In this document: positions 1 through 64,000 of the stretch, in pieces
How positions within the stretch are numbered: the stretch's first letter is position 1
Layout of the letters: each line of letters starts with the position of its first letter
From: Nitrospinaceae bacterium
GTDB lineage: Bacteria; Nitrospinota; Nitrospinia; Nitrospinales; Nitrospinaceae
NCBI GenBank assembly: GCA_965223665.1
Contig: OZ245011.1
Coordinates: forward strand, 2,240,001-2,304,000
Length of the DNA stretch: 64,000 nt
Reading direction: 5' to 3'
The notes under the pieces: generated by a model
Told to the model about the DNA's origin: nothing
Seen by the model: only the letters and a program-made list of their open reading frames with translations
Database searches by the model: none
Made by a program: the position numbers and the translations under genes

Positions 1-1
1 A

Positions 2-451
2 TTGGCTCCTATTTCAAATGAGACAGAAATTCAGGAAATTGAAGATTCCCTTGAAGCCACTAAAAAAAATGACTTGCACGGCGCCCAGGAGCACATTGAA
101 AAAGCTTTAAGTTTATTTGGAAAAAAACCAGACCCCGATTATAGAAATTCTATTAAAGAAGCTATTAGTGCAGTGGAATCCGTGGCAAAACTGCTTTCGA
201 AAAAAAGTTCTGCTGGGGTTTCTGATGCCCTAAAAACTCTACAAACCAAAATGGATTTGCATCCTGCTCTCAAGGCCGCGTTTGAAAAAATGTATGGTTA
301 TACCAGTGATGAAGACGGAATTCGTCACGCAATCTTAGAGGAATCCGATGTGGGTTTCGATGAGGCCAAATATATGATTGTTGCATGTTCCGCTTTTGTA
401 AATTTCCTAATTGCGAAAGCCGACTCGGCTGGATTGTTTCCAAATGAATAA
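2..451 (+). CDS. C-terminal part of AbiJ-like (abortive infection) protein with HEPN-type domain; 5' end outside window
   Basis: PDYRNSIKEAISAVES, LHPALKAAFEKMYGYTSDEDGIRHA and AKYMIVACSAFVNFL match the C-terminal region of AbiJ-NTD4-type proteins as I recall the family; ORF open at window edge. Confidence 0.65.
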   Translation: MAPISNETEIQEIEDSLEATKKNDLHGAQEHIEKALSLFGKKPDPDYRNSIKEAISAVESVAKLLSKKSSAGVSDALKTLQTKMDLHPALKAAFEKMYGYTSDEDGIRHAILEESDVGFDEAKYMIVACSAFVNFLIAKADSAGLFPNE

Positions 452-454
452 TTC

Positions 455-468
455 GAAGTCTGCTTTTT
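455..468 (+). repeat. Half copy of island palindromic motif (GAAGTCTGCTTTTT)
   Basis: Lies just after the stop at 451; resembles AACATCCGCTTTT (3379) and AACGTCCGCTTTT (4272). Confidence 0.45.
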
Positions 469-557
469 ATATACTTACCCTGAGTTAGCACTCCTATTGA
501 CAATCCCCCAAATTTAACATAAGGTTTTCCGATAAAACAACACTTGTTGGGGGAACC

Positions 558-1565
558 ATGGAAAAGCACTCACCGATTCCTGTTTTTGTTTTTATCGCCT
601 TCCTATTTATTCCAATTTCTAATGCTTATGCAGCTTGTAACAAACCAAGTGGCATACCGCAATTTGACTCAGACTCTTATTACCAATCAGCCATTGGTAA
701 AACTGGCGATTCGTTAAAATCCGAGTTAAATAAAATTATTAAGAAGCATCATAGACATTCTTATAGTTGCGTGTGGAATATACTTAGAGAATCGGATGAA
801 GATCCTGATAATCCAGACAATGTAATTCTTTTATACACAGGAAGAAGCCAGGACAAATCAAGAAGAGATCAAGGTGGGAATGATCAAAACGCTTGGAACA
901 GAGAACATGTTTGGGCCAAATCTCATGGATTTAAAAGTAAAGGGCAACATGCCCATACAGATGCGCACCACTTAAGACCTACAGATAAATCTGTTAACGC
1001 GGATAGAGGTAACAAGGATTTTGCAAACGGTGGTTCTCCCAATAATGAATGTACTTTATGTAAATCCACTTCTACAACATGGGAACCTCCTGATGCTGTA
1101 AAAGGAGACGTTGCCCGAATGATGTTTTACATGGTAGTTAGATATGAAGGAGAGGATCAATCAAGCACACCGGATTTAGAGCTTGTTGAAAGGTCAACAT
1201 TTGTTGGTTCTCCACGTTTTGGAAAACTGTGTGATTTGTACGGGTGGCATAAACAAGATCAAGTGAGTGATTGGGAAAAGCAAAGGAATTCAGTGGTTTA
1301 TTCCTGGCAGGGTAATAGCAATCCGTTTATTGATCATCCAGAGTTTGCTCAGGCAATCTGGGGTGAAAAGTGTCATGACACAGGACCAGTTGAGCCACCA
1401 GTGGACCCTGAGCCTGATCCAGAGATTCCAGATCCTGAGGTTCCTCAACCTGTACCTGACCACCCCGAACCGGAGGAGCCAAATCCCATTGACAAAGAAA
1501 AATTGGATGGAATTATCAAATCTTTAGAAGAGATTCTTGAAGAAATCCGAAAATTGAGAGAATAA
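558..1565 (+). CDS. Secreted endonuclease I family nuclease (EndA/Bsn-like) with Pro/Glu-rich linker and C-terminal short coiled coil
   Basis: Signal peptide ending AYA; WNREHVWAKSHG, TDAHHLRPTD, NADRGNKDF, KGDVARMMFYMVVRY and QGNSNPFIDHPE motifs. Confidence 0.85.
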   Translation: MEKHSPIPVFVFIAFLFIPISNAYAACNKPSGIPQFDSDSYYQSAIGKTGDSLKSELNKIIKKHHRHSYSCVWNILRESDEDPDNPDNVILLYTGRSQDKSRRDQGGNDQNAWNREHVWAKSHGFKSKGQHAHTDAHHLRPTDKSVNADRGNKDFANGGSPNNECTLCKSTSTTWEPPDAVKGDVARMMFYMVVRYEGEDQSSTPDLELVERSTFVGSPRFGKLCDLYGWHKQDQVSDWEKQRNSVVYSWQGNSNPFIDHPEFAQAIWGEKCHDTGPVEPPVDPEPDPEIPDPEVPQPVPDHPEPEEPNPIDKEKLDGIIKSLEEILEEIRKLRE

Positions 1566-1567
1566 CT

Positions 1568-1756
1568 ATGGCCATCTTTGAACCCTACCGCTGCCACAAA
1601 TGCTTTGAGGAGATTACCTTGGTTCAACCTCAAGCTAAGGATGGTGAGCCCAAAGGAAAAGCAAAGGTTGAATGTATATTTTGTGGATGGAATCAGGAGT
1701 ATCAACTATATAACGGGCAAAAAAATGAGGAATTAATTAATGACAAAAAAGAGTAA
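1568..1756 (+). CDS. Small zinc-ribbon protein
   Basis: CHKC ... CIFC pairs; ATG 2 nt after the nuclease stop. Confidence 0.5.
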   Translation: MAIFEPYRCHKCFEEITLVQPQAKDGEPKGKAKVECIFCGWNQEYQLYNGQKNEELINDKKE

Positions 1757-1922
1757 CGGAGGCAACCGAGAGGAAGTTCCATTGGAAAAAATTGTGATTT
1801 CGAATATGTATAGTATAGAGGGAATAATCAATTTGCTGGTGAAGAAAGAGATAATCACAAAAGAAGAAGTGTTGAAGGAGATGGAACTGGTGGTGAAGGA
1901 GAAGAGAAATACTGAGTCCTAA
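1740..1922 (+). CDS. Small hypothetical protein
   Basis: GAGGA RBS, overlaps upstream ORF; LLVKKEIITKEEV helical motif. Confidence 0.5.
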   Translation: MTKKSNGGNREEVPLEKIVISNMYSIEGIINLLVKKEIITKEEVLKEMELVVKEKRNTES

Positions 1923-1955
1923 AAATGGTTTGAAGGTTATACATTCACTAACGGA

Positions 1956-1983
1956 GGGCTGCTTTCGACCCAAAGCGAACATT
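1956..1983 (+). repeat. Island palindromic motif (GCTTTCGACCCAAAGCGAACATT)
   Basis: Hairpin GCTTT-CGACCC-AAAGC; core CGACCCAAAGC recurs at 2169 and 3438. Confidence 0.75.
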
Positions 1984-2163
1984 TCCCAGAGATCTGCTTA
2001 ATGATTTGGCAACAACCCATCCCTAAGTTATGGATCCACTCAAGCCGCAGTTTGATGAAGAAATCGGTCAAGCTTTCAGGGAAAATTAATATGCCAATTT
2101 TTTCTTGATTACTTATACCCATTGGAATAGGCTTGGGGAAAACCACGAATAAAAGATGTGGTG

Positions 2164-2186
2164 GCTATCGACCCAAAGCAGACATT
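2164..2186 (+). repeat. Island palindromic motif (GCTATCGACCCAAAGCAGACATT)
   Basis: Near-identical to the 1961-1983 copy; 30 nt upstream of the Shedu start. Confidence 0.75.
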
Positions 2187-2216
2187 AGGCCATTAACATG
2201 AGGTGGAAACGAAGGC

Positions 2217-3380
2217 ATGAAAGAAATTATTACTAAATCCACATCACGAGTGACGGCTCAAGTTTCCGATATTGCTCTTAGGGAGACTATTACTACACGC
2301 TTGATATTTCGTCCCATCATAATAGACAATCCCAATAATCGTGAAGCTTCTATAAAGGGTAATTTTCTATTTCAAAGAAAATCGAAAAACTCTCAATGGG
2401 AAGATTTTGAAACTACCCCTTTATCTAAGCTTAAAAGTGGGGAAGGTTTTAAGCTTGAACTTAAGTCTAGTGAATTACTTAAATTAGTAGATGAGATTAA
2501 ACCTTTATATGATCTCCATAAAAATGAAGGTGTTCCCAGAGGTCAAAAGAAATTCGTTCGCGCAACCCCACAACTTGAACAACTAGCATCTCTTACTGAT
2601 GATGATATTTCCAATTATTTAGATGCTAATACTACGATTGGTGCAACATTATTAACAAAACTATTAAATTGGGCTATAAACCTCGATGATCCAACCCCTC
2701 TAATCGAACGATTGGTTGAGCTTAATCCTAAATCTCTTGAAAAATTAAATGCTGCAGTGGGGCTGCAAAGTCTAAAAACTGCACTCGCTACTTGGCAGAA
2801 AAACGTGTGCAATTCAGATGAAGAATTTTGGCAGAAGACTTTAACAGAACATTCATTCGTACTAGAGCAAGCATTTTCATGGCCAACTTCAATTGTCAAA
2901 GGAAAGGCATATGTAAGTGGAAAGTCTGTATTTAACACAGGCGGTAATCTAGTAGATTTTTTGATGAAAAACAGCCTAACTCAAAGTGCTGCCCTTATTG
3001 AAATTAAAACACCTTCAACAAATTTAGTGGGACCTGAATATCGTACAGGAATTTACAATATATCAAGTGAGTTATCTGGCTCGATAATGCAAATTTTGAA
3101 TTATAAGCATTCATTGCAAGAAGACTTCACCATTTTAACAAAAGAGACACCTGATCTTTTCGATTCTTTTAATCCACAGTGTGTAGTAATAGTCGGTAAT
3201 ACTGGGAACGAACTAGATAATCAAAATAAGACGAAGTCATTCGAGCTATATCGCCATCAGTTCCAAAGTGTAACAATAATCTCATACGATGAATTGTTTC
3301 AAAAAATTAAAAACCTTATTAGATTACTGGAAAATCCTATTGAAAATGAAAGTTTTGACGAAGCTGAAATTCCTTTTTAA
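2217..3380 (+). CDS. sduA: Shedu anti-phage nuclease (DUF4263)
   Basis: C-terminal EEFWQKTL..DFL..LIEIKTP..ELSGSIMQILNY..IISYDELF pattern of the Shedu PD-(D/E)xK domain; variable N-terminal domain. Confidence 0.85.
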   Translation: MKEIITKSTSRVTAQVSDIALRETITTRLIFRPIIIDNPNNREASIKGNFLFQRKSKNSQWEDFETTPLSKLKSGEGFKLELKSSELLKLVDEIKPLYDLHKNEGVPRGQKKFVRATPQLEQLASLTDDDISNYLDANTTIGATLLTKLLNWAINLDDPTPLIERLVELNPKSLEKLNAAVGLQSLKTALATWQKNVCNSDEEFWQKTLTEHSFVLEQAFSWPTSIVKGKAYVSGKSVFNTGGNLVDFLMKNSLTQSAALIEIKTPSTNLVGPEYRTGIYNISSELSGSIMQILNYKHSLQEDFTILTKETPDLFDSFNPQCVVIVGNTGNELDNQNKTKSFELYRHQFQSVTIISYDELFQKIKNLIRLLENPIENESFDEAEIPF

Positions 3381-3454
3381 CATCCGCTTTTAGCCGACAG
3401 CGGTAGTTGGGCGTAATCTCTGTTGAAGGACAGATACCGACCCAAAGCGGGCAT
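3379..3454 (+). repeat. Full two-part intergenic palindromic element between sduA and next gene
   Basis: AACATCCGCTTTTAGCCGACAGCGG...GATACCGACCCAAAGCGGGCAT; outer arms are imperfect inverted repeats; overlaps the sduA stop codon. Confidence 0.7.
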
Positions 3455-3530
3455 CCGTCTATATAATTATTCATGAATTTTTTTTGGAATTTTCAGGTTT
3501 TATTTCTTGAAAGAGGAGCCAAGGCGATTT

Positions 3531-4259
3531 ATGAGTGACGACAACAAAGAAGTTAAGAGCTCAAGCGGTTGTAACTGGTACGTTTTTGTTCCATCATTTT
3601 TATTCCTATTGTCGGGGACATTGTTTTTTGGGGTAAAAGAACAACCCGCAGAAATGGGTCTAGCTATTATCGCCGGAGCCATAGGAATGGCCTTTTCCAG
3701 CCTAGATAAATTTGAGTTTTTTAAAGGTGCCGGTTTCGAGGCAAAAACAAGGGAACTTCGGAAAGTCGTTACCGAGGGGAATGAAACTCTTGAAAGGCTT
3801 AGGACGGTTACACTTTTTTCGGCAGAATCAGTTTTGACGCAAGTCATAGCAATGGGCAGATGGGGGGTGGATCTAAGACTAAGAAATGAAACCAAAGCCA
3901 AGGTGGACAGAATTTTAAAGATTATAAATGCCAATCCAGATGAAATCGCCGAAGTTGAAAAGTATTGGAGGAAATACACAATCTGTGATTACATCTTCCA
4001 TATTTTAGGAGGAAGCACAGTACCGGACGGGTTTGATGGAGACGAAACAAAGGAATGGCAGGAGCTTAGGAGGGGTCTTATAGATAACCCACCCAGCCCT
4101 AAAAAATTACGAGACTTTCTAACGAAGTACGGCATGCTCGACACGGAGAGAGAAGGTTTGATAAAGGATTACGAATATTATCTGGAAAACTCTATCCACA
4201 GGGATGAAGAAGCATGGGAAAACCGAGTTGACAAGAGATTGGTTAAAAACTCTTCCTGA
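3531..4259 (+). CDS. Hypothetical protein with N-terminal two-TM hairpin (candidate defence gene)
   Basis: GAGGAG then ATG at 3531; two hydrophobic segments followed by a helical soluble domain; defence-island context. Confidence 0.7.
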   Translation: MSDDNKEVKSSSGCNWYVFVPSFLFLLSGTLFFGVKEQPAEMGLAIIAGAIGMAFSSLDKFEFFKGAGFEAKTRELRKVVTEGNETLERLRTVTLFSAESVLTQVIAMGRWGVDLRLRNETKAKVDRILKIINANPDEIAEVEKYWRKYTICDYIFHILGGSTVPDGFDGDETKEWQELRRGLIDNPPSPKKLRDFLTKYGMLDTEREGLIKDYEYYLENSIHRDEEAWENRVDKRLVKNSS

Positions 4260-4271
4260 ATTATTTTCTTA

Positions 4272-4291
4272 AACGTCCGCTTTTGGCCCAA
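4272..4291 (+). repeat. Half copy of island palindromic motif (AACGTCCGCTTTTGGCCCAA)
   Basis: 12 nt after the stop at 4259; matches the 3379 left arm. Confidence 0.65.
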
Positions 4292-4352
4292 GGTTGAAGC
4301 GCAAGGCCAAAAAAAAAACAAACTCCCTATTCTCTCCTGGCAAAGTTTCAGA

Positions 4353-4385
4353 TTGCACTTCCACCTATCTTGTGCCAAAATGTCA
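4353..4385 (+). promoter_or_regulatory. Putative sigma70 promoter of the methyltransferase operon with overlapping imperfect palindrome
   Basis: TTGCAC-17 nt-CAAAAT with extended TG; TGCCA-AAA-TGTCA overlaps the -10 box. Confidence 0.35.
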
Positions 4386-4405
4386 AAAATATTCCCAGAT
4401 GAGGA

Positions 4406-5701
4406 ATGATGGCAAAAAATCAAAATCAGACAGAATTTGCAAAGCTTCTTAAAAACACAGGGTTTTCCAAGGTAGAGCTTGCCGAACGCATCGGATACAA
4501 CGTCAGAACTATTTACCGGTGGGAGAAAGGAGAAACCCGCCCGAGAAAAGCCATCCTGGATCTTGTCCGTGAAGTAGCAGCTTCTTCCGGAAAAATTCGC
4601 AATCGTTCTCCCAAGGAGTTTGGTTTTAATTTCATTGATCTTTTCGCCGGTATAGGTGGACTCCGGGCAGGGTTTGAAAAAATTGGCGGGAAATGCGTTT
4701 TCACCAGTGAATGGAATGAGCCCTGTCTCCATACCTATCGGGCCAACTTCTCTTGTGATCATGAAATTGAGGGAGATATCACAAAGGTTCCTGAGCACAA
4801 GGTTCCACCTCATGATGTTTTACTGGCGGGTTTTCCCTGCCAGCCTTTTTCCATTGCGGGAGTTTCAAAGAAAAATGCCCTTGGCAGACCACACGGTTTT
4901 TTGTGTGACGCGCAGGGGACCCTGTTTTTTGATGTCGCCCGAATCATTGCGCACCACAAGCCCGCTGTCTTTCTCCTTGAGAATGTAAAAAACCTGATAA
5001 GCCATGACAAGGGAAATACCTTTCGTGTGATCAGGAAAACCCTGGAAGAGGAACTTGGTTATCATATTGACTGGCGGGTAATAAATGCCAAACCCTTTGT
5101 CCCCCAGAACAGGGAAAGAATTTTTATTGCCGGTTTCAGGGAAAATACAAGGTTTGATTTTAATGATCTGGTTTTACCCCCCGAAGAAAACTGGCCTTCT
5201 ATGGTTTCCGTTCTCCATCCGGAAGACGGCTCAGAGCCGGATGAACCACCCTATACCATTGGATCGAGGGGAAAGGTTAATCCCAAATACACCCTTTCTG
5301 AAAAATTATGGACCTATCTTCAAAACTATGCCCAAAAGCATCGCGAAAAAGGCAATGGTTTCGGGTTCGGTCTGGTTGGTAAAAACGACGTAGCCCGAAC
5401 ACTGTCAGCCAGATACTACAAGGATGGTTCTGAAGTTCTGGTACGTCAACGCGGAAGAAGGCCACGCCGCCTGACCCCCCGCGAGTGTGCCCGTCTTATG
5501 GGATTTGATCAGCCAGGGAAACCTCTCTTCCGGATCCCTGTTTCTGATACACAAGCCTATAAACAGTTTGGCAATGCAGTTGTGGTTCCGGTTGTCGAGG
5601 CCGTTGCCGGGTTTATGCTTCCTCATATCCAGCAGGTGATTCATGGAAATTCAAGGCAACAAAAACTTTTTTCTGAAGAGATGCTGTTAGAAGCCGTTTG
5701 A
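4406..5701 (+). CDS. dcm: C5-cytosine DNA methyltransferase (Dcm/M.EcoRII-like, likely CCWGG) with N-terminal HTH
   Basis: [54 protein letters not shown]-terminal [23 protein letters not shown]. Confidence 0.92.
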
Positions 5702-5705
5702 AGCT

Positions 5706-6176
5706 ATGGCTGACATTGTATCCCCCGAAACCCGCAGTCGCATGATGTCCGGAATAAAGGGAAAGGATACTCGCCCTGAACTTTTGATCAGAAAAGGACT
5801 TCATGCCAAAGGACACAGATACCGTCTTCATGTAAAAAGTCTTTCCGGCAAACCTGATCTGGTTTTTCCGAAATACAGGGCTGTTATTCTGGTTCATGGT
5901 TGTTTCTGGCATGGCCATAACTGCCATCTTTTTAAATGGCCATCCACAAGGAAGGATTTCTGGCGTCAAAAGATCACTGGAAATCAGAAAAATGATTCCA
6001 AAAACCTTGCAGCCCTGAAAGAAGATAACTGGAGAGTTATGACCATATGGGAATGTGCCCTCAAGGGCCGCGAACGAATTCCCCTGAATGAAATAATCGA
6101 TAAGGCAGCTGAGTGGCTGTTATCAAACAGGCTCGCAATGGAAATCAGGGGAAGAAAAAAAAGAGATCGGGAATGA
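5706..6176 (+). CDS. vsr: Very short patch repair endonuclease
   Basis: MADIVSPETRSRMMSGIKGKDTRPE, GKPDLV, HGCFWHGH, WECAL. Confidence 0.95.
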   Translation: MADIVSPETRSRMMSGIKGKDTRPELLIRKGLHAKGHRYRLHVKSLSGKPDLVFPKYRAVILVHGCFWHGHNCHLFKWPSTRKDFWRQKITGNQKNDSKNLAALKEDNWRVMTIWECALKGRERIPLNEIIDKAAEWLLSNRLAMEIRGRKKRDRE

Positions 6177-7390
6177 AAAAAGGTTTTCTGTCCGAATATT
6201 TTGAAGGCGTTGCTGCCAAACGATTGAGTGTCGTTGAAGTTGACCCTGCCAGCTCAAACCAGCATGAATTTAATGGAGTGAAAGCCCTGAAACAACTTCT
6301 CGGACCTGAAAGGTTAAATGATATTCCTGTCCGTTTTGTCTGGCTTGGTGAAGAAAACGAAGGTTTGTCTGAAGATTCCCATGTGACCTGGTATGATTCG
6401 CGGGAAAACCATCCGACAAGATCAGAATACCGCCTTTACTTCAAGTCCAACCCGGTCATGGAAATGGCCCGTGAAGGTGATTTGCTGGTTGTTGCCAAAA
6501 GACCTGGTGGTGAACTGATGATAATTATTGCGAGTCAGGGGACTACTATAGAAAACCAGTTGATATGGCTTTTCGGAGTTTCCGTCCAGATAGGGACAGG
6601 TTTTGAGTTTCGGGAGTTGGATGAGCAACAGGATATGGAAGTTGATTTTGCTGTCCGCTTTATTCTGGAAGAACTCGGAATTGAAATTGAGGAACCGGAA
6701 GCCGACCTGTTTGACAGGTTGCTTGAACCTTTTCAGGGCATGTTCCCCAAGACTGCCGAATTTTCTGCCTTTGCAAGAAAAACCCTCTCTGATGTTTCAC
6801 CCATGGATGACCCGGACGCGGCCCTGATAGCCTGGATAGAAAGAGAGGAAAAACTTTTCAGGAGACTGGAACGACACATTGTTTCTGACCGTTTAAAGGA
6901 AGGATTTGCCGGGCCCGAGGGTGCGGATGTAGATGGCTTTATCAGTTTTTCGCTTAGTGTCCAGAATCGCCGAAAATCAAGAATGGGATACTCTCTGGAA
7001 CACCATCTTGAAGAAATATTTTGTTTGCGGGGTATCCGGTATGACAGGAATAAAGTAACTGAAAACAATTCCAAACCGGATTTTTTGTTTCCAGGACAAA
7101 CAGAATATAGGGACCAAAACTTTTCTTCCCTGAAACTTTCCATGCTGGGTGTAAAATCAACCTGCAAGGATCGATGGCGACAGGTTCTTTCCGAGGCCGC
7201 CAGAATACCGGACAAACATCTGCTTACACTGGAACCCGGTATTAGTGAGAACCAGACAAAAGAAATGATGTCCAACCGGCTTCAGCTTGTCATTCCAACC
7301 GGTCTTCATGAGACCTATCAACCTGCCCAGAAGGAATGGCTTATGAATGTAACAGAATTTATCCAACTGGTTCAGGAGCGTCAGGAATGA
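6173..7390 (+). CDS. EcoRII-family type II restriction endonuclease
   Basis: SNQHEFNG N-terminal motif; SVQNRRKSRMG, KPDFLFP, KSTCKDRWRQVLSEA of the EcoRII catalytic domain; ATGA overlap with vsr stop. Confidence 0.88.
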   Translation: MKKGFLSEYFEGVAAKRLSVVEVDPASSNQHEFNGVKALKQLLGPERLNDIPVRFVWLGEENEGLSEDSHVTWYDSRENHPTRSEYRLYFKSNPVMEMAREGDLLVVAKRPGGELMIIIASQGTTIENQLIWLFGVSVQIGTGFEFRELDEQQDMEVDFAVRFILEELGIEIEEPEADLFDRLLEPFQGMFPKTAEFSAFARKTLSDVSPMDDPDAALIAWIEREEKLFRRLERHIVSDRLKEGFAGPEGADVDGFISFSLSVQNRRKSRMGYSLEHHLEEIFCLRGIRYDRNKVTENNSKPDFLFPGQTEYRDQNFSSLKLSMLGVKSTCKDRWRQVLSEAARIPDKHLLTLEPGISENQTKEMMSNRLQLVIPTGLHETYQPAQKEWLMNVTEFIQLVQERQE

Positions 7391-7470
7391 AAATGATTTG
7401 ACGAACAAGAAATGATCACCCTACGCCTAATAGGACATGGGGTTTATTGTCCTTTCGCCCACGTCCCGTT

Positions 7471-8200
7471 AACACTACCCTTCCTTTTTTTCATCTCCGG
7501 CTTGGGCTTGCATCCGTAAACCGAAAGGAGTAGGATTTGGAGTAATTTCCGTTCTATATTATATGGGCTTAGAAATCTGTTAATCCTCATTGGAAAATTT
7601 GATGGCTGAACCTAGTTCCAAAAATCAGGATTCCAAAAACACCAAAACCCACGACACCGTCATGGGCGATAAAGTCGTGGGAGACAAAGTAATAGGCGAT
7701 AAGGTTGGAGGTGACAAGTTTACGGGTGACAAATTTGTTATTGGTATCACCTTAGAAGAACATCACGCGTATTTGCAAAAACGGGAAGCGCAAATCCGCG
7801 CAGAGTTGGCGGAAGAACGCGGGAAAGATCAGGATCGGATTCAGGAATTAGAACTGGAGTTAAGTGCCATTGAAGGCAAACAGGCCAACCTGGAACAATC
7901 TCATAAAGATTATATTGAACAACTGGAAGCTACCAACACGGATTTACAGAAATTCAAAGATCAGTTTTCTCCCGAACAAATGCAGCAAGCCGAAGAAGCT
8001 TTAGCAAGAGGTGATTTATCTGAAGCCGATCAGTTATTTAAAGAACTGGAAGAAAATAAAGAGCGACTGATTTTAATTGAAGAACAAGCCCTGGTCCATT
8101 ATAGGAGAGGAAAAATTGCCCAAGATTCAGTGAACTACCGGGAGGCCTTGAAGCAATACGAACGCGCCTCGCAACTGGCACCAGAGAATGGAACTTATTT
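7471..8200 (+). repeat. Copy 1 of diverged direct duplication (upstream region plus 5' part of TPR gene)
   Basis: Shares GGCTTGGGCTTGCATCCG.AAACCGAAAGGAGTAGGATTTGGA and the coding 5' region with 10148-10880. Confidence 0.9.
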
Positions 8201-9788
8201 AAATTCGACTGGTTTGCTATTTGATACCCTTGGGCAATACGATCGGGCCATTGAATACTACGAGAAAGCGCTTGCCAGTAATCTCAAAACCCTTGGCGAG
8301 AAGCCCCCCAGGGTAGCCTGCATTTGGAATAACCTGGGATTGGCTTTCCGAGACAAGGGTGAATACGACCGAGCCATTGAATACTACGAGAAAGCGCTTG
8401 CCAGTAATCTCAAAACCCTTGGCGAGAAGTCCGCCCAGGTAGCCTACAATTGGAACAACCTCGGAATAGTTTGGGCTGACAAAGGCGATTACGACCGCGC
8501 CATTGAATACTACGAGAAAGCGCTGGGCAATTTTCTCAACACCTTTGGCAAAGAGCACCCTGATGTCGCCCGCTGTTGGAATAACCTGGGATTTGCTTTC
8601 CGAGACAAGGGTGAGTACGACCGCGCCATTGAATACTACGAGAAAGCGCTACACAATGCTGTCAATACATTTAGCGAAGACCATCCTCTTGTCGCCACCT
8701 GTTGGAGCAATCTGGGGGCGACTTGGAATGTTAAGGGTGATCACGACCAGGCCATTGAATACCACGAGAAAGCGCTTGCCAGTGATCTCAAAACCTTTGG
8801 CGAAGACCATCCTAATGTCGCCCGCTGTTGGATCAACCTGGGATTGGTTTTCAAAGACAAGGGTGAGTACGACCGGGCCATTGAATATTACGAGAAAGCG
8901 CTACACAATGCTGTCAATACATTTGGTGAAGACAATCCTCTTGTAGCCACCTGTTGGATCAACCTGGGAGGGGCCTGGAATGCCAAGGGTGATCACGACA
9001 AGGCCATTGAATACTTTGAGAAAGCGCTTCACAGTAATTTGGAAACTTTTGGCGAAGAGCACCCTAATGTCGCCGGCTGTTGGATCAACCTGGGGGCGGT
9101 TTGGAATGATGTCAAGAGTGATCACGACCAGGCCATTGAATACTTTGAGAAAGCGCTGTGCAGTTTTCTCAACACCTTTGGCGAAGAGCACCCTGATGTG
9201 GCCCTCATTTGGATGAACCTCGGAATAGCTTGGGCTGACAAAGGCGATTACGACCGGGCCATTGAATACCACGAGAAAGCGCTTCACAGTAATTTGGAAA
9301 CTCTTGGCGAAAAGCACCCTGATGTGGCCACCTGTTGGACCAACCTGGGAGGGGCCTGGAATGCCAAGGGTGATCACGACCAGGCCATTGAATACTTTGA
9401 GAAAGCGCTTCACAGTAATTTGGAAACTCTTGGCGAAGAGCACCCGGGTTTGGCCCGCATTTGGAATAACCTGGGAGGGGCCTGGAATGCCAAGGGTGAT
9501 CACGACCAGGCCATTGAATACTTTGAGAAAGCGCTACACAATCGACTGGAAACCTTTGGCGAAGATCACCCTGATTTAGCCAGCATTTGGAACAACTTGG
9601 GAATGGCTTGGGCTGACAAAGGGGATTACGACCGGGCCATTGAATATTACGAGAAAACCCTGCTTATTGGTCTAAACACCTTGGGAAAAGATCATCCAAT
9701 GGTGAAATTGGCATTAAAGAATATTGAGGTTATTCATTTAAAAATGAACCCACTCAAATGGTTTTGGAAAAAACTTTGGCCATTTTAA
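7602..9788 (+). CDS. GDKxx-pentapeptide / coiled-coil / 42-aa TPR array protein, paralog 1 (about 12 repeats)
   Basis: ATG 7602 aligns with paralog start MAEP; repeats AxxWxNLGxxWxxKGxYDxAIEYYEKALxxxLxTFGExHPxV. Confidence 0.9.
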   Translation: MAEPSSKNQDSKNTKTHDTVMGDKVVGDKVIGDKVGGDKFTGDKFVIGITLEEHHAYLQKREAQIRAELAEERGKDQDRIQELELELSAIEGKQANLEQSHKDYIEQLEATNTDLQKFKDQFSPEQMQQAEEALARGDLSEADQLFKELEENKERLILIEEQALVHYRRGKIAQDSVNYREALKQYERASQLAPENGTYLNSTGLLFDTLGQYDRAIEYYEKALASNLKTLGEKPPRVACIWNNLGLAFRDKGEYDRAIEYYEKALASNLKTLGEKSAQVAYNWNNLGIVWADKGDYDRAIEYYEKALGNFLNTFGKEHPDVARCWNNLGFAFRDKGEYDRAIEYYEKALHNAVNTFSEDHPLVATCWSNLGATWNVKGDHDQAIEYHEKALASDLKTFGEDHPNVARCWINLGLVFKDKGEYDRAIEYYEKALHNAVNTFGEDNPLVATCWINLGGAWNAKGDHDKAIEYFEKALHSNLETFGEEHPNVAGCWINLGAVWNDVKSDHDQAIEYFEKALCSFLNTFGEEHPDVALIWMNLGIAWADKGDYDRAIEYHEKALHSNLETLGEKHPDVATCWTNLGGAWNAKGDHDQAIEYFEKALHSNLETLGEEHPGLARIWNNLGGAWNAKGDHDQAIEYFEKALHNRLETFGEDHPDLASIWNNLGMAWADKGDYDRAIEYYEKTLLIGLNTLGKDHPMVKLALKNIEVIHLKMNPLKWFWKKLWPF
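8190..9700 (+). repeat. Tandem ~126-bp coding repeats (42-aa TPR units)
   Basis: GCCATTGAATAC...GAGAAAGCGCT recurs every 126 nt (one unit 129 nt). Confidence 0.92.
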
Positions 9789-10016
9789 TAAGAAATTTCG
9801 ATACAAAAAAATATTTTGAAAAATAATTAGAATTTCATTAAAGCCATACCTTATAAACAACTTCAGCAGGAAAAAAATGACTGGCGTAACTAATTGGCTA
9901 CACTCCAGCTAATTTTCTCACCTCTCTTATTTAACTTTTGTTGGTTCTGCCAAACCTCTAATTATCTCTCCCTTTTTCAAATTCAATTTTTGTTCTGGGA
10001 AACAGCGAATATTTGA

Positions 10017-10121
10017 TTACTTCCTATCCAATTTGTTTTCTATCCGGTCGAGTTGTTTCCCAAATCGTTCATGGGATTCATCGTTGGATTTGCGGAATTC
10101 CTCAAAGACATCTTTTTCCAA
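10017..10121 (-). pseudogene. 3' remnant of a homolog of the prophage terminal gene at 12063-12302
   Basis: Translates LEKDVFEEFRKSNDESHERFGKQLDRIENKLDRK*, against LEKDVFEEFRKSNDESHERFGKQLDRIEGKLDGR* in the intact gene; 5' half absent. Confidence 0.9.
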
Positions 10122-10147
10122 TCTCTCCTTTCTTCATTGCTCCAATG

Positions 10148-10880
10148 AACCTACCCCCTTCCCTTTTTCCACTCCCGGCTTGGGCTTGCATCCGAAAACC
10201 GAAAGGAGTAGGATTTGGATTAATTTCCTTTCTATATTATATGGGCTTAAAAATCTGTTTATTCTCATTGGAAAATTATATGGCTGAACCTAACTCTAAA
10301 GATCAAAAATCTAAAAAAGCCAATCCCAAAACAGAAGACACCGTCATCGGCGATAATGTGGTGGGCGACAAAATATTAGGCGATAAGATTGGAGGCGACA
10401 AGTTTACGGGTGACAAATTTGTCATTGGTATCACCCTGGAAGAACACCATGCGTTTTTGCAAAAACGGGAAGCGGAGATCCGCGCCGAGTTGGCTGAAGA
10501 GCGTGGGAAAGATCAAGATCGGATTCAGGAATTGGAACTGGAATTAAGTGCCATTGAAGGCAAACAGGCCAACCTGGAACAATCTTATAAAGATCACATT
10601 GAACAGCTGCAAGCCACCAATACGGATTTACAGAAGTTCAAAGATCAGTTTTCTCCCGAACAAATGCAACAAGCTGAGGAAGCTTTAGCTAGGGGTGATT
10701 TATCTGAGGCCGATCAGTTATTTAAAGAACTGGAAGAAAATAAAGAGCGCTTGTCTTTAATCGAAGAACAAGCTTTGGTTCATTATAGGAGAGGAAAAAT
10801 TGCCGAGGAAGCCGCGGACTATCGTGAGGCCCTGAAGCAATTCGAACGGGCGGCGCAACTGGCACCGGAGAATGGAATTT
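10148..10880 (+). repeat. Copy 2 of diverged direct duplication
   Basis: Aligns with 7471-8200. Confidence 0.9.
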
Positions 10881-12046
10881 ATTTATCGGATACCGGCGTT
10901 CTTTATTTAACCCTTGGTCAATACAACCAGGCCATTAAATTCCATGAGAAAGCGCTCAAGAGCGATTTGAAAACCTTTGGAGAAGATCATCCTAGTGTAG
11001 CTTATGATTGGAACAACCTGGGTGCGACCTGGGTTAAAAAAGGAGATTACGACCGGGCCATTGAATACTACGAGAAAGCACTTGCCAGTATTCTGAAATC
11101 CTTGAGTGAAGACCACCCTAACGTCGCCGCATGTTGGAACAACCTGGGATTGATTTGGGCTGGCAAAGAAGATTACGACCAGGCTATTAAATACTACGAG
11201 AAAGCGCTCTCCAGTACTCTAAAATCCTTGGGTGAAGAACACCCTAAAGTCGCCACAGTATGGAGCAACCTGGGATTGGTTTGGGCTGGCAAAGGAGATT
11301 ACGACCGGGCCATTGAATACTACGAGAAAGCGCTTCACAGTGATCTCAACACCTTTGGCGAGGATCATCCCAGTGTCGCTACAAGGTGGAACAACCTAGG
11401 AGGGGCTTGGGGAAACAAAGAAGATTACGACCGGGCCATTGAATACTACGAGAAAGCGCTTCACAGTGATCTCAACAACTTTGGTGAAGAACACCCTACA
11501 GTCGCCACAGTTTGGAGGAACCTGGGAGGGGCTTGGGAAAACAAAGAAGTTTACGACCGGGCCATTGAATACTACGAGAAAGCCCTTCACAGTGATCTCA
11601 ACACCTTTGGCGAGGATCACGACAGAGTTGCCGAAATTTGGAGCAACCTGGGAGGGGCTTGGGATAAAAAGGGAGATTACGACCAGGCCATTGAATACTA
11701 CGAGAAAGCACTTGCCAGTATTCTGAAATCCTTGAGTGAAGACCACCCTAAAGTCGCCGCATGTTGGAGCAACCTGGGAGTGGCTTGGGCTGGAAAAGGA
11801 GATTACGACCGGGCCATTGAATACTACGAGAAAGCGCTTCACAGTGATCTCAACACCTTTGGCGAGGATCACCCCAGTGTCGCCACAAATTGGACCAAGC
11901 TTGGAGTGGCTTGGGCTAAAAAAGGAGATTACGACCAAGCCCATAATCACATCGCGAAAGCGTCGATGATTTTTGAGAAGATTGGTTTAAATGAAATTGC
12001 AGTGATGGTACAAAGCGAATTCGATGCCATGAGGAAACAAAAGTAA
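10280..12046 (+). CDS. GDKxx-pentapeptide / coiled-coil / 42-aa TPR array protein, paralog 2 (about 9 repeats)
   Basis: ATG 10280 (MAEPNSK) aligns with paralog 1; the ORF-track extension to 10013 runs through non-coding and remnant DNA. Confidence 0.9.
   Translation: MAEPNSKDQKSKKANPKTEDTVIGDNVVGDKILGDKIGGDKFTGDKFVIGITLEEHHAFLQKREAEIRAELAEERGKDQDRIQELELELSAIEGKQANLEQSYKDHIEQLQATNTDLQKFKDQFSPEQMQQAEEALARGDLSEADQLFKELEENKERLSLIEEQALVHYRRGKIAEEAADYREALKQFERAAQLAPENGIYLSDTGVLYLTLGQYNQAIKFHEKALKSDLKTFGEDHPSVAYDWNNLGATWVKKGDYDRAIEYYEKALASILKSLSEDHPNVAACWNNLGLIWAGKEDYDQAIKYYEKALSSTLKSLGEEHPKVATVWSNLGLVWAGKGDYDRAIEYYEKALHSDLNTFGEDHPSVATRWNNLGGAWGNKEDYDRAIEYYEKALHSDLNNFGEEHPTVATVWRNLGGAWENKEVYDRAIEYYEKALHSDLNTFGEDHDRVAEIWSNLGGAWDKKGDYDQAIEYYEKALASILKSLSEDHPKVAACWSNLGVAWAGKGDYDRAIEYYEKALHSDLNTFGEDHPSVATNWTKLGVAWAKKGDYDQAHNHIAKASMIFEKIGLNEIAVMVQSEFDAMRKQK
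10873..11960 (+). repeat. Tandem 126-bp coding repeats (42-aa TPR units)
   Basis: GATTACGACCGGGCCATTGAATACTACGAGAAAGC recurs at 126-nt period. Confidence 0.92.
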
Positions 12047-12062
12047 ACCAAAATATATTCCT

Positions 12063-12302
12063 CTACCGCCCATCCAACTTTCCTTCAATTCGATCCAATT
12101 GTTTGCCAAATCTTTCATGGGATTCATCGTTGGATTTACGGAATTCTTCGAAGACATCTTTTTCCAGTTTTTCATTATCAAGTTTTTCAATCCGATCATG
12201 AGCCCGATCGATTCGATTATTGATCCGCTTCACCAACCAACCAATGGCGGCCACGATTCCACCCCCGATCCACATCCAAACGTCTTTATGATTTCCGTCC
12301 AT
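12063..12302 (-). CDS. Small single-TM + coiled-coil phage protein (holin/XhlA-like candidate)
   Basis: VWMWIGGGIVAAIGWLV TM then RIDRAHDRIEKL...LDRIEGKLD; last gene of late operon. Confidence 0.6.
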   Translation of the reverse strand: MDGNHKDVWMWIGGGIVAAIGWLVKRINNRIDRAHDRIEKLDNEKLEKDVFEEFRKSNDESHERFGKQLDRIEGKLDGR

Positions 12303-12348
12303 TGTTTTCCTTTAAAAATTAAAACCCCCAGGCGATCAATCACCCCGG

Positions 12349-12366
12349 CCCTCTTTAAAAAGAGGG
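12349..12366. terminator. Short hairpin after tailspike gene
   Basis: CCCTCTTT-AA-AAAGAGGG. Confidence 0.35.
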
Positions 12367-12372
12367 AGCTTA

Positions 12373-13731
12373 TCAAGGTGTGTGAACAATTTGATTTCCT
12401 GATTTCCAGTTCGCGGATCCATCCCATGTTTCCAACCGGCCGTCGCTGGTGTTGTAAATAGTTAATCCCCCAAATGGCGCTCCATTAGGCCAAAGAAAAT
12501 CCCGTTCCCCCGAAGTCCAACCTATAGGCTTAAACCAATGGCTGGTCCAAATCGACATATCATCGCAAAAGTAATCGTTTTTACTGGACTCCCAGGTGTA
12601 ACCATAAATTTCTGTTCCACGCCCATCGATCCAGGCGTTCCGCGTATTATCTTCATTGGGGCAAGCAAAAAACCGGTTTTGCTCATTACCGAATTGAGTA
12701 TTGACCGGCGGTGTACGCGTGATATAAATTCCGGTGGGCGTGGCTAAAGGAAAGGTACCAAACTGTATGTTGTCCGCAGTGCAATGAACAAAGGTGTTGG
12801 TGTCGCCGCCCTCGATATGATATGCCACGTTTTCGTGCTGAACCTGGCATTGAATGAACAGGTTACTGTTAACAATCGAAGCCCCACTGATTTTATCTGC
12901 CAGGTAAATCCCCCGGCGGCCGCGTCGAATAACAATATGTAAAAACGTATTCCAATAATGCTGTCCGTGATCTGATTGATTTATTCCATCCCATCCACCA
13001 AACATCACAATGCCATCACTGCAACGTTCCATTTTAATGTTGTGGTAAAACCCGTAAGAATACCGAGCGACCTGGGTTGGACTGTTGACATGGTCGGGAC
13101 AGATCGCCAAGCCAATCACGTGGTCGGTCGTGTTGGTGTTGGGAATCTCACCATTGATGGAAAACCCTCCAACTTCGGCATAAGCGAGTTCGCATCGGAC
13201 GGTAAACATTGCATTGGCGGTGTTACTTCTTACCGGAATTAAATGGGTGAGTCCTGGACCGGCTCCTAATAATTGAACCCGCGGCTCGGTGCTAGTAATC
13301 GTGTTTCTATAATCGGGAATATGGATCCCGTTTTCCAGCGTCTTCCCTTCCCAGATTTCGGTGGCCGTGGGAAGTCCAACGATTTTATATTTTCCGGGTG
13401 GCATGTAAACTTTACCGCCCTTGGGATCCGCCACGGCCGCGTCGATCGCCGCTTGAATGGCGCCACGGTCATCGGCGACACCATCCCCCACGGCGCCATA
13501 ATCCATCACATTGTAGATATGGGCAAACGGTGAGATCGCATTGATCCGGAGTTCATTGGTGAGAACCTCAATATTGATATTAGTTCCGGCCAATAACGAT
13601 TTAAGGTACATGATGAGGCCGGATTTATGCGAATACCAGCCATGACCGGTCCCCAGATTATCCAGGTCGTTAACCTCACCTCCACCCGGACCCGCCGCTA
13701 CGGATCCCCCATTTCCTACCCAATAAGTCAT
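12373..13731 (-). CDS. Tailspike / pectate-lyase-3-like beta-helix depolymerase
   Basis: YNVMDYGAVGDGVADDRGAIQAAIDAA...GGKVYMPPGKY entry motif of beta-helix proteins. Confidence 0.8.
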   Translation of the reverse strand: MTYWVGNGGSVAAGPGGGEVNDLDNLGTGHGWYSHKSGLIMYLKSLLAGTNINIEVLTNELRINAISPFAHIYNVMDYGAVGDGVADDRGAIQAAIDAAVADPKGGKVYMPPGKYKIVGLPTATEIWEGKTLENGIHIPDYRNTITSTEPRVQLLGAGPGLTHLIPVRSNTANAMFTVRCELAYAEVGGFSINGEIPNTNTTDHVIGLAICPDHVNSPTQVARYSYGFYHNIKMERCSDGIVMFGGWDGINQSDHGQHYWNTFLHIVIRRGRRGIYLADKISGASIVNSNLFIQCQVQHENVAYHIEGGDTNTFVHCTADNIQFGTFPLATPTGIYITRTPPVNTQFGNEQNRFFACPNEDNTRNAWIDGRGTEIYGYTWESSKNDYFCDDMSIWTSHWFKPIGWTSGERDFLWPNGAPFGGLTIYNTSDGRLETWDGSANWKSGNQIVHTP

Positions 13732-14040
13732 TTATCGCTCGATGATTTGAAAATAAATTGTACGTTCTGCTTTTTGGCCGTTATCTGTAACAATTTGACA
13801 GGTCAATCCGTGTGTATTATTTAACGTTCCGTCTTTTACGCGAACGGTAACAATTCCATTCGCCTGAGACTCTTGAACTTTGGTGATCCCGCCGGCCTCT
13901 GGTGTAAGCGTAAAATCAAGAATCGATTCCTCTTCCTCCAACCAATCATTCCAATCGATGCTGTAATCCAATTCTTCATCTTTATCTTTAAAAATGGTCG
14001 GGCCGCGGGTTTTATCTTCAAAAAAACTTGTTGTGCTCAT
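13732..14040 (-). CDS. Phage fibre/tail adaptor-like protein
   Basis: KDKDEELDYSIDWNDWL...TCQIVTDNGQKAERTI motif typical of small phage adaptor proteins. Confidence 0.6.
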   Translation of the reverse strand: MSTTSFFEDKTRGPTIFKDKDEELDYSIDWNDWLEEEESILDFTLTPEAGGITKVQESQANGIVTVRVKDGTLNNTHGLTCQIVTDNGQKAERTIYFQIIER

Positions 14041-16460
14041 TGATTCACCTCAACTTTATAAACACGATTTTCATATGGGATCGTATATTTCCGGATCTCT
14101 TCAGGGACCGCATAAGTGCGAAGTGGATCCACATCCAAAATCCAAACCAATAGAGTATTTGGATCTATACCCAAGGCACTAGCAGCTGCAGCCGACGGAG
14201 TTAAAGTGATCGGCCCTAAAAAATAATTCGGATCCAAACTTGTGACGCGAGTTCCGGCCGCTACGGGTTGAATAAAAATTCCGCCGGAAAATACTGAGGG
14301 ATCCACAACCAGTGATTTAGAAACGGCCGGTCCCGGTGAGAGGGTGATCCCTCCTAACTCAATAACAGGATCTTGGCCGATGCTTATAACGTTGGCTGGA
14401 TTGGGTGAAACCGTCAGACCGCCCAGAATTAGATTTCCATCCAAAGCATTGACGATGGCGGCCGCGGATCCCGGATTGAGTACTAATCCCCCTAACACCG
14501 TTCCAGGATCCACGGCCAAGGCTCGCAGCCCGGAAACATTACCACTAATTGTGATACTACCCAAAATAACCACCGCTTCGGTGGCGAATACTTTTGCGAT
14601 CGCAGGATTGGGTGAAATACGAATACTTGTATCCACATTGGGATCGATTACCAAGGCCCGGGAAGCTGCAGTGGTTGAAATGATGGTGATCCCACCCAGC
14701 ACCACACCCGGATCTAAACCCAAAGCCACGGCCGCCGCGGTTCCACCGGTTAAAGTAATTCCGCCTGACTCCACTGTGGGGTTCAGTGCGGCAGCAATAA
14801 CCGACGCGATCGATGGGTTGACCAGGATTCCACCCAGCACTACACCCGGATCCACGCCCTCAGTGCTGACAGCTGCTATTTCACCACTTATTGTGATTCC
14901 ACCTAAAATACTATTCGGATCTAAACCGAGTGCGCGGGCTGCGGCCGGATCCGGATTTAAAACTAAACTTGTGTCCACATTGGGATCGATGACTAATGCC
15001 CGGGCCGCTGCAGTTCCGCCGTTTAAAGTAATCCCACCTAACTGAACTGTGGGATTTAATGCGGTGGCGATGGCGGACGTGATCGACGGGTTGACCAGGA
15101 TTTCCCCAATCACCACTTGCGGATCCACACCCAACGCCTTGGCAGCTGCTATTTCTCCACTAATTGTGATTCCGCCTAAAATAATATTCGGATCAAAACT
15201 GAGTGTGCGGGCTGCGGCTAAGGTGGGCGTTAAGGTAATCCCTCCTAACTGGACTGAGGGATCCATCACTAAGGACCGAGCGGAGGCCGTGTTAGGAATA
15301 ATGGTGATTCCACTCAACACAGTGTTGGGATCCACCACAGCGGCTTTGGCCGATGCCGGTCCGGGTGTGACCGTGACACCGCTGGAAGGCTCCACCACCA
15401 AATAGGCGACCATGTTTTCGATTCTAAGATCCGCCGGACCCACAACTTTTCCACCCATTTGGAAAAACTGGGAAAGTGTCGGCACCACGTTGGCCGCTTC
15501 AGAAACTTTCATCAAAATGGTATTGGTGGCGTTGACGGTGACCACATCTTCCGTGAGCGTGTCCACATTGTTTCCGTAGATTATCGAATAAGTTGTGGAT
15601 CCACCGGTTCCTGCAGAAAAATCACCAATGATTTTACAACCCAGAACGTTGGTTCCACTTGCGTTGGAATCGCCACTCGGTCCTGACCGGGTACCACTAT
15701 TGGTGATCATTTCACCGGATCTCGGATCGCCTGTGTATTCTCCACGGTTACCGGCGCCAGTGGTGAATGGCGCCTGGGAAACTTTGCCCCAATCGCCCAC
15801 GTCAAAGGCGTCGCCCTGATCCTGGGTGCCACCATCGGTTTTTTGGTACATCAAGACATCAACGTCCCCCGCCGGTCCGTCGGTGATGTCTGTGGCATCG
15901 CTGTACCACAACCATTTTGAAAACCTTTGTGTTTTACCACCTCCAGAGGTTTTGAGTTCCAAATAATCGACGGTATTATTTCCGGTTTTGAAATCACAGG
16001 CTACGACGTTTGACACCTCGGTGCCATCGACTTCCATTTTAAAGGCGCCGCTGTTGGCATTTTGGAAGTAAATTTTTAATCGGTGTTTTTGCCCCAACGT
16101 GAACGGGTTGGTGATGGTATCTTTAACCGCTGCTTTAGAATCGATGACCTGGACATCACCGGTGGACTGAATGACACGCAATTCTAAAATTAAATTTCCG
16201 CCGGTATCAATGATATTGATGATATCGGAATCGCCAGTGTGGCCGGTATTGACCCGGGTGTAATAACCAATCACCACATGATTGTCCCCCGCCTTGGCGA
16301 CGGCATCAAAAATCAAAAACCGGGCACGGTCCCCTTGTTCACACACCAATTCGTAATCGCTGCCAATTAAAGAAACGACGGGTGTATTCGTGATCCCGTT
16401 GGTGACATCGGTTAAGTCCTGCGTTAAGAAAGCAAAGATCTGATTTAGGGTGAAAGCCAT
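14037..16460 (-). CDS. Phage fibre-like protein: N-terminal beta-sandwich domain plus ~28-aa GGITL..DP repeats
   Basis: About 15 repeats of GGITxxxxxAAAxALxxDPxVxL in C-terminal half; position among tail accessory genes. Confidence 0.7.
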   Translation of the reverse strand: MAFTLNQIFAFLTQDLTDVTNGITNTPVVSLIGSDYELVCEQGDRARFLIFDAVAKAGDNHVVIGYYTRVNTGHTGDSDIINIIDTGGNLILELRVIQSTGDVQVIDSKAAVKDTITNPFTLGQKHRLKIYFQNANSGAFKMEVDGTEVSNVVACDFKTGNNTVDYLELKTSGGGKTQRFSKWLWYSDATDITDGPAGDVDVLMYQKTDGGTQDQGDAFDVGDWGKVSQAPFTTGAGNRGEYTGDPRSGEMITNSGTRSGPSGDSNASGTNVLGCKIIGDFSAGTGGSTTYSIIYGNNVDTLTEDVVTVNATNTILMKVSEAANVVPTLSQFFQMGGKVVGPADLRIENMVAYLVVEPSSGVTVTPGPASAKAAVVDPNTVLSGITIIPNTASARSLVMDPSVQLGGITLTPTLAAARTLSFDPNIILGGITISGEIAAAKALGVDPQVVIGEILVNPSITSAIATALNPTVQLGGITLNGGTAAARALVIDPNVDTSLVLNPDPAAARALGLDPNSILGGITISGEIAAVSTEGVDPGVVLGGILVNPSIASVIAAALNPTVESGGITLTGGTAAAVALGLDPGVVLGGITIISTTAASRALVIDPNVDTSIRISPNPAIAKVFATEAVVILGSITISGNVSGLRALAVDPGTVLGGLVLNPGSAAAIVNALDGNLILGGLTVSPNPANVISIGQDPVIELGGITLSPGPAVSKSLVVDPSVFSGGIFIQPVAAGTRVTSLDPNYFLGPITLTPSAAAASALGIDPNTLLVWILDVDPLRTYAVPEEIRKYTIPYENRVYKVEVNQ

Positions 16461-16774
16461 TAGTCTTTTATGGGGTTGATGTCAATATCGAAATCATTTC
16501 TTTCGGTGTTCCAGGTCACGGTGACGGTATCGGAGCGGAAAACTATTTTGTCCCCCTCGTAAAACTCTTTTAGCTTTTTAGGATCCGAAGTTTTTCGCGG
16601 GTCTCCCTCTTTGATTTGGCTAATGTCTATTTTGTAATCGATGATAGCCTGCAACCCGATTTGTAATGCCGCGGCCTTTTCGGCGTTGTTTCTTCCGGGC
16701 AATAGGGAATAGTCGATGGACTGGCCATCGACCATAATTCCTTCTTTAGTTCTTTCAATCTTGCGGACTGGCAT
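16460..16774 (-). CDS. Hypothetical phage protein
   Basis: ORF tightly packed in late operon. Confidence 0.65.
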   Translation of the reverse strand: MPVRKIERTKEGIMVDGQSIDYSLLPGRNNAEKAAALQIGLQAIIDYKIDISQIKEGDPRKTSDPKKLKEFYEGDKIVFRSDTVTVTWNTERNDFDIDINPIKD

Positions 16775-16780
16775 TTAGAA

Positions 16781-17236
16781 CTACTCGGTTAACCGTAGTT
16801 CACAATCCTGCAGAGTGAGTGGTTGCCCATCACTGACAATACGGTTTGAGCCAAGATCAAACCAGGCCAGGATTTCCCGGTTTGCCACCGTCACATTATC
16901 GTCTGTCAAAACTGCATAACGAGCACCATTCCCACTTGCAGGTAAATTTCCCCCGGAAGCCGTCCACACTAAATCCTTAATTTGTATTGATGACAAATCA
17001 CCTGTGTCATCTTCATTGATGACATCAAAATCAGTGGCGTTTTTAGCTAATTGAATTCCACCCGAAAGATAACCGTTACCTGCGGGAATTTCTCCCAGGT
17101 CACTCAGGACGTTAGAATCCGGACCTGGCGCCACCGAATCATCTACTAAAGCCATGTAATAATTTGCCGGGGCGGCCACCCCGCGAAATTTCTCCTCTAA
17201 CATTTTGAATTTTCCTCGATTGGTTACTCCACCCAT
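16781..17236 (-). CDS. Conserved phage virion/fibre-base protein
   Basis: EIPAGNGYLSGG, DLVWTASGG, ARYAVL pattern of small structural proteins preceding fibre genes; AGGAGG RBS. Confidence 0.65.
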   Translation of the reverse strand: MGGVTNRGKFKMLEEKFRGVAAPANYYMALVDDSVAPGPDSNVLSDLGEIPAGNGYLSGGIQLAKNATDFDVINEDDTGDLSSIQIKDLVWTASGGNLPASGNGARYAVLTDDNVTVANREILAWFDLGSNRIVSDGQPLTLQDCELRLTE

Positions 17237-17248
17237 AGTAATACCTCC

Positions 17249-18517
17249 TTATTGAGAGTTTTTGAGTTTTGCTTTAAAACAACTCACCCCGGCGGGCGCA
17301 CCACGGGTAAGTTCCTGGTTATCTAATTCCACATAGTTTTCATGAAACAATTCCAAAGTGTTTTCCCCATCTCTTTGCATTTGCCCCAGCTGCCGGACAA
17401 AGTCTGAAACCGGATCCACAAGCACCACCGTTTTTCCGGTGAGGTCGTTATTCATGAACGGATGTGGGATTAAGTTCATATCTGCATTTTTGATGGAATG
17501 ATTGATTTCCACCCAATCAAACTTTTCATCCTTTGCCAACAATCCCCCATTGACCAGGCGATCAAGCAATAGAGGTGCGTTCTTGGTTTCTTCCAATGTG
17601 GGTTTGTTCTCATACTGTTTAATAAATTTCTTTTTGGTGATTGGATCGATTCGGTCCGGACGGATTTTTGTCGGGCCATTGTTGGCCCACGGTGGTTCCG
17701 GAGCGTGGTACATGGCTTCGATCTTTCCCGATCCGTTTTCGACCAGGGCAAATAAAAACCCATGCACGTCGCCATCGTTTTGACTTAATTGATAAGGTGG
17801 GGACGCTTGAATGTAACGCTGTTGAGCATCGGCCGTACCTACTGTGCCGCCCTGATAATCAATATACATATTGATCAAGGTCGTATAAGTCGATGGCAAA
17901 ATTGCTAGAGAACCACTCAATTTTGCATTCACCGGTTGAGTGTTAATACTGTGTTTAATTTGCGGATAAAATCCATATTCTCCACCGGGCAGGGTTAAAT
18001 TAACACCCGGCAACCCCAGAAACCCGGTTGATACTTCACCGATGGCCGTTTTTAAAGAGTTTTGATTTACGCTATCCGCCGGTGGAATGAGATCGTCCCA
18101 CACCGGGGTTTGATTGGGACCCGCGCTTTTTAAAATTTGCCCAGCCACACCGGCACCTAAATCGATGGGAACTCCATTGAGATCGTAAACTAAAACACCA
18201 CCCCCCGTTCCATGCGCGATTTTTGCTAACGTGACCGCATCATCCAGGATCAAAACGGTGGTAATGATTCCATTTTGATTCGGTAATAGATTTAAATAAT
18301 CCGCATCAAGAGTCCCAACTTTATTCCAAGCGGTATTCGCTCCATTACGTTTCCAGAGTTCATTGACGTTTCTATTTCGCCACCACATACCCGGATAAGC
18401 CGGGTTGGGCTCATCTGTCCCATCAAACATTGTCACCAAGGCGTCGTTGATATCATTATTTTGCTGACGGAAAAGTGCCCGGGAAATATTTTGAATAAAC
18501 ATGTTTGGCGTGGTCAT
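17249..18517 (-). CDS. Tail fibre protein
   Basis: Follows tail tip gene; INDAL..MFDGTDEP..AYPGMWW..LWKRNGANTAW N-terminal anchor; DDAVTLAKIA repeat. Confidence 0.7.
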   Translation of the reverse strand: MTTPNMFIQNISRALFRQQNNDINDALVTMFDGTDEPNPAYPGMWWRNRNVNELWKRNGANTAWNKVGTLDADYLNLLPNQNGIITTVLILDDAVTLAKIAHGTGGGVLVYDLNGVPIDLGAGVAGQILKSAGPNQTPVWDDLIPPADSVNQNSLKTAIGEVSTGFLGLPGVNLTLPGGEYGFYPQIKHSINTQPVNAKLSGSLAILPSTYTTLINMYIDYQGGTVGTADAQQRYIQASPPYQLSQNDGDVHGFLFALVENGSGKIEAMYHAPEPPWANNGPTKIRPDRIDPITKKKFIKQYENKPTLEETKNAPLLLDRLVNGGLLAKDEKFDWVEINHSIKNADMNLIPHPFMNNDLTGKTVVLVDPVSDFVRQLGQMQRDGENTLELFHENYVELDNQELTRGAPAGVSCFKAKLKNSQ

Positions 18518-21500
18518 TAAAATCCCTCCACGTGATAATTAAATGATTTTTGGATACTAACCTGGCTTGAATCAAAAAACTGGACAGTGAACCCACTGTT
18601 GGTGGCGTTGGTAATTTGGTAAGTGTCACCGCTGCTATTGTCATAAGTGAGCACCGCGAAATTAGGCTCTACATAAAAGGGCCGATCAAAATTAAACGAT
18701 GTTCCCCCGACCTGTGCGGTAAGACCTTTTTTGGTTTCAGTCCGCTTCTTTAAATAGACATGCTGCTTTAAAACGGACACACTGACGTTTTGGTCCACGG
18801 CGTTGGAAATGAGTAACATTCGGGTTTGAATGGCCCTGGCTTTAAAGTCGCTGACCAGGAAGTTTTGCCATGCCGACCATACCGGACTGGCTCCGGGATC
18901 GTCCTCCGTGTAGTGGAATTGCATTTGAATGTTGGCTCGATCCGCGTCTTCCCCATCCCATAATTCGGGACTGTCGACCAAATCTTCCGAATCTATCAAA
19001 TCGCTTTGTAAAAAAGTGACGGCATCAATTTCGAACGCCAGGCGAATGTTTTCATACACGTTCCCTAAGTCCACCACACCTTGAAAATCGTAAGTGGCCA
19101 GCGGGATCACTTCGCTATTCCCATCGAGATCAATTTCCAACTTGGTGGCGTTGACACTGCAATCGGTTTTGGTTCCAAGGAACCCTCCTCCGGATTCATC
19201 ACTTTCCACGGCCAGGTGGAGAAAAGGAATTTCCCCGGTTTGAGAAACCGCAGCGGCCGCATTGACGGAAGCGTTCCCACCCAAATCGATCGCTTTCACT
19301 AAATAAGTTCCGGGTAAAAGGGGCAAGGTCACCTGTGTGTTGTCGGGTGGAACTTCCGGACCAATATCCACGGCCGACGCCCAGGTGGCGCCGGATGTTT
19401 TAGAGGAATGGCGAACGCGGATCCTTCCCCCGTTGGTGACATCGATGTCCGTTACCGGATCCCAACTGAGCACCACACTATGATCGATAATATTCAACGT
19501 GAGGTTTTGAATATCATCGGGTGGTGTGGATCCTCCAATCACTAAATGGTTATTGATTTTACTAAATGGGCTGAACGTTTCGTCTTCATACTTAAACCGC
19601 AAATGGATATCATAAACTTCCTTCTCCATAATATTTCGAATACTGATTTCCCGGGCGTCCGGAGCCACCGGCGGAATCCAGTCCCATCGACCGTTGGTCC
19701 CTGCAGGTCGGATCCTTCCTTCAATGGCCGTAGCATTCGATGGAATATTTTGGGTAAGAGATAAGGAAATCACGATGCGTGGTTCTAAAATACCGGTGGG
19801 TCCAATTTCCATTACCGTTTCATCACTTTTCACCTGGGCGACAAAAGGTTCAGTTAAGACTTGCTCCGGAGTGATTTGGCTATTGTGATCGGGAATCACT
19901 CCACTATCGGCATCCTGAATGGCCGGCGCATGATCCACACACACAAGCCTGGCATTCTTTCCCCCAAGCGGTTGGATCTCTTTGATCAAAAGTTCCACTG
20001 TTTCGGATCCAGTTTGACCAAATGCAACCAGGTCCCCCACCTTGGGAGCATTGGCAATAGGTACCAGGGGCGAAAGGTTCACGGTTTTAGAGGTCCCGGG
20101 AACAGTGGATAAACCCAAATTGACCTGGGTGTTGTCTTCCAACCTTCCACGAATTGAATAATTTTTTCCCGTGAGCATGGTCATTTCCTCATCGAGCACA
20201 ATTTGAGTTACATTGACCGTGTCATCGATGACCTGTTTCACCCGACCCTGGGCAATTCCCCAAAGCGGAACATCATGAACGGCTCGAATGAGATCACCCC
20301 GACGGCAAACCAGGTTTTCCACGTCTGCAGAAAAAGTATAAATCTCCGGCCGCAATCTCAAAGTGGCTATGTGATATCGGGCAAGCTTCCAAATTTGTTC
20401 CGGATTGGTCACGCCCGTGAATTCCATGGTGGCAAACTTCGTGGCGTTGGTTTCGTCGAACCCGTCGTCGTAAACAATCCGTTCGTCCTGGGTAAATTCT
20501 TTTTCTTCATTGATAAAACGAACGCGAAAGCCATGGGGTTTATCACTGTAGACAATCTTTCCGCTAAAGCTTCCCTTTAACATATTGCGCGGGGTGAACA
20601 TTTGACACGGAGTGGTTTGGGGCTGGTCAATGACCACACTCCATTTCCCATCACGGTTCGTGGGTGATGCACGGCCAGCGGCCAGGATATCGCGAACCAT
20701 TTCTCCTACGCTCGATTGGAAATCCACCACAATGTTGAAAGTGAATCCTTTGGCCACACAATAATCGTGAAACGCTTGCAGACCTGGAATATCCACACGG
20801 GTGTCGGGTAAGGGAGAATCGTCCCCCGGGAACTGCCAAACGTGGCGAGCCAATGCACTTGGGTTATTACTCACTTGCTCCACCCAGGCGGATCCATTCC
20901 AGTCCTTCACAATGGATTTCACGGTGGCGCTGTATTTATCGATCACGCCCGAAAGTTGGTCGGTAGCACGGATGCGCAAAGCCGTGGCGGCAACGGGTTT
21001 ATGGAATTGAATCGGGTTTTCGTTGGTAAAGGTGCGGAGCGCAGTCCACATGGCCACACCTGGGTGGAGATTGACATCGGTGGGATCGGGCGTGATCCTG
21101 CGGATCCGTATATCGTATTGACCGCGGCTCGGCATTTTAATCCGTTGCCCTTTACGAAACAGAGTCACTTGATTAGCGGCCACGGCTAAATTTGGATGCT
21201 GGGTCCAGGTTCCGGCGCCGGTGGGACTGGTTTCGATTTCAAATTCTATTTCCGTTAAAGCGGCCGGGTGAAACTTTAGAAACCCAAATTCCATTTGGAT
21301 CCCGCGCGGAAAGGTGAGGTCAAAAGAGATTTCATCACAATCGGGTTGGGTGGTGCGAAGGATCCAATCGTCCACCTGGTGGACGGTAATTTGTAACGCT
21401 TCCTCAAAGACCTGGTCCGGGAATAGGGTGAGGGCTGGATCCGAGTCGAATCCCTGGACCGTTTCGATTTCCACATCTTCAAATTCGTTAATGTCCGTTT

Positions 21501-22182
21501 GCCCGATTTTATGATTGGAAATGTCCAGTGGTCCGTACCCCCAAATCAAAAGCATTCGGAAATATTGATCATCGCCTACGATCTCGGTATAGGTCTTGGC
21601 TCCCAACGGAGGGAAATGGCGATGTTCCCCCAAGACGACAGGAATGGGACCAAACGGAGTTTCAAAATTCCCGGCTCCGGAAATGGAATTACTTTTTTTA
21701 CTGGTACCGGTGAGGGTGTCCAGTTTTGGCCGTGAAGGTGGAATGATGGCGTTGAGTAACAGTTGCCCTCCGATACCGACTGCAGCGGTGATACCGGCGG
21801 ACACTAAAGAAAAAGCGGTGGATCCTTTTACTAAACCCAAAGCCCCTGCAGCGGCCGGACCGGCAAACGCAGCAGCCGCAATGATCGCGATGGATAGAAC
21901 GGTTCGGAGCGGGTCTTTCCCTTCCCCTCCGGAAGGAACCACGCGGATAGTCAGGGTCATTCCCGGCTTGGGTTTCACCTGGCCCCAATAATCCTGAGGA
22001 ATGTATTGATCACCTACAAATATATGGGCATGGCGCCGCAATACCGGGTCCGCTTGCACCCGGGCTAAAATTTCTAACACGGTCAACCCGGCGGGTAAAG
22101 TTAAATCGTTACGTTCCACCTTGAATGGATGCGGACAGGAAAAAACCTGTATCGATCCTTTTTCAGGCGCTAAGACTTCCAT
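18517..22182 (-). CDS. Central tail fibre / host specificity protein J (with N-terminal gpI-like region)
   Basis: 1221 aa; IPVVLG, GQYDIRIRRIT, NNPS, FN3-like repeats; position after NlpC/P60. Confidence 0.85.
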   Translation of the reverse strand: MEVLAPEKGSIQVFSCPHPFKVERNDLTLPAGLTVLEILARVQADPVLRRHAHIFVGDQYIPQDYWGQVKPKPGMTLTIRVVPSGGEGKDPLRTVLSIAIIAAAAFAGPAAAGALGLVKGSTAFSLVSAGITAAVGIGGQLLLNAIIPPSRPKLDTLTGTSKKSNSISGAGNFETPFGPIPVVLGEHRHFPPLGAKTYTEIVGDDQYFRMLLIWGYGPLDISNHKIGQTDINEFEDVEIETVQGFDSDPALTLFPDQVFEEALQITVHQVDDWILRTTQPDCDEISFDLTFPRGIQMEFGFLKFHPAALTEIEFEIETSPTGAGTWTQHPNLAVAANQVTLFRKGQRIKMPSRGQYDIRIRRITPDPTDVNLHPGVAMWTALRTFTNENPIQFHKPVAATALRIRATDQLSGVIDKYSATVKSIVKDWNGSAWVEQVSNNPSALARHVWQFPGDDSPLPDTRVDIPGLQAFHDYCVAKGFTFNIVVDFQSSVGEMVRDILAAGRASPTNRDGKWSVVIDQPQTTPCQMFTPRNMLKGSFSGKIVYSDKPHGFRVRFINEEKEFTQDERIVYDDGFDETNATKFATMEFTGVTNPEQIWKLARYHIATLRLRPEIYTFSADVENLVCRRGDLIRAVHDVPLWGIAQGRVKQVIDDTVNVTQIVLDEEMTMLTGKNYSIRGRLEDNTQVNLGLSTVPGTSKTVNLSPLVPIANAPKVGDLVAFGQTGSETVELLIKEIQPLGGKNARLVCVDHAPAIQDADSGVIPDHNSQITPEQVLTEPFVAQVKSDETVMEIGPTGILEPRIVISLSLTQNIPSNATAIEGRIRPAGTNGRWDWIPPVAPDAREISIRNIMEKEVYDIHLRFKYEDETFSPFSKINNHLVIGGSTPPDDIQNLTLNIIDHSVVLSWDPVTDIDVTNGGRIRVRHSSKTSGATWASAVDIGPEVPPDNTQVTLPLLPGTYLVKAIDLGGNASVNAAAAVSQTGEIPFLHLAVESDESGGGFLGTKTDCSVNATKLEIDLDGNSEVIPLATYDFQGVVDLGNVYENIRLAFEIDAVTFLQSDLIDSEDLVDSPELWDGEDADRANIQMQFHYTEDDPGASPVWSAWQNFLVSDFKARAIQTRMLLISNAVDQNVSVSVLKQHVYLKKRTETKKGLTAQVGGTSFNFDRPFYVEPNFAVLTYDNSSGDTYQITNATNSGFTVQFFDSSQVSIQKSFNYHVEGF

Positions 22183-22660
22183 CTAGTAACCTTTCATGGC
22201 GGTAAAAATTAACGATCCGGTTTTTAAACAAGCGTTGATGATAATTGGCAATACTGGAATCGATTCCTGATTCCGTATGAATCAGAAACCCTGGCGCAAG
22301 GATCAAACCAACGTGCATGTCAGCTGCCATCCACTTGCCTTCCACTTTGTAATACCCTTTCATAAAGGCCACATCCCCCAGGCGCTCTTTACCGTATGGG
22401 ATCAAGTTCCATTCCGGATTGTGCAAACAGTTGTCGGTCAATGTGGCTTGAACTTCTTTTCCGGATTTAGCCGATTCGTAGGTGGTTAAATAATCGGGAA
22501 GTTCGAGTCCAAATTGCTCTTTCCAAATCAACCGACACAGGCCGTAACAGTCGCAGCCGTCGCGACCGCGGCCACGCTCTTTAAATGGGATACCGATATA
22601 TTGTTCTACCCAATCAGAATATACCGACCCGGTTTTCCATCCATAAAGTTCCATAATCAA
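22163..22660 (-). CDS. NlpC/P60 tail assembly peptidase (gpK-like)
   Basis: YIGIPF...GRGRDGCDCYGL, HVG, LIH catalytic motifs. Confidence 0.88.
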   Translation of the reverse strand: MIMELYGWKTGSVYSDWVEQYIGIPFKERGRGRDGCDCYGLCRLIWKEQFGLELPDYLTTYESAKSGKEVQATLTDNCLHNPEWNLIPYGKERLGDVAFMKGYYKVEGKWMAADMHVGLILAPGFLIHTESGIDSSIANYHQRLFKNRIVNFYRHERLLDGSLSA

Positions 22661-23133
22661 AACAGCGCGGGAAACCCACTTGGCACAAACGCATGGGGCG
22701 GGAACGGTTTGGATTCCAAATGCTCCACCGATAATTCACCCGTAACCACCAATTGGTTGTAATCCGCTTCCTTCAATTTAAAATCCGGTAAAGACATTTC
22801 GACCGTATCCGGTGTGCTGGCCAAAACGATTTCGATCAACACGTCCACCGCCGAGGTGATACTGCGCAAGGCCTGGACGATTTGTCGATCGACGTTTCCG
22901 ATCGTGAGCGTGGCCACCGGCGGCCGGTCTTCACTTTCGTTGGGTAATGGCAATTCAAACGGGAAGGCCTGGAACGTGTTCCCGTTGGAAACCAGGTTCA
23001 CCTTGTCATCACAAACGCGAATCGGTTCGGCCAAATCGGCATGTGAAAGAGTGAGCAAGGTAATAAACGCCTCTTTGGTTTCCTGGGCCGTGACGGCCTT
23101 CATTGCATTGGTTGAAAAACTTCTTCCCGTCAT
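22657..23133 (-). CDS. Minor tail protein (DUF1833/gpL-like)
   Basis: LLTLSH, FQAFPFELPLP, LTIGNVDR, FP...F.PSGFPALF. Confidence 0.75.
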   Translation of the reverse strand: MTGRSFSTNAMKAVTAQETKEAFITLLTLSHADLAEPIRVCDDKVNLVSNGNTFQAFPFELPLPNESEDRPPVATLTIGNVDRQIVQALRSITSAVDVLIEIVLASTPDTVEMSLPDFKLKEADYNQLVVTGELSVEHLESKPFPPHAFVPSGFPALF

Positions 23134-23480
23134 GGCAAAATTAAAAGTTGTAAGTTCACTTGATAGTTATCTGCTCCCAAAGCCGAATACTGCGGCGGCT
23201 CGGCAAATCTAAAGTTTTCCAAGTTTTCCCCTGGGCGTTGCCATTCAAAGGACAAAGAACCACCACCCAACGTGGTTCGATAGAACGTTCTCAACGTGGC
23301 CTTTTGGGCAGCGGTTAAATTCATCGATCCGGAAATAGGTTGTTCTGCAGCGGTGAACCGTTGCCGACTTTTTCGCGGGCCCGTATCCATTTCCGTTTGG
23401 ATAGAGGTTTCGGGTTCGCTTTCCGAAAAACTACCGACTAAAAAATCCTGCGGTAAAGTGGCAGGCCAAACGTCCGGCAT
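23130..23480 (-). CDS. Distal tail protein (gpM-like)
   Basis: WPATLPQ, TEMDTGPRKSRQRFT, TLGGGSLSFEW; follows tape measure. Confidence 0.75.
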   Translation of the reverse strand: MPDVWPATLPQDFLVGSFSESEPETSIQTEMDTGPRKSRQRFTAAEQPISGSMNLTAAQKATLRTFYRTTLGGGSLSFEWQRPGENLENFRFAEPPQYSALGADNYQVNLQLLILP

Positions 23481-23483
23481 GAC

Positions 23484-25682
23484 TTATCCCCTTTGCACGG
23501 CGGGACTCAACCCGAATTGAGTTAATAATTCATTGCGAGTGGCACCGCCCTGGCGAATCTTTTTGGCCACGGTTTGATCGATCATGATTTCTAAATCCAT
23601 TCCGCCCTGGCCATTCGGTCGTTGCTCGGCCTGGACATTGGCGTTGCTGTTATTACTGATAAACACATTGAACTGAATTCCGTTACCACCTTGACGGCCT
23701 AAAGGTTCCACCGTGATGCGTTCGCCACGGGTAACGGGAAAGGAAGCGATATTTTGGTCGGTGCCTCCGGTGCCACCGGCAATAAACGACCCGCCACTGG
23801 CAAAGCCCGGACCTAAGAATCCGGCGCGGGGCGTCACTCCGGGAATCGTCGGCGGTAGGGTCGGTAGAAATAAACTTGTGGCCAGCTGGCCAAAAATCCC
23901 AAGTAATCCGGATCCTGAATTTTCCCCGTTGCCAAAGGAACCTATGGAAAGATTGATTAATTGACTGAGGGCGTTATCGACAAAGCTGTCAACCACCCCT
24001 TCAAAACTTTTGAGTTCGACCTTGCCGGTTTTAATAAAACCCTTGATGGCATTGCCCGCGTTACTGGCGAAGGATTCGAAGGCAGAAACCATCGTGTCTT
24101 TCGCTGCCATGACCGGCTGTACCATGACCGTGTCGAGCCGGTTAAATTCCGCTCCCACGTCGTCGACCAAATCGGGAATGATAGAATTACCAACTACCTT
24201 GTCATATAGATCCGTAAAAAATCCGGTAATTTTATTTAACTTTTCTTTGATGCCATCGACAATGGCATTGAATTTATCGACCAACCAGGTTTTGATGACC
24301 TCAACCGTTATCCTGACAATATTTTTGATATCGTCACCCCAAATTTTCCAAGCGGCCACAATAGCAACGGCGGCGGCAATGAATAACCCGATAGGACCGG
24401 TGGCGGCAATTAACGCAGTCATACTACTGCCTATGGTTCCCAATGCGGTGATGGTTGCGCCTAAGGCTATGGCAAGCGGTCCGATGGCAATGGCAGCGCC
24501 GCCGATAATAGTCCCCCATTTAAGAATGGTAGGATTGACCTTTGTTAATTGCCGAAATAACCCCGCGATGTCTTTAACCAAGTCGGTGGCAAATTTTAGT
24601 AAACCGGAATCGGCGATGGCGAGTTGTGCGCCTTCTAATGCAGATTTAAATTCCCTTAGCGCTCCGTTAAATCCTTTCATTTGGACGGCGGCCACCTCAG
24701 CGGCCCTTCCATCGGAATCTTTTAACCGATCATTAAATTTTTTAAATTTTTCTGATCCTTGCCCCAACAATCCTGCAAACGCTACTGCCGACCTTTTGTC
24801 AACTATGGTGGATATCCCACCAATATCGTCTTTGAATGGCTCTAATCGTTTGACTAATTCAAATAAAGAAACAAGACGTCCTTTACTGTCGGTTAGTTCA
24901 ACCCCCCATCTTTGGAGAGTTTCTCTTGCAGCTTTAGTCGGTGCCAATATACGGATGATTCCAGTTCGTAAAGCGGCACCGGCCCGTTCTGCCTGCAGAC
25001 CGGCATTCCCCATTAAACTTATTGCAGTGGTAGTTTCTCTAAAATCAGTTCCCGCCGCTGCAGCTACCGGACTAGCAAAACTCATAGCATCGCCTAATTG
25101 CTCTAAATTGGTATTGGCACCGGTAAATGAAGAAACAAGGGAATCCACTGCGGGCGCCAAAAACCTTATATCTTTACGAAACCCGGTTAATATATTTGTG
25201 ACAATATCAGCAGATCGTCCCAAATCAATTTGGGCAGAGGACGCGAGTTTTAGGGTTTCCGGAATGGCGGCAAATACTTTATTTGCATCGAACCCCGCCA
25301 TGGCCAGAAAGTTTTGCGCGTCTGCCACTTGGGTTGCAGTGAATTGGGTGGTGGAACCTAAGTCCTTTGCCTGTTTACGAAGTTTCTTAAATTGTTCTTC
25401 ACTCGCTTCGGAAACCACTCGAACCTGGTTCATCTTAGCTTCGAAATCTCCGGCGGCTTTAAGGGTTAGCGCCCCAAAAATACCGGCGGGAACCGATGCC
25501 TTTGCAGTGAACGATTTTCCAAATGAATTAATTGAATTTCCGATTTTCTGGAATCGTTTTCCGACCTTGTCCCCGGTTTTTCCCAAATCGTTCAACCCTT
25601 TTTTGACCTGACTGAACGCTTCCTGGGTTTTATTTTGCGCCCGAATCTTAAAAGTGGCTTCGGGTTGATTGTTTAAAGGCAT
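23484..25682 (-). CDS. Tail tape measure protein (TP901 core family)
   Basis: AKDLGSTTQFTATQVADAQNFLAMAGF, NTNLEQLGDAM, GFASGGSF. Confidence 0.93.
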   Translation of the reverse strand: MPLNNQPEATFKIRAQNKTQEAFSQVKKGLNDLGKTGDKVGKRFQKIGNSINSFGKSFTAKASVPAGIFGALTLKAAGDFEAKMNQVRVVSEASEEQFKKLRKQAKDLGSTTQFTATQVADAQNFLAMAGFDANKVFAAIPETLKLASSAQIDLGRSADIVTNILTGFRKDIRFLAPAVDSLVSSFTGANTNLEQLGDAMSFASPVAAAAGTDFRETTTAISLMGNAGLQAERAGAALRTGIIRILAPTKAARETLQRWGVELTDSKGRLVSLFELVKRLEPFKDDIGGISTIVDKRSAVAFAGLLGQGSEKFKKFNDRLKDSDGRAAEVAAVQMKGFNGALREFKSALEGAQLAIADSGLLKFATDLVKDIAGLFRQLTKVNPTILKWGTIIGGAAIAIGPLAIALGATITALGTIGSSMTALIAATGPIGLFIAAAVAIVAAWKIWGDDIKNIVRITVEVIKTWLVDKFNAIVDGIKEKLNKITGFFTDLYDKVVGNSIIPDLVDDVGAEFNRLDTVMVQPVMAAKDTMVSAFESFASNAGNAIKGFIKTGKVELKSFEGVVDSFVDNALSQLINLSIGSFGNGENSGSGLLGIFGQLATSLFLPTLPPTIPGVTPRAGFLGPGFASGGSFIAGGTGGTDQNIASFPVTRGERITVEPLGRQGGNGIQFNVFISNNSNANVQAEQRPNGQGGMDLEIMIDQTVAKKIRQGGATRNELLTQFGLSPAVQRG

Positions 25683-25683
25683 A

Positions 25684-25835
25684 TCAAGACCTTTTCATTT
25701 TTTCGGTTCTGAATTTAAAATAAGCCATCCAATAATTAAATTCGGATGCGGTCATGAGGCTTAATTCCTCGATCGTTTTCCCCAGTGTTTCAGCGAGGAA
25801 AAACATGTTGTAGAGTTCCACATCCGTTTTTACTT
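25684..25835 (-). CDS. gpT part of tail assembly chaperone (expressed by -1 frameshift)
   Basis: -1 frame reads VKTDVELYNMFFLAETLGKTIEELSLMTASEFNYWMAYFKFRTEKMKRS*; not in ORF track. Confidence 0.8.
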
Positions 25836-26177
25836 TTCCTCTACTTCATCCTCATTATTTCTATCAATGCCAATAATTTTTGCGGCCAACTGAGCAATAA
25901 TGTCGGGATCTGCTTTGCGCAAAAGTTTTGGTTTATCCTGTACGGAAAATAAAGGATTCAAATCTTTATCCATGGCTTTCATGATCAAACAATCAACCAT
26001 AGCGATCACTTCTCCCGATTTGATCGCTGTCTTTTTTAATTTTGATTGCTCATTAATATTGATCGGGGTGAAATGAATGATTAGCGGTTCGTTTTCATTG
26101 GGTCCCCATTCGGGAACCTCAATGGTTTGAACCCCCTTCGAATCAAAATGTGAAAAAATATTTTCTAAAACACTCAT
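25830..26177 (-). CDS. Tail assembly chaperone gpG
   Basis: IEVPEWG motif; between major tail and tape measure; ends GAG GAA AAG TAA. Confidence 0.8.
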   Translation of the reverse strand: MSVLENIFSHFDSKGVQTIEVPEWGPNENEPLIIHFTPININEQSKLKKTAIKSGEVIAMVDCLIMKAMDKDLNPLFSVQDKPKLLRKADPDIIAQLAAKIIGIDRNNEDEVEEK

Positions 26178-26211
26178 AAAAAATTCCTTTTGAATTTATT
26201 TAAAAATCAAA

Positions 26212-26601
26212 TTAAGCGACGGTTTGTTCGGCCAAGGCCCCGTTGCCTTCAAAACTGAAAGAGGCTTCTACCATCCCATCGACACCGGCACTCTTATTAA
26301 TATTGCTGACAATTGCTTGGCCTTGAAAGTAAGTGTCACCGGTAGCATCACCTTCGGGATATAAATCGAGAGTCACTTCGGCCCCTAAGATCAAAGCCCC
26401 CTGGCCATTGGTATCGGATTCATCCCAAAAACATTCCAACGACCCTTTCCATTCCTTGGTCCCGGATTTTTTGGTTTTCCAATCATCCTTGAGTTCCGTG
26501 TCGTCAATAATGTTGACACTTTCTTCCATATTCCAGTTTTTAACCTCTGCAATTGTATTGGCGCCAATTTTGACGCACCCTTCGCTGCCTTTATGATTCA
26601 T
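26212..26601 (-). CDS. Major tail (tube) protein
   Basis: IAEVKNWNMEES, GTKEWKGS, YFQGQAIV, ASFSFEGNGAL. Confidence 0.8.
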   Translation of the reverse strand: MNHKGSEGCVKIGANTIAEVKNWNMEESVNIIDDTELKDDWKTKKSGTKEWKGSLECFWDESDTNGQGALILGAEVTLDLYPEGDATGDTYFQGQAIVSNINKSAGVDGMVEASFSFEGNGALAEQTVA

Positions 26602-26770
26602 TTTCGGTTTCTCCTTTCTCTAAAGGGGTGGAGGGTGGGGAAGGTTCAAATGCTCCCTTCTCTTTCCACCCTTTTCGTTTGAGTAATTCCGCCTGTGCCC
26701 GGTTGACTTGTATCGGTTTATCGTTCGGGTTGTTGGATGGCGGGTACAGTTCCACCATTGGGTTTCCCAT
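26591..26770 (-). CDS. Small 59-aa phage protein (not in ORF track)
   Basis: AAAGGA RBS, ATG 26770, MGNPMVELYPPSNNPNDKPIQVNRAQAELLKRKGWKEK...; fills gap in operon. Confidence 0.6.
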   Translation of the reverse strand: MGNPMVELYPPSNNPNDKPIQVNRAQAELLKRKGWKEKGAFEPSPPSTPLEKGETENES

Positions 26771-26783
26771 TTTGGTTTCCTTT

Positions 26784-27254
26784 CTAAATCATTTGATCGG
26801 GAACACCTTCCCGAGTGCGGTATTGGACCACCCAGGTCATGACACCGGCGATCGCCTTTTTCTCACCCTCGACAACCTCTTTGGATCCGCCGTCCGCAAA
26901 AAAATCTTTTACGTTCCGTGTATTCATTAAATCTTGAACCAAACCGTTCAAGGTGACGTCTGCTTCCAACTTGGGAATAATTTCCTTAAACACAGCACTC
27001 ACTAAATCTTCCACCGCACCAGTATTTTTGATTAACACCTCGATTCGAACCTCTAACACGTGAGTTTTCCCCCTGGGCCGGGTTTGCGTATCGAGTTCCA
27101 TATTTTCCTGGCCGGTATAAACCAAAATGGCCTGGGGAATATCCACCGACATCGGGTAATATCGATGGGGATAAACATCATTGGTGATCAAAGGGATTTC
27201 ACGAAGTTTGTTAACGATCGCGTCACGGACTTGTTGTTCTGCAACGTCTGCCAT
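26784..27254 (-). CDS. Tail terminator (gpU-like)
   Basis: QQVRDAIVNKL, PQAILVYT, LEADVTLNGLV; position before major tail. Confidence 0.7.
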   Translation of the reverse strand: MADVAEQQVRDAIVNKLREIPLITNDVYPHRYYPMSVDIPQAILVYTGQENMELDTQTRPRGKTHVLEVRIEVLIKNTGAVEDLVSAVFKEIIPKLEADVTLNGLVQDLMNTRNVKDFFADGGSKEVVEGEKKAIAGVMTWVVQYRTREGVPDQMI

Positions 27255-27557
27255 TTACTTTTCCTCAAGCTTTATTAAAACCATTCCCGTTCCATCCGGT
27301 TGAACACCCACCACGCTATAAGCTTTTCCGCTAAGGGTTAACGTGTCGCCTTGCCTGGCGCCAATCAGGTCGCACTCTTTCCCAAGGAACATTGGCTGGT
27401 TCCCCTCCATCCCAGCCGTTCCGACATCTAGATCGAGATACGCATGATCAAAGATTCCCTCGATCGTTTTCACTTGCCCGGACTGCCAGGTATAAACAGC
27501 GCATCCGGCAAAATCATCCGGGTTCGTGAAGGAATCAAAGTTTTCCTGAAAAGGCAT
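27255..27557 (-). CDS. Head-tail joining protein (gpFII-like)
   Basis: IEGIFD, GDTLTLSGKAYSVVGVQPDGTGM. Confidence 0.75.
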   Translation of the reverse strand: MPFQENFDSFTNPDDFAGCAVYTWQSGQVKTIEGIFDHAYLDLDVGTAGMEGNQPMFLGKECDLIGARQGDTLTLSGKAYSVVGVQPDGTGMVLIKLEEK

Positions 27558-27565
27558 AGCGTTCC

Positions 27566-27802
27566 TTATGCAGCCGGTTTCTCGACTTTTTTAGATTTAC
27601 CCTTTTTTACTGCATCAGAAATTCGTTTAGCCTCCTTGGAATCTGCAAGCACCCACTTTTTACCCATGAGGACATTGGCGTCTTTTTCCCTTAGTTCAAT
27701 TTCTTCGCCAATTTCACAAAGGTGTCTGCCTTCATCCTCACCAAAGTTGACGTAGCAATTTTTTTTGATCATGACTTTGACTTTCTTATTTGACTTTTGC
27801 AT
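27566..27802 (-). CDS. Small capsid-associated hypothetical protein
   Basis: GEEIELREKDANVLM motif with Lys-rich tail; directly after capsid gene. Confidence 0.6.
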   Translation of the reverse strand: MQKSNKKVKVMIKKNCYVNFGEDEGRHLCEIGEEIELREKDANVLMGKKWVLADSKEAKRISDAVKKGKSKKVEKPAA

Positions 27803-27834
27803 CGCTGTTTTCCTCTTTATGAAATATTTTATTG

Positions 27835-27856
27835 AGGGCCGGACTGAACCGGCCCT
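27835..27856. terminator. Hairpin after major capsid gene
   Basis: AGGGCCGG-ACTGAA-CCGGCCCT. Confidence 0.55.
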
Positions 27857-27874
27857 TGTTTGATGGCCTAAAAA

Positions 27875-29803
27875 TTAGTTGGTGCTGTAATCCGTCACCG
27901 CAGAAAAACTTTCCGGATGCCGGATCGCCAAATCCATAGAGCGGAAAATAATCACACGAATTCCCCCACTTAATGATTTGGTGAAAGGATCCACAAGGAT
28001 ATCCACCGCTCCCCAGTAACCCTGAATCAAATCAGCCCAGTTACCAAAGATCATGGCAGAAAGATTTGTGCCGGCTCCTTTAGTAAGGTTGCCTGGAATC
28101 TGGTTGGTGAACCCGGCGCGGTATCCATTCAATTGACTGAAAGGTCCGCCGTTTCCTTCACCCATTAAGAAAATACCGGTGTTGGTGGCTTTCTCTGTGG
28201 TTTTTAATTTTCCGCGCATAGAGGCGTTAGTGAGGTAACCGAGGTTTCCTAACAACGCATTGTCGATCGCCACTTCGGTTTCCAGATCCACCACGTTTTG
28301 CCAGGTGGGTGGACCGCCATCAGGATTACCAGCAACCACCGCGCCAATTCCAGAGGTGTTTAAAATTCCGGTCGGTTCGTTTGCAGCACCGCCATCGATG
28401 GAAACGCGGTCCACTTCCAAAGCTACCACTTTAGCCAGTTCCTGACGGACAAAGGCTTCAATGTCGATGGAAGATTGAAGCATCAATTGTCGTGAAATTT
28501 CTGTATAAGCGCCGACATGTTTCGGGGTCATCCCTAATTGATCAAAAGCGGCTTGGGATGCTGCGGTGATATCCGTGGACTCAGGCAACCAATACGCAGT
28601 GGCACCACTGATTTGTCGTGGAATGGCTATGTCGCCGACCAACCCATTGAACACGGTCGATCCCATTTGCGAAACCAAAGGCATATTGCGCAAGAGTTCA
28701 ATCAAGGATCCTGACATTAGGGTTGTATCCACCAGGTGCCCACCGTCAGCAGGAACCCCCGCGGTCATTTCACGGAGCAAGTTAACTTTTGAAACTTCAA
28801 AAGGAACAGAAAAGCGATTAGCTTCGCATTCGTCCAGTTTGTATTTCTTACGAACCTCATCGGAACACTCTTTTTCAAAGGGAGCCTTTGACAAATTACC
28901 GGTTTCCAAAACCGATCGCATGGCTTTAAGAATTGAAAACTCTTTGGCTTGTTTTTCTGAAAGACCGATTTCCGGATTGGGATCGGTCACCGGTTTCGCG
29001 CCAATTTGTTCCAACACCGCTTGACGGAATTCGTCGGCGGATTTTCCATCCTGAATAAATTTGCGGGCGATCTCTTCCAATTTAAATTGTTGACCGATAG
29101 CGGTAATTTCACGAATGCGGTGTTGTTCCTTTTCAAACGCATCCTTCCGCGCTTCTTCCCGGATTTGGGTTTTTTCCTCTGGGGAAAATGTGGCGGTCCC
29201 GCCGCTTTCGTTCCCGGTTTTGTCGGGATCTAAAAATTGTTTGAATTTCATATTCTCTTCCTTTCTTTCCGGTTGGATTTCTTCTTTGTTGTTGTCGGAA
29301 CGACCCACACCCACCGTGGTATCTGCAGGAACGGAAACGATACTGATTTCCATAGGTTCCCAATCGGTCGCGCGGTAGATGTCTGGTTCGTCCTTTTTTT
29401 CTTCTTCTAGCACTAGCTTGTGAATCATGTATCCGACCGAAACGTTTTGCCGGATTCCGTCTTTCACATCCTGGAAGATTTCTTCGGCACGTGCGCCTTT
29501 CCCAAAACGCACAACGGCCCGCCCCTTGCGGTCCTCTCCTATTTTTACCGATTCGATCACTCCAATTTGATCCCGTGAATCATGGTTGAGCAATAAAGGT
29601 CCGGCTTGCTTTAATCGGCCCAGCCGAATCGATGCGCTTTTGTGATCCAGAATTTCAGTTCCGAACCATCGTTCGTAAGGCTCCTCGGAAGAAAAACTGA
29701 GTTCCAGCGTTCGCTTTTCACCGTCGACCGCCGAGCGGTCAATGATGATATTGCGCTTTAAACTTTTTCCTTCCAGTTCTATTTCTTTAATCTTTGTCGT
29801 CAT
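27875..29803 (-). CDS. Prohead protease - major capsid protein fusion (HK97 fold)
   Basis: N-terminal PLLLNHD..SVGY..WEPMEISIVSVPAD protease; C-terminal GGHLVDT, EPTGILN, FGNWADL, DLAIRHPESF capsid. Confidence 0.92.
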   Translation of the reverse strand: MTTKIKEIELEGKSLKRNIIIDRSAVDGEKRTLELSFSSEEPYERWFGTEILDHKSASIRLGRLKQAGPLLLNHDSRDQIGVIESVKIGEDRKGRAVVRFGKGARAEEIFQDVKDGIRQNVSVGYMIHKLVLEEEKKDEPDIYRATDWEPMEISIVSVPADTTVGVGRSDNNKEEIQPERKEENMKFKQFLDPDKTGNESGGTATFSPEEKTQIREEARKDAFEKEQHRIREITAIGQQFKLEEIARKFIQDGKSADEFRQAVLEQIGAKPVTDPNPEIGLSEKQAKEFSILKAMRSVLETGNLSKAPFEKECSDEVRKKYKLDECEANRFSVPFEVSKVNLLREMTAGVPADGGHLVDTTLMSGSLIELLRNMPLVSQMGSTVFNGLVGDIAIPRQISGATAYWLPESTDITAASQAAFDQLGMTPKHVGAYTEISRQLMLQSSIDIEAFVRQELAKVVALEVDRVSIDGGAANEPTGILNTSGIGAVVAGNPDGGPPTWQNVVDLETEVAIDNALLGNLGYLTNASMRGKLKTTEKATNTGIFLMGEGNGGPFSQLNGYRAGFTNQIPGNLTKGAGTNLSAMIFGNWADLIQGYWGAVDILVDPFTKSLSGGIRVIIFRSMDLAIRHPESFSAVTDYSTN

Positions 29804-31283
29804 CTTCTTTCTCCGGTTCGGGGTTTTCCGGTTTGGGTTTTTGGGTTTGATTGGGTTTTAAATCGACTCCAATTTGCTGGGCTAAATCTTCCTCACCTTT
29901 AATTTCAGTCAACACCTCTTCATAATCGTTGCCTTCTTCCGCTACGATTTGCGATCGCGATTTCAATTTGTGATTTAATGCAGTCACCGAGGCATCCACA
30001 TCTTTTTTAGGATCCACCCAAGGCCAACCACGCGGCCGCCAAACAGGTTGTTTAAACTTTTCAATTCTTGACATGGGGAGGTCGACTTGTTTGGTCAAAA
30101 GCGCCATTAACAGCCAGTCTTCAAAAACCAATTCGTGTAACTGCTCAATGGTCCAGACCTGCAGGGCTTTCCACACTTCCCTTTCTTCCAACGTTCCCGA
30201 TCGAATGGAAGAAAAATTCACGTCGGTTAAATCATTCGCGAGTGTATGGTAAGAAACACACAACCCCGATGCGATGGCACGGAGCATGGCTTTTAAAAAC
30301 GACTCAAAGTTGGACGATGGGTTTCCCGGGTCAAACTTTTCGAACTCATAACCTTGAGGAAGTTTTTCGATCACCCCTGGAGAAAATTCATTTATCGTAT
30401 TGCCGGCGCTGTCTTCCTCATCCCCTTTGTACTCTTCACCCTGTGGCGTTTTTAGAAACCCCATTTTGGAAGCAGTTGCCCGGGCGCCAATCAATTCTGC
30501 TTCCTCTAAACCGCCGACATGTTTAATCCGGGTCAAGGCGGTATGCGCCCAAGGCACTCCACGCACCTGCCCCACACGATCGGGAAGGAACAAGTGAATA
30601 ATTTCATCCGCTGGCACGCGGTTAACCTTGTTCGGAAGAACGGCGCCAAACGAATCGCCCGGGTGAATCTGTAGAAGGTGGTACGCTACCGGTCCGCCCC
30701 ATTCATCAATTTCCACACCCATGCGGATCCGGTTGCCGTTGCTTAAATTTGCGTTGTGATCCACTTGCAGGTGGTCCGCTTCTATGACCTGAAGCGCAAA
30801 CTTGAAGGGATTATCAAACCCGCGCACTTTTCGGATAATAATTTCACCATCTCGGGCCAGACTGCGGAGGGCCATGTTTTGAATATCCAACCAGGATAAT
30901 TTACGAGTCACCGAAGCGTTCTTCATCTTGGCCCAATCTTTAAACCCGCCTTCAATTTTTTTGTTTGCTACCAAATCTAATTCTCCGGTTTTATGCTTCG
31001 CCTTCATTTGCAATTTGATACCGGAATGTCCAATTACATTGTTCTCGACCATTTTGATAAACCGTTTCATATAAGGTTCGTTGATGGCCAGGTTGCGGGA
31101 ATTAGCACGAATCTTATCGAGCGACATTTTGATCGCTTCATTAGCCGAAATATTACTGGTCACCCAATCAGCAAAATGATTCCCCAGGCCAACGGCATTG
31201 AATCCGCTGCGGGGTTGCGCTTTACGTTGGTTACTATTACCTAATGCAACCATTTTTTGACCGAGCCAGTTTAAGATTCCCAC
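29787..31283 (-). CDS. Lambda-family portal protein
   Basis: GVEIDEWGGPVAYH, GQVRGVPW, NFSSIRSG, WPWVDPKKD. Confidence 0.93.
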   Translation of the reverse strand: MGILNWLGQKMVALGNSNQRKAQPRSGFNAVGLGNHFADWVTSNISANEAIKMSLDKIRANSRNLAINEPYMKRFIKMVENNVIGHSGIKLQMKAKHKTGELDLVANKKIEGGFKDWAKMKNASVTRKLSWLDIQNMALRSLARDGEIIIRKVRGFDNPFKFALQVIEADHLQVDHNANLSNGNRIRMGVEIDEWGGPVAYHLLQIHPGDSFGAVLPNKVNRVPADEIIHLFLPDRVGQVRGVPWAHTALTRIKHVGGLEEAELIGARATASKMGFLKTPQGEEYKGDEEDSAGNTINEFSPGVIEKLPQGYEFEKFDPGNPSSNFESFLKAMLRAIASGLCVSYHTLANDLTDVNFSSIRSGTLEEREVWKALQVWTIEQLHELVFEDWLLMALLTKQVDLPMSRIEKFKQPVWRPRGWPWVDPKKDVDASVTALNHKLKSRSQIVAEEGNDYEEVLTEIKGEEDLAQQIGVDLKPNQTQKPKPENPEPEKEDDDKD

Positions 31284-31847
31284 TTAGACGAACCTCGTAA
31301 AAATTTTTTTTCCGGTTGGTAAGCCTTGCTTTAATTTGTCTGCATCTTCTTCACGCTTCAACATTGCTTTCCATTCCAGGTATTCCACACGTAAATCGGC
31401 CAAGGACATTTGGGATTTGGATCGCCCCGAAATGGAATAACTGAGAGTGTCAAAATCTTTCCTCTTAATTTTTCCTGTAAAAAAATCTTCGAACGCCTGC
31501 ACCATTTGTGCAGAGATGGATCGCGCATCGTAACCAGTAGCTAATTTGATGAGATCCGGTTTTATTTGAATTTTTCCGGATTGGTATTGGAATCGCTCAG
31601 TACCATCGGTTAAAAATGAAATCCAATGGTAAATGCCTTCCTTGTAGTCGGTGGTATCTTCCTTAGCGACCTGGATTAGGTGGTCGGTATTCTCGGCGAC
31701 GGATGTCAAAACAATTTGCTTATCTACGAGAGTGAGGACATATTCCATGCTCCAGGTCGGCGCCGGATTAGTTGGAATAATTTTTTTCCATTTCAAGGTG
31801 GTGCCGGCCCAAAAGACAACGGGCTCAACTGTAGCAATGGAGTTCAT
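31284..31847 (-). CDS. Head completion protein (gpW-like C-terminus)
   Basis: Between terL and portal; SYSISGRS...LADLR motif. Confidence 0.7.
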   Translation of the reverse strand: MNSIATVEPVVFWAGTTLKWKKIIPTNPAPTWSMEYVLTLVDKQIVLTSVAENTDHLIQVAKEDTTDYKEGIYHWISFLTDGTERFQYQSGKIQIKPDLIKLATGYDARSISAQMVQAFEDFFTGKIKRKDFDTLSYSISGRSKSQMSLADLRVEYLEWKAMLKREEDADKLKQGLPTGKKIFTRFV

Positions 31848-33787
31848 AAACGGCTCCTGTATTTGCTCACAAAACCGCCACGTGATTTAGGTTTGTGACG
31901 CTTCGGAGTTTGAATGGTGTTGGGTCGTTCTTCCTCAGGTTCCACTGCAGCGGTTTTCGTTTCCGGCTTTTCAGTTTTTACTTTCTTTTTTCGCCGGCGG
32001 TGGATCTCTTCCATGTTCGGATTCAAGTTGTAGTACGCGGCGAGGGAATACACACAACAGTCGAGTGGTTCATTGCGATTACGATGTTGTTTCCAGACTA
32101 ACTTGGGAAACCCTTTGTTATATTCAGTGACCCGCTTTTCGGCGGTGAGCCCTAGAAAATATTCCTCATCTATCGGGTTGTTGGTTACTAAATCATGAAA
32201 CGGGAAATGAAAATATCCCGGGCCGGGTTCCACAATTTTTAAATGGGAATAGATAACTTCTTTCGCCTGGTCAACGCCGGTGATATAAAGAGTCACTCCT
32301 TTTTTGTTTTTCGACTTTGGTCTGCGGACCACAGGAAGGGCTTTGGAACTCATTCCTTTGGTGGCATAGATGCGTTTCAATTCCCGTGACCTGACATAAT
32401 CGTAAACCGCTTGGGTGTGGTGGCCACCGGAATCGATCATTACCGAAACAATACGCAATTGAACTCCGTCCTCTGTAGTGAACGTGCGCTCCAGGTGCAT
32501 ATCGAGATCTGTCCACAATTCCTTTTTAGCGGGATCACCCGGAATAGCATAATGAGCCAGTAGCCACTTTTCCATCATGAGGCCGTAACCAATGAGCGAA
32601 ATTTCCAGGCGATCGTCCTGGACGTCGACACCGGCGGTAATGAGTAACACTTTGCCTGGAACCTTCGGCCCATAATGTTCCCGCCTGGCTAAGAGCGGAC
32701 CTTCCTTCACTTCCTCCGCTTTTTCCTTCCACGTTTCTGCCAGCGAAGTGTTGACAAAAACTTTCAGAGTTTCGGGTAGAGGCTTGGCTTTATAGTAATT
32801 CGCCACCATTTGCGACCAGGACACCCAAGGGGAATAAATTTCATTAATCCAAAAACCCGCATGGCCTTTGAATTCCGCTTGCGGTTCCCAAAATCCCAAA
32901 TTCAACATCCGGATTTTGTCGCCTTCGTAAATTTCACCGTGGCACTTTTCACACAAGTAATAGGCGGTGTTAGGATCTTGATCTTTCCATTTGATTCCAA
33001 AGTCGGCCTCCTTCCCGCCCCAGCGCAATACTTGTTGAAAATTGCATAATGGACAGGGGACTTTAAATAAACGTTGATCTGAATTTTTATAGGAATGATC
33101 AATTCTCGAAAAACCTTCGATTGTTGGGGAGGAAGTTTTTACCTCCTTTTTGTTCCAAAAAGTTGTGGTCCTTTTTGCAGCGATGGTGATGGGATCCCCT
33201 TCGGTACCTGCACTTTCCGGATAGCGGTCAATTTCGTCACAAAATAATAAGCGGATGGGACGCATCGCCAAGGATGCGGCAGAATTGGCGCCGGCCAAAG
33301 TGATATGCCCGCCCGGGAAATCTTTATGGCGGATGGTGTTGGTTGACTCCTTTGACTTTACAATGGAAACCAAATTCTTGAGACAGGGCGTATCCTGAAT
33401 CATTGGAGCCAAACGATCTTTCGAAAAGGCTTCGGCTAATTCCAACGTGGGTTGAACCAAAAGAATTGGACATGGATCCAAAGCGATGGCGTACCCGATG
33501 GGATTCAAAATAAAGGTTTCTGATTTACCGATCTGAGAAGAGGCCATCAAAGTAATTTCGGTAACTTCCGGATCGTTGAACGCATCCATCCACTCGACCT
33601 GGAACGGCGTCCGTGATGTTTTGAATCGGCCCGGCTCACCGCTGGACTTTTTACTGAGAACCCGAAACCTGGTTGCCCACTCGCTAACCGTTAGATTTGG
33701 CGGCGGCTTTAGTTTTCTTGCGTTTCTTAGAAACAGGTTGTTCAGATTCTGCAGAGCTTGTGGTGTTGACTCCCAAGACGGGATCAT
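31844..33787 (-). CDS. terL: Terminase large subunit (lambda GpA family)
   Basis: PPPNLTVSEWA, SSQIGKSE, DEIDRYP, STP-like SSPT, GVDVQDDR, IDSGG, RNEPLDC; start taken at ATG 33787 rather than ORF-track 34249. Confidence 0.95.
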   Translation of the reverse strand: MIPSWESTPQALQNLNNLFLRNARKLKPPPNLTVSEWATRFRVLSKKSSGEPGRFKTSRTPFQVEWMDAFNDPEVTEITLMASSQIGKSETFILNPIGYAIALDPCPILLVQPTLELAEAFSKDRLAPMIQDTPCLKNLVSIVKSKESTNTIRHKDFPGGHITLAGANSAASLAMRPIRLLFCDEIDRYPESAGTEGDPITIAAKRTTTFWNKKEVKTSSPTIEGFSRIDHSYKNSDQRLFKVPCPLCNFQQVLRWGGKEADFGIKWKDQDPNTAYYLCEKCHGEIYEGDKIRMLNLGFWEPQAEFKGHAGFWINEIYSPWVSWSQMVANYYKAKPLPETLKVFVNTSLAETWKEKAEEVKEGPLLARREHYGPKVPGKVLLITAGVDVQDDRLEISLIGYGLMMEKWLLAHYAIPGDPAKKELWTDLDMHLERTFTTEDGVQLRIVSVMIDSGGHHTQAVYDYVRSRELKRIYATKGMSSKALPVVRRPKSKNKKGVTLYITGVDQAKEVIYSHLKIVEPGPGYFHFPFHDLVTNNPIDEEYFLGLTAEKRVTEYNKGFPKLVWKQHRNRNEPLDCCVYSLAAYYNLNPNMEEIHRRRKKKVKTEKPETKTAAVEPEEERPNTIQTPKRHKPKSRGGFVSKYRSRL

Positions 33788-34307
33788 AGTTTTCGAACTC
33801 CTGCAAAGCCTCGTGAATGATTTCGGTATAAACTTTTTGGACCACACCGGGTGGTTGGTGCGCTGCTTCTTGGGCCCCTTTGGAAGGTGCGGATAACAGG
33901 CGTTGGCGAACGGCGGTGACCAGCTTAGACAAAGCAATATCCACATCGTTAAGAGTGACAACCTGACCGGATTGCCTCGCATATTCCAAGTCTGACAAAA
34001 GTCGCTTGGACCTCTCGTGTTTTGCTTTTTCCGTCCAGTAATCCACCGCGGAAGATTCAGATTCCTCATCGATTTCACCATCCAAATCATCCGGTTCAGA
34101 TTCTTGCCCACCCGTGGGCACTTTTCCATAAGTGGGCGCCTGCGTGGGCACTGAAAGTTTTCCCATTTTGTTAAGGACTTTGATTGCTGATTTAGAATTA
34201 ATTTTTCCATTTTTAATTGGTAAAAATTTTTGACTGCACCACTTCGCAACCGTTGATTTACTTACACCAACGAGTTTTGCGAAATCTCTCTGCGATAACA
34301 AAGCCAC
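33684..34307 (-). CDS. terS: Terminase small subunit (Nu1-like)
   Basis: N-terminal wHTH SQRDFAKLVGVSKSTVAKW, coiled coil, overlaps terL start. Confidence 0.85.
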   Translation of the reverse strand: MALLSQRDFAKLVGVSKSTVAKWCSQKFLPIKNGKINSKSAIKVLNKMGKLSVPTQAPTYGKVPTGGQESEPDDLDGEIDEESESSAVDYWTEKAKHERSKRLLSDLEYARQSGQVVTLNDVDIALSKLVTAVRQRLLSAPSKGAQEAAHQPPGVVQKVYTEIIHEALQEFENYDPVLGVNTTSSAESEQPVSKKRKKTKAAAKSNG

Positions 34308-34366
34308 ACAACACCACTACCCATTTCCTTGTTGGATTTTTGTCAGTTGGAGCATCCATTTTTGGG

Positions 34367-34387
34367 CTGCCCACTGCCCACTGCCCA
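34367..34387 (+). repeat. (CTGCCCA)3 tandem heptamer in cosB position
   Basis: Three exact copies between cos and terS. Confidence 0.75.
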
Positions 34388-34409
34388 CGATTTTTCGAAC
34401 GCATTTCCT

Positions 34410-34463
34410 AGCAAAATTCCGCGCTGCCGCGCACCCGTAGGGCGCGACCCCCAGGAAGGACCC
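34410..34463 (-). other. Lambda-like cos site (cosQ GGGTCCT; predicted 12-nt end GGTGCGCGGCAG)
   Basis: Minus strand GGGTCCT...TACG-GGTGCGCGGCAG-CGCG-GAATTTTGCTA parallels lambda GGGTCCT...TACG-GGGCGGCGACCT-CGCG-GGTTTTCGCTA. Confidence 0.75.
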
Positions 34464-34497
34464 GTTGAACACTTTGGCGACGACTTGGCCGACACCA

Positions 34498-35031
34498 TCA
34501 ATTACCAAGATGTCTTTTAAGTTCACGATTAAAATTTTCTTTAAAAAATTGGATTGCGTTCACTTGCATCAACCCGATGGCTTTGGGCCGGGAAAATTCC
34601 TTCATAACACCGGGGCCAAAGATGGGCTTCAACGGCAACCGCTTTTTGGTTGTTCTCACTGCCACCCATTTATCATTCACAATAAATGCGTGTTTAAATA
34701 ACCGGCGATTCTTCCAGGGTGAAGCGGTAACACCTTTCTTGGTTTGACGTGCATTCCAGTGAATGATATTCCTTGGTTTCCCTCGCGTCCTAATCATTGA
34801 GGTGAGCCGAGTCCAGGAAGACTTGATCAAAAACATTTCACTGCGAATAAGCTTTTGTTTAATACCGGCCACGGAAGAAATAAAACGGATCACTCTCGTT
34901 TGTACTTTCTTAGCAGTTCTATTCAAAGCCCAGGAAGCGGCCTTCGGAACAACTTCGCGCTCAACACTCGTAAGATATTGTTCCGCTTGTTTAATATCTG
35001 AAATTACATCAATGTCGAAACCAACAGGCAT
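34498..35031 (-). CDS. Tail completion protein (lambda gpZ-like)
   Basis: KAASWALNRTAKKV, HAFI, KRLPLKPIFGP basic protein. Confidence 0.75.
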   Translation of the reverse strand: MPVGFDIDVISDIKQAEQYLTSVEREVVPKAASWALNRTAKKVQTRVIRFISSVAGIKQKLIRSEMFLIKSSWTRLTSMIRTRGKPRNIIHWNARQTKKGVTASPWKNRRLFKHAFIVNDKWVAVRTTKKRLPLKPIFGPGVMKEFSRPKAIGLMQVNAIQFFKENFNRELKRHLGN

Positions 35032-35270
35032 AACGATCCAAATAAAATTAACTTACTTAATATTTAGATCCTTTTATATTTTGAAACAAGGGTAAGAGGT
35101 GGGACGGAAGGAGGACCGTAGATTTGGCCTCCCACTCAGGCAAGGAAGGAAAGAAAATGACAAAAAAGTGATTATTTACAATAATTTAAATCAATGCTAC
35201 CATTTGCATCGAATCCAAACATTAATACCTACATATAATTTCTTAAAGTTTATTTTATAAAGGGTAGAAA

Positions 35271-36875
35271 ATGCCATTGCAGTATTGGTTTTTATTAATA
35301 TTCGGAGCTTTAATTATTATTGGAGGTTTTTTTGCCAAAATCAAAGAATCTACTCGAATTGCTTATGTGCTGATTGGAGCCACTTTAGTAATTATTGGTG
35401 CTTTAGGACCAACCATAAAAAAATTAACTTTTTCTTTTACCCAAGGACTAGACCTAGTTCGTTACACCACTCCTGAAAATGAACGTAATCTCATTATTCA
35501 ATATTCCAAAGAAGATCCTTCTAATAAGATAAATGAAAAAGTTAAAAAGGTTATTGAAGAAGCTAGTAATCGCCCAGAATTGAAACGCTCCCCTGAAGAT
35601 TTTCTTGCCTTAGCCACAAAAAATTGGCGAGCTAAAAATTACGACGATGCTTTATATTATGTTTATTCTGGTTTAAGGTTAAACCCTAAGGATATACGAA
35701 CGAGAGCAGCTTTAATTCATCGAAAAGCAAGCATATTCGATGTTGGCCTTAAGCTTTATTCCCAAGCTAATAAAATTTATGAACAAGCCATTAATCTGGA
35801 TCCGAGTTTCTCTTGGCCTCATCTTAATTTAGGAGTTATGTATATAAAGCAGAAAAAATTTAAGGAATCTGAATCAGAATGCCAAAAAGCCTTAAAATTA
35901 CAACCCGATTTTGCTTTAGCTCATAATTGTTTAGGTAATACTTTTTTTGAACAAGGAAAACTGGAAATTGCAGAGTTAGAATACAAGAAAGCCATAGAAC
36001 TAGATCCTAGCCTACCTCTTCCACATATCAATTTAGCAACGTTATATGCTAACCAAGAAAAATTGGACCAAGCGGTCAAAAGATATAAAGATGCTTTAAA
36101 ATTAGAACCCAAAAACCCTTATACACATGCTAAATTGGGCAGCCTTTTTGCCAAAATGGAATTTCCTGGAAAAGCAGAAAATGAATTCCAAAAGTCCATA
36201 AAATTAAACCCAAACAATTCAGACCTGCAAAATAATTTTGGGGTATTTTATGAAAATTCGGGGCAATTTACAAATGCTGAAAAAAAATATAAAGAGGCAA
36301 TTAAATTAAATCCCAAATTTTTCCTGCCTCGAAATAACTTAGGCAATTTATTTCGTAAGCAAAAGCAATTTAAAAAAGCTGAGATGATTTTCAACGAAAC
36401 ACTAAAACTATTTCCTAATAATATTCAACTTCATTGGTCCAGGATTAGATTGTATTCTGCAAAGGGAGATTTTGAAAAAGAAGAAAAAGTATACAAAGAA
36501 TTAATAAAGTTAAAACCCAAAAGTATGATAATCCATAGAAGTTTTGCTAGATTCTACGAGCGACATGAAAAAATTAAACAAGCAGAAATAGAATATAAAA
36601 AAGCAATGGTGTTTAATCCAGATTATCTTTTAAGTTATCGTCCATTAATAGATTTTTATAAAAAGCATGGAAATCTAAAACAAGCAGAGATTGAGTTAAA
36701 AAGAGCAATGAGCTTTGGAACCGAAATTTCTGTTATTAGTGCTCTAATGCATGACGACCTAGGTGATATTTACAAAAAACAAAATAATCCTAAAAAAGCT
36801 GAGGAAGAATTTAAAAAAGCCAAAAAACTAGACCCCGATAATTTTAGATGGGAATTTTCACACATAAAATTTTAA
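35271..36875 (+). CDS. Membrane-anchored TPR protein (low-GC prophage cargo)
   Basis: Two N-terminal TM segments, more than 10 canonical 34-aa TPRs; opposite strand to phage genes. Confidence 0.85.
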   Translation: MPLQYWFLLIFGALIIIGGFFAKIKESTRIAYVLIGATLVIIGALGPTIKKLTFSFTQGLDLVRYTTPENERNLIIQYSKEDPSNKINEKVKKVIEEASNRPELKRSPEDFLALATKNWRAKNYDDALYYVYSGLRLNPKDIRTRAALIHRKASIFDVGLKLYSQANKIYEQAINLDPSFSWPHLNLGVMYIKQKKFKESESECQKALKLQPDFALAHNCLGNTFFEQGKLEIAELEYKKAIELDPSLPLPHINLATLYANQEKLDQAVKRYKDALKLEPKNPYTHAKLGSLFAKMEFPGKAENEFQKSIKLNPNNSDLQNNFGVFYENSGQFTNAEKKYKEAIKLNPKFFLPRNNLGNLFRKQKQFKKAEMIFNETLKLFPNNIQLHWSRIRLYSAKGDFEKEEKVYKELIKLKPKSMIIHRSFARFYERHEKIKQAEIEYKKAMVFNPDYLLSYRPLIDFYKKHGNLKQAEIELKRAMSFGTEISVISALMHDDLGDIYKKQNNPKKAEEEFKKAKKLDPDNFRWEFSHIKF

Positions 36876-36877
36876 AA

Positions 36878-37435
36878 TTATTTTTTTAAAGGCCATAATT
36901 CTTCCACAATAATTTTGGAGGTCATAAGTGAATGGTATTCAGAGGGACGTCGACCAGCAAATGTTCTATTTTTAAATGCAGCATTATTATTTTTTGATTT
37001 CAAAAAATCATTAAAATCCAACTGACTATTTTCCCAATAATTAGGTTCTATTTCTTCCCATGTTTGTTTTGTCGAAACCTTTCCCCAAATTGGTAATTTA
37101 CCATCTAAACCTGCCTGACAAATTTCATTTAAAGCAATTTTAAATTTTGGCGCATCCAATGGTTTGATACTTGAGGTAATGGTTCCCCACTTTCTATCCT
37201 TAATATAAAAAATTACATCTATAATTTGAATATCTCGTTTGATTTTTGGTTCAGGGCACCTTTTTCTAAATGCTAAACATAAAATTGCAAAGAGAAAAAG
37301 AAATACCCCTATTACTCTAACAATCAAACTAGTAATAGGATAATCTGAGTTTTCAATTACAAATGAGCCTATAAATAGTGTTGCGCTTATAGTAAAAATA
37401 ACATTTAAATTTAATTTCCACATAACTTTATTCAT
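36878..37435 (-). CDS. Hypothetical two-TM protein (low-GC prophage cargo)
   Basis: Two hydrophobic N-terminal segments plus soluble domain; convergent with TPR gene. Confidence 0.7.
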   Translation of the reverse strand: MNKVMWKLNLNVIFTISATLFIGSFVIENSDYPITSLIVRVIGVFLFLFAILCLAFRKRCPEPKIKRDIQIIDVIFYIKDRKWGTITSSIKPLDAPKFKIALNEICQAGLDGKLPIWGKVSTKQTWEEIEPNYWENSQLDFNDFLKSKNNNAAFKNRTFAGRRPSEYHSLMTSKIIVEELWPLKK

Positions 37436-37499
37436 AAATGGAATTATAAATTAAAAAATTGACTGGGGGAAATATATGTTTCGTATTATGATTTTAATA

Positions 37500-37757
37500 T
37501 TAAATCCCCAATTTTTTTTCTAAATCTCTTTCCCTAGTTCTCTTCATTACAAAATCAAATGATAAAAGATGAAGTCGGTCTCCATGGACCTTTCTTAATT
37601 TGGCAAGAACAATTGGAGCTTTTGGTCCTAGATGTTTAACTATAAATCTATAGGGATGGTTATTTGGAAAGTCATCTTCTCGAATATCAGGTAATTGATT
37701 TTCTCTTTTTTTAATCTCTTTTGACTGATCCATTGCGTTTCCTTTTTCAGTGGTCAT
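37500..37757 (-). CDS. Mor/C-like transcription activator N-terminal domain protein
   Basis: EDDFP..PYRFIVKHLG..A..LAKL..HG..LHL...RERDL resembles Mor family; no C-terminal HTH. Confidence 0.5.
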   Translation of the reverse strand: MTTEKGNAMDQSKEIKKRENQLPDIREDDFPNNHPYRFIVKHLGPKAPIVLAKLRKVHGDRLHLLSFDFVMKRTRERDLEKKLGI

Positions 37758-37763
37758 TCGGGT

Positions 37764-39065
37764 TCACATTTCTACTTTTTCTAGTTGGTCGAGTATAAAC
37801 TCTACACTTTGGAGGGTGGAATCCACTTCATTTAAAGTTTGCTCGATTAATTCTTGATAATTTTCAGTTAAACAGCGTTCAAAAAATTGGTTGGGAACGG
37901 CAATTAAAAGCTTTGGGCCATCTCGACCGATGGGCCGAATTGGTGTGAACCAGGTATTATAATTTTCTGACAAAATTTCATTTTCGATTTTTACCAAAGC
38001 CTTTTCCCACGTTTTGTAGTCATTTTCTTGAACCGGTTCCCCCATGTATTTTTCTGAACTCTTTTCCTCCAAGTCCGAATTTCGTGCCAAGTTTCCAGAT
38101 ATTCGGGCTGAATTTTCCGGATTTCGTTCTCTTGTTTGCTTCAACAAACTTGTGGCCTTTGGAAGACAATCATTCAAAAACTTGCTGAAAATTGCAAGGT
38201 CTCTAGGTTTCGGTTGGGTTGGATTGTCCAACCAAGAGTTTTTTAAATTAAGAAATTCCCACCACGCCAAGCGTAAAAGTTTTTGGTCGGTCACTCGGTC
38301 GACCAGTTTCAAAGTCCGTTGGATGTCCTTCTCCGAGTCAAACTCAATTTCAAAGCCCTTCACTTTTTTGTGAGACCGCTCTGCAAATTTTAAAAACCAG
38401 TGCACAGGCATGGCGTGGCCGTTTAACCCGGCGTATGGATCCCCTGTGGTTTCTTGGTTTTTGGTCAAATTAATTTTCATGGGTGGAGGTAGAGAATTAT
38501 TTTTTTCTTCTTCTCCCTTCTTTAGATTATTACGTAAGTAATAATCTTCTTTCTTCTTAGGAGGGACATTATCCGGAGTGTGTCCAGACATTTTTTTATC
38601 ATTATCTTTTATTTGTAAGGAGTTACATGATTTGGTTTCTGAAATGTTTTGATTTTGTTTCCGATTCATTTCTGAAACGTTTCCGGTTTGTTTCCGGAAT
38701 GAATCCGAAATGAACTGAGAATCACGTTTTCCTTTCTTGGATTTTTTCGAATATTCATCCCGTTTTTGTAGTAAACCTGGGATTGAAATCGTCAGAATAT
38801 TCCCTTCTAGAATGTAAGAAATCTTTCCCTTATCTTGTAAAAATTTAAAAAACAATTCGAGTTTAGTTTTCTTTCCTCTTAACTCGCTTTGCCATTTAGT
38901 CCAAGACAAAGAAATATGATGCCGGTCGGAATAACGATCCATGTTTTCCCCTACCACTTCTTTTAATAAAGACCATCTAGCGTAACCATCCAAGCCAAAC
39001 TGATCGATCAACTTAGAGCTAAACTCTTCATTGCGTTCACCGCATTCATGCTTAAACCATTTCAT
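37764..39065 (-). CDS. Phage replication initiator with C-terminal DnaA domain I
   Basis: MKWFKH..KLIDQFGLDGYARW N-terminus typical of phage replisome organisers; C-terminal WEKAL..YNTWFTPI..LLIAVPNQFF..L..NY is DnaA_N-like. Confidence 0.8.
   Translation of the reverse strand: MKWFKHECGERNEEFSSKLIDQFGLDGYARWSLLKEVVGENMDRYSDRHHISLSWTKWQSELRGKKTKLELFFKFLQDKGKISYILEGNILTISIPGLLQKRDEYSKKSKKGKRDSQFISDSFRKQTGNVSEMNRKQNQNISETKSCNSLQIKDNDKKMSGHTPDNVPPKKKEDYYLRNNLKKGEEEKNNSLPPPMKINLTKNQETTGDPYAGLNGHAMPVHWFLKFAERSHKKVKGFEIEFDSEKDIQRTLKLVDRVTDQKLLRLAWWEFLNLKNSWLDNPTQPKPRDLAIFSKFLNDCLPKATSLLKQTRERNPENSARISGNLARNSDLEEKSSEKYMGEPVQENDYKTWEKALVKIENEILSENYNTWFTPIRPIGRDGPKLLIAVPNQFFERCLTENYQELIEQTLNEVDSTLQSVEFILDQLEKVEM
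38636..38718. repeat. 33-bp imperfect direct repeats inside rep gene (candidate iterons)
   Basis: TTTCTGAAAYGTTT...TTTGTTTCCG at 38636 and 38669, degenerate third copy. Confidence 0.55.
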
Positions 39066-39196
39066 AAATCACCTGATTTAAATAGGAATTTAGGTGGCAA
39101 ATAGACCAGAGAATTTCTCCCACGTCTCTCCCACGGGAGAGCGTGCGATTCTCAATATCAAAAAATCTGTTTGGAGTTTAAAAACAAGGGAAGGAA

Positions 39197-39274
39197 TGGC
39201 GTCCCCAGCGGGATTCGAACCCGCGTCGCCGGCGTGAAAGGCCGGTGTCCTGGGCCTGGCTAGACGATGGGGAC
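39197..39274 (-). tRNA. tRNA-Glu (TTC)
   Basis: Cloverleaf GTCCCCA...CCGGC-CTTTCAC-GCCGG...GGTTCGAATCCC...GCCA. Confidence 0.97.
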
Positions 39275-39303
39275 TCCAATTTAAATGTTATTTTGGAAAA
39301 AAA

Positions 39304-39379
39304 TGGTGAGCCGCGAAGGGCTCGAACCTTCGACCCACGCCTTAAAAGGGCGTTGCTCTACCAACTGAGCTAGCGGCCC
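39304..39379 (-). tRNA. tRNA-Lys (TTT)
   Basis: GGGCCGCTAGCTCAGTTGGTAGAGC...ACGCC-CTTTTAA-GGCGT...GGTTCGAGCC...ACCA. Confidence 0.97.
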
Positions 39380-39607
39380 ACCAATAATCAAAGTGTTATT
39401 GAATACCAAACTCATTGTATCATGTCAATTTATTTTATGGACTTGATTTTATTATCTTTGCTCCCTAAAATGACAAATCTATATTAATTTCTTCAAATCG
39501 ACTTCTAAAAAATTGTTTTTTCTTCTTTGCCTACCCCATCAAAGAGCAAATTAGAAAACAATATAAAAAGATTTAATGGTTTAAACATCTTTTAGAATAG
39601 GCTCCTC

Positions 39608-40525
39608 TTGGAAAAAGCAGAAAAAATTTGGATGGATGGAAAACTCGTTCCTTGGCATGAGGCTAATGTTCATGTTCTCACGCATACATTACATTATGGG
39701 CTCGGAGCTTTTGAAGGAATCCGTTGTTATCAGACAAAAAATAAAAAGTCAGCCATTTTTCGTTTACCAGAGCATGTAAACAGATTATTTAATTCAGCCA
39801 AGATTTTAGGGATCAAAATTCCTTTCTCCTCCAAAGAAATTAGTAAAGCCATTATACAAACTGTTACTGCGAATAAACTCTTGGAATGTTATATCCGTCC
39901 AATTGTTTTTTTAGGTGATAATAAAATGGGATTAAATCCTGAAGGTGTAAATGTTCGAGTGGCAATAGCTGCCTGGCCATGGGGCACCTATTTAGGTGAT
40001 GATGGTTTAAATAAAGGAATTCGGGTAAAGGTTTCGTCAATTAACAGGCACCATGTCAACATTTCTTTAACTCGAGCGAAGGCTTGTGGCCATTATATTA
40101 ATTCTATATTTGCCAAATCTGAAGCGGTAAGAGATGGTTATGATGAAGCTATTATGCTGGATGCCAATGGTTATGTATCTGAGGGTTCAGGGGAAAATAT
40201 TTTTATTCTTTCCCGAGGTAAGTTGATCACCCCTACTTTATCAAGTAGTTGTTTAGATGGGATAACTCGAGATTCAATTTTTGAGATTTGTAAACATTTA
40301 AAAATCAATTTAGAAGAAACTATTCTCACAAGAGATGAACTATATATAGCAGATGAAATTTTTCTCACAGGAACGGCTGCAGAAATTACCCCTGTTCGGG
40401 AGGTCGACAACCGCCAAATTGGTTCTGGAAAAAAAGGCAATATCACGTCAAAAATCCAAAAAGTATTTTTTGACACTGTCGCTGGCAAAGTACCCAAATT
40501 TAAGAAATGGCTCACCGAGATATAG
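39608..40525 (+). CDS. ilvE: Branched-chain amino acid aminotransferase
   Basis: [42 protein letters not shown]. Confidence 0.95.
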
Positions 40526-40716
40526 CCATTAAACATTCCCCATCCTACAAAATTTCTTGAACCAAAAATCATTTTGCCTCAAAATGCATCAAATCACTTT
40601 ATAATCCCCTTTTGGCCTGGGGAAATTTATATTGAATGGTTTAACGAATAATAGGCTATTAATGGGTTGCTTATTACCTTTGCTAAAATAAATAATTGAT
40701 TTTTAAGGAGTTTTTA

Positions 40717-41127
40717 ATGCCCATCTATGAATACGAGTGTAAAACCTGTGGAAGTGTATTTGAGTTAATGCACTCAATTAGTGCCCCTCCCCCCAAAACA
40801 TGTGAAACTCCTAAATGTAAGGGTAAGCCTCGAAGACTAGTATCAGCATCAGGTTTTATTTTAAAAGGATCTGGTTGGTATGCCACTGATTACCCCTCCG
40901 AATCTCGAAAAAAGGGTTGGGAAGAGGAGAGTCAACAGGGCAAATCTAAAGCTTCGACAGAAAATGCAGATGAAAAAAACCCGGCTCCCGCTTTACCAAA
41001 AGAAAAAAAGGGCGAAGTAAAAGCGACCGAGAAGGCTTCTACAAATCCAGTTACTAAGGTAAATCAAAAAAATCCTTATACTGGAAAGAAAAATAAAAAC
41101 AAAAAACCATCTTCAGCCAAAAAATAG
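40717..41127 (+). CDS. FmdB family zinc-ribbon regulatory protein
   Basis: AAGGAG RBS; MPIYEYECKTC...FILKGSGWYATDY. Confidence 0.88.
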   Translation: MPIYEYECKTCGSVFELMHSISAPPPKTCETPKCKGKPRRLVSASGFILKGSGWYATDYPSESRKKGWEEESQQGKSKASTENADEKNPAPALPKEKKGEVKATEKASTNPVTKVNQKNPYTGKKNKNKKPSSAKK

Positions 41128-41143
41128 GCCATTGGGGCCAACG

Positions 41144-42235
41144 ATGAAAAACGTAAATGTATTTTATCAATCTATTTTTTCATCAATAATTGATGCCGCT
41201 CTTCTTTTTTCACCCAAAGGAAATGTTCTATTAGCCAACATTGCTGCGGAGGAAATGTTTCGACAATCAAAAGAAACTTTACTCAAAAGGTCTTATTTAG
41301 ATCTCTTTCCGAATCAAACGGATCTAGTAGAAAAATTTGAGGAAACTCTCAATAAAGGTATTTCATTTAGAGATTTTGAATGTAATGGTTATCGAAAAGT
41401 AAATGATCATTTTTTTCCCGTTAGTTTAACCGTTTCAATGGTAACTGGAAAAGAGAATAAACAAGAGGGAGTGTTAATATTAGTCCGAGACTTAAGTTTA
41501 AAAAAAGAATTGGAAGAGACTTCCCGTCAATCAGATTATATTTCAAACCTAGGTATTCTTACATTGGGCATGGCTCATGAAATCAAGAATCCTCTTTCGG
41601 CTATTTGTGCCTCAGCACAATTGCTTATTGAGAAATTATCAAAGGATGAACAGGAGTATTTAGAGATAGTTATTAAAGAATCTCATCGAATAAATCGCAT
41701 GGTAGAAAAAATGTTAGATTTTGCACGGCCTTCCAATTTAAATCTTCGTCCAATTAATATTCACCAAATATTAGAAGAAATTTTAATTCTGGAAAAAGCT
41801 CAATGCAAAGGAAAGGTAAAATTTATTCACAATTATGATCCAAGTTTACCCCTGGTGGAAGCGGATGAGGATCAATTAAAGCAGGCGCTCTTGAATTTAA
41901 TTCGAAATTCAATCGAAGCAATGGCTCAAGGAGGAAGTTTAAAAATTGTCACACGGTTTAATTCTAATTATGCAGCTAAGCCAATCAAGGGAAAGCATCC
42001 CCACCATGATATTGTAATTGAACTCATAGACACAGGAACAGGAATTGACCCTCAAGATTTAGAAAAATTATTTACTCCGTTTCACACAACCAAAAGCAAA
42101 GGAACTGGTTTAGGTTTATCGCTTTCTTTAAAAATTATCGAAAATCATGGTGGAAAAATAAAAATTTTTTCAGAAAAAAATAAAGGGACCCAGGTAAAAG
42201 TTTTTTTGCCTTTAAAGCAGGAAAAAGATGGATAA
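41144..42235 (+). CDS. PAS sensor histidine kinase (NtrB-like)
   Basis: MAHEIKNPL, YDPSLP, NLIRNS, DTGTG, GTGLGL. Confidence 0.88.
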   Translation: MKNVNVFYQSIFSSIIDAALLFSPKGNVLLANIAAEEMFRQSKETLLKRSYLDLFPNQTDLVEKFEETLNKGISFRDFECNGYRKVNDHFFPVSLTVSMVTGKENKQEGVLILVRDLSLKKELEETSRQSDYISNLGILTLGMAHEIKNPLSAICASAQLLIEKLSKDEQEYLEIVIKESHRINRMVEKMLDFARPSNLNLRPINIHQILEEILILEKAQCKGKVKFIHNYDPSLPLVEADEDQLKQALLNLIRNSIEAMAQGGSLKIVTRFNSNYAAKPIKGKHPHHDIVIELIDTGTGIDPQDLEKLFTPFHTTKSKGTGLGLSLSLKIIENHGGKIKIFSEKNKGTQVKVFLPLKQEKDG

Positions 42236-43694
42236 AAAATATAAAATTTTAGTTGTTGATGATGAAGACAATATACTTTGGGTATTTTCTAAAGCCTTTG
42301 AAAATTCTCCCTATTCGATTTCCACAGCTTCCTCGGCCGAAGATGCTTTGGAGCGAATTAATGAGGAAGACTTTTTTTTAGTTTTCACAGATATTTTTAT
42401 GCCCGGAATAAATGGATTAGAACTACTAAAAAGAATAAAAGAACATCCCTCACATCCAAATGTAATTGTAATGACAGCTCAAGATACTATGAATAACACC
42501 ATTGAGGCTATGCGCCATGGTGCATTTGATTACATAAGTAAACCCTTTGACTTTAAAAAAATATTTGAACTTATTGAACAACTAGTAAAAAACCAAGATA
42601 TCAAACCAGTTGAAATAGAAACTCCTCCCATTTCATTAGAAGACTTTTCAGTACAATCCATTATTGGGAAAAGTGATTCCATGCAGGAGATATTTAAAAC
42701 TATTGGTAAAGCAGCCGCAACTCAACTTCCCGTTTTAATCACTGGAGAAAGTGGTACAGGAAAAGAAATGGTAGCTCGTGCTCTCCATCATTATTCTGAT
42801 CGGTCGCAAGACCCTTTTATTTTTATAAATTGCGCTGCGATTGCTCGGGAATTATTGGAAACAGAATTATTTGGTCACGAAAAAGGATCATTCACTGGTG
42901 CATTGGAAACCAAAAAAGGTAAATTTGAACTTGCAGATGGTGGAACTTTAATGCTCGATGAAATTGGAGACATGGAATTAGCTCTTCAAGCAAAAATTTT
43001 ACGTGTTTTACAAAATAATGAGTTTTTTCGTGTAGGTGGCAAAGAGCCAATTCGAGTAGATGTCAGAATTATTGCTGCCACTAATCAAAACCTATCGGAT
43101 CTAATGGAGAAAAACCTCTTTAGAGAAGATCTCTTTCATCGTTTAAACGTTATAAATATTCAACTTCCTCCATTAAGAGAGCGCAGAGATGATATTCCGT
43201 TGCTAGCAAATTTCTTTTTAAAGAAGTATTCTGCTGAATTGAGTGGTGGTGAAGTATTTATGTCACAAGAAGCTGAAAAAATTTTTAAAGCCTATCCTTG
43301 GCCGGGGAACATCAGAGAATTGGAAAATACTATGAAGCGAGGGTTGGTCCTTGCAGCTCGAGGCCCTCTTTTAAAAGATCACTTACCTCCTAAATTACAA
43401 GACTTTAATGTAAAAGGTCCCCCTACTGATGATTCTTGGGAAAATGCTCTTGAACCCCTAATTGAAGAGTTCCTTAATCAAACTCAAAACTCGGAAACCG
43501 GTCAATTGTATGATCAGCTCATCGAATCTGTAGAGAAGCATTTATTTGAACAATTGTTGAAAAAGCACCGAGGAAATCAAGTAGCAACAGCAAAAGCATT
43601 AGGGATTAATCGAAATACCTTAAAAAGAAAAATTGATGCATTTTCTATAGAACCCAAAAAAGGCAAGTCAAAACCCTCGGGGAGTTCGCAATGA
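42228..43694 (+). CDS. Sigma54-dependent response regulator (NtrC-like)
   Basis: Receiver domain, GESGTGKE, GSFTGA, WPGNIRELEN, Fis HTH LGINRNTLKRKI. Confidence 0.92.
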   Translation: MDKKYKILVVDDEDNILWVFSKAFENSPYSISTASSAEDALERINEEDFFLVFTDIFMPGINGLELLKRIKEHPSHPNVIVMTAQDTMNNTIEAMRHGAFDYISKPFDFKKIFELIEQLVKNQDIKPVEIETPPISLEDFSVQSIIGKSDSMQEIFKTIGKAAATQLPVLITGESGTGKEMVARALHHYSDRSQDPFIFINCAAIARELLETELFGHEKGSFTGALETKKGKFELADGGTLMLDEIGDMELALQAKILRVLQNNEFFRVGGKEPIRVDVRIIAATNQNLSDLMEKNLFREDLFHRLNVINIQLPPLRERRDDIPLLANFFLKKYSAELSGGEVFMSQEAEKIFKAYPWPGNIRELENTMKRGLVLAARGPLLKDHLPPKLQDFNVKGPPTDDSWENALEPLIEEFLNQTQNSETGQLYDQLIESVEKHLFEQLLKKHRGNQVATAKALGINRNTLKRKIDAFSIEPKKGKSKPSGSSQ

Positions 43695-44659
43695 AAACTG
43701 AAAAAATAGTTTCTATAAATACTCCTATGGGAAGGGCCCTCGAGGTTATTCGTCATACTTTTTCTTCTCATAAAAACAAACCTTCTCTAAGAATCTCAAT
43801 TATTGCAGGCCTGCATGGAGATGAATTGGATGGAATTTTTATTTGCAATCGTTTAATAGACGCATTAAAAAAATACAAAGAAGAGGCTCCCGAAGTTTTC
43901 GAAGGAGAAATCAATATTTACCCTGCAGTAAACCCTCAAGCCTTAAATAGTGCTTCAAGATTATGGCCATTTTACTCCATTGATATGAATCGCACTTTTG
44001 GAAATCCTGCGAACAATTCACTTCCGGTTTCCGTGTCCCAAGAAATTTTCCAAGACATTCAGAATAGGTCCGATTGGGCTTTGGATATTCATTCCAGTAA
44101 TCTCTTCCTTAAAGAACTTCCACAAATAAGGATAATAGAAGAGTTTTCCAAACACTTGCTATCAGCAGCAGAAAAAACTAATGCTGATTTGATTTGGGTT
44201 CACCCGATGGCAGGTTTATTTGAGTCCACTTTAGGTTACAATTTAAACCAACAAAAAGTAAAAACACTAGTAATAGAATCAGGAATTTGCTTAAGGATTC
44301 ACCAAAATTATTGTGAGCAACTTTTCCTGGGAATAATAAATTTATTACAACATTTAGAAATTTTGAATTTTTCGCAGGCTTCTCAATTTGATCTTAAAAT
44401 ACCAAAAATTATTCAACCCACCCAAGTTTCCATAAATTGCTCCAATAAATCCGGGTTGTTTATCAGCAAAGTCCGTTTAGGGCAATACCTTATTAAAGGG
44501 GATCGGATTGGAGAAATCGTTGACCCCCAAGACGGAAAAGTATTGGAGGAAGTCTTTGCAGAACAGGATGGCCTACTTTTCACCTTAAGAGAACATCCAT
44601 TAACATATTCCGGTGCCCTATTAGCTCGAATTGCCTTGGAGAATGAGCCGGAACCATGA
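43691..44659 (+). CDS. Succinylglutamate desuccinylase/aspartoacylase (M14) family protein
   Basis: GLHGDE, DMNRTF, DIHSS; C-terminal barrel-sandwich. Confidence 0.85.
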   Translation: MKTEKIVSINTPMGRALEVIRHTFSSHKNKPSLRISIIAGLHGDELDGIFICNRLIDALKKYKEEAPEVFEGEINIYPAVNPQALNSASRLWPFYSIDMNRTFGNPANNSLPVSVSQEIFQDIQNRSDWALDIHSSNLFLKELPQIRIIEEFSKHLLSAAEKTNADLIWVHPMAGLFESTLGYNLNQQKVKTLVIESGICLRIHQNYCEQLFLGIINLLQHLEILNFSQASQFDLKIPKIIQPTQVSINCSNKSGLFISKVRLGQYLIKGDRIGEIVDPQDGKVLEEVFAEQDGLLFTLREHPLTYSGALLARIALENEPEP

Positions 44660-45627
44660 AAAAAGAAGTCTTTTCAATTGCCTCCCCTTTTGGCGAGCCT
44701 TATAAGCTGCATAAAAATTATTGGGGGAACAAAAATTTTTATGAAACCTTGACAATAGTAAGTGGTTTACAAGGTGATCGCTTAAATAGTGTTTGGGTGG
44801 CTTCCCGTTTATCCCATTTTTTACAAAATATTGAAGATGGTTTAGAAACTGGCTATGAATTTGGAGGAAATATTCAAATTTTTCCTGTCCTCAATTTTCG
44901 GGCTTTGGAATTCGGTTCGTCAGTTTGGGGATTTGATAATCTGGATTTTGACTATGCTTTTCCAGGTATTGAGGAAGGGGATCTTTCAGAAAAAATATGT
45001 AATATCCTTTTGCAACAATCCATTGACACTCATTATGGAATCGTTATTCAAACGGGAGACCATCTTTATGAAGAAGCTCCACACATTAAATTGTTCAACC
45101 CTAATCGAAACTTAAAAAGCTTGGCGCGTTGCTTTGGATTAAATGTGGCACGGCAAATACCTGATTCTCCTACCCTAAGTTTAAATCTAGTAAAAAATTG
45201 GGATACCATGGGTATTCCCGCGCTTCTTATAGTTTCAGGACGAAATAAAATTTTAGATCCTACATATTGTGATATTATTTTTGAAGGGTTAATTAATTTT
45301 TTAATCATGACAGGGTTCCTAATCCACAAAGAAGAAAAAGGTAAAAAAAGTGAAGTTGCATTTTATAACCCAAAATGCGAACTCGCAATAAAAACAAATT
45401 TTCCTGGACTTTTTATTCCTGAAATAAACGTTGGTTCTTATATAAAAGTCAATCAAACCATTGGAAAAGTAATTGATATAATAGAGGGAAGAATATTAGA
45501 AGAGATTAAAGCACCAGAGGATGGATTATTGATATCACTGAGATATCATCCCTTAATTCACGAAGGGGAAGCTATAGCTACTTTACTTACCGAAAAAAAC
45601 CGGCGATGGTTTTGGCCATTTCCATAA
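44656..45627 (+). CDS. M14 deacylase paralog with degenerate metal ligands
   Basis: Same layout but GLQGDR, DFDYAF, VIQTG replace HGDE/NR/DIH. Confidence 0.75.
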   Translation: MKKEVFSIASPFGEPYKLHKNYWGNKNFYETLTIVSGLQGDRLNSVWVASRLSHFLQNIEDGLETGYEFGGNIQIFPVLNFRALEFGSSVWGFDNLDFDYAFPGIEEGDLSEKICNILLQQSIDTHYGIVIQTGDHLYEEAPHIKLFNPNRNLKSLARCFGLNVARQIPDSPTLSLNLVKNWDTMGIPALLIVSGRNKILDPTYCDIIFEGLINFLIMTGFLIHKEEKGKKSEVAFYNPKCELAIKTNFPGLFIPEINVGSYIKVNQTIGKVIDIIEGRILEEIKAPEDGLLISLRYHPLIHEGEAIATLLTEKNRRWFWPFP

Positions 45628-45631
45628 TTTA

Positions 45632-45871
45632 TTAAACAATATTTGAAATAAATTTTACAAATCCATAAAGCGAACAGATTATTCCTACCACAGTCAACGT
45701 TAATCCACGAATCGCTCTAATTTTTAAGATTCGCATACTTTCCGAATCTCCATCAATAAACGCCCATTTGGCCTTAGGGTCTCGCATTTTTTCTAACTCT
45801 TTACGCTCCACCTTTGCGCACCAAGTTAATAATCCTATCCCAATTGCAAAAATAACTAGCCCTGTTAACAC
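45632..45871 (-). CDS. Small two-TM hypothetical protein
   Basis: Two hydrophobic segments. Confidence 0.55.
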   Translation of the reverse strand: MLTGLVIFAIGIGLLTWCAKVERKELEKMRDPKAKWAFIDGDSESMRILKIRAIRGLTLTVVGIICSLYGFVKFISNIV

Positions 45872-46173
45872 GGATTTCTTTATTAAGTTTAAACGTTATT
45901 GGAAATAATCTATACAAAAAGTATAACAGTATGCGCTTAAAAATCAAAGGGTTCAAAGAATATTATCCAACAATTCATAAGTTGCTGAAAAAGGCCTAAT
46001 TCGATAAACTTGGGTAAAATTAATAAGAGATTTTTTCTTTAAAATTGTTTCCAATAAAGAAACCTAGCTAAAAATTATTGATATATCGAGATTAGTAGTC
46101 CTTTTCTTTGTTAACTTTAAAAATTAGTTCCACTAAATTTTTCTTTGCGAAACTAATTTTAATTAAACTAATT

Positions 46174-46917
46174 ATGGTGCTTATTTCTAGAAATTTACTA
46201 ATTGAACAACCTGCCCAAGGTTATAGGTTCTCAATTGAACCCTTTATACTTTCCCATTTTGTAAAACCAGAGTCTAATAGCAAAGTTTTGGACATTGGAA
46301 CCGGATGCGGGATCATTCCGCTTTTACTTATTACAAAACACAAGGATTTAAAAATAACAGGCATTGAAATCCAAAAATCGCTTTTTCAACAGGCAAAAAA
46401 AAATATTCAAACAAATGAATATGAAAATTTTATTCAAATCATTCACGACGACTTTTATTCTTTAAAAGAAAATTATTCGAAAGAACACTTTGATCTTATT
46501 GTTAGCAATCCTCCCTATAGAAAAAAGAACAGTGGAAGGATAAACCCTTGCAGTGAAAAAGCAATAGCCAGACATGAATTGTCTCTTAGCCTTTCCAATC
46601 TAGTTAAATACTCTTCCCCTATTCTAAAAACCACCGGAAAAATAATATTAACTTACCCAATAACACGTAGGGATGAGGTTATAGGCGAATTAAGAAAAAA
46701 TAACTTTTTCCCGAATAGGATTTTAATTGTCAAAGGACATAAAAAAACTAAATCTAGTTTTTTTGTTGTTGAAGCTTCCAAATCAAACCAAACACTTTTT
46801 CCCAGAGAGAGTGAATTAATAATCTTAAATGAGGATGGTTCTTATACAGAAACCATGCAGGAAATATATGCATCCTTTAATAATTCTGGCTGGCCCAACC
46901 GCTTCTGGGAAAAGTGA
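46174..46917 (+). CDS. tRNA1(Val) A37 N6-methyltransferase family (YfiC/TrmN6-like)
   Basis: QGYRFS, LDIGTGCGII, SNPPY, AIARHE. Confidence 0.85.
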   Translation: MVLISRNLLIEQPAQGYRFSIEPFILSHFVKPESNSKVLDIGTGCGIIPLLLITKHKDLKITGIEIQKSLFQQAKKNIQTNEYENFIQIIHDDFYSLKENYSKEHFDLIVSNPPYRKKNSGRINPCSEKAIARHELSLSLSNLVKYSSPILKTTGKIILTYPITRRDEVIGELRKNNFFPNRILIVKGHKKTKSSFFVVEASKSNQTLFPRESELIILNEDGSYTETMQEIYASFNNSGWPNRFWEK

Positions 46918-49900
46918 GCTGGCTGTAACTTTGGCCCGCCACCTACAAACAGAAATTATCAGTGCGGATTCTATCCAGGTTTACAAACACTTTGACATAG
47001 GAACCGCAAAGCCATCTCAAAAATTGCGCCAAACAATCCCCCATCATTTAATGGACATTCTAAATCCAGATGAAGATTTTACTTCGTTTCAATTTAAGCA
47101 ATTAGCATTACAACAAATACGAAACTTGCAGGCAGCAGGAAAACCTCCTATCCTAGTTGGTGGAACGGGATTATATATAAAAACATTAGTAGAAGGTTTC
47201 GAATGCGCAGTTGAGGTTTCTTTAGAAACCAGCAAACTTATAAAACAAAAAATAAAAAATGCAGGTTGCCAAGATGCTTACAATGAATTAAAAAATATCG
47301 ATCCTGAATATGCCAAAAAAATTAGCTCCCAGGATTCTCAGCGAATAGAAAGAGCATTAGCGGTTTTCTATTCAACTGGAAAAAAATTTTCGGAATTTCA
47401 CGCTGAAAATCAAAAGCAAAATCCAGATCTCGATTTTTTTTATTTTGTTTTGGAGCTTGAGCGTAACGACTTATACAATAGAATTAATTGCCGTGTAAAC
47501 GATATGATTCAAAAAGGTTTCCAAAAAGAAGTTGAGAAATTACTTAACCAAGGTTGGAATAAACAGTTAAAACCTTTCCAAAGCATAGGTTATTCTCAAA
47601 TGATTTCTTATCTCAATGGCAAAATCTCTTTTGAAACCGCCATTGATAAAATAAAACAAGAAACTCGACGCTATGCCAAGCGCCAAATCACCTGGTTCAA
47701 AAAGGTCCCTAATGCTATCCCCATTACCGTAACCACCGAGGATAATCCAGAGTCTTTGAAACGAAGAATCTTAAAACACCTACCCAAATTTATTTTAAAT
47801 CTTGCATTTATTTTTTTTAATTTAATTTGTCTTCAAAGCTTCGCATATTCCAGTTCAAACGACTTTAACAAGGCAGTCAACCAGTTCCATGAAAAGAAAT
47901 ACCACCACTCTTTGAAAAGTTTAAAATCTACTCTTACCGCTAAACCGGAAAAAAATCTTCTCAATCAATCGAAATTTTTATTATCAAAAATATATGTAGA
48001 AAACAATAATTTCTTGGAGGCTATTCCTCATCAAGAAGAACTATTGAACTCCTTTCCTGAGTTAGAAGATTATATTTTATTAGATTACGCTAAAACCCTA
48101 TGGAATAGCGGGAAACCCGATAAGGCTTTAAAGCAATTAGAGTTACAATTAGTCAAATTTCCTCAATCCAGATTACGACCTCAAGTAAGCTTTTTACGAG
48201 CAGAATTATTGACATCTATGGGGAAATTTAAACAAGCTCTTCAACAATATAAAAAATTAGAAAGGTTACTAAAAAAAAGATTACCTAAAAATAAATATAG
48301 AGAATCATCATTAAAAATAATTAAACAAAAAATATTTCTTTATGAAAAGCTAAACCAACCCCAAAAAGCCTATAATCTTTACCGAGAACTTTATGTAAAC
48401 TATCCTAATGATAAAACATCTAATCTTGTTTTTAAAAAACTCCAAAAATCTGCAAATAACACGCCCTCCCCAGCTTCACCATTAACAGTAAAAGAACAAT
48501 CTTTAAGAATTCGAAAATTATTAAATGCCACGCAATTTCAAAAAGCCTTAAAAGAAATTAAGACTTTTAAAAAAAAATCTAAAGATTCTTTTTCAGCAAA
48601 ATTATATTTTTATTTAGCCAATGCTTACCAAGGCAAACGAAATCGAGCGAAAGCAAATCGTGTGTTTTTGGAGTATTTAAAAAAATTTCCACGTCACAAA
48701 CGAGTTCCTGAGGCTAACTATCGCATTGGGAAAAACCTATGGAATTTAGGAAACCCAAAAGAGGCTATAAAATATTTCGAAAAAACAATTCAACTTTCTA
48801 AACGGAGAGGTTGGAAATCAGCTTCATATTTTGTTTTAGGGCGGATATATGAAGATTTAAAAGATTATCCAAATTCAATTAAGAATTACCAAATAGTTGC
48901 GAAAAATTATCCAAAAGGGAAATACGGTGAAAGAGCCGCCTGGCGAATTGGTTGGGTTTATTTTAAATCGGGCAATCTTAAAAAAGCATACAATCAATTT
49001 AAAAACAATACCAAGAAACACTCTAAGGGTTCCTTAATTGATAAAAATTTATTTTGGATGGGTAAAGTTTCAGAAAAATTAAAAAAGAACAAACAATCTG
49101 AAAAAATTTATAGAAAGCTTTTTAAAAACTATCCATTTACATACTACGGATTTCAAGCAAAGGATAAAATTAACGCATCAATTATCAAATTGAAAAAATA
49201 TAATTCAAGCTCCTCTTTAATAAGAAAGGCTTCTTTTGAACAACAACAAAGGACCAAAAATATTTTAGGTCGATCCTTATCAAAAAGAGAAAATTTTCAC
49301 TTTTCAAGAGCAGTGCATTTGATCCAACTAGGCTTTTATTCATTTGCAACTTTAGAACTCCAAGCTTTAGGTAAAACTATTCGGAAAGATTTCAATGGAG
49401 TACTCTGGTTATCTTATTGGTTCAACCAGGCTCATGCTTATAAAGATTCTTTTAGAGTTTTACAACTTTACAAGAATTACAAAACTAAAGCTTACGAAAA
49501 AAACCTTCCCTTAGAATTTTGGGTCAATTTTTATCCACCTGCTTTTTCCCAAACCATCGACTCATTTTCTAAAAAATATAAAGTCGATCCTCTCTTGGTT
49601 AAAGGTTTGATTCGCCAGGAAAGTCTTTACAACACTTATTCTCTTTCACCTGCAGGAGCAAGAGGATTAATGCAAATAATGCCCAAAACGGGACGCCGTA
49701 TTTTTCGCCAAATTTATTCATCGAAAAACTTTGACGTTGAATCCTTATTTCAACCAGAAATAAATATTGAACTAGGGATCCACTATTTAAGTAAATTAAA
49801 CCAAAAACATAAAAACAATAAAAATTACATCCTCATCAACTACAACGCTGGGCCAAAAGTATTAAGAGCTTGGAAGAGACGCTTCCGCCATCTTAAAGAT

Positions 49901-50035
49901 GTGGATGTATTTATAGAATCCATTCCTTACACAGAAACAAGGAACTATATAAAAAAAGTTATTAGAAACCTAAGGACTTACAAATTTCTTGAAACTTTGG
50001 AATCCGCCACCAATTCCTCCACGAAGTCTTTTTAA
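46868..50035 (+). CDS. miaA: tRNA dimethylallyltransferase fused in frame to TM/signal segment, TPR solenoid and soluble lytic transglycosylase domain
   Basis: GPTASGKS, DSIQVY, VGGTGLY, TRRYAKRQITWF; then IRQES, GARGLMQIMP, YNAGP, ETRNY. Confidence 0.9.
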   Translation: MHPLIILAGPTASGKSELAVTLARHLQTEIISADSIQVYKHFDIGTAKPSQKLRQTIPHHLMDILNPDEDFTSFQFKQLALQQIRNLQAAGKPPILVGGTGLYIKTLVEGFECAVEVSLETSKLIKQKIKNAGCQDAYNELKNIDPEYAKKISSQDSQRIERALAVFYSTGKKFSEFHAENQKQNPDLDFFYFVLELERNDLYNRINCRVNDMIQKGFQKEVEKLLNQGWNKQLKPFQSIGYSQMISYLNGKISFETAIDKIKQETRRYAKRQITWFKKVPNAIPITVTTEDNPESLKRRILKHLPKFILNLAFIFFNLICLQSFAYSSSNDFNKAVNQFHEKKYHHSLKSLKSTLTAKPEKNLLNQSKFLLSKIYVENNNFLEAIPHQEELLNSFPELEDYILLDYAKTLWNSGKPDKALKQLELQLVKFPQSRLRPQVSFLRAELLTSMGKFKQALQQYKKLERLLKKRLPKNKYRESSLKIIKQKIFLYEKLNQPQKAYNLYRELYVNYPNDKTSNLVFKKLQKSANNTPSPASPLTVKEQSLRIRKLLNATQFQKALKEIKTFKKKSKDSFSAKLYFYLANAYQGKRNRAKANRVFLEYLKKFPRHKRVPEANYRIGKNLWNLGNPKEAIKYFEKTIQLSKRRGWKSASYFVLGRIYEDLKDYPNSIKNYQIVAKNYPKGKYGERAAWRIGWVYFKSGNLKKAYNQFKNNTKKHSKGSLIDKNLFWMGKVSEKLKKNKQSEKIYRKLFKNYPFTYYGFQAKDKINASIIKLKKYNSSSSLIRKASFEQQQRTKNILGRSLSKRENFHFSRAVHLIQLGFYSFATLELQALGKTIRKDFNGVLWLSYWFNQAHAYKDSFRVLQLYKNYKTKAYEKNLPLEFWVNFYPPAFSQTIDSFSKKYKVDPLLVKGLIRQESLYNTYSLSPAGARGLMQIMPKTGRRIFRQIYSSKNFDVESLFQPEINIELGIHYLSKLNQKHKNNKNYILINYNAGPKVLRAWKRRFRHLKDVDVFIESIPYTETRNYIKKVIRNLRTYKFLETLESATNSSTKSF

Positions 50036-50204
50036 ATTGCTTGCTCCCTAAAAAATCCGATATTTTTATTTTATTTCAAAAAAATCCCATTAAAAACCTA
50101 TAAAAAACTGATTATAAGGAAATTTTCTTCAACTTTTTCTAATTAATCTTATAGAATAAAGAAAAATTTTCGTGCCTATGTAGGTGGCACAGGGATAAAG
50201 CAGG

Positions 50205-50792
50205 GTGAATGATAATCCAAAAAATTCTGTAAAATTAGATTCTGAATTATGGGTGGAGCGTTATGGGGATCCCATGTTTCGGTTTACTCTCGCCCGGGTA
50301 AAAGACCCTGTTACCGCAGAAGAAATTGTTCAGGTAGCATTAGTTGCCGCCTTACAATCCCAAAAATCTTTTGCGGGGAAATCTTCCGAAAAAAGTTGGC
50401 TGTTTGGGATATTAAAACATAAAATACTTGATCATTTCCGTTCATTAAAAAACCAACGCACCTTTGATTTGACTTCGGAAGATGATACGGATCCTTATGA
50501 TATTGCGTATGATGCGTCGGGTCATTGGATCACTCCTCCAAAAGATTGGGATACCGACCCGGAAAAAGCATTGGAAAACCAACAACTATTAGAAGCACTA
50601 ACTGATTGTTTATCCCATCTTTCAGATAAATACCGGAATGTATTTGTTTTAAAGGAAATGGAGGGGTTAGATTCTGAAGAAATATGTAAGGAATATGATA
50701 TTCAACCGACCAATCTTTGGGTAATTCTTCATAGAGCTCGAAATCAACTTCGGCTATGTCTGGAAAATAAAAATTGGTCAGGTAAAAAATAA
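50205..50792 (+). CDS. ECF sigma-70 factor
   Basis: SWLFGILKHKILD, VFVLKEMEG, NLWVILHRARNQLRLCL. Confidence 0.9.
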   Translation: MNDNPKNSVKLDSELWVERYGDPMFRFTLARVKDPVTAEEIVQVALVAALQSQKSFAGKSSEKSWLFGILKHKILDHFRSLKNQRTFDLTSEDDTDPYDIAYDASGHWITPPKDWDTDPEKALENQQLLEALTDCLSHLSDKYRNVFVLKEMEGLDSEEICKEYDIQPTNLWVILHRARNQLRLCLENKNWSGKK

Positions 50793-50814
50793 AATGGATG
50801 GAATCTTTTAACAT

Positions 50815-51090
50815 ATGAACTGGTTGACTGGATTATTTAAAATAACTTGTAAAGACACATCGCCTCTGATTTCTGAAATGATGGATCATTCTCTACCCCT
50901 GGGTCGTAAGTTGAGGGTAAGAGTTCATTTGGGAATGTGCAAAGTCTGTCAAATTTATCAAAAACAGTTAAAATTATTGAGAACTTTAGCTAAAAAAATT
51001 TCAGAGGAGGATAATCCTTCCTATTCCAAAGTAAGTCTGACCGAAGAATGCAAGGAGAGAATGAAAGAGGCATTAAAAAATAACCGATAA
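50815..51090 (+). CDS. zf-HC2 anti-sigma factor
   Basis: C...HLGMCKVC; directly follows ECF sigma. Confidence 0.85.
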   Translation: MNWLTGLFKITCKDTSPLISEMMDHSLPLGRKLRVRVHLGMCKVCQIYQKQLKLLRTLAKKISEEDNPSYSKVSLTEECKERMKEALKNNR

Positions 51091-51121
51091 TTCAGTTTCC
51101 CATTTTGAAAGGAACTAAGTA

Positions 51122-52102
51122 ATGAACGATAGTCGAATGACTAAATCTCCAAAAGATTCAAACCAGGTGTCCCGTGATAACGTAAGGGATTTTTATTCTA
51201 AAGCTGCAGTTTCTACCCAAGAAAGTTTATGTTGCCCAGTTAACTATGATCCTACAGATTTATCTCACATTCCAAAAGAGGTAATGGAAATCTCTTATGG
51301 ATGCGGTAGTCCGGTCAATCGGGCAAACTTGTCTTCAGGAGAATCTTTGGTTGACTTAGGATCTGGAGGAGGAATTGACTGCTTTATTGCTGCAAAAATT
51401 GTAGGGCAAAATGGACAAGTCACTGGAATTGATATGACGGAAAAAATGCTCCAAGTCGCACAAAAAAATTCAGAACAGGTAAGTAAAAACTTAGGATATA
51501 ACAATCTTGAATTTAAGCACGGTTTTCTTGAATCAATTCCAATGGAAAACGAATCGGTAGATGTTGTAACTTCTAATTGTGTTGTCAATCTGTCTACGGA
51601 TAAAAAAGAAGTTTTTTCAGAAATTCACCGGATTTTAAAACCCGGCGGTCGTTTCGTGATTGCAGACATTATTTCCGATCAAGTCGTACCCGAGGAAATG
51701 AAAAATAATAAAGAATTATGGGGCGAATGTATTTCGGGGGCATTGACTCTGGAAGAATTTTTAAGTTTTGCTAAAAATTCAAACTTTCATGGTTTCACTG
51801 TTTTCAAAGATTATTTATGGAAAAAAGTGGAAGGCTTAAAATTTTACTCTTATATAATCACAGGTTTCAAACCCCTGGTCCTTGAAGAGTTATCTTGTTG
51901 CGCGCCCGACTTATTAGCTATTTATTCGGGTCCTTTTCCTTCAGTTAATGTTCAGGGTACTGATTTTGCCACCGGTGCTTCTGTAACTGTTGATCAAAAT
52001 TTAGCTAAGGTGCTAGGGTCTCCCCCTTATAAAGGAATGTTTAATATAATTGATCCTGAAAGTGAATCAATCAAAGAGGCTGATGATTCCTGCTGTGGGT
52101 AG
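51122..52102 (+). CDS. Arsenite methyltransferase-like SAM-dependent methyltransferase
   Basis: LCCP, SYGCGSP, DLGSGGGIDC, SNCVVNL, WGECISGAL, C-terminal CCG. Confidence 0.8.
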   Translation: MNDSRMTKSPKDSNQVSRDNVRDFYSKAAVSTQESLCCPVNYDPTDLSHIPKEVMEISYGCGSPVNRANLSSGESLVDLGSGGGIDCFIAAKIVGQNGQVTGIDMTEKMLQVAQKNSEQVSKNLGYNNLEFKHGFLESIPMENESVDVVTSNCVVNLSTDKKEVFSEIHRILKPGGRFVIADIISDQVVPEEMKNNKELWGECISGALTLEEFLSFAKNSNFHGFTVFKDYLWKKVEGLKFYSYIITGFKPLVLEELSCCAPDLLAIYSGPFPSVNVQGTDFATGASVTVDQNLAKVLGSPPYKGMFNIIDPESESIKEADDSCCG

Positions 52103-52293
52103 TTTATAAAAAGGATTGCTGAATACTAAAAAAATAATCTGAATAAACACGCTTTTTTCCAGAATAATATTTTCATTCTTTATTTTTTCCTTCATCTCAA
52201 AAATCTAAAAATTTATCAATTGGATTTTCTACTATTTGGCCGTTAAACTAAATTGATAAACCCAAAATTTTTCTGATTTGGAGGAATTCCCCA

Positions 52294-52566
52294 ATGACTT
52301 ATAAAAGTTTAGTAAAAAAAGAAAAAATCAATGCAATTATTCGCACTGAAGGTGAAAAGATTGAAGGGAGTGTGCATATAATACCCGAAACTCGCCTTTT
52401 GGACCTTTTAAACAGTGAAAGAGAGCAATTTATTCCTGTTAAAGAAGCAAAAGTTTATAGTGAAACATCAGGAAAATTACTTTACGAATCGGAATTTATC
52501 GCCGTCAACAAAAACCATGTTATTGTAATTATCGAAGGCCAACCATCTGAACCAGCACTGGTATAA
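52294..52566 (+). CDS. Conserved small beta-barrel hypothetical protein
   Basis: GGAGG RBS; IEGSVHI..RLLDLLN..FIPV..FIAVNKNHV. Confidence 0.75.
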   Translation: MTYKSLVKKEKINAIIRTEGEKIEGSVHIIPETRLLDLLNSEREQFIPVKEAKVYSETSGKLLYESEFIAVNKNHVIVIIEGQPSEPALV

Positions 52567-52584
52567 GAATTAACCAAAATTTTT

Positions 52585-53328
52585 TTATCGATTTACAGCT
52601 TCATGGTCCACATACCATTCTAATTTTTCCGAATTAATTTTTGCGGCAGGTAAATGTTTTCCTTCCTCCGAGCCATTTAAAACCTTATTTAAGGTTTTTG
52701 ATTTATCTTTACCTGTGACCAGAAATGAAATTCGTCGGGCGCGGTTAATAGTATCCAACGTAAGTGTAATGCGTCTTTGACTTGTCTGAGGATGTTCTGT
52801 CAAACCGCAAATGTTTAAGGGATCTGAAGTGATTCTTCCCTCAGGGAAAATTGAAGCCGTATGACCATCGGCTCCCATTCCTAATAAAACCCAATTAAAC
52901 TCAATCTTACCTTGATTAAAAGCCTTAAAAAATTTCTGAATTTCATTTGCATATCTCACAACCTCTTTTTCGGGAGTTTCTTCACCTCGAATTCGATGGA
53001 TATTTTCCTTGGGTAGTGGCAAATATTTTAAAAACTTATCCCAAGCATTTTTATAATTGCTTTCATGATTATCTGGGGGAACGCATCTTTCATCACACCA
53101 AAAAATGTGGACTGATTGCCACGGAATACTACCACTTATTTTTGGCTTTGAAATTTCCTGGAACATTTTCTGCGGAGTAGATCCCCCGGACAACGCAATC
53201 GAAAACTTATCACTAACTCCTAAATTCTTTGTGAGTTTAACCCATTCTAATGCAACTTGCCTGGCCAAAGCAGATTTATCGGGAAATATGTACAAATTTT
53301 TAGACCTAAAGTTCACAGAACAAACCAT
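52585..53328 (-). CDS. pgl: 6-phosphogluconolactonase
   Basis: ALSGGSTP, DERCVP, LGMGADGHTASIFP, RITLT. Confidence 0.93.
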   Translation of the reverse strand: MVCSVNFRSKNLYIFPDKSALARQVALEWVKLTKNLGVSDKFSIALSGGSTPQKMFQEISKPKISGSIPWQSVHIFWCDERCVPPDNHESNYKNAWDKFLKYLPLPKENIHRIRGEETPEKEVVRYANEIQKFFKAFNQGKIEFNWVLLGMGADGHTASIFPEGRITSDPLNICGLTEHPQTSQRRITLTLDTINRARRISFLVTGKDKSKTLNKVLNGSEEGKHLPAAKINSEKLEWYVDHEAVNR

Positions 53329-54865
53329 CTTCTATTAAATTTTTACATGGATAATGCCAATCCGTTCCCAGCTCATCAAATAATTTACTCGTTTGACGTG
53401 GACCCCATGTCCCGGCAGGATAACCATAAATAGTATCATCCGGATTTTCCTTCCATTCCTTTAAAATGGGATCCAGAAACTGCCAGCAAGCTTCAACCGC
53501 ATCTCCTCTAGCAAATAACGTTGAATCTCCCAACATACTATCCAACAATAATCGTTCATAGGCTTCAGGAACTGCTGAATCACTTAACTCAGAATAATGG
53601 AAATCCATATTCACTTTTTGTACTTGAAAACCCGCACCCGGAAGTTTCATTCCAAAATTGAGTAAAATTCCTTCATCGGGTTGAATGCGAAGAATAAGTT
53701 GGTTTGGCTCCGTGGAATGCTTATCTTTTAATTGAAATAAGCGATGTGGAGTTTTCTTAAAATGTATGACGACTTCCGTTACCCGCGTGGGAAGACGTTT
53801 TCCGGTACGGATATAAAAAGGTACTCCGCCCCATCGCCAATTATCAACAAATATTTTCAAAGCAACGAAAGTTTCTGTTCTAGAAAATGGTGGCACATGC
53901 TCCTCATCTCGATACCCCGGAATAATATTTTCCTGAACCATTGATTTGGTATATTGACCACGAACCACAAAGTCATTTACTTCATTCCTCTGAATTTCTC
54001 GCAAAGACTGCAGGACCTTCACAGTCTCATTTCGCACCGCAAAGGATTCAAATGAGGAAGGTGGCTCCATTGCAATAACAGATAGTAATTGCAAAAGATG
54101 ATTCTGAACCATATCTCTTAAAGCCCCTGCCCCATCATAATATTTTCCACGTTTTTCTACACCCACCGTTTCCGCAGCGGTAATTTCAATATGACTAATA
54201 TAATTTCGATTCCATAGTGGTTCAAATATCCCATTGGAAAATCGAAATACAATTATATTCTGAACCGTTTCTTTTCCAAGGTAATGATCAATTCTATAAA
54301 TTTGCGGCTCTCTAAATACTTTAAACAACTGTTTATTTAAAGACATTGCAGATTCCAAATCATAACCAAATGGTTTTTCTACAATAACCCTCTTACAGGC
54401 CGAATCTTTCCTGTTTTCTTTTTGAAGACCATGGGCTCCCAGGTTTTGAACAATCACTTCATACATACTAGGAGCAATTGACAAATAATAAATATAGTTT
54501 CCATTTATTTGATACTGTCGATCCAATTTCAAAAGCTTGTTTTTTAGCTTTTTATAATCATTCGAATTACTCGTATCGATTGCCAAGTAGTACAAATGCT
54601 TGGCAAATTTTTTATAATCTGAGTTTTTTGTGTCTTTCTTCTTCCAAATATCTTCAAGGCCCTTCACCATTTTATTTCTAAAAACTGAATCTGACATTTT
54701 TGAGCGGCTTACACCTAACACAGCAAAGCCCTCCGGGAGAAATCCTTTCCGATACAAATCATACAATGCCGGCACAAGCTTTCTCTGAGTTAGATCTCCT
54801 GAGGCCCCAAATATTACAAGTATCTGATTTTCTGGACATTCCATAATGCTTTTATTTTTATTCAT
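53306..54865 (-). CDS. zwf: Glucose-6-phosphate 1-dehydrogenase
   Basis: GASGDL, EKPFG, RIDHYLGKETVQN, RTGKRL. Confidence 0.97.
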   Translation of the reverse strand: MNKNKSIMECPENQILVIFGASGDLTQRKLVPALYDLYRKGFLPEGFAVLGVSRSKMSDSVFRNKMVKGLEDIWKKKDTKNSDYKKFAKHLYYLAIDTSNSNDYKKLKNKLLKLDRQYQINGNYIYYLSIAPSMYEVIVQNLGAHGLQKENRKDSACKRVIVEKPFGYDLESAMSLNKQLFKVFREPQIYRIDHYLGKETVQNIIVFRFSNGIFEPLWNRNYISHIEITAAETVGVEKRGKYYDGAGALRDMVQNHLLQLLSVIAMEPPSSFESFAVRNETVKVLQSLREIQRNEVNDFVVRGQYTKSMVQENIIPGYRDEEHVPPFSRTETFVALKIFVDNWRWGGVPFYIRTGKRLPTRVTEVVIHFKKTPHRLFQLKDKHSTEPNQLILRIQPDEGILLNFGMKLPGAGFQVQKVNMDFHYSELSDSAVPEAYERLLLDSMLGDSTLFARGDAVEACWQFLDPILKEWKENPDDTIYGYPAGTWGPRQTSKLFDELGTDWHYPCKNLIEDGLFCEL

Positions 54866-54914
54866 AATATTTTTAATGAATGAGATTTAGTCTAGGCAAA
54901 AAAAAATATTAAAC

Positions 54915-55811
54915 TTACTTACTTTTTACCGCGTGGCCTCCAAACTGTTGTCTTAATGCGGCCAATAATTTCATTGCAAATGACTCTTCTTGTCGTGATT
55001 GGAATCGAGAGAATAATGACATGGTAATCACAGGAACCGGCGTATCGAAATCAATAGCAGACTGAATAGTCCATCTTCCTTCTCCACTATCTTGCACATA
55101 ATCTTTAACCTCATTTAAGTTCGAGTCTTTTGCTAAAGCATTTTCTGCAAGCTCAAGTAACCAGGAACGAACAACACTTCCATGTTGCCAAACCTGGCTA
55201 ACAGCATGCAGATCAATATCAAAAGAGGAATTTTTCATTAATTCAAAACCTTCTGCATAAGCTTGCATCATCCCATACTCTATTCCATTGTGAACCATTT
55301 TCACAAAGTGTCCGGCTCCACTTGGACCAGCGTATAAATATCCATTTGAAGGGGCAAGGGTAGAAAAAACAGGCTCTAAAAACTTACAGGAATTTTCTTC
55401 TCCACCTACCATCAAACAATACCCGTTTTTTAATCCCCAAACCCCACCACTGGTTCCACAATCCACATATTGAATTCCATGAGACTGGAGGAGCTTTGAA
55501 CGCTCCTGGGTTTCTCTCCAATAAGAATTTCCTCCATCAACAATAATGTCATCTTTTTTTAAAAGAGGAATTAAGGCCTTTATCGTCTCCTCAACCGGTG
55601 GACCTGCAGGCACCATTATCCAAAGAACTTTTTTTTCTGGGAGCTTTTCAACAAGGTCTTCCAATGAGCTTGCCGCTTCCGCACCTTTACTTGAAGAAGA
55701 ATTAACCGCTTCCAAAGAACGATCATATGCTACCACTTGATGATTTCCTTGGAGCAAACGTTCCACCATATTTCCACCCATCTTACCCAATCCTATAAAC
55801 CCGATTTTCAT
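54915..55811 (-). CDS. gnd: 6-phosphogluconate dehydrogenase (short decarboxylating type)
   Basis: GLGKMG, DGGNS, GHFVKMVHNGIEYG, DSGEGRWT, FGGH. Confidence 0.95.
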   Translation of the reverse strand: MKIGFIGLGKMGGNMVERLLQGNHQVVAYDRSLEAVNSSSSKGAEAASSLEDLVEKLPEKKVLWIMVPAGPPVEETIKALIPLLKKDDIIVDGGNSYWRETQERSKLLQSHGIQYVDCGTSGGVWGLKNGYCLMVGGEENSCKFLEPVFSTLAPSNGYLYAGPSGAGHFVKMVHNGIEYGMMQAYAEGFELMKNSSFDIDLHAVSQVWQHGSVVRSWLLELAENALAKDSNLNEVKDYVQDSGEGRWTIQSAIDFDTPVPVITMSLFSRFQSRQEESFAMKLLAALRQQFGGHAVKSK

Positions 55812-56046
55812 AAATTCTCCTTAGATTTTGGTTTGGATCTTACAGAATTACCTCTAGTTATTATAACTCTTCTTCCTGAAGGTTCTATAACTCACTGCAC
55901 TTCCTTCCAAGATAAAGCCATAACATTCCTCTAATTAAAGTTTTCCGAAAGAAATAAAAGCAAGACATTTTTGATCAACTATGTTAAAAATTTCTTTCAA
56001 AAATTTAAATCAAAATTGATTTTTTAAACATTTTTAAAAATCTGTT

Positions 56047-56967
56047 ATGGATTACCCCCGGGCCTCAGGACAAATTTTTACAGAAGACAATCGGACCAAT
56101 TTGTTTTATCTAAACGAGCTGTATCAAAAAATAGCAGGTTATGTTTCCAACAAAATGACCTCTCTTCATGGAATACCATTAAATATCACCTCCGGAATTT
56201 GGGGCGGAACTTATTTAATTGCAGATAATCGAGGAAAATCTCGGAGACGACTTTGGAGACTTTATTGCCTGGTAAACCTTCCCCAGGGTACTCTTTTGGA
56301 TAAGCATTCAAATTTGGAAAAATTTGTTGAAGTTTATTATAAAACGCTTCAGTTCAGCTTTGAACCATATGGATTAAAATTAAAACTAAAAAATTGGGGC
56401 GGAAGATTACCCTACACTAATAAAATTCGTCCAAATATAACAATGCACTTTGAAGACGAAAACGAAAAAGTCCGATGGCTTCGACCCATAGTAGTTTGGA
56501 ACGAATCTTCTTGGGAACAATCCATTATTTATGATTCTATCCGTTTGGTAAAAGAATTAAAAGTAAACTTGAACTATGAAAAAGGCCTCACTCTTACTGA
56601 TCCTGGAGAAATAAAATATATGCTGCAGGATGTAATTATTACATACGAAACTTTGAAGGCAGCGCATTCACCCGATTTTATTGAGCATGCTCAACCTATA
56701 ATCGATGAAATGACAGAGGCATTTTTGAAAGGACTTTTTGAAGACGACGAGATCAATGAGTGGTACAAAAAAGTTTTAGAAAATGCGCTAGTATATGGAT
56801 ATGAACAAACTCTTAATTCTTTTTACTCTAAACATGGTCTTGATGTAAAAAAGGTAGAATATTGGCCTGTTCAAAAGATAAACTTTGCCCCTGAAGAATT
56901 AAATGCCCGTTTGATTCCACCCATTCAAAAAATATTTTCCACCTTTAAAGAAAACTTGAATCATTAA
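56047..56967 (+). CDS. Hypothetical protein
   Basis: 306-aa ORF with host-like composition; no motif recognised. Confidence 0.75.
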   Translation: MDYPRASGQIFTEDNRTNLFYLNELYQKIAGYVSNKMTSLHGIPLNITSGIWGGTYLIADNRGKSRRRLWRLYCLVNLPQGTLLDKHSNLEKFVEVYYKTLQFSFEPYGLKLKLKNWGGRLPYTNKIRPNITMHFEDENEKVRWLRPIVVWNESSWEQSIIYDSIRLVKELKVNLNYEKGLTLTDPGEIKYMLQDVIITYETLKAAHSPDFIEHAQPIIDEMTEAFLKGLFEDDEINEWYKKVLENALVYGYEQTLNSFYSKHGLDVKKVEYWPVQKINFAPEELNARLIPPIQKIFSTFKENLNH

Positions 56968-56987
56968 AAATTTTTCTTTCAATTAAT

Positions 56988-57695
56988 TTATTTTACAGGT
57001 ACTTCAATGGATTTTTCGTCGCTCGCTTTTTTATTTTTAAATTTGTTATAGAGAGTCGGGATTAAAGCGAATAACCCCAGTAATGCAAAAGCCCCTAAAA
57101 CACCAGGTGATGCAATATCGCTTAAAGAATTAATTGAAGCCAAGTTACTGCCAGCATTTGCATAAACAAAAGTTCCAGGTAAAGTACCAAACATTGTTCC
57201 CAGAAAATAAATGGGAAGTCGTATTTTCGTCAGACCAGATACTAAGTTCACAAGAAAAAACGGGAACAATGGAACCAATCTTAAAAACAACATATAGTTT
57301 ATCGCATTATTTGAAAACCCATCGTTAAAAGGTTTAAGTTTTTCTCCGAATTTTTTTTCCACCCAATCTCTTAATAAAAATCGGGCTGCCAAAAATGCTA
57401 GAGTTGCTCCAACAGTGGCACCCACATTCACTACCAAAGTCCCAGTTAATGAACCGAAAATTGCACCTGCAGCCAATGTTAATATGGTAGCTCCAGGCAA
57501 GGAGAGAGCTACCGTAATGATATATATACCTATGAAAATAAAAATCATTTTCCAGGTATTCTCTGCATAAAATTGATTTAGACTATCTCTATTACTTTTT
57601 AAACTTTCCAGAGAAAGATATTGTCCCAAATCAAAGTAAAAAAATAATCCAACCGCAACACCGATTATCCCTAATAATATAATTTTCTTATTCAT
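56988..57695 (-). CDS. TVP38/TMEM64 (DedA family) membrane protein
   Basis: SLPGATILTLAAGAIFG, LRLVPLFPFFLVN. Confidence 0.92.
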   Translation of the reverse strand: MNKKIILLGIIGVAVGLFFYFDLGQYLSLESLKSNRDSLNQFYAENTWKMIFIFIGIYIITVALSLPGATILTLAAGAIFGSLTGTLVVNVGATVGATLAFLAARFLLRDWVEKKFGEKLKPFNDGFSNNAINYMLFLRLVPLFPFFLVNLVSGLTKIRLPIYFLGTMFGTLPGTFVYANAGSNLASINSLSDIASPGVLGAFALLGLFALIPTLYNKFKNKKASDEKSIEVPVK

Positions 57696-57732
57696 AAAAT
57701 TTTCAAACTTAAATTAGTGGATTCAAATTATT

Positions 57733-58170
57733 TTACGAATTATCTGCTTTAAATAATTCAGTTTCAGGATGAAAAGCAAACCATGCAAACCAAAAACCTT
57801 CTATAGCAGGCAACTCCCTACCTTTATTATCTTTAATGATCCCAGTATTAATCTCATTATCAAAATAAACTCTAATTGAATGTTTTCCGATCTTGTCTTC
57901 AATTGGCAAAGCTGAAAGACTTAACTTTACAAAAGGATTAACTTTTTATTTTCCATTCACCACTATCCCAAGAATTCTGTCACTTTTTTCAAAGAATCCC
58001 TTTTCAACTTTATTAGAATTCAAATATAGAAGGGAGTTTATTGTCGGGATCCCATCCTTGGGAGGACCTCCATTAACAATGTCTCCCAGGGAAACATTGT
58101 GATTGGAAAAATCCCAACCCGACAATCCCGGGAGGGAAACAAGAAAAAAAATTTTTAAATAAGCTTTCAT
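57733..58170 (-). pseudogene. DUF3179-family pseudogene (internal deletion plus in-frame TAA)
   Basis: GGPPKDGIP N-terminal motif, TAA at 57946-57948, same frame continues to FWFAWFAFHPETE C-terminal motif. Confidence 0.75.
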
Positions 58171-58279
58171 TTACCAACCTATATTTTATTGCCGGTTGGT
58201 CGGATGTAATATGTAATTCCTTACAAGTTTTAGAGAGATAAAGAGGATAACTCAGAGTAACTCATTGTAAAGAATATAC

Positions 58280-59554
58280 TTAACATTGGTGATCTTTTGC
58301 AGTTTTTTTGAGGCGATGATAAAAAACATCTTGAATTTCTTTTCGGATTTTTGCCGATTGATATTCAATTAAACTACCGCCGTTCTCAATAAATTGAATC
58401 TGTTCATTCAATTTAACGCACATAGCACTATTATTTTCGTTATTTGCGGCTTTAGCAGCTAACATAAGTTCACAAAATTGTTTCGCTGCTTCAATCGTAT
58501 TCATATACTTTGGATTTATTTGGAGAGATTTGATTCGAATTAAATGCTGAGAAATATCTAAGGCTTTTTGAAACTCGCCTCTTGCATTTAAATAATTACC
58601 ATCTAAAACAAATTGAATAGCTTTCATTACTTTTAATCCTTTATTCCCCAAAAATTCCGGATCTGAAATATTATCAAAGTAAAGGGATTCATACTCTTTA
58701 ATTAGATCTAATGCACGCTTTCTACATTTTTCTCTATGTAAAGGATGATCTTTTTCAAGATCTTTATTGGCAGGGTTAATTTCCTCTGAAATATAAAACC
58801 AAATTAATGTTTTTATCGCTAAGGGCCGAGACATAATTTTAGATTTTAATGCTCGTTCCAGGTACTCCAAACCCAATTGACGATGGTCTTTTCCCCATTG
58901 CATAACAAAATTACCCAATCCCCCCAGACGGGTGTTACCATAACGATAAACTCCTAAACCCACATAAGCATCTGCATGATTCGGATCAAATCTTAATGCA
59001 TCTTCTAAATGATTATCTGCGCTTAACCCATTAATTAATGCCGCAATAAACCTTCCTTGTCCATACGCCATTAAGCCAACATATCCCTCCGAAACACCAA
59101 GAAAAAAATAAGCATCCGCTTTTTGTTGTCGAGTTAAACCGGGTTGATCAAGAATTTCTTTTGCCAGACTCTTTGATTTATCACTATACATAGTAAAATT
59201 ATTTTTAATCTCATCAATTTTAAATTCACCAGTAAAAGACAACGCATGAGTCATTTCCCCATATAAACCGGCAAAATAAAAATAAAATTTCATCAGCTCG
59301 AATTGATTCTTTAATGTTTGAGGTTGCGCCTCTAATTTTTCAATACGTTTTTTAAAACAGGGTATCCATTCATAAAACTTGTAGTACAAAGTATCTACTA
59401 ACGCCTGTTTGGCGAACTCTTCTACCGGCAAAGTATCTTTATTAAGAATTTCTTTTGAGTAAATTCTTTGAGGAATAATTATTAAGACAAGGAAAAAAAT
59501 AAGAAAAGTTCTTATCATAAGTTTCCAATCTAGCTTTTTATTGTTTATAAACAA
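58280..59554 (-). CDS. Exported helical/TPR-like hypothetical protein
   Basis: Signal-like N-terminus; LEDALRFDPNHADAYVGLGVY. Confidence 0.75.
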   Translation of the reverse strand: MFINNKKLDWKLMIRTFLIFFLVLIIIPQRIYSKEILNKDTLPVEEFAKQALVDTLYYKFYEWIPCFKKRIEKLEAQPQTLKNQFELMKFYFYFAGLYGEMTHALSFTGEFKIDEIKNNFTMYSDKSKSLAKEILDQPGLTRQQKADAYFFLGVSEGYVGLMAYGQGRFIAALINGLSADNHLEDALRFDPNHADAYVGLGVYRYGNTRLGGLGNFVMQWGKDHRQLGLEYLERALKSKIMSRPLAIKTLIWFYISEEINPANKDLEKDHPLHREKCRKRALDLIKEYESLYFDNISDPEFLGNKGLKVMKAIQFVLDGNYLNARGEFQKALDISQHLIRIKSLQINPKYMNTIEAAKQFCELMLAAKAANNENNSAMCVKLNEQIQFIENGGSLIEYQSAKIRKEIQDVFYHRLKKTAKDHQC

Positions 59555-59565
59555 AAGATCCGAGC

Positions 59566-61131
59566 TTAATACTTCGAAAGAATTTGCTTCACCTCTTCTG
59601 CTCGGGTGTGGTCACCTATTTTTTTGAATAATTTTTCAGCTTTTCGAAAATGGAAAGAAGATTTTTCATTATCATTCAATGGAGATTCAAAAATTTTTCC
59701 TAAAATAAAATGGGCATCGGCAAAATCCGGGCGGATCCTAATCACTTCCAAAAAAGCTTCAGAAGCCTCTGCATATTGGTTGTTTTCCGTTAATGCCAAG
59801 CCAAGGGCAAAGTGATTCTGCAAAGATTCTGGAGCCAGCTCACTAGCCCTTTCTAAACATTGAACAGCGCCAATCTGATTTTTTACCATACGAAAAGCAG
59901 TTCCAAGATAATAGAAGATAGCAGAATTTTTTGGCTCTTTTAATGCTGCGGATTCCAATAATTGAATCGCTTCCTGGTATTCACTCATTCTAATATAGGC
60001 GGCACCCAAAGCCACTTGAGCATGAATAAATTCCGGATTAATCCTTACTGATTGTTTAAAAGCTCCAATGGCTTTATCAATTTTTCCTAAACCAGCATCT
60101 TCCATATTTCCATAAGCTATTCCCATGTTGTAATAAGCATCTTGAAAGCCCGGCTGAAATGAAATGGCAACTTTATAAGAGCTCACCGCCGATTGATATA
60201 GACCTAAATTATGGAGACGTAACCCCTCTTTAAACCATTCAGCCGCAGCTTTATCTTTTTCCTTTACATCTTGTTTTGAATAATTCAATTGATGTGCAAA
60301 TGTAGCTCTTTGCAGGTTTCCATTTTGAATAAATAATCCTTCGGCTTTTTCTAAAAACTTTTTCTTTCTCCCTGGATTCCTAAGCTTTTTAATATGAAGA
60401 GCTCCCAATTCGTAATAGGCTTCAGCAAATTCGGGACGCAAACGTATTGCATTTTTTAATGCTGTACGTGCTAGAGCATTAAAGCCTAATTCTAAATAAG
60501 CCTGGCCCAACATATAGTAAGATTGAGCTAGGGTTTTTACTTTTCCTCCCAACTCCTTTTCACCTAATCCATCCGGATCCTGGAAGCGACCCAAATTATC
60601 AGAGGCGAAGGTTAACCAATGGTCTGCAATAGTGAAATCAGGCGCAAGCGAAACCCCCTGTTTAAAAGCCTGATAAGATTTTGCTTCTTTTCCCATCATC
60701 CAATAAGCCATAGCCAAATCATAATATATTTGGGGATAATCGGACTTTATCTTAATGGCCTTCTTATAATAATCGACCTCCATTTTATATTTACCCATAT
60801 TTCCACATACGTAACCGAGTAAATGAAATACTGGATAGGCTATAGGTTCTTTTTCTAAAATTTCAGAAAATGATCCAAGCGCCGCTAAATAATTTCCACG
60901 AATACACAAAATGGCTGCATTAGAAAAAGAGGAGGGATCTTTCCATTCATATGGGAAGGTGTCAAATAATGTATCAACCAAACGACCAACCACTTGGTCT
61001 GACATTTGAAACTTTTCAAACTTTTGGACTGTTTCGGGAAATTTTTGTCTTAGTTCTTCCCCCAGGGTGGAAAGAGACTCATCCCCCGTGGAAAAAACAA
61101 CCCGGTTACTTTGGTCTTTTTTTATTTTCAT
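59566..61131 (-). CDS. TPR repeat protein
   Basis: Multiple AxxxLG...AI.l.P TPRs. Confidence 0.88.
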   Translation of the reverse strand: MKIKKDQSNRVVFSTGDESLSTLGEELRQKFPETVQKFEKFQMSDQVVGRLVDTLFDTFPYEWKDPSSFSNAAILCIRGNYLAALGSFSEILEKEPIAYPVFHLLGYVCGNMGKYKMEVDYYKKAIKIKSDYPQIYYDLAMAYWMMGKEAKSYQAFKQGVSLAPDFTIADHWLTFASDNLGRFQDPDGLGEKELGGKVKTLAQSYYMLGQAYLELGFNALARTALKNAIRLRPEFAEAYYELGALHIKKLRNPGRKKKFLEKAEGLFIQNGNLQRATFAHQLNYSKQDVKEKDKAAAEWFKEGLRLHNLGLYQSAVSSYKVAISFQPGFQDAYYNMGIAYGNMEDAGLGKIDKAIGAFKQSVRINPEFIHAQVALGAAYIRMSEYQEAIQLLESAALKEPKNSAIFYYLGTAFRMVKNQIGAVQCLERASELAPESLQNHFALGLALTENNQYAEASEAFLEVIRIRPDFADAHFILGKIFESPLNDNEKSSFHFRKAEKLFKKIGDHTRAEEVKQILSKY

Positions 61132-61362
61132 TGAACTTATGACAATTAGAATTTTAAATGATTATAGAATTTTAAATTAATCTTGGGAAGCCCCGGAAGA
61201 AAAATTTACTGGACTTAATTTTGTTTTATCTGTAGTGGCAAAATTCCCATTGATTTAAAAGGAATTTTTTACAATCCAACTGAAAATATTGACTTTTTCC
61301 TAACCAGCCTTTTTAGACCCTTCATGGACTTTTATCGGGCAAAAAAAGTAGAATTTTAGGGT

Positions 61363-63894
61363 TTATTGATAAACAACTTGTAGATTCTCATCTAACTCAT
61401 TAGGGAGGAACTTGTGATGCGCCAATTTTTTAAGGGCGCCCAAGGAAGGTAGGTGGCCTTGTTCCGCTGCCCGGCGAAACCACTTTGATGCTACATGGGA
61501 ATTTTTTAGAAATCCTTTTCCTTTAAGGTAAAGATTTCCTAATTGATATTGGGAATCGGCATTTCCTTGTTCTGCTGCAAGCCTAAACCATTTTGCCGCT
61601 AACTTGAAATCCTGCTCAATACTTTGACCATTCAAGTAACATTGCCCCAGGAAGGCTTGTGCTTCGGAATTTCCATGTTCTGCAGATTTTTGAAACCAAT
61701 GGATCGCAGTTTTACAATCTCGTCGAATACCCAATCCATTATATAAGTGTTTTCCCAGCTGATATTGAGCTTGATCATGATTTTGTTTGGCTGCCTTTTC
61801 GTACCACTGCCTGCTTTCATTATAGCTTGGAGAAATTCCTTCACCAGTTTCAAATAGAGTTCCCAAATAGTATTGAACCTCAGGAACCCCTGCCCGCGCC
61901 ATTTTAAAAATCCATTCAATGGGCTTATCTTGTATTAATCCTATTTGCCTATCTGTATTTTCACTTGGCAAATCTGAAGATAAACCATTCCCTCTATGAG
62001 AAGCTTTACGGTACCAACGGGCTGCTTGATTAAAGTCTTTTTCAACTCCTCTTCCAATGAAATACATCATTCCTAAATTCTCTTGTGCCGGTTCAAAACC
62101 TTGCTCGGCGGCACGAAAATACCATTGAACCGCTTTCTGATAATTTTGGGAACAGCCAATTCCTTTTTCGTATAATTTTCCCAATTGATTTTGAGCCATG
62201 AGGTTTCCATTCTGGGCGGAACCTTCAATCCACTGAAAACCTGCAGCATCATCCTGTAATTCACCCTGGCCTTTTAAAAACATTTGCCCCAGTCGTAATT
62301 GTGCAAAATCATGCCCCTGATCCGCCGCCTGCCCAAACCAATGCTTGGCTTTAGAATGGTTTTGTTCCACTCCATGCCCATAAAAGTACATACGACCTAA
62401 ATTATATTGACCATACTCATTATTTTGATTTGCTGAAGCCTGATACCAATTGAAAGCTTGATGCAGGTCCTGGTCCACTCCCTTTCCATGAAAAAACATT
62501 CGAGCTAAGTGATACTGTCCAAAACTATCATTATTTTTTGCAGCAATCATAAAATGATTAAAAGCTCTATTAAAGTCCTGAGGTGTCCCTTTTCCATTTT
62601 CCCAAAGAATCCCCAAGAAAATTCTAGCTTCAACTACTCCTTGTTGTGCAGAATGTTCAAACAATAAAGCAGCTGATGCATAACTTTGTAATACACCCTC
62701 TCCCAAAAAGTGCATGACTCCCAAGTTAAATTGAGCTTCTCCATTTTCCTGTTTAGCAGCTTTCTGAAACCAATGAACTGCCTTTAACGAGTTTTGTGAA
62801 ACTCCCATTCCATGGTCATATAAAATTCCTAATAAGTTCTGGGCCTTTGAGTTATTCATAGTGGCAGCTTTCTCTAACCAAACCGCAGCCTGTTCAAAGT
62901 TTTTTTCCTCAAAATAGTGGAGCCCTTTATTTAATACTTCTTCTTCTGTCAGTACAAATTGCCCATTTTTTTTCTCTAGAAACTGTTGAGCTTCGTGATA
63001 ACCCTGTTCCCCAGCTTTACACATCCAATAAAGAGCTTTTTCAATGCTCTTAGAGGTCTTCTTTCCTTCAAAAAGTATGGTCCCTAATTTGAATTGGGCC
63101 AAATCTAGACCCTTTTCCGCAGCTTTTTGATACCAATGGAAGGCCAACTGCAAGTCTTCATTTACTCCCTGACCTTTTTCATACAAATCAGCAAGATTAA
63201 ACATAGCTTCATCATTACCCTGTTCTGCCGCTTTACGGTACCACATCGCTGCCTGATAAAAATTTTGAGAAATACCCTCACCTTTTTCAAGCATCACACC
63301 CAGTTGATTTTGAGCAAGAGGATTGCCCTTTTCTGCTACCTGTTGAAAACAATGACAAGCCATGTCCAATTTTTTAGGAGTTCCCTTTCCATAATAATAC
63401 ATACGGCCTAAATTGAATTGAGCCTCTTCATTCCCCTGTTCTGCCGCTAAACGGTACCAACGAAACCCTTCCTCATTATCCAAAGAAACTCCTAATCCTT
63501 GTTCATATTGAATACCTAAGAATCCCTGCGCCTTTGCATTCCCCTGATCTGCAGAAAGCCAAAACCAGTGAAACGCTTCTTTAAAATTCTTTTCTACTCC
63601 GACTCCCTTAAAATACATTACACCAATATTGTATTGAGCCGTCGCATTACCTTGTTCCGCTTCTTTGAACCAATTAGTTACATCTTTGTATTCAATGGAG
63701 GGCAAATCCCCTTTTGCGGGGCGGTACACCAAATCTAAATTTTGCCCACCTTTATTGTTAAATAAAAAATCAATTCCTCTTCTGGAAATTCCTAGGGATT
63801 TATCAATAAGAGCAAGGCTGGAGCTTTTCTTATTACTTTTTTGCAAAATTTCCTGGCTGGGTTCTAAGATAGTTTTATTCATATAAAAGTACAA
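61363..63894 (-). CDS. Sel1-like repeat protein
   Basis: About 19 AQxxLGxxYxxGxGV...WyxxAAxQG repeats. Confidence 0.93.
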   Translation of the reverse strand: MYFYMNKTILEPSQEILQKSNKKSSSLALIDKSLGISRRGIDFLFNNKGGQNLDLVYRPAKGDLPSIEYKDVTNWFKEAEQGNATAQYNIGVMYFKGVGVEKNFKEAFHWFWLSADQGNAKAQGFLGIQYEQGLGVSLDNEEGFRWYRLAAEQGNEEAQFNLGRMYYYGKGTPKKLDMACHCFQQVAEKGNPLAQNQLGVMLEKGEGISQNFYQAAMWYRKAAEQGNDEAMFNLADLYEKGQGVNEDLQLAFHWYQKAAEKGLDLAQFKLGTILFEGKKTSKSIEKALYWMCKAGEQGYHEAQQFLEKKNGQFVLTEEEVLNKGLHYFEEKNFEQAAVWLEKAATMNNSKAQNLLGILYDHGMGVSQNSLKAVHWFQKAAKQENGEAQFNLGVMHFLGEGVLQSYASAALLFEHSAQQGVVEARIFLGILWENGKGTPQDFNRAFNHFMIAAKNNDSFGQYHLARMFFHGKGVDQDLHQAFNWYQASANQNNEYGQYNLGRMYFYGHGVEQNHSKAKHWFGQAADQGHDFAQLRLGQMFLKGQGELQDDAAGFQWIEGSAQNGNLMAQNQLGKLYEKGIGCSQNYQKAVQWYFRAAEQGFEPAQENLGMMYFIGRGVEKDFNQAARWYRKASHRGNGLSSDLPSENTDRQIGLIQDKPIEWIFKMARAGVPEVQYYLGTLFETGEGISPSYNESRQWYEKAAKQNHDQAQYQLGKHLYNGLGIRRDCKTAIHWFQKSAEHGNSEAQAFLGQCYLNGQSIEQDFKLAAKWFRLAAEQGNADSQYQLGNLYLKGKGFLKNSHVASKWFRRAAEQGHLPSLGALKKLAHHKFLPNELDENLQVVYQ

Positions 63895-64000
63895 TCCGAA
63901 GCTAGATTTTTAATTCTTAATTTTAAAGTCGCAATTTTTTCGTCAACCTCATTTGACATATCCTGAAGAACATCTTGTCCTTGCCGTTCACATTCATTTG

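Follow-up and report, generated by a model that had tools for sequence, protein, structure and literature searches.

Palindromic units as probable joints between accessory-gene modules at a Shedu locus in a Nitrospinaceae bacterium

Genes and palindromic units at the locus

The window, the 64-kb stretch of Nitrospinaceae DNA that was analyzed, contains near its start a series of genes (558-4259), including the defense gene sduA (Shedu), that are all co-oriented, as an earlier note on this DNA had stated. Two integrases are located 2.4-6.4 kb upstream of the window. The features from 455 to 4316, with positions counted from the first base of the window, are as follows:

455..467 (+): weak match to the left arm, GAAGTCTGCTTTT, lacking a unit-like spacer or second arm
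558-1565 (+): endonuclease I family gene (Pfam Endonuclease_1)
1568-1756 and 1740-1922 (+): two small ORFs, part of the upstream co-oriented block 558..1922
1957..1982 (+): B-type unit with degenerate arm GGCTGCTTT, spacer CGACCC, and conserved arm AAAGCGAAC plus AT (exact motif)
1982..2089 (+): 3' gene remnant of about 35 codons, directly abutting the unit (sequence comparison)
2090..2168 (+): repeated leader ahead of a B unit (other copies in the genome)
2160..2185 (+): B-type unit before sduA with degenerate arm GGTGGCTAT, spacer CGACCC, and arm AAAGCAGAC plus AT (exact motif)
2217..3380 (+): sduA, cargo of module 1 (Pfam SduA_N and SduA_C; PADLOC SduA, 433 bits)
3379..3454 (+): inverted doublet overlapping the sduA stop codon (covariance model, fold); its A unit comprises an arm (3382-3390), the spacer TAGCCG (3391-3396), and an inner arm (3397-3405), and its B unit an inner arm (3429-3437), the spacer CGACCC (3438-3443), and an arm (3444-3452)
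3531..4259 (+): gene for a protein with two transmembrane segments (2-TM), 242 amino acids from the ATG, cargo of module 2 (ORF list); a TTG at 3507 is a possible alternative start
4272..4298 (+): A-type unit after the 2-TM gene with arm GTCCGCTTT (4275-4283), spacer TGGCCC, and degenerate arm AAGGTTGAA (exact left arm)
4282..4316 (+): hairpin followed by an A-run (fold; similarity to contig C2)

The recurring motif to which the earlier note had drawn attention is one arm plus the spacer of a palindromic unit. The unit consists of AATGTCCGCTTT, a 6-base spacer, and AAAGCGGACATT, which form a 24-30-bp palindrome (about 30 bases) with arms of 9-12 bases and a spacer fixed at 6 bases. Units may stand alone or form inverted doublets, in which the conserved arms are outermost. 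The upstream block ends 44 bases ahead of the first unit. From there, B-type units alternate with A-type units on the flanks of sduA and the 2-TM gene, yielding modules bounded by inverted sites, and each of the two genes is, as had been claimed, enclosed by inverted conserved arms. The 2-TM protein had no Pfam match over the cut-off and no PADLOC match.

The right-arm motif CGACCCAAAGCRRRCAT, described previously as lying before three segments, was present as exact copies at 1966, 2169, and 3438. With up to three mismatches the sole further match in the window was at 52086-52102 on the minus strand, and these 4 matches compare with a shuffle mean of 0.97 (at least 4 in 0 of 100 shuffles). The left arm had been placed after three stop codons. 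Two of these copies, at 3379 and 4272, matched AASRTCYGCTTTT exactly (2 matches versus 0.08 expected; at least 2 in 1 of 100 shuffles). The third, at 455, is two mismatches from the earlier note's own left-arm pattern, which with that tolerance matched the window 23 times versus 17.1 expected, a count reached in 14 of 100 shuffles; therefore, site 455 is not above chance. Five of the six motif copies in the window are real, and the copy at 455, which is at chance level, is probably a chance match or a decayed remnant. In agreement with the earlier description, no further motif copies were found elsewhere in the 64-kb window when the search was repeated with filters off.

The two-hairpin palindrome proposed for 3379-3454 is genuine and consists of two units. 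A covariance model derived from seven genomic copies, this doublet among them, scored it at 55.3 bits (E 3e-12). Its folding energy was unremarkable (z = -1.4); three other doublets folded with z = -3.4, -3.7, and -6.0. No Rfam family matched the unit. A consensus scan of the window flagged no terminator at any unit and no promoter in the leader at 2090-2168. By eye, a -35/-10-like pair that the promoter scan did not flag is visible in this leader.

Distribution of the unit within the genome and across phyla

Scanning with the covariance model revealed clustered rather than scattered copies. Eight full doublets were found in the 4.35-Mb genome, all within three regions, two of which are additional to the locus described here and share its gene-unit-gene layout. 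The single genes separated by doublets encode Shedu, the 2-TM protein, a PIF1-like helicase, a protease, a DUF4238 protein, a TIR protein, and also an ankyrin protein; HEAT and SUI1 genes have units nearby as well. The array at C1:3027209-3034482 adjoins a P4-type integrase. In it, six plus-strand ORFs are each followed by a unit after 2-110 bases, a DUF4238 gene between two doublets has the opposite orientation, and the sites are inverted and alternate in orientation as in the window. Integrase-bearing islands in this genome are cut by units into single-gene modules. Genome-wide, half-sites with at most one mismatch numbered 59, versus 74 for a reversed control.

The motif is not private to the island. 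The unit spans phyla, being found in many Proteobacteria and in Nitrospinaceae records. Its 12-base arm sequence is conserved across phyla beyond what pairing alone requires. Among 105 units, the outer ends are AATG...CATT, with position 1 a G-C pair in 96, position 3 an A-T pair in 62, and position 4 an A-T pair in 58. Position 2, outside the core, covaries, with 52 Watson-Crick pairs versus 40.7 in shuffles.

As an alternative, the unit might be a selfish palindrome of the REP/BIME or MITE kind, or simply a conserved stem-loop that terminates transcription or stabilizes mRNA. Breakpoints would then coincide with units only because these are intergenic and repeated. Four copy-rich proteobacterial genomes carried 71, 38, 26, and 22 units versus 0 for a control pattern, as expected of such a repeat. 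In the 71-copy genome, that of a gammaproteobacterium, the units lie largely between housekeeping genes (argG, mscS, lysS, and similar). Only 1 of 20 relatives of this genome also had many copies, so the distribution is patchy, which is likewise consistent with a mobile repeat. The neighbors of units are diverse (640 ORFs around 118 loci, largest cluster 9), the doublets are similar in form to REP doublets, and the covariation at position 2 and the stable folds of several doublets (z from -3.4 to -6.0) also fit a stem-loop. Short imperfect palindromes 3' of genes, inverted doublets, and tens of copies in some genomes are indeed shared with REP/BIME elements and REPINs.

Other observations count against a REP element or terminator, and we consider this explanation unlikely. 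A RAYT (Y1 transposase, PF01797) was matched in neither the window's genome nor the three genomes with 22-38 units, and the single match in the 71-unit genome, at 22 bits, fell short of the cut-off (23). In the window's genome the copies are few and limited to three regions, not the dispersed, many-copy pattern of REP elements that is found in the other genomes. REP families are usually species- or genus-specific, whereas units hardly differ between Nitrospinaceae records and E. coli phages. A terminator would have no need for a 12-base arm sequence kept across phyla, and none of the window's units was flagged as a terminator. Furthermore, the transfer of one cassette, from unit to unit, between unrelated backbones, described below, exceeds mere co-location of breakpoints and repeats.

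Homology breaks at the units

Several segments of the locus have relatives elsewhere in the genome. The stretch 619-1902 has a copy with 85% identity at C1:588355-589632. The gene remnant abutting the first unit resembles a 348-amino-acid ORF at C5:24649-25695 (minus strand), with 84% identity to C5:24651-24755, and the hairpin segment 4282..4316 resembles the final codons of a 151-amino-acid ORF and the hairpin that follows it, with 89% identity to C2:34975-35009 (minus strand). The leader recurs with 81% identity at C1:3031628-3031724 and C2:34683-34779 (minus strand), each time before a different gene, and a further partial copy is found at C2:33304-33354. When aligned, the three copies of the leader and B unit are alike to just past the end of the unit and unrelated beyond it. 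The cargos behind them are sduA, a homologue of SduA with 26% identity, and an unrelated ORF.

Comparisons with related DNA gave similar results. One contig from a separate study aligns to 2169-3274 with 59 differences; its alignment begins at the first spacer base and is preceded by 1752 unlike bases. The PIF1 cassette of a sister genome is 80% identical from the B unit onward, and the DNA upstream is unrelated. A replacement also distinguishes the sister genome from the window's genome; its right break lies at the outer edge of a doublet and its left break about 23 bases outside a doublet. The prediction that gain and loss breakpoints fall in the motif is supported by breaks in relatives and in unrelated mobile elements that lie in a unit or at its edge, but not by a strain-level break at 3067, which is inside sduA and away from any motif. 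A unit was beside the gene in 0 of 9 sduA relatives from metagenome contigs. In the contigs compared, which drop rare forms, no excision, circle, or inversion junctions were seen.

Units were found in 295 of 5426 E. coli genomes, and in E. coli they bound a lambdoid-prophage hotspot. Among 12 hotspot loci that were fetched, 11 had a recognizable left unit and 8 a right unit; 1 had no recognizable left unit and 4 no right unit. Because these loci were selected by backbone homology, common descent may explain part of the spacer sharing. In them the left-unit spacer GTGCCA was exact in 8 of 12 versus 4 and 3 exact arms, and the right-unit spacer TCGCTC was exact in 7 of 12 versus 0 and 3 exact arms. 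Spacers are conserved at least as well as arms. The same two spacer classes dominate viral contigs, accounting for 23 and 24 of 68 units. Of 27 rows that matched the right backbone only, 11 began to match at the unit's first base and 4 at the first spacer base.

An S1-peptidase cargo of a P2-like prophage provides an example of transfer. It is 99.4% identical in another E. coli strain within an unrelated backbone, at a site whose neighbors are a HEPN gene, a NACHT gene, and an integrase that has an arm-type DNA-binding domain. The stretch in common is delimited by the left and right units, whose backbone-side arms are not alike.

Origin of the units and comparison with known systems

These comparisons suggest that the units are recombination joints between exchangeable accessory-gene modules, an explanation that we regard as likely. 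The alignments show modules gained, lost, and replaced via crossovers inside or at the edge of units, so that a gene with its unit-proximal arms can move between unrelated backbones. If the units are joints, a host or still unrecognized recombinase might carry out site-specific exchange between two sites with unlike spacers, a route to which we would give slightly less than an even chance. Short-homology recombination, with the units serving as portable 30-bp linkers, would be marginally less probable than that, and other routes would account for the small remainder. The stem-loops may additionally insulate transcription.

The break inside sduA, the left break outside a doublet, the sduA relatives with no unit beside them, and the hotspot loci that lack a unit count against recombination joints, and so do two further observations. 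Break positions vary among the unit edge, the arm-spacer boundary, and the inside of an arm, which a strict site-specific cut would not predict, and the 71 units among housekeeping genes in the gammaproteobacterium look like REP-type spread, not cassette traffic. The cassette idea of the earlier note has partial support. Seams between single-gene modules do carry the motif, but no dedicated recombinase was found in this analysis. Nor is the motif restricted to defense genes, which the earlier note suggested that the system stockpiles: it flanks the ankyrin gene and, in the gammaproteobacterium, has housekeeping neighbors.

The perfect dyad, the fixed 6-base spacer, and the distance from unit to start codon, 31 bases for sduA and 76 bases for the 2-TM gene, are features that might be expected of an operator for a dimeric regulator of accessory or defense genes, with no role in recombination. 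This is very unlikely because no shared regulator gene was found beside the units (640 ORFs around 118 loci), units are equally frequent 3' of stop codons and in the gaps of convergent gene pairs, a single regulator would need to have been kept in organisms as far apart as Nitrospinaceae and E. coli phages, and the breakpoints at units would not be explained.

Integron cassettes likewise form arrays in which co-oriented genes, mostly single and often promoterless, each have an imperfect palindromic site behind them, and defense genes are among the cargo. Some clusters of attC sites have no integrase. Co-oriented ORFs each followed by a site, overlapping the stop codon in the case of sduA, were found in the window (2217-4298) and in the C1 array, with its one opposing gene excepted. 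The attC site is made up of two simple sites, a layout which the doublets resemble in having two inverted sites with a variable center and the best-conserved arms outermost. Non-canonical attC sites that fold as single strands for an IntI-type integrase located elsewhere or lost are nevertheless an extremely improbable explanation, because the best IntI match (TIGR02249) in the 98.6%-complete genome of the window was 82.8 bits versus a cut-off of 265, 0 of 5 other unit-bearing genomes had an IntI over the cut-off, the outer ends are AATG...CATT rather than an AAC...GTT core, sequence and not just structure is conserved across phyla, and units also exist as single 24-30-bp duplex palindromes, inverted and on both sides of genes, with cargo on either strand. 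In accordance with the earlier note, the locus is not a canonical integron, and GTTRRRY is absent from the window copies on inspection of the sequence, with ATTAGGC present at 2184.

Reports on pdif modules of Acinetobacter plasmids describe sites of about 28 bp with an arm/6-base spacer/arm structure, whose orientation alternates along arrays, and discrete gene modules that are bounded by two inverted sites and are shuffled between replicons (PMC6449649, PMC13141974, PMC12907356). Both features, the arm/6-base spacer/arm structure and the inverted, alternating sites, were found for the units described here. However, pdif sites resemble chromosomal dif and are taken as XerC/XerD sites, whereas the unit is a true palindrome with identical arms. 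Identical arms are unlike a XerC/XerD pair. Further differences lie in the hosts, in the backbones (phage and island), and in the doublet form.

PeSL (promoter-early stem-loop) cassettes of T4-type phages, as described by Arbiol et al. 2010 (PMC2839356), are short, repeated, mobile regulatory cassettes with stem-loops, found between non-essential genes in hyperplastic regions, where recombination between cassettes mediates insertions, deletions, and replacements; they are specific to phage lineages and carry a strong, sigma-70-type promoter and a working terminator. Breakpoints within repeated cassettes were also found for the units, the break at 3067 excepted. In contrast, the units were not flagged by promoter and terminator scans and are common to several phyla.

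The border repeats of the Z/fun region of phage P2 belong to the same unit family, and P2-like cargo includes anti-phage genes. This family borders the Z/fun moron region of P2-like phages, the lambdoid-prophage variable region, and the E. coli island hotspot beside the integrase with the arm-type domain. In P2 a unit lies directly 3' of gene G (15335-15358), at the left edge of the Z/fun region, with a degenerate unit at the right edge; right-border units of the P2 type have the spacer TCGCTC. Z-region borders of this type are present in 1579 E. coli genomes. A similar arrangement was already annotated in P2-like phages in 2004. In the record for P2-EC48 (AJ512681), the final base of a unit (92-115) is also that of the annotated "left inverted repeat" (3-115), units separate ORF1, ORF2, and ORF3, and the annotated right repeat (3166-3256) differs from the right unit identified here (3777-3800). 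The title of Nilsson, Karlsson and Haggard-Ljungquist (2004, Mol Biol Evol 21:1-13) proposes site-specific recombination. The text of a later paper (PMC9122126) makes no mention of a palindrome, hairpin, inverted repeat, or stem-loop, its preprint makes no mention of a repeat, palindrome, or hairpin, and neither mentions the breadth across phyla or the spacer classes shared across backbones. Compared with the P2 Z region, the units described here are in a distant non-enteric genome, within chromosomal islands, and mostly doublets.

Structure of the palindromic unit and its copies in the window

A comparison of copies genome-wide and in relatives demonstrated that the two motifs recognized in the earlier note, one preceding genes and the other following them, are the two halves of a single unit. 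This unit consists of an arm, GTCCGCTTT, then a 6-base spacer and an inverted arm, AAAGCGGAC, with a dyad that reaches out to AATG...CATT across 105 units from many taxa. Units are either single or arranged as inverted doublets of 35 to 83 bases, in which the conserved arms are outermost and the degenerate arms are inside. In the Nitrospinaceae lineage of the window, the first spacer of a doublet is TGGCCG-like and the second is CGACCC. Units that follow a gene and have the TGGCCG-like spacer are referred to as A units, and those that precede a gene and have the CGACCC spacer as B units.

The right-arm motif was exact at all three positions proposed for it (1966, 2169, and 3438). With up to three mismatches there were 4 matches in the window versus 0.97 expected, and none of 100 shuffles reached 4. 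The left arm was exact at 3379 and 4272 (2 exact matches in the window versus 0.08 expected), but the copy claimed at 455 had two mismatches. It was not counted because at that stringency the window had 23 matches versus 17.1 expected. Inverted arms enclose both the Shedu gene sduA (2217-3380) and the gene for a protein with two transmembrane segments (2-TM gene, 3531-4259), and the rest of the 64 kb, including the prophage and host region, was free of the motif, also with filters off, as the earlier note had stated.

Units in the window
1957-1982, single B unit, outer arm decayed
2160-2185, single B unit, outer arm decayed
3379-3454, doublet
4272-4298, single A unit, outer arm decayed

The window doublet folded no better than shuffled sequences (z = -1.4), in contrast to three other doublets (z = -3.4, -3.7, and -6.0). 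A consensus scan called no window unit a terminator and found no promoter in the leader, and an Rfam search returned no family matching the units.

Two paralogous tyrosine recombinases, 34% identical, are followed by small open reading frames (ORFs) and a Cro/CI-type helix-turn-helix gene, the recombinases and the Cro/CI-type gene lying 2.4 to 6.4 kb upstream of the window's array. The array resembles the cargo end of an integrative element.

Tyrosine recombinases just upstream of the window (on its contig, C1)
C1:2233583-2234713, + strand
C1:2236522-2237562, - strand

Several other features of the region were observed. After the unit-flanked modules is a restriction-modification set (4406-7390) that includes an HTH-fused C5 cytosine methylase, a Vsr mismatch endonuclease, and an EcoRII-C family endonuclease. 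An endonuclease I gene with two small ORFs (619-1902) has an 85% identical second copy at C1:588355-589632 with no unit nearby. Positions 7590-9788 encode a 732-amino-acid protein that is almost entirely TPR repeats, and contig C5 and several places on the chromosome have sequences 65 to 78% identical to the DNA at 7739-11962.

Distribution of units among genomes, replicons, and cargo

The finding is real and broader than originally conceived; it is not an integron, and it is not limited to defense genes. A covariance model built from seven doublets detected eight full doublets in the 4.35-Mb genome. They fall in three regions rather than being scattered genome-wide, and half units were also present at 1.50-1.56 Mb and on contigs C2 and C4.

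Full doublets by region
1.557-1.563 Mb, three
Window, one
3.029-3.033 Mb, four

On one side of the array at C1:3027209-3034482 is an AlpA/primase-like block, and on the other is a P4-type integrase.

Genes parted by units at C1:3027209-3034482
PIF1-like helicase
Trypsin-like protease
DUF4238 protein, opposite strand
80-amino-acid ORF
332-amino-acid ORF
TIR-domain protein
186-amino-acid ORF

Adjoining the P4-type integrase is a fragment with weak similarity to tmRNA (13.5 bits, E value of 0.21; C1:3036205-3036291), which may be an attachment-site remnant. At 1.557-1.563 Mb the unit-flanked genes include those for a HEAT-repeat protein, an SUI1 homologue, and an ankyrin-repeat protein, the last with a doublet on either side. 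The flanked genes in this region are not defense genes. A different repeat family, with elements of roughly 70 to 250 bases, is located at C1:1559914-1560340 and has dozens of matches in the sister genome at 68 to 92% identity.

Nor is the motif private to the island in which it was noticed. Within the order, 19 of 61 genomes, the window's among them, matched the covariance model, and a search of named genome records with an exact pattern found at least 118 stretches, those listed coming from alpha-, beta-, and gammaproteobacteria, Nitrospinaceae, Nitrospirota, and others. Related units were present in 514 plasmid records, 295 of 5426 E. coli genomes, 20 phage records, and 67 viral contigs. 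None of the 640 ORFs around the 118 listed loci was a recurrent neighbor that might be an enzyme candidate, and the 10 of 81 close neighbors that were scanned with Pfam had unrelated functions.

Units are joints where modules are exchanged

In E. coli lambdoid prophages, a unit marks the left edge of the variable region between the DUF977 gene and hokD, where the cargo, on either strand, includes AbiH, SIR2, AIPR, DUF4209, QueH, and others; a right-edge unit with spacer TCGCTC was present in three of the seven variants examined. In phage P2, a unit directly after gene G bounds the fun(Z) region on the left, and a degenerate unit with spacer TCGCTC bounds it on the right. P2-type Z-region borders were found in 1579 E. 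coli genomes. For the P2-EC48 Z region, GenBank has an annotated "left inverted repeat" whose end is the last base of the unit, and the region's three ORFs are also parted by units. The title of the source of that GenBank record, Nilsson et al. 2004, proposes site-specific recombination. For P2-like phages, the present finding was partly anticipated.

Three unrelated E. coli backbones have the same two spacer classes, with GTGCCA in left units and TCGCTC in right units. Exact spacers were found in 8 of 12 (GTGCCA) and 7 of 12 (TCGCTC) cases, compared with 0 to 4 of 12 for exact arms. The right unit was missing from 4 of 12 hotspot loci and the left unit from 1 of 12; a search of the 67 viral contigs for an "empty" hotspot with a single unit found none. 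In a P2-like prophage of E. coli strain JCKP02, the right unit has its cargo-side arm three times in tandem, as an 8-base repeat, GTCCGCAT x3 (L311:2509-2533).

The earlier note had suggested examining whether homology breaks fall in the motif, and several were found in units or at their edges. Of 27 listed P2-like prophage rows, 11 have right-backbone homology that starts with the unit's first base, and in 4 it starts with the first spacer base. An S1-peptidase cargo was 99.4% identical between a P2-like prophage and an island of another strain, where its neighbor is an integrase with an arm-type DNA-binding domain; the shared stretch spans left unit to right unit, and the backbone-side arms differ. 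In the window's genome, three leader-plus-B copies are similar through the end of the unit and unrelated past it, and a truncated gene lies immediately against the unit at 1982. One contig, which came from a separate study, matched window positions 2169-3274 with 59 differences, starting at the first base of the spacer and preceded by 1752 unlike bases. Homology of the sister genome's PIF1 cassette begins at its own B unit, the DNA before which is unrelated, and a replacement between the two genomes has its right break at a doublet edge.

Other breaks were elsewhere. The left break of that replacement is ca. 23 bases outside a doublet, and a second sample of the study that supplied the contig was identical over 3067-7136, with 580 unlike contig bases before 3067, a position inside sduA. 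The latter points to an sduA allele whose N-terminal part differs or to recombination within the gene. Joints listed for the window in assembled contigs, in which rare excised or inverted forms would be lost, were at 5032-8858, none touching units. No unit was found beside any of nine sduA relatives in metagenome contigs; therefore, the unit does not generally travel with Shedu. Synteny between the window's island and the sister genome yielded short repeats only and no usable empty site.

Possible routes of exchange

The breakpoints show that modules are exchanged at these joints; the route of exchange is inferred. One tentative explanation, which we regard as possible but far from established, is a phylum-spanning cassette-exchange system in which two classes of 12-6-12 sites, distinguished only by their spacers, flank a gene in inverted orientation, and the gene between them is swapped among replicons sharing the site pair by a recombinase that is widespread or belongs to the host. 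A recombinase core site and two-site exchange would fit the arm-spacer-arm build, the fixed 6-base spacer in two classes, and spacers at least as conserved as the arms. The inverted site layout resembles that of dif modules. If this is correct, phages, satellites, plasmids, and islands with the same site pair could trade flanked genes, and the units would be a common plug and socket for defense and other accessory genes without an integron integrase.

An alternative route would be short-homology recombination, with units as portable 30-bp linkers. This would fit break positions that vary within the unit, cargo in either orientation, and the finding of no enzyme. A similar route, recombination between repeated linkers, is proposed for the PeSL cassettes of T4-type phages (PMC2839356).

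Defense genes turn over rapidly at a few hotspots, and how they are exchanged is an open question; in the accessible text of Rousset et al. 2022 (PMC9122126), the exchange pathway at the P2 and P4 hotspots is left open, and palindromes, hairpins, inverted repeats, and stem-loops are not mentioned. A conserved joint at the module borders of P2-like and lambdoid prophages, E. coli islands, and a distant environmental genome provides a testable handle that predicts where cargo starts and ends, and unit-to-unit intervals could serve to mine unknown cargo genes. The joint points to a missing enzyme or to linker-based recombination; if the exchange is site-specific, the system would join integrons and dif modules as a third of the cassette type. 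The breadth of the unit family, and its role as a joint that phages have in common with an integrase island of E. coli and a distant genome, did not appear in the literature searched, in which unit sequence strings and peptide strings read from units also had no match; for defense-cassette palindromes there was nothing specific among the matches listed.

It is also conceivable, but in our judgment unlikely, that the units are selfish palindromes. This reading retains some weight because the REP-like spread in some genomes requires a copying route that neither exchange model supplies. Copy numbers in five genomes were 71, 38, 26, 22, and 2, versus 0, 0, 0, 0, and 2 for a control pattern. In the gammaproteobacterial genome with 71 copies, the units separate ordinary genes, for example argG, mscS, and lysS. 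Just 1 of 20 relatives of this genome has many copies, and the relatives, ca. 70% identical, are too distant for insertion sites to be read. A REP/RAYT element was rejected, as no RAYT transposase exceeded the cutoff in the window's genome or in four copy-rich genomes. An integron was likewise rejected: the best integrase match in the window's genome scored 82.8 bits against a cutoff of 265, none of five other unit-rich genomes exceeded the integrase cutoff, and the AAC/GTT core is absent from the units. The 71-copy genome also has a separate repeat of ca. 115 bases (L208:8752-8870) in at least 10 places.

What the first reader, a model, noticed from the sequence alone, without database searches (positions are those of the whole stretch)
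7602..12046. Tandem hypervariable TPR receptors: an NLR-like sensor architecture with no NTPase
Seen: two paralogs share a near-identical ~200-aa N-terminus but have different arrays (about 12 vs 9) of 42-aa repeats. Helix B (YDRAIEYYEKAL) is nearly invariant even at DNA level. Variation concentrates in helix A, A-x-x-W-x-NLG-x-x-W-x-x-K (e.g. CIWN/YNWN/RCWI/LIWM/TCWT/TVWR; LAFRD/GAWNA/IVWAD/GAWEN). Established: those helix-A positions line the ligand-binding concave groove of TPRs, and internally conserved repeats with hypervariable groove positions characterise fungal and bacterial NLR sensor domains. Inference: these are rapidly diversifying recognition proteins, possibly a modular code, signalling without a NACHT/NB-ARC domain, and placed between an R-M/Shedu island and a prophage.
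Basis: partly seen in the sequence, partly recalled or inferred. Interest (0 to 1): 0.85.

Follow-up and report, generated by a model that had tools for sequence, protein, structure and literature searches.

The report
Prophage-borne TPR sensor pair, no NTPase
Two neighbouring genes carried by an integrated phage encode long arrays of 42-residue TPR repeats behind a shared, unnamed N-terminal module; they belong to a 16-member family in this bacterium whose other members sit next to a caspase, a NACHT NTPase and small membrane proteins carrying the same N-terminal motif, so they look like ligand-binding parts of a conflict network rather than ordinary scaffolds.

Summary
Gene A (7602-9788) and gene B (10280-12046) have 11 and 8 full 42-residue TPR units plus a degenerate cap. 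Their N-terminal 210 aa are 86% identical. Helix-B codons are almost fixed at DNA level. All six canonical concave-face TPR positions are among the ten most variable of 42.

Corrections:
- The genes lie inside a 42.8-kb prophage bounded by a 45-bp tRNA-Glu repeat. They sit in its cargo region with Shedu and a Dcm-Vsr-EcoRII-type module.
- Repeat identity (66-68% aa) is below the 85% "high internal conservation" threshold.
- dN/dS above 1 is not significant.
- Extra variable sites lie in the helix-B extension.

New findings:
- The N-terminus is a disordered GDKV pentapeptide motif plus a helical module with no Pfam or NCBIfam name. A profile of it finds 629 protein clusters.
- The genome has 16 such genes. 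One carries a caspase in place of the TPRs.
- A NACHT protein next to one family member, and four other non-family proteins, carry only the short N-terminal motif.

Best reading: NTPase-free ligand sensors or adaptors coupled through homotypic N-terminal motifs. The closest known system is Bab/Agp amyloid signalling. This is a new variant of a known kind. The scan had not noted this family before.

The parts
7478..7601 (+). Upstream region of gene A. It was duplicated together with the gene, and its copy lies upstream of B at 10156-10279.
   Evidence: Direct repeat D4, 7478-7645 against 10156-10323, 86% identity. The sigma-70 consensus scan found nothing above the shuffles.
7602..9788 (+). Gene A, 728 aa: motif, helical module, then TPR array.
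   Evidence: AlphaFold2 mean pLDDT 87.7, pTM 0.81.
7665..7739 (+). Gene A residues 22-46: five GDK(V/F)x pentapeptides ending just before the IGITLEEH element.
   Evidence: Sequence. Residues 1-43 have pLDDT below 50. The regex scan found the motif in 12 ORFs of the genome.
7740..8096 (+). Gene A residues 47-165: helical N-module with no Pfam or NCBIfam family.
   Evidence: Helices 51-72, 77-95, 97-116, 124-135 and 140-151. No Pfam family other than weak TPR/BAR and no NCBIfam hit. The profile finds 629 clusters. Foldseek finds no PDB match at E<=0.001.
8238..9626 (+). Gene A array: 11 units of 42 residues, one of them 43.
9627..9785 (+). Gene A degenerate twelfth unit and C-terminal cap.
10017..10121 (-). 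34-aa relic of the small membrane-protein gene found intact at 12063-12302. It marks the end of the duplicated unit.
   Evidence: Direct repeat D5, 10009-10130 against 12055-12176, 80% identity. ORF list.
10280..12046 (+). Gene B, 588 aa, same architecture as A.
10349..10423 (+). Gene B residues 24-48: pentapeptide motif.
   Evidence: It is the reciprocal best motif match of gene A (score 175).
10424..10780 (+). Gene B helical N-module.
   Evidence: Alignment A1. 89% nt identity to gene A over 300 nt.
10922..11929 (+). Gene B array: 8 units of 42 residues. The cap follows at 11930-12043.
12063..12302 (-). 79-aa ORF with an N-terminal hydrophobic helix, convergent with B and on the strand of the phage late genes.
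   Evidence: Weak PHROG hits only (phrog_1009, E 6.4e-5).
558..7390 (+). Other prophage cargo upstream of A: Endonuclease I (558-1565), Shedu SduA (2217-3380), unknown ORF (3507-4259), Dcm (4406-5701), Vsr (5706-6176) and an EcoRII-C protein (6113-7390).
   Evidence: Pfam. PADLOC SduA E 2.6e-130.
12373..34249 (-). Prophage structural module, from tail spike to large terminase.
   Evidence: PHROGs: tail fibre J 1.1e-112, tape measure 7.1e-93, major head 5.3e-153, portal 6.6e-105, TerL 1.4e-247. Further hits.
39196..39240 (.). Right attachment repeat, 45 bp, the 3' part of tRNA-Glu. The identical left copy lies 3,564-3,608 bases before the window start, next to an integrase.
   Evidence: Exact 45-bp repeat. 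tRNA-Glu at 39197-39274. Integrase phrog_1 E 1.2e-17 and repressor phrog_8 E 2.4e-11.

Best explanation
A and B are a tandemly duplicated pair of cytoplasmic ligand-binding proteins carried as cargo by a temperate phage. Each has three parts. The first is a disordered N-terminal stretch of five GDK(V/F)x pentapeptides. The second is a five-helix module of about 120 residues that has no family name. The third is a superhelix of 42-residue kinesin-light-chain-type TPRs whose groove residues differ from unit to unit while the framework is kept.

They belong to a lineage-expanded family with 16 genes in this genome. The N-terminal motif, or the motif plus module, recurs on other proteins. These include a caspase encoded by the overlapping next gene, a NACHT NTPase encoded by the adjacent gene, an iSTAND-like protein, and small secreted or membrane proteins.

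Inferred mechanism: the TPR groove binds a protein or peptide cue, most likely from a competing phage or from the host. Binding lets the N-terminal motif and module associate homotypically with other carriers of the same motif. Signalling would then work by induced assembly and not by an NTPase switch. The logic is that of effector-associated domains and of amyloid signalling pairs such as Bab/Agp.

Shown here: the architecture, the family, the prophage location, the pattern of variation, and the sharing of the motif between adjacent genes. Inferred: ligand binding, homotypic association, and a role in defence or exclusion. No partner for A and B other than each other is encoded beside them.
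For: Architecture.

Groove-focused variation:
- All six a-priori concave positions are in the top 10 of 42 (P = 4e-5).
- In 9 independent repeat pairs pN/pS is 1.22 at those sites against 0.29 at the other 32. Fisher's test on nonsynonymous versus synonymous counts gives P = 6e-4.
- The same positions are the most variable in 70 units of 12 other paralogs (Spearman 0.75).

Purifying selection on the N-terminus: dN/dS 0.13.

Family:
- All 16 ORFs (F1-F16) match the module profile.
- The profile finds 629 clusters at E<=1e-3 and 276 at E<=1e-10 among 1.84 billion representatives.
- 85 of the 127 hits scanned carry TPR_12.
- A TIR domain sits N-terminal in 7 of the 150 best hits. Pfam TIR_2 confirmed 4 of the 10 hits examined.

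Coupling between adjacent genes:
- F11 (TPR) overlaps F14 by 4 bases. F14 has the module plus Peptidase_C14 (E 5.8e-19).
- F8 (TPR) is followed directly by a 669-aa NACHT protein (44.6 bits). Their N-terminal motifs are reciprocal best matches (score 117).
- The C-terminal motifs of the small proteins upstream of F4 and F7 are the two best matches of F4's N-terminal motif (scores 86 and 81).
- In the sister species a 552-aa family member is followed by a 184-aa tail-anchored protein. Both carry a GDVVHGDK-type variant of the motif (read by eye).

Context:
- A and B lie in the prophage cargo region with Shedu and a type II R-M module.
- In another genus three tandem family genes lie beside genes that look like HsdR, HsdS and HsdM (by eye).

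Precedent for NTPase-free TPR sensors with an N-terminal motif in prophage defence hotspots: bioRxiv 10.1101/2024.11.07.622273 (passages read).
Against: - No carrier of the motif other than A and B themselves lies in the window. No effector is linked to them.
- PADLOC gives only a generic TPR model.
- tblastn of the N-module found no match in 50,697 phage records.
- Variable groove positions are a general feature of TPRs.
- dN/dS above 1 is not significant: binomial P = 0.31 for the six groove sites, 0.22 for the four extra sites and 0.19 for both together.
- Repeat identity is below the 85% criterion.
- The GDKV motif is rich in K and D, whereas described bacterial amyloid motifs are depleted in K. 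Amyloid or beta-solenoid formation is untested.
- Six of the 16 paralogs have a hydrophobic N-terminal segment that looks like a signal peptide. That branch would act in the periplasm, which does not fit an intracellular-sensor picture.
- The F8-NACHT adjacency is not seen in the 3.4 kb held around the sister species' F8-like gene.
- Positions 13 and 17 appear to face outward by helical-wheel reasoning.
Confidence: 0.5

Rival explanations
1. Phage-encoded decoy. A and B are effector-less copies of a host sensor family. The prophage uses their GDKV motif to plug into, and block or redirect, the host's motif-coupled network (the NACHT, iSTAND-like and tail-anchored proteins). This would resemble viral RHIM or death-fold-only proteins that inhibit host cell-death signalling.
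For: A and B are prophage cargo and have no linked effector. After their paralog F3, their best motif match is the chromosomal 189-aa tail-anchored protein (scores 90 and 85). The chromosome carries GDKV-motif NACHT and iSTAND-like proteins. The sister species has no ortholog, with a best match of 49-58% identity.
Against: There is no direct evidence of any interaction. Long, intact TPR arrays with diversified groove positions are not needed for a simple plug. The genes sit among defence genes, not among early or anti-defence genes. The viral analogy comes from my own knowledge and was not tested.
Confidence: 0.12
2. Ordinary scaffold or chaperone. A and B are generic TPR adaptors, for example for assembly of a phage or envelope complex. 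The groove variation simply reflects one fixed, extended ligand, and there is no role in conflict.
For: Hypervariable concave positions are typical of all TPRs. Framework dS among units is about 0.5-0.6, so the arrays are not very young. dN/dS above 1 is not shown. Six of the 16 paralogs look secreted, as many envelope TPR proteins are. No defence model matches specifically.
Against: The family is patchy: a match in 6 of 41 related genomes, G000 included, with 16 copies here and 11 in the sister species. It is fused or adjacent to a caspase, a NACHT domain and TIR domains. A and B have no ortholog in the sister species. They lie with Shedu and R-M cargo, outside the structural operon and on the opposite strand.
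Confidence: 0.25
3. A and B are rapidly diversifying, highly internally conserved receptors of the fungal-NLR type, evolving by repeat shuffling under positive selection and forming a modular recognition code.
For: In all 31 of 31 units compared (A, B and paralog F3; A7 and the caps A12 and B9 left out) the nearest unit lies in the same gene. Some unit pairs are 88-94% identical in DNA. Helix-B codons are nearly fixed, giving a possible recombination anchor. TRF also finds higher-order periods of 378 and 252 nt. A third gene in genome G039 is fragmented within its array.
Against: Mean unit identity is 66-68% aa, below the 85% criterion. Positive selection is not significant. No repeat-number variant was seen in the contigs of the 4 runs, all from 1 study, that hold the locus; these are fragmented and weak evidence. 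No strain-level comparison was possible.
Confidence: 0.15

Closest known systems
Bab/Agp amyloid-signalling antiphage system of E. coli prophage hotspots (bioRxiv 10.1101/2024.11.07.622273; passages read)
   Same: The sensor has no NTPase. It has a short beta-prone motif at its N-terminus followed by TPRs. The same motif occurs on a small membrane-targeting protein encoded next door. The system lies in a prophage defence island. Paralog pairs in this genome (F4 and F7 with their upstream small proteins; the tail-anchored 189-aa protein with F16 and F5) repeat that layout.
   Different: Agp also carries GreA/B-C and PIN domains, and its motif is BASS11. A and B have only a helical module and TPRs, their motif is rich in D and K, and no partner gene lies beside them. 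No Bell-type domain was detected, with no Pfam hit for three of the small motif proteins. Amyloid formation was not tested.
NB-ARC/NACHT NLRs with internally conserved 42-residue TPRs (Podospora; Dyrka et al. 2014, PMC4986451; structure entries 4Y6C and 4Y6W)
   Same: The repeats are of the 42-residue KLC type. The sequence matches 4y6w (E 1.1e-22) and KLC1 (E 3.7e-47). The variable sites fall on the concave face.
   Different: A and B have no NOD domain. Internal identity is 66-68%, not 85% or more. Positive selection and repeat-number polymorphism were not shown.
Effector-associated-domain coupling and EACC1-caspase systems (Kaur et al. 2020, PMC7159879; passages read)
   Same: One N-terminal module sits on a repeat protein and on a caspase encoded by adjacent genes. 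There are many copies per genome. The copies encoded by adjacent genes are the most alike. F14's caspase resembles the EACC1-associated type (NF047832, 108.8 bits).
   Different: That NCBIfam score is below its 140-bit cut-off. The module matches no Pfam family apart from weak TPR and BAR hits. There is no MoxR-vWA or GTPase core. Those systems were tied to multicellular bacteria; earlier notes of this scan, unchecked, call this genome a marine Nitrospinaceae.
Kinesin light chain TPR domain and bacterial BKLC
   Same: Best sequence matches among natural solved structures (7ai4, E 3.7e-47; 5o01, E 2.2e-16). The fold is the same.
   Different: Those are cargo adaptors with six repeats. They have no pentapeptide motif, no such N-module and no mobile-element context.

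Membership tests
42-residue TPR (Pfam TPR_10 / TPR_12; '42PR') | Tandem units of 42 residues | tested here: met
   Period 126 nt. Anchor spacing 42.
42-residue TPR (Pfam TPR_10 / TPR_12; '42PR') | Score above the Pfam gathering cut-off | tested here: met
   TPR_12 scores 446 and 286.6 bits against a cut-off of 30.1. TPR_10 scores 287.2 and 190.4 bits against 27.5.
42-residue TPR (Pfam TPR_10 / TPR_12; '42PR') | Helix-turn-helix units stacked into a solenoid | tested here: met
   The AlphaFold2 model shows paired helices throughout at pLDDT 87.7. Foldseek top hits are CTPR, OGT and KLC.
NLR / STAND receptor | Central NACHT or NB-ARC NTPase in the same polypeptide | tested here: not met
   None was found in the N-terminal 210 aa. 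The rest of the protein is all TPR helices. One search lists only the best 25 of the 40 and 38 matching families.
NLR / STAND receptor | C-terminal superstructure-forming repeats | tested here: met
Highly internally conserved (HIC) repeat receptors, Dyrka et al. 2014 | Over 85% identity between units over at least 100 aa | tested here: not met
   Mean 65.7% for A and 68.3% for B. The best pair reaches 85.7%. Criterion read.
Highly internally conserved (HIC) repeat receptors, Dyrka et al. 2014 | Positive selection at concave positions | tested here: inconclusive
   All-pairs omega is 1.83 against 0.19. Independent pairs give 1.22, binomial P = 0.31. No tree-based or recombination-aware test was run.
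Highly internally conserved (HIC) repeat receptors, Dyrka et al. 2014 | Repeat-number polymorphism between strains | not testable with these tools
   The sister species has no ortholog. Only fragmented short contigs of one study hold the locus.
Amyloid-signalling pairs (BASS; Bab/Agp) | Short beta-prone motif at the sensor's N-terminus | tested here: inconclusive
   A 25-residue pentapeptide stretch is present and disordered in the model. Family-wide, the 35 residues upstream of the module are 14.7% G, 11.5% I and 3.6% K. The A/B variant is rich in K and D, unlike BASS.
Amyloid-signalling pairs (BASS; Bab/Agp) | The same motif on the product of the adjacent gene | tested here: not met
   For A and B the only adjacent carrier is the other paralog. 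The feature is met for paralogs F8 with NACHT and F4 with its upstream gene, and for the TPR/184-aa pair of the sister species.
Amyloid-signalling pairs (BASS; Bab/Agp) | Motif forms amyloid and templates its partner | not testable with these tools
   This needs peptides and ThT, electron microscopy or foci assays.
Effector-associated domains (Kaur et al. 2020) | The same adaptor domain on a sensor-like protein and an effector protein of adjacent genes | tested here: met
   For the family, not for A and B: F11 and F14 overlap by 4 bases and both match the module profile.
Effector-associated domains (Kaur et al. 2020) | Match to a described EAD family | tested here: not met
   No EAD model was among the Pfam hits of the N-terminus at E<=0.01.
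Known anti-phage defence systems (PADLOC 2.0) | Specific model match | tested here: not met
   Only the generic 'TPR' model PDLC01169, plus chance-level coiled-coil hits.

The most novel reading that the evidence does not exclude
A unicellular marine nitrite-oxidiser lineage runs a motif-coupled, largely NTPase-free assembly network. It has a cytoplasmic branch (GDKV motif: TPR sensors, a NACHT protein, an iSTAND-like protein and a tail-anchored protein). It also has a periplasmic branch (G/N-rich motif: TPR sensors, a caspase and small secreted proteins). A temperate phage has captured two sensors of the cytoplasmic branch. It would use them either to add its own recognition specificities to the host's death machinery or to jam that machinery. 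This would be the first case of amyloid-like or solenoid-like signalling motifs traded between phage and host, and the first periplasmic version.
Probability: 0.12. Interest if true: 0.85.

Novelty: new variant of a known kind. Interest (0 to 1): 0.55.

Why it matters
TPR arrays of this type are usually filed as 'tetratricopeptide repeat protein' and ignored. Here the unnamed N-terminal module defines a family of at least 629 protein clusters. The module and its short motif link repeat sensors to a caspase, a NACHT NTPase, TIR domains and small membrane proteins.

If the motif mediates induced assembly, the principle shown for Bab/Agp and fungal NLRs would extend in three ways: to sensors that are nothing but repeats, to a phylum with no known multicellular habit, and possibly to the periplasm. 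It would also give a searchable handle for finding such systems, namely the module profile together with motif sharing between neighbouring genes.

If A and B prove to be plain scaffolds, the result still corrects the annotation of the locus. The R-M and Shedu 'island' and the TPR genes are all cargo of one tRNA-Glu prophage.

Tried and rejected
- Word-index protein search with residues 1-165 of A: 1,920 candidates, none at E<=1e-3. The full HMMER scan replaced it.
- The search for related loci in genome contigs: the alignment query was rejected as too divergent. The single-protein query matched 150 pattern stretches, none confirmed by tblastn.
- Phage records: no tblastn match to the N-module.
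- Complex prediction on the N-modules of F11 and F14: no answer (score 0.02, controls not folded). It is not evidence either way.
- Foldseek of the N-module model against the PDB: 0 matches at E<=0.001. No HeLo, MLKL or CC-like fold could be claimed.
- ESM Atlas on residues 1-165: best score 0.83, only generic TPR clusters.
- Sequencing runs: 4 runs of 1 study hold the locus, and no RNA holder is listed. The laid contigs are short pieces. No repeat-number variant was seen. One contig joins 12188 back to 7475 with 27 other letters between, which most likely reflects the tandem duplication or a paralog.
- Promoter and terminator consensus scan: fewer sites than in the shuffles.
The concave assignment therefore rests on canonical TPR numbering. 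The outward assignment of positions 13 and 17 rests on a helical wheel only.
- Marold et al. 2015 (PMC4811334) is not held. What I say about 42PRs comes from papers that cite it.
I stopped that step. The cross-species covariation is therefore read by eye.
- Earlier notes of this scan hold no look-alike.
- Supplementary tables of the BASS and EAD papers were not seen. They might already list this module or motif.

Full report
**1. What is there**

The stretch holds two ORFs on the + strand. Gene A runs 7602-9788 (728 aa) and gene B 10280-12046 (588 aa). Tandem Repeats Finder reports a 126-nt period in both. In A it gives 11.3 copies at 77% matches over 8238-9663; in B, 8.1 copies at 80% over 10922-11936. 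It also reports higher-order periods of 378 and 252 nt. In protein terms A has 11 full units, one of them 43 residues long, and B has 8. Each array ends in a degenerate cap. Pfam calls the units TPR_12 and TPR_10 far above the cut-offs. The closest natural solved relatives are kinesin light chain (7ai4, E 3.7e-47) and the 42-residue TPR entries 4y6w and 4y6c. An AlphaFold2 model of A has pLDDT 87.7. It is disordered over residues 1-43 and purely helical from residue 51 to the end. That leaves no room for an NTPase fold.

**2. The pattern of variation**

I set the register at the Y of YDRAIEYYEKAL and used 19 units. The caps A12 and B9 were dropped, and one codon of the 43-residue unit A7 was removed to keep register.
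- Positions 4, 5, 9-12, 27, 30, 33, 34 and 40 are invariant.
- The ten most variable positions are 25, 28, 35, 15, 38, 39, 31, 29, 13 and 17.
- The alignment to consensus TPR proteins puts W30 at canonical position 4. Unit positions 25, 28, 31, 35, 38 and 39 are then canonical 33, 2, 5, 9, 12 and 13. Magliery and Regan name these (with 34) as the concave-face, ligand-contacting, most variable sites of TPRs in general (PMC1261162, passages read).
- All six are in the top ten (hypergeometric P = 4e-5).
- Over all unit pairs, omega is 1.83 at these six sites. It is 5.4 at positions 13, 15, 17 and 29, which were chosen post hoc, and 0.19 at the other 32.
- In 9 independent nearest pairs the figures are 1.22, 2.51 and 0.29. 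The contrast with the framework is significant (Fisher P = 6e-4 and 1e-5). An excess over neutrality is not (binomial P = 0.31, 0.22 and 0.19).
- Codons 4-12 of helix B are almost fixed in DNA. GAG is used 19 of 19 times at position 9 while position 6 uses GAA. This points to homogenisation or a recombination anchor rather than codon bias.
- The nearest unit lies in the same gene for 31 of 31 units of A, B and paralog F3. The best pairs reach 88-94% nt identity.
- Mean unit identity is only 66-68% aa. That is below the 85% criterion for 'high internal conservation' (PMC4986451, passages read).
- The same positions are the variable ones in 70 units of 12 other paralogs (Spearman 0.75).

**3. 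The N-terminus**

A and B share 86% aa identity over 210 residues, with dS 0.57 and dN/dS 0.13. The duplicated unit includes the upstream region, the gene, and part of a small downstream gene.

The N-terminus has two parts:
- five GDK(V/F)x pentapeptides ending at an IGITLEEH element;
- a helical module of about 120 residues.

The module matches no Pfam family apart from weak TPR and BAR hits, and no NCBIfam family. PADLOC gives only weak, chance-level hits. Foldseek finds no PDB fold match at E<=0.001. A profile of 12 paralogous modules finds 629 clusters at E<=1e-3 and 276 at E<=1e-10 among 1.84 billion representatives. Of 127 hits scanned, 85 carry TPR_12. Seven of the 150 best hits have an N-terminal TIR domain, and Pfam confirmed it in 4 of the 10 examined. 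In the 100 of 150 hits where the anchor element could be located, the 35 residues upstream are rich in G and I and poor in K, L and P. In 48 of those 100 a hydrophobic helix precedes them.

**4. The family in this genome**

All sixteen ORFs F1-F16 match the module profile. Six have a hydrophobic N-terminal segment that looks like a signal peptide; F4 would be a seventh by eye.
- F14 has the module followed by a caspase domain instead of TPRs (Peptidase_C14, E 5.8e-19). It also matches the NCBIfam EACC1-associated caspase type at 108.8 bits, below the 140-bit cut-off. Its start overlaps the end of the TPR member F11 by 4 bases.
- A regex for three or more pentapeptides found 12 ORFs in the genome: seven family members (A, B, F3, F5, F8, F9 and F11) and five other proteins.
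- One of the five is a 669-aa NACHT protein lying directly downstream of F8 (Pfam NACHT 44.6 bits).
- A second is a 388-aa protein with a borderline iSTAND hit (25 bits against a cut-off of 24).
- A third is a 189-aa protein with a C-terminal hydrophobic tail, lying upstream of F16 and F5.
- The last two are small proteins upstream of F4 and F7, whose C-termini carry a G/N-rich motif.
- Motif segments of F8 and the NACHT protein are reciprocal best matches (score 117). F4's two best matches are the two small upstream proteins (scores 86 and 81).
- In the sister species a 552-aa member is followed by a 184-aa tail-anchored protein, and both carry a GDVVHGDK-type variant (by eye).
- NB-ARC is not found above its cut-off in the genome.

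**5. Where A and B sit**

A 45-bp exact repeat, the 3' part of tRNA-Glu, occurs at 39196-39240 and again 3,564-3,608 bases before the window start. Next to the left copy lie an integrase (phrog_1, E 1.2e-17) and a repressor-like HTH protein. The structural module runs from the tail spike at 12373 to the large terminase at 34249 on the minus strand. The element is therefore about 42.8 kb.

Endonuclease I, Shedu (PADLOC E 2.6e-130), Dcm, Vsr, an EcoRII-C protein, A and B form its + strand cargo block. G+C of A and B (47%) matches the structural region (47.6%), not the chromosome (38%). The sister species has no ortholog; its best match is 49-58% identical. Among 41 related genomes, this one included, the module is found in 6, with 16 copies here and 11 in the sister species. 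In another genus three tandem members lie beside genes that look like a type I R-M system (by eye).

**6. Reading**

The layout is a short N-terminal motif, then repeats, with no NTPase. The motif is shared with products of neighbouring genes that are plausible effectors, and the genes sit in mobile or defence settings. This is the logic of effector-associated domains (PMC7159879, passages read) and of NLR-associated amyloid motifs (bioRxiv 10.1101/2020.01.06.895854, passages and section 9 read).

The nearest precedent is Bab/Agp. There an N-terminal BASS11 motif on a TPR-GreA/B-C-PIN protein templates a small membrane protein, in a prophage hotspot (bioRxiv 10.1101/2024.11.07.622273, passages read).

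A and B differ from it in four ways. They have nothing but the helical module and the TPRs. Their motif is rich in D and K. They have no partner gene beside them. And nothing shows that the motif assembles. I therefore rate the sensor/adaptor reading at about 0.5. A plain scaffold gets 0.25, the strong 'HIC receptor' version 0.15 and a phage decoy 0.12.

**7. Limits**

- I found no expression data.
- There is no strain comparison.
- No tree-based selection test was run.
- I had no access to model coordinates.
- I did not see the supplementary tables of the cited papers.
- The taxon label (marine Nitrospinaceae) comes from earlier notes of this scan and was not checked.

Noticed in passing
window 1-39240, continuing 3,608 bases before the window start: A complete-looking 42.8-kb siphovirus-type prophage sits at tRNA-Glu, with integrase, repressor, a defence cargo block and a full structural module. 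A second integrase-like ORF lies a further 2-3 kb upstream, which suggests tandem islands at this site.
   Followed up: partly
window 35271-36875 (+): A second TPR protein lies inside the prophage. It is unrelated in type: 534 aa, a hydrophobic N-terminus and classical 34-residue TPRs (Pfam TPR_2 E 5e-47).
   Followed up: no
window 37764-39065 (-): A 433-aa ORF next to the right attachment site has a C-terminal DnaA_N domain (E 3.4e-12) and no PHROG match. It may be the phage's replication initiator.
   Followed up: no
window 14037-16460 (-): An 807-aa tail-region protein is built from many short G/I/L/P-rich repeats with a recurring 'LGGITL/ISG' theme. It has only a weak minor-tail PHROG hit.
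   Followed up: no
409 bases before the window start to window 451 (+), and window 3507-4259 (+): Two cargo ORFs of 286 and 250 aa have no Pfam, PHROG, PADLOC or NCBIfam match. They flank Endonuclease I and Shedu and could be uncharacterised defence genes.
   Followed up: partly
genome contig C5 (26 kb), paralog F3 at 18059-20341 (-): The closest paralog of A and B (84% identity in the N-terminus, 12 units) sits on a small contig. The same contig holds a Ser/Thr-kinase-like TPR protein, RHS-like and FHA-like ORFs (by eye) and a weak NACHT-like hit at the contig end.
   Followed up: partly
L046 (genome G039), 12060-14046: The third of three tandem family genes is broken into three ORFs inside its repeat array. 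This looks like decay or an assembly error in a highly repetitive array.
   Followed up: no
window 12188 joined to 7475 in one contig of run X3: A public contig joins the region after B to the region before A, with 27 other letters between. It could be a third tandem copy in a related strain, or a paralog junction.
   Followed up: no
L030 (sister species G001), 72-794: The F8-like gene there is preceded by two small ORFs that by eye resemble a toxin fragment and a SUKH-type immunity protein. That would be a polymorphic-toxin context, not a NACHT neighbour.
   Followed up: no

Follow-up and report, generated by a model that had tools for sequence, protein, structure and literature searches.

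Two adjacent genes in the genome of a Nitrospinaceae bacterium, here called A and B, encode proteins with closely similar N-termini followed by different arrays of 42-residue TPR repeats. The question raised by this locus is whether such proteins are recognition proteins comparable to the NLR sensors of fungi and bacteria, as a sequence-only reading had proposed, or serve some other function. The window analyzed is a 64,000-nt stretch that contains both genes. Here, we describe how A and B are built, the family to which they belong, and how their repeats vary, all of which is nearly certain, and weigh the roles that these proteins may have.

Genomic Setting

Upstream of gene A, on the forward strand, lie the Shedu gene SduA (2217–3380; Pfam SduA_N and SduA_C; PADLOC SduA, E 2.6e-130) and a cluster at 4406–7390 consisting of a Dcm methylase (4406–5701), Vsr (5706–6176), and an EcoRII-like endonuclease (6113–7390); an Endonuclease I is also found upstream. 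Downstream, gene annotation places a phage structural module on the reverse strand (12373–35031), with genes for a pectate-lyase-like fibre, a Gp77 adaptor, a GpJ-like tip, a tape measure, capsid/protease, a lambda-type portal, terminase gpA, and a gpZ-like protein. The placement of the pair between an R-M/Shedu island and a prophage is thus borne out by Shedu and Dcm/Vsr/EcoRII on one side and tail, capsid, portal, and terminase genes on the other.

A and B could also be cargo of a mobile element, as a moron at the prophage border or an island gene whose benefit, for instance through superinfection exclusion or anti-defence, goes to the element and not to the host. The GC content of the 4–34 kb block (~46%, versus ~35% at 36–64 kb and 38% genome-wide), the position of the genes beside the tail-fibre end of the phage module, and the location of the closest paralog on a small 26-kb contig (C5) are consistent with such an origin. 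However, neither an integrase (none is seen in the 64,000-nt window) nor att repeats were found, C5 has no plasmid or phage hallmark among 10 ORFs scanned, and the 13 further paralogs are chromosomal, with none adjoining phage genes. Other paralogs are also richer in GC than the genome (41–43%), and part of the GC excess is therefore compositional. We consider the cargo explanation improbable.

Anatomy of the Two Proteins

ORF and translation checks agree with the coordinates and reading frames originally given for both paralogs. Gene A (7602–9788, forward strand; ATG at 7602, stop at 9788) encodes 728 aa comprising an N-module, 11 canonical 42-aa TPR repeats, and a cap, and matches Pfam TPR_12 (E 8.8e-137) and TPR_10 (E 5.6e-88). 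Gene B (10280–12046, forward strand; ATG at 10280, stop at 12046) encodes 588 aa comprising an N-module, 8 canonical repeats, and a cap, as defined by its ORF, Pfam (TPR_12, E 4.7e-87), and an AlphaFold2 model. The TPR_12 E-values in A and B exclude chance as the origin of these matches. A longer TTG ORF from 10013 is probably non-coding.

In A, a Gly/Asp/Lys pentad-repeat tail (aa 21–48, MGDKVVGDKVIGDKVGGDKFTGDKFVIG; 7662–7745, forward strand), a motif also present in paralogs, is followed by a helical N-module (IGITLEEHH..., three helices) and by cryptic TPR-like units that continue until the first canonical repeat (7746–8237, forward strand). No Pfam or NCBIfam family matched the N-module. 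The eleven canonical repeats occupy 8238–9626 on the same strand, the seventh of which (8994–9122) has 43 aa, and the gene ends with a degenerate capping repeat, whose tail is rich in Trp (…NPLKWFWKKLWPF), and the stop codon (9627–9788, forward strand). The eight canonical repeats of B (10922–11929, forward strand), delimited like those of A by Tandem Repeats Finder and alignment, are followed by a cap (YDQAHNHIAKASMIFEKIGLNE...; 11930–12046, forward strand) of a type unlike that of A. The A-type cap also occurs in paralogs such as C1:2121406, and the B-type cap is common to B and the copy on contig C5. In the AlphaFold2 model of B (mean pLDDT 89.8, pTM 0.83), aa 1–45, the equivalent of the pentad tail of A, are disordered (pLDDT <50), and helices at 53–74, 79–97, and 99–118 lead into the solenoid. 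In both proteins, a disordered pentad tail leads to a constant helical N-module and then to a single uninterrupted TPR solenoid of KLC-type 42-residue repeats.

As had been claimed, no NACHT or NB-ARC domain is present: Pfam and NCBIfam scans found no NTPase. A and B also have no effector, TM segment, or enzymatic domain, and their neighbouring genes do not provide one either. PADLOC matched A and B to a generic TPR model only.

Cassette Duplication

The cassettes of A and B are tandem duplicates, and the family to which they belong is genus-expanded. The upstream part of cassette A, comprising the promoter/5′ region and first codons (7478–7645, forward strand), recurs with 86% identity at the head of cassette B (10156–10323, forward strand; direct repeat D5), and the downstream element of cassette A (10009–10130, forward strand) recurs with 80% identity after B (12055–12176, forward strand; direct repeat D6); positions 10017–10095 also match sites in the sister genome G001. 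The description of the ~200-aa N-terminus as near-identical mildly overstates a likeness that is nevertheless strong, with 90% aa identity over the first 160 aa, 86% aa identity over 212 aa, and 86–89% identity at the DNA level.

Because the cap types of A and B differ, the constant N-terminus and different arrays could stem from gene conversion or domain shuffling, by which the 5′ region and N-module of neighbouring cassettes are homogenised or swapped. The arrays and caps would then come from different paralog lineages and not from fast array evolution, which fits either an immune or a non-immune function. This explanation is consistent with the extent of the 86–89% DNA identity, which spans the upstream region and N-module (7478–7941 versus 10156–10625), with the presence of the 80% element after both genes, and with the sharing of each cap type with other paralogs. 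Further evidence that bears on it comes from the repeats themselves.

Repeat Arrays and Their Variable Positions

Tandem Repeats Finder detects a period-126 array in A at 8238–9663 (11.3 copies, 77% matches) and in B at 10922–11936 (8.1 copies, 80% matches), and also reports higher-order periods, 378 and 252. The original count of about 12 and 9 repeats agrees with the arrays once the caps are counted (11 canonical repeats and 1 degenerate cap for A, 8 repeats and 1 cap for B), and all the motifs quoted with it (CIWN, YNWN, RCWI, LIWM, TCWT, TVWR; LAFRD, GAWNA, IVWAD, GAWEN) are found. The repeats arose via duplication and recombination of blocks of 2–3 repeats.

Helix B (YDRAIEYYEKAL, from whose Y the repeat positions are numbered) and helix A (A-x-x-W-x-N-L-G) form an almost fixed scaffold, with A4, I5, E9, K10, A11, L12, A27, W30, L33, G34, and K40 invariant in the 19 canonical repeats. 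The per-site entropy of these repeats peaks at positions 25, 28, 35, 15, 38, 39, 31, 29, and 13; by hand counts, mean pairwise identity is ~19% at these nine positions, ~77% at the other 33, and ~65% overall. Seven of the nine correspond to canonical TPR positions 33, 2, 3, 5, 9, 12, and 13, which lie in helix A or at the residue preceding it, and variation is indeed concentrated where it had been noted. Repeat positions 25, 28, 31, 35, 38, and 39 are TPR positions 33, 2, 5, 9, 12, and 13, and by canonical numbering the variable positions are mostly those of the concave groove, as also proposed. The available text of Magliery and Regan (PMC1261162) assigns positions 2, 5, 9, 12, 13, 33, and 34 to the TPR concave face and the ligand contacts in HOP to positions 2, 5, 6, 9, 12, and 13. 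According to the same text, it is the concave-face positions that vary most in TPRs, whatever their function; therefore, the pattern alone is no mark of an immune sensor.

Hand counts on the alignment confirm the near-invariance of helix B at the DNA level: synonymous codon diversity is ~0.10 in codons 1–11 but ~0.37 across a further 16 conserved codons. Within codons 1–11, ATT, GAG, and AAA each occur in 19/19 cases, GAA in 17/17, and GCC in 18/19. This ~4-fold lower diversity would be expected of a recombination or conversion anchor, although codon preference could also produce it. The repeats are also mosaic: for example, codons 9–21 and 32–42 are the same in repeats A9 and A10, which differ at 10 of the remaining codons, and the segments in which they vary reappear in A8 and A11 (hand reading of the alignment). 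Gene conversion or shuffling is a serious possibility, to which we give somewhat less than an even chance.

Rate of Groove Change

The proposal that A and B are rapidly diversifying does not find support in the codons. A rough hand estimate of dN/dS at the variable codons, made from five hand-picked pairs with tiny counts, scatters around 1 (0.5 to 4) and is not significant. C1:2193871, the sole paralog with a clear sister-species ortholog (P0005), is 79% identical to it overall, with 90% in the TPR array and ~73% in the N-module. The two differ at 7/63 'variable' sites and 24/231 other sites (hand count), and groove change in C1:2193871 is therefore not accelerated. No syntenic ortholog of A and B was found in the sister genome, where their closest relative has 3 repeats only and 62% identity, which speaks for turnover.

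Family Members and Effector Fusions

In the same genome, 17 ORFs match the first 205 aa of A (N-module and TPR-like unit), of which 16 are true members; 11 matches occur in the sister genome, and matches are present in only 7/39 other relatives. A profile of the N-module retrieves 647 representatives at E<=1e-3, of which 296 remain at E<=1e-10, and TPR_12 is present in 67/107 N-module relatives scanned. Many distant relatives begin with a conserved hydrophobic helix bearing a Gly patch. In paralog C1:2057052-2058752, the N-terminal motif and module are fused to Peptidase_C14 (E 5.8e-19) in place of TPRs; its best NCBIfam match is 'caspase, EACC1-associated type' (E 2.4e-31), with a score of 108.9 that is below the cut-off of 140. 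This gene shares 4 nt with the TPR paralog that precedes it, the two are translationally coupled in the same operon, and both have a GNQxGDIxNNxGxxxxGDxxxGDKV motif. TIR_2 is found in 3/9 relatives picked for N-terminal extensions, and one same-order genome encodes a TIR-module-Sel1 protein.

The family could instead be a lineage-specific expansion of KLC-like TPR adaptors for envelope, secretion, or cell-surface assembly, in which each repeat binds a fixed endogenous partner and variation reflects different stable ligands, not an arms race. A bacterial KLC-like TPR of solved structure (5o01/5o09) is known, which reportedly links a cytoskeleton to membranes. An adaptor function would agree with the between-species conservation of the C1:2193871 groove, with the signal-peptide-like N-termini of 7/16 paralogs (judged by eye), with paralog neighbourhoods that are mostly non-defence (MlaE/MlaD, CBM96 proteins, subtilase, RHS repeats, other TPR genes), with the general richness of the host genome in TPR_12 genes, and with the variability of positions 2, 5, 9, 12, and 13 in all TPRs in the available text of PMC1261162. 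The fusions of the N-module to caspase and TIR argue against it, as do the strong differences between sister genomes (17 versus 11 matches, 8–12 versus 3 repeats), the lack of an A/B ortholog in the sister genome, and the location of A and B with R-M and phage genes within a 46% GC block of a 38% GC genome. We regard an adaptor function as a real possibility, though less likely than not.

Comparison with Known Systems

The repeats are of the KLC type (Pfam TPR_12 PF13424 and TPR_10 PF13374), with a 42-residue period, HMM scores far above threshold, and a conserved Asn in the N-L-G motif; the solenoid fold superposes on KLC1 (7ai4_A) with a TM score of 0.78, rmsd of 4.0 Å, and 32% identity. Unlike KLC, A and B have repeats that are far more alike, an unnamed N-module and Gly/Asp/Lys pentad tail ahead of them, and no identified heptad-repeat KLC N-terminus. 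A sequence search of solved structures matches consensus TPRs, KLC1/2, and the fungal 42-residue repeat protein 4y6c (E 4.6e-13). Marold et al. (2015, cited by Dyrka et al.) reportedly treated highly internally conserved 42-residue TPR-like repeats, for which structures 4y6c and 4y6w have been solved.

In fungal and bacterial NLRs, internally conserved TPR-like repeats of 42 residues are described in bioRxiv 10.1101/2020.01.06.895854, the available part of which quotes an internal identity of 80–90%. On that description, A and B share the 42-residue unit, the near-constant scaffold with variation at few positions, the block duplication, and the mosaic repeats, but their mean internal identity of ~65% (closest pairs 76–86%) is lower, they have no NB-ARC or NACHT domain, and their dN/dS estimates give no significant sign of positive selection. 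Like NLR/STAND sensors (NB-ARC-TPR, NACHT-WD, Avs), the family shows a sensor-looking C-terminal repeat array, genome-level expansion, and relatives with TIR or caspase modules, but A and B lack the defining NTPase and an N-terminal effector. We judge A and B to belong with the internally conserved TPR proteins, as a new type that has no NTPase.

Three further systems were compared. The EACC1-caspase two-gene membrane conflict system, described by Kaur et al. (2020, PMC7159879) and in a 2025 preprint by Evans et al., resembles the pair C1:2057052-2060854, in which the 5′ gene is membrane- or signal-anchored and shows translational coupling to the caspase gene on its 3′ side, and the hydrophobic helix with Gly patch of many distant relatives is also EACC1-like; the EACC1 model had no match at E<=0.01 among 6 proteins scanned, including the distant relatives P0027 and P0009, and A and B have neither the hydrophobic helix nor a caspase neighbour. 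BcTir/BcTpr, as described in the accessible portion of bioRxiv 10.1101/2023.05.26.542521, likewise combines TIR-type chemistry with TPR and needs no STAND NTPase, and relatives of the A/B family include TIR-module-TPR fusions; A and B, however, have no TIR or NADase domain, and none is found in their neighbours. The TPR protein of the FxSxx-COOH system (NF040586) is the best NCBIfam match (A 286.9 bits, B 216.9 bits) through the KLC-type repeats, but both scores are below the 300-bit cut-off and the match covers only model positions ~422–745 of 830. Among the genes around A and B, none of the vWA-MoxR or peptide-processing kind was seen.

Possible Role in Conflict

Of the NLR-like sensor reading, the groove variability, the lack of an NTPase, the context, and the effector links of the family stand, while rapid diversification is not supported; A and B themselves lack an effector domain and show no evident output. 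The caspase paralog, TIR in relatives, the turnover relative to the sister genome, and the position of A and B directly after Shedu and Dcm/Vsr/EcoRII speak for a conflict role. The lack of an effector in A and B, the conserved groove of C1:2193871, the signal-peptide-like N-termini (by eye) of 7/16 paralogs and their non-defence neighbours, and the generic PADLOC match speak against it, together with concave-face variability common to all TPRs, non-significant dN/dS, and ~65% repeat identity. EACC1-caspase modules are antiviral in experiments according to the available text of bioRxiv 10.1101/2025.11.14.688446, and that of bioRxiv 10.1101/2023.05.26.542521 reports anti-phage defence by a TIR/TPR pair that has no NTPase.

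Each array may act as a modular peptide- or protein-binding surface, with specificity set repeat by repeat and with the constant N-module as its link to partners or the membrane. A and B would probably be subunits (sensors, adaptors, or decoys) in a conflict network, either anti-phage or cell-death, whose effectors would be provided either in trans or, within other members of the family, in cis; candidates are the EACC1-associated-type caspase in this genome and TIR in other lineages. We hold this conflict or recognition role of A and B tentatively, at somewhat less than even probability. The two genes represent a large family without an existing name that may act in bacterial conflict systems.

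Architecture and Duplication of Genes A and B

In the window, which covers C1:2240001-2304000 of the source genome, gene A runs on the plus strand from an ATG at 7602 to a stop at 9788 (728 aa), and gene B, on the same strand, from an ATG at 10280 to a stop at 12046 (588 aa). Each product consists of a Gly/Asp/Lys pentad tail, a helical N-terminal module (N-module), an array of TPR repeats, and a terminal cap. Both proteins belong to the KLC-type TPR group by profile match as well as by their 42-residue solenoid: Pfam TPR_12, with a gathering cut-off of 30.1 bits, matches A with 446 bits (E 8.8e-137) and B with 286.7 bits (E 4.7e-87), and TPR_10 matches them with 287 bits (E 5.6e-88) and 190.4 bits (E 1.6e-57), respectively. 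Tandem Repeats Finder identifies period-126 arrays at 8238-9663 in A and 10922-11936 in B, as well as higher-order periods that span three repeats in A (378 nt) and two in B (252 nt). When the repeats are anchored on the helix-B motif, A contains 11 canonical repeats (A1-A11), one of them with 43 residues, and a degenerate cap, while B contains 8 (B1-B8) and a cap, which agrees with the approximately 12 and 9 repeats counted in an earlier sequence-only reading. Of the 19 start-to-start intervals, 18 measure 42 aa and one measures 43 aa.

The duplication spans the entire cassette and extends beyond the coding sequence. Direct repeats on the plus strand link 7478-7645 with 10156-10323 (86% match) and 7642-7941 with 10326-10625 (89%), and a post-stop element at 10009-10130 recurs at 12055-12176 (80%). 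A longer TTG reading frame for B, starting at 10013, was rejected as non-coding because the homology to A begins ~124 nt 5' of the ATG at 10280 and the extension itself lacks relatives. Antisense or overlapping ORFs within the arrays (8217-8558, 8901-9503, and 11396-11950) are by-products of the repeats. Just 3' of cassette B, within the unsupported ORF 12099-12461, lies a dispersed element of ~50 bp (12311-12376). The sister genome, from the same genus, contains dozens of copies of it at 82-100% identity, and contig depth over it is 45-100 versus 2-7 nearby; it looks like a REP/MITE-type repeat.

Variation among the Repeats

With repeat numbering started at the Y of YDRAIEYYEKAL, entropy among the 19 canonical repeats peaks at position 25 (3.0 bits), followed by 28 (2.75), 35 (2.55), 15 and 38 (both 2.5), and then by positions 39, 31, 29, and 13. 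Invariant in all 19 are A4, I5, E9, K10, A11, L12, A27, W30, L33, G34, and K40. By hand calculation, mean pairwise identity of the repeats is ~65%, divided between ~19% at the nine variable positions and ~77% at the remaining 33, and the most similar pairs are 76-86% identical (A9/A10 76%, B4/B8 83%, B2/B7 86%). When W30 is set as TPR position 4, the variable sites correspond to TPR positions 33, 2, 3, 5, 9, 12, and 13 and to two sites in the eight-residue helix-B extension. Six of the nine (33, 2, 5, 9, 12, and 13) are canonical concave-face positions, an assignment made by numbering. Helix B of the repeats is essentially the global TPR consensus.

The sequence-only reading placed the variable helix-A sites on the concave groove and took their hypervariability as the mark of a receptor. 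The groove location is borne out by the canonical numbering of Magliery and Regan (PMC1261162). The immune specificity is not, since according to the same source the concave-face positions 2, 5, 9, 12, 13, 33, and 34 vary the most across TPRs in general, and HOP holds its peptides through positions 2, 5, 6, 9, 12, and 13; the pattern is thus generic to TPRs.

At the DNA level, mean column identity in the 19-repeat alignment is 81%. Synonymous codon diversity, counted by hand among repeats having the same residue, is ~0.10 in codons 1-11 versus ~0.37 over 16 other conserved codons, and therefore helix B, described before as nearly invariant in its DNA, is indeed unusually constant at silent sites too. 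Within codons 1-11, ATT, GAG, and AAA are each used 19 times out of 19, GAA 17 out of 17, and GCC 18 out of 19. The repeats are also mosaic: A9 equals A10 in codons 9-21 and 32-42 and differs from it in 10 other codons, and the variant segments reappear in A8 and A11. Subtypes recur along the arrays, namely ...GGAWNAKGD in A6, A9, and A10, ...WADKGD in A2, A8, and A11, and ...WAGK.D in B2, B3, and B7. Mosaicism and recurring subtypes together fit an array growth that would proceed by block duplication with recombination anchored in the constant segment. Rough hand estimates of dN/dS were made for five hand-picked close pairs out of 171 (A4/A6, A9/A10, B4/B8, B2/B7, and A1/A2). Omega at the variable codons is ~0.5, 3.3, 1-2, 4.1, and 1.4, values that come from counts too small for significance and are confounded by mosaicism, and whole-repeat omega ranges from 0.2 to 2, with 1-8 synonymous changes per pair. 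An elevated omega at the variable codons is, at most, suggested by these figures.

Structure of the Gene B Product

An AlphaFold2 model of the B protein, built on 38 aligned paralogs and relatives, has a mean pLDDT of 89.8 and a pTM of 0.83. Residues 1-45, the Gly/Asp/Lys pentad tail, have a pLDDT below 50; helices follow at 53-74, 79-97, and 99-118, and then an unbroken helical solenoid extends to the C-terminus. Foldseek matches to the model are TPR solenoids only (consensus CTPR, OGT, LGN, and KLC1), and the KLC1 TPR domain (7ai4_A) superposes on it with a TM score of 0.78, an rmsd of 4.0 Å, and 32% identity. A sequence search against solved structures returned consensus TPRs, KLC1/2, the bacterial KLC-like 5o01/5o09, and the fungal 42-residue repeat 4y6c/4y6w.

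The N-Module Family

The N-module of A and B matches no family at a meaningful E-value, neither in the Pfam scan of the first ~185 residues (183-185 aa) of both proteins nor in the NCBIfam scan of the first 212 residues of A. It is widespread: a full HMMER scan of a library of 1.84 billion representative proteins with the N-module profile (alignment A2) found 647 matches at E<=1e-3, 296 at E<=1e-10, and 3 at E<=1e-30. The same profile gives 17 matches in the source genome and 11 in the sister genome and is present in 7 of 39 other relatives. A word-indexed search with residues 1-205 of A had found no match, and one with the N-module alignment at its 'longer' lengths had found only two, in the source and sister genomes; these blanks are an artefact of the index, because the HMMER scan recovered 647 relatives. 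The best named relative, from a Nitrospinaceae MAG, is 59% identical. A cluster look-up of 10 relatives gave no names, and the protein atlas returned TPR clusters only, with scores <=0.83. TPR_12 occurs in 67 of the 107 top representatives scanned, and no NTPase is found among the 25 most frequent of the 50 families matched in these 107. Typical distant members begin with a conserved hydrophobic helix carrying a Gly patch and a Gly-rich stretch that ends in IGITLEQYE, followed by the helical module and then by TPR_12 or other C-terminal parts.

In the source genome, 17 ORFs match the first 205 aa of A, which comprise the module and a TPR-like unit. A kinase-TPR protein on contig C5 was removed since it matches solely through the TPR-like piece. 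The remaining 16 are true members, of which 15 have TPR arrays and one has a caspase. Many lie in tandem or overlapping groups (2119823/2121406; 2193871/2196052/2197536; 1419759/1421272; 2057052/2058743). By eye, 7 of the 16 have a signal-peptide-like start, and such a start is lacking in A, B, and their closest paralog, a C5 protein with 12 repeats that is 84% identical in the N-module. A second internally conserved TPR array, of a different kind, was seen in a 735-aa ORF at C5:2475-4682 (locus L015), in which the Ser/Thr-kinase motifs HRDLKPGN and DFG, recognized by eye, precede about ten very similar 34-residue TPRs (AYNNRG.VY.DLK.YQQAL.DYD.AI.LDPN).

The caspase paralog (C1:2057052-2058752) has the same N-terminal motif and module, with Peptidase_C14 (E 5.8e-19) in place of the TPRs; its best NCBIfam match is 'caspase, EACC1-associated type' at 108.9 bits, below the cut-off of 140. 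It forms a two-gene operon on the minus strand (C1:2057052-2060854; locus L011:12053-15855) with an upstream signal-anchored TPR paralog, the genes for the 703-aa TPR protein and the 564-aa caspase protein overlapping by 4 nt. The mature N-termini of both share the motif GNQxGDIxNNxGxxxxGDxxxGDKV. A complex prediction for the N-terminal parts of the two partners returned 'no answer' with a score of 0.00, which is uninformative either way. Nine relatives were chosen, among 150 listed, because their module starts after residue 150. Three of these nine (P0009, P0038, and P0062) carry an N-terminal TIR_2 domain, a fourth, 2301 aa long, has a metallophosphatase domain, and in the remaining five no N-terminal domain is recognized. 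A genome of the same order (G034) encodes a TIR-module-Sel1-repeat protein of 853 aa. The source genome itself has two TIR_2 matches, at C1:1771872 and C1:3033298, far from the window.

Comparison with Paralogs and the Sister Genome

The paralog at C1:2193871 and its sister-genome ortholog P0005 are 79% identical and have the same eight repeats. Hand counts give 90% identity in the TPR part (34 differences in 338 residues) and ~73% in the N-module (48 in 180); its seven canonical repeats contain changes at 7 of 63 'variable' sites versus 24 of 231 other sites. In C1:2193871, then, the groove is constrained just as the scaffold is. A and B show the opposite pattern, their modules (86-90% identical) being more alike than the whole proteins (71%). 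Fast evolution of the arrays would produce such a pattern, and so would shuffling or conversion of the 5' half of the genes. The latter is a live alternative since A and B end in different types of cap, each of which is found in other paralogs.

The closest sister-genome relative of A and B, P0003, has three repeats only and is 62% identical, and no syntenic ortholog of the two genes exists in that genome, which holds only short pieces at 65-83% identity. These two observations show turnover and do not indicate its cause. The stretch is present in four sequencing runs from one study, three of them from one sample, with no RNA run listed. The Logan contigs, which are short and have a depth of about 2-7, contain no insertions, deletions, or joints inside the arrays. 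In one metagenome contig of run X3 (depth 6.55, 57 letters on its shorter side, likeness threshold of 90), the end of cassette B at 12188 is linked through 27 intervening letters to the start of cassette A at 7475, a weak hint of a variant with another cassette order or number or with an extra copy.

Genomic Context

The genes were described in the sequence-only reading as lying between an R-M/Shedu island and a prophage, and their neighborhood corresponds to this description: Shedu (PADLOC SduA, E 2.6e-130) and a Dcm/Vsr/EcoRII module lie 5', and a phage structural module lies 3'. No att-like direct repeats and no integrase mark prophage borders within the window. The neighborhoods of the other paralogs hold no defence genes; they contain MlaE/MlaD, CBM96 proteins, a subtilase, RHS-repeat ORFs, a sigma-54 activator, and more TPR genes.

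Other features of the region were recorded separately. Shedu and Dcm are separated by a 250-aa ORF (3507-4259) with no Pfam or PADLOC match, and a second Shedu (SduA_C, E 6.4e-31) is encoded at C2:33477-33941 on a small contig of 37 kb with 43.5% GC. In the phage tail region, the 807-aa ORF 14037-16460, with no Pfam match, contains internal direct repeats at 14542-15218 (244 nt at 78%, and shorter families). In the interval 34498-39379 the phage structural module comes to its end, with no integrase, and GC falls from ~47% to ~31-39%; between the module and tRNA-Glu/tRNA-Lys (39197-39379) lie a 534-aa protein with 34-residue-type TPRs (35271-36875) and a 433-aa ORF with a C-terminal DnaA_N domain (37764-39065). 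In the single 1068-aa ORF 46829-50035, an IPP transferase (MiaA-like) domain and TPRs occur together with a C-terminal SLT lytic transglycosylase domain; the ORF is an unusual fusion or else a read-through of two genes.

Relation to Known Conflict Systems

NLR sensors of fungi and bacteria have as a hallmark an internally conserved repeat array whose binding positions vary, and an NTPase in these sensors turns ligand binding into oligomerization. A and B had been proposed to be NLR-like sensors that lack this enzyme. The absence of the NTPase is confirmed, as no NTPase family, NACHT/NB-ARC (STAND) included, was found in Pfam and NCBIfam scans of both proteins and of their N-termini. Since they lack this defining domain, A and B are not NLRs. 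The N-terminal effector or adaptor of NLR/STAND proteins is likewise missing, the N-terminus having no family and residues 1-45 being disordered in the model. The arrays also fall outside the NLR-type 42PR repeat class, whose units are 80-90% identical according to the figure quoted by Dyrka et al. (bioRxiv 10.1101/2020.01.06.895854), whereas the mean in A and B is ~65% and only the closest pairs reach 76-86%. They resemble this class in the confinement of variation to a few binding-face positions.

Other systems share parts of the arrangement. EACC1 is a protease-activated pore former shown experimentally to act in antiviral defence, as set out by Evans et al. (bioRxiv 10.1101/2025.11.14.688446). 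In the EACC1-caspase system, a small EACC1 protein with a conserved TM helix and a Gly patch is encoded 5' of a caspase gene. In contrast to this system, A and B have no hydrophobic helix and no caspase neighbor, and no EACC1 model matches A, B, or the relatives P0027 and P0009 at E<=0.01. A TIR/TPR pair lacking an NTPase protects against phage, as stated in bioRxiv 10.1101/2023.05.26.542521; unlike such TIR-TPR defence proteins, A, B, and their flanking ORFs have no TIR or NADase domain. The FxSxx-COOH TPR protein model (NF040586) scores A at 286.9 and B at 216.9 bits against a cut-off of 300, through the repeat part of the model only. Bacterial amyloid signalling motifs (BASS) are shared by the two genes of an effector/receptor pair, and the caspase/TPR pair follows this logic to the extent that both of its genes carry the same short Gly-rich motif. 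No effector, enzymatic, or membrane segment was found in A or B, nor do the flanking ORFs offer one, and PADLOC assigns the two proteins only its generic 'TPR' model and coiled-coil noise.

Implications for the Family

The anatomy of A and B and their pattern of variation are solid. The two proteins are best described as a new variant, lacking both NTPase and effector, of internally conserved KLC-type TPR arrays on a widespread module. We tentatively read them as serving in a conflict network, for recognition or as adaptors; the caspase paralog and its coupling to a TPR partner, the TIR fusions, and the Shedu/R-M context are counted as links to such systems. The effector-less architecture, the non-defence neighborhoods of the paralogs, and the conserved groove of C1:2193871 count against an immune sensor, and a non-immune scaffold role is a possibility that we hold with some doubt. 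Cargo of mobile elements and other roles take up what is left.

It seems improbable to us, although conceivable, that the whole family is an innate-immune receptor system working without any NTPase switch. In such a system, the constant N-terminal unit (the short Gly-rich, beta-prone motif and the helical module) would be a homotypic, possibly templating, adaptor. Through this adaptor, a germline repertoire of at least 15 TPR sensors in each genome, every one having a groove 'code' of its own, would be linked to effectors supplied in trans or in cis, namely an EACC1-associated-type caspase, a TIR domain, or a membrane-inserting helix. Within this repertoire, A and B would be the most recent sensors and would be associated with a mobile element.

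The 42-residue repeats, with nine variable positions on an idealized scaffold, would suit as a template for binder design. If A and B are ordinary scaffolds, they are a warning that 'hypervariable groove positions' stem from general TPR architecture and by themselves do not mark an immune receptor. The same type of array that characterizes NLR sensors sits here on an unnamed, widespread module (647 representative clusters) that is elsewhere fused to TIR or caspase, with no NTPase seen. Should A and B be sensors, they would show that a simpler adaptor can link repeat-based recognition to death effectors.
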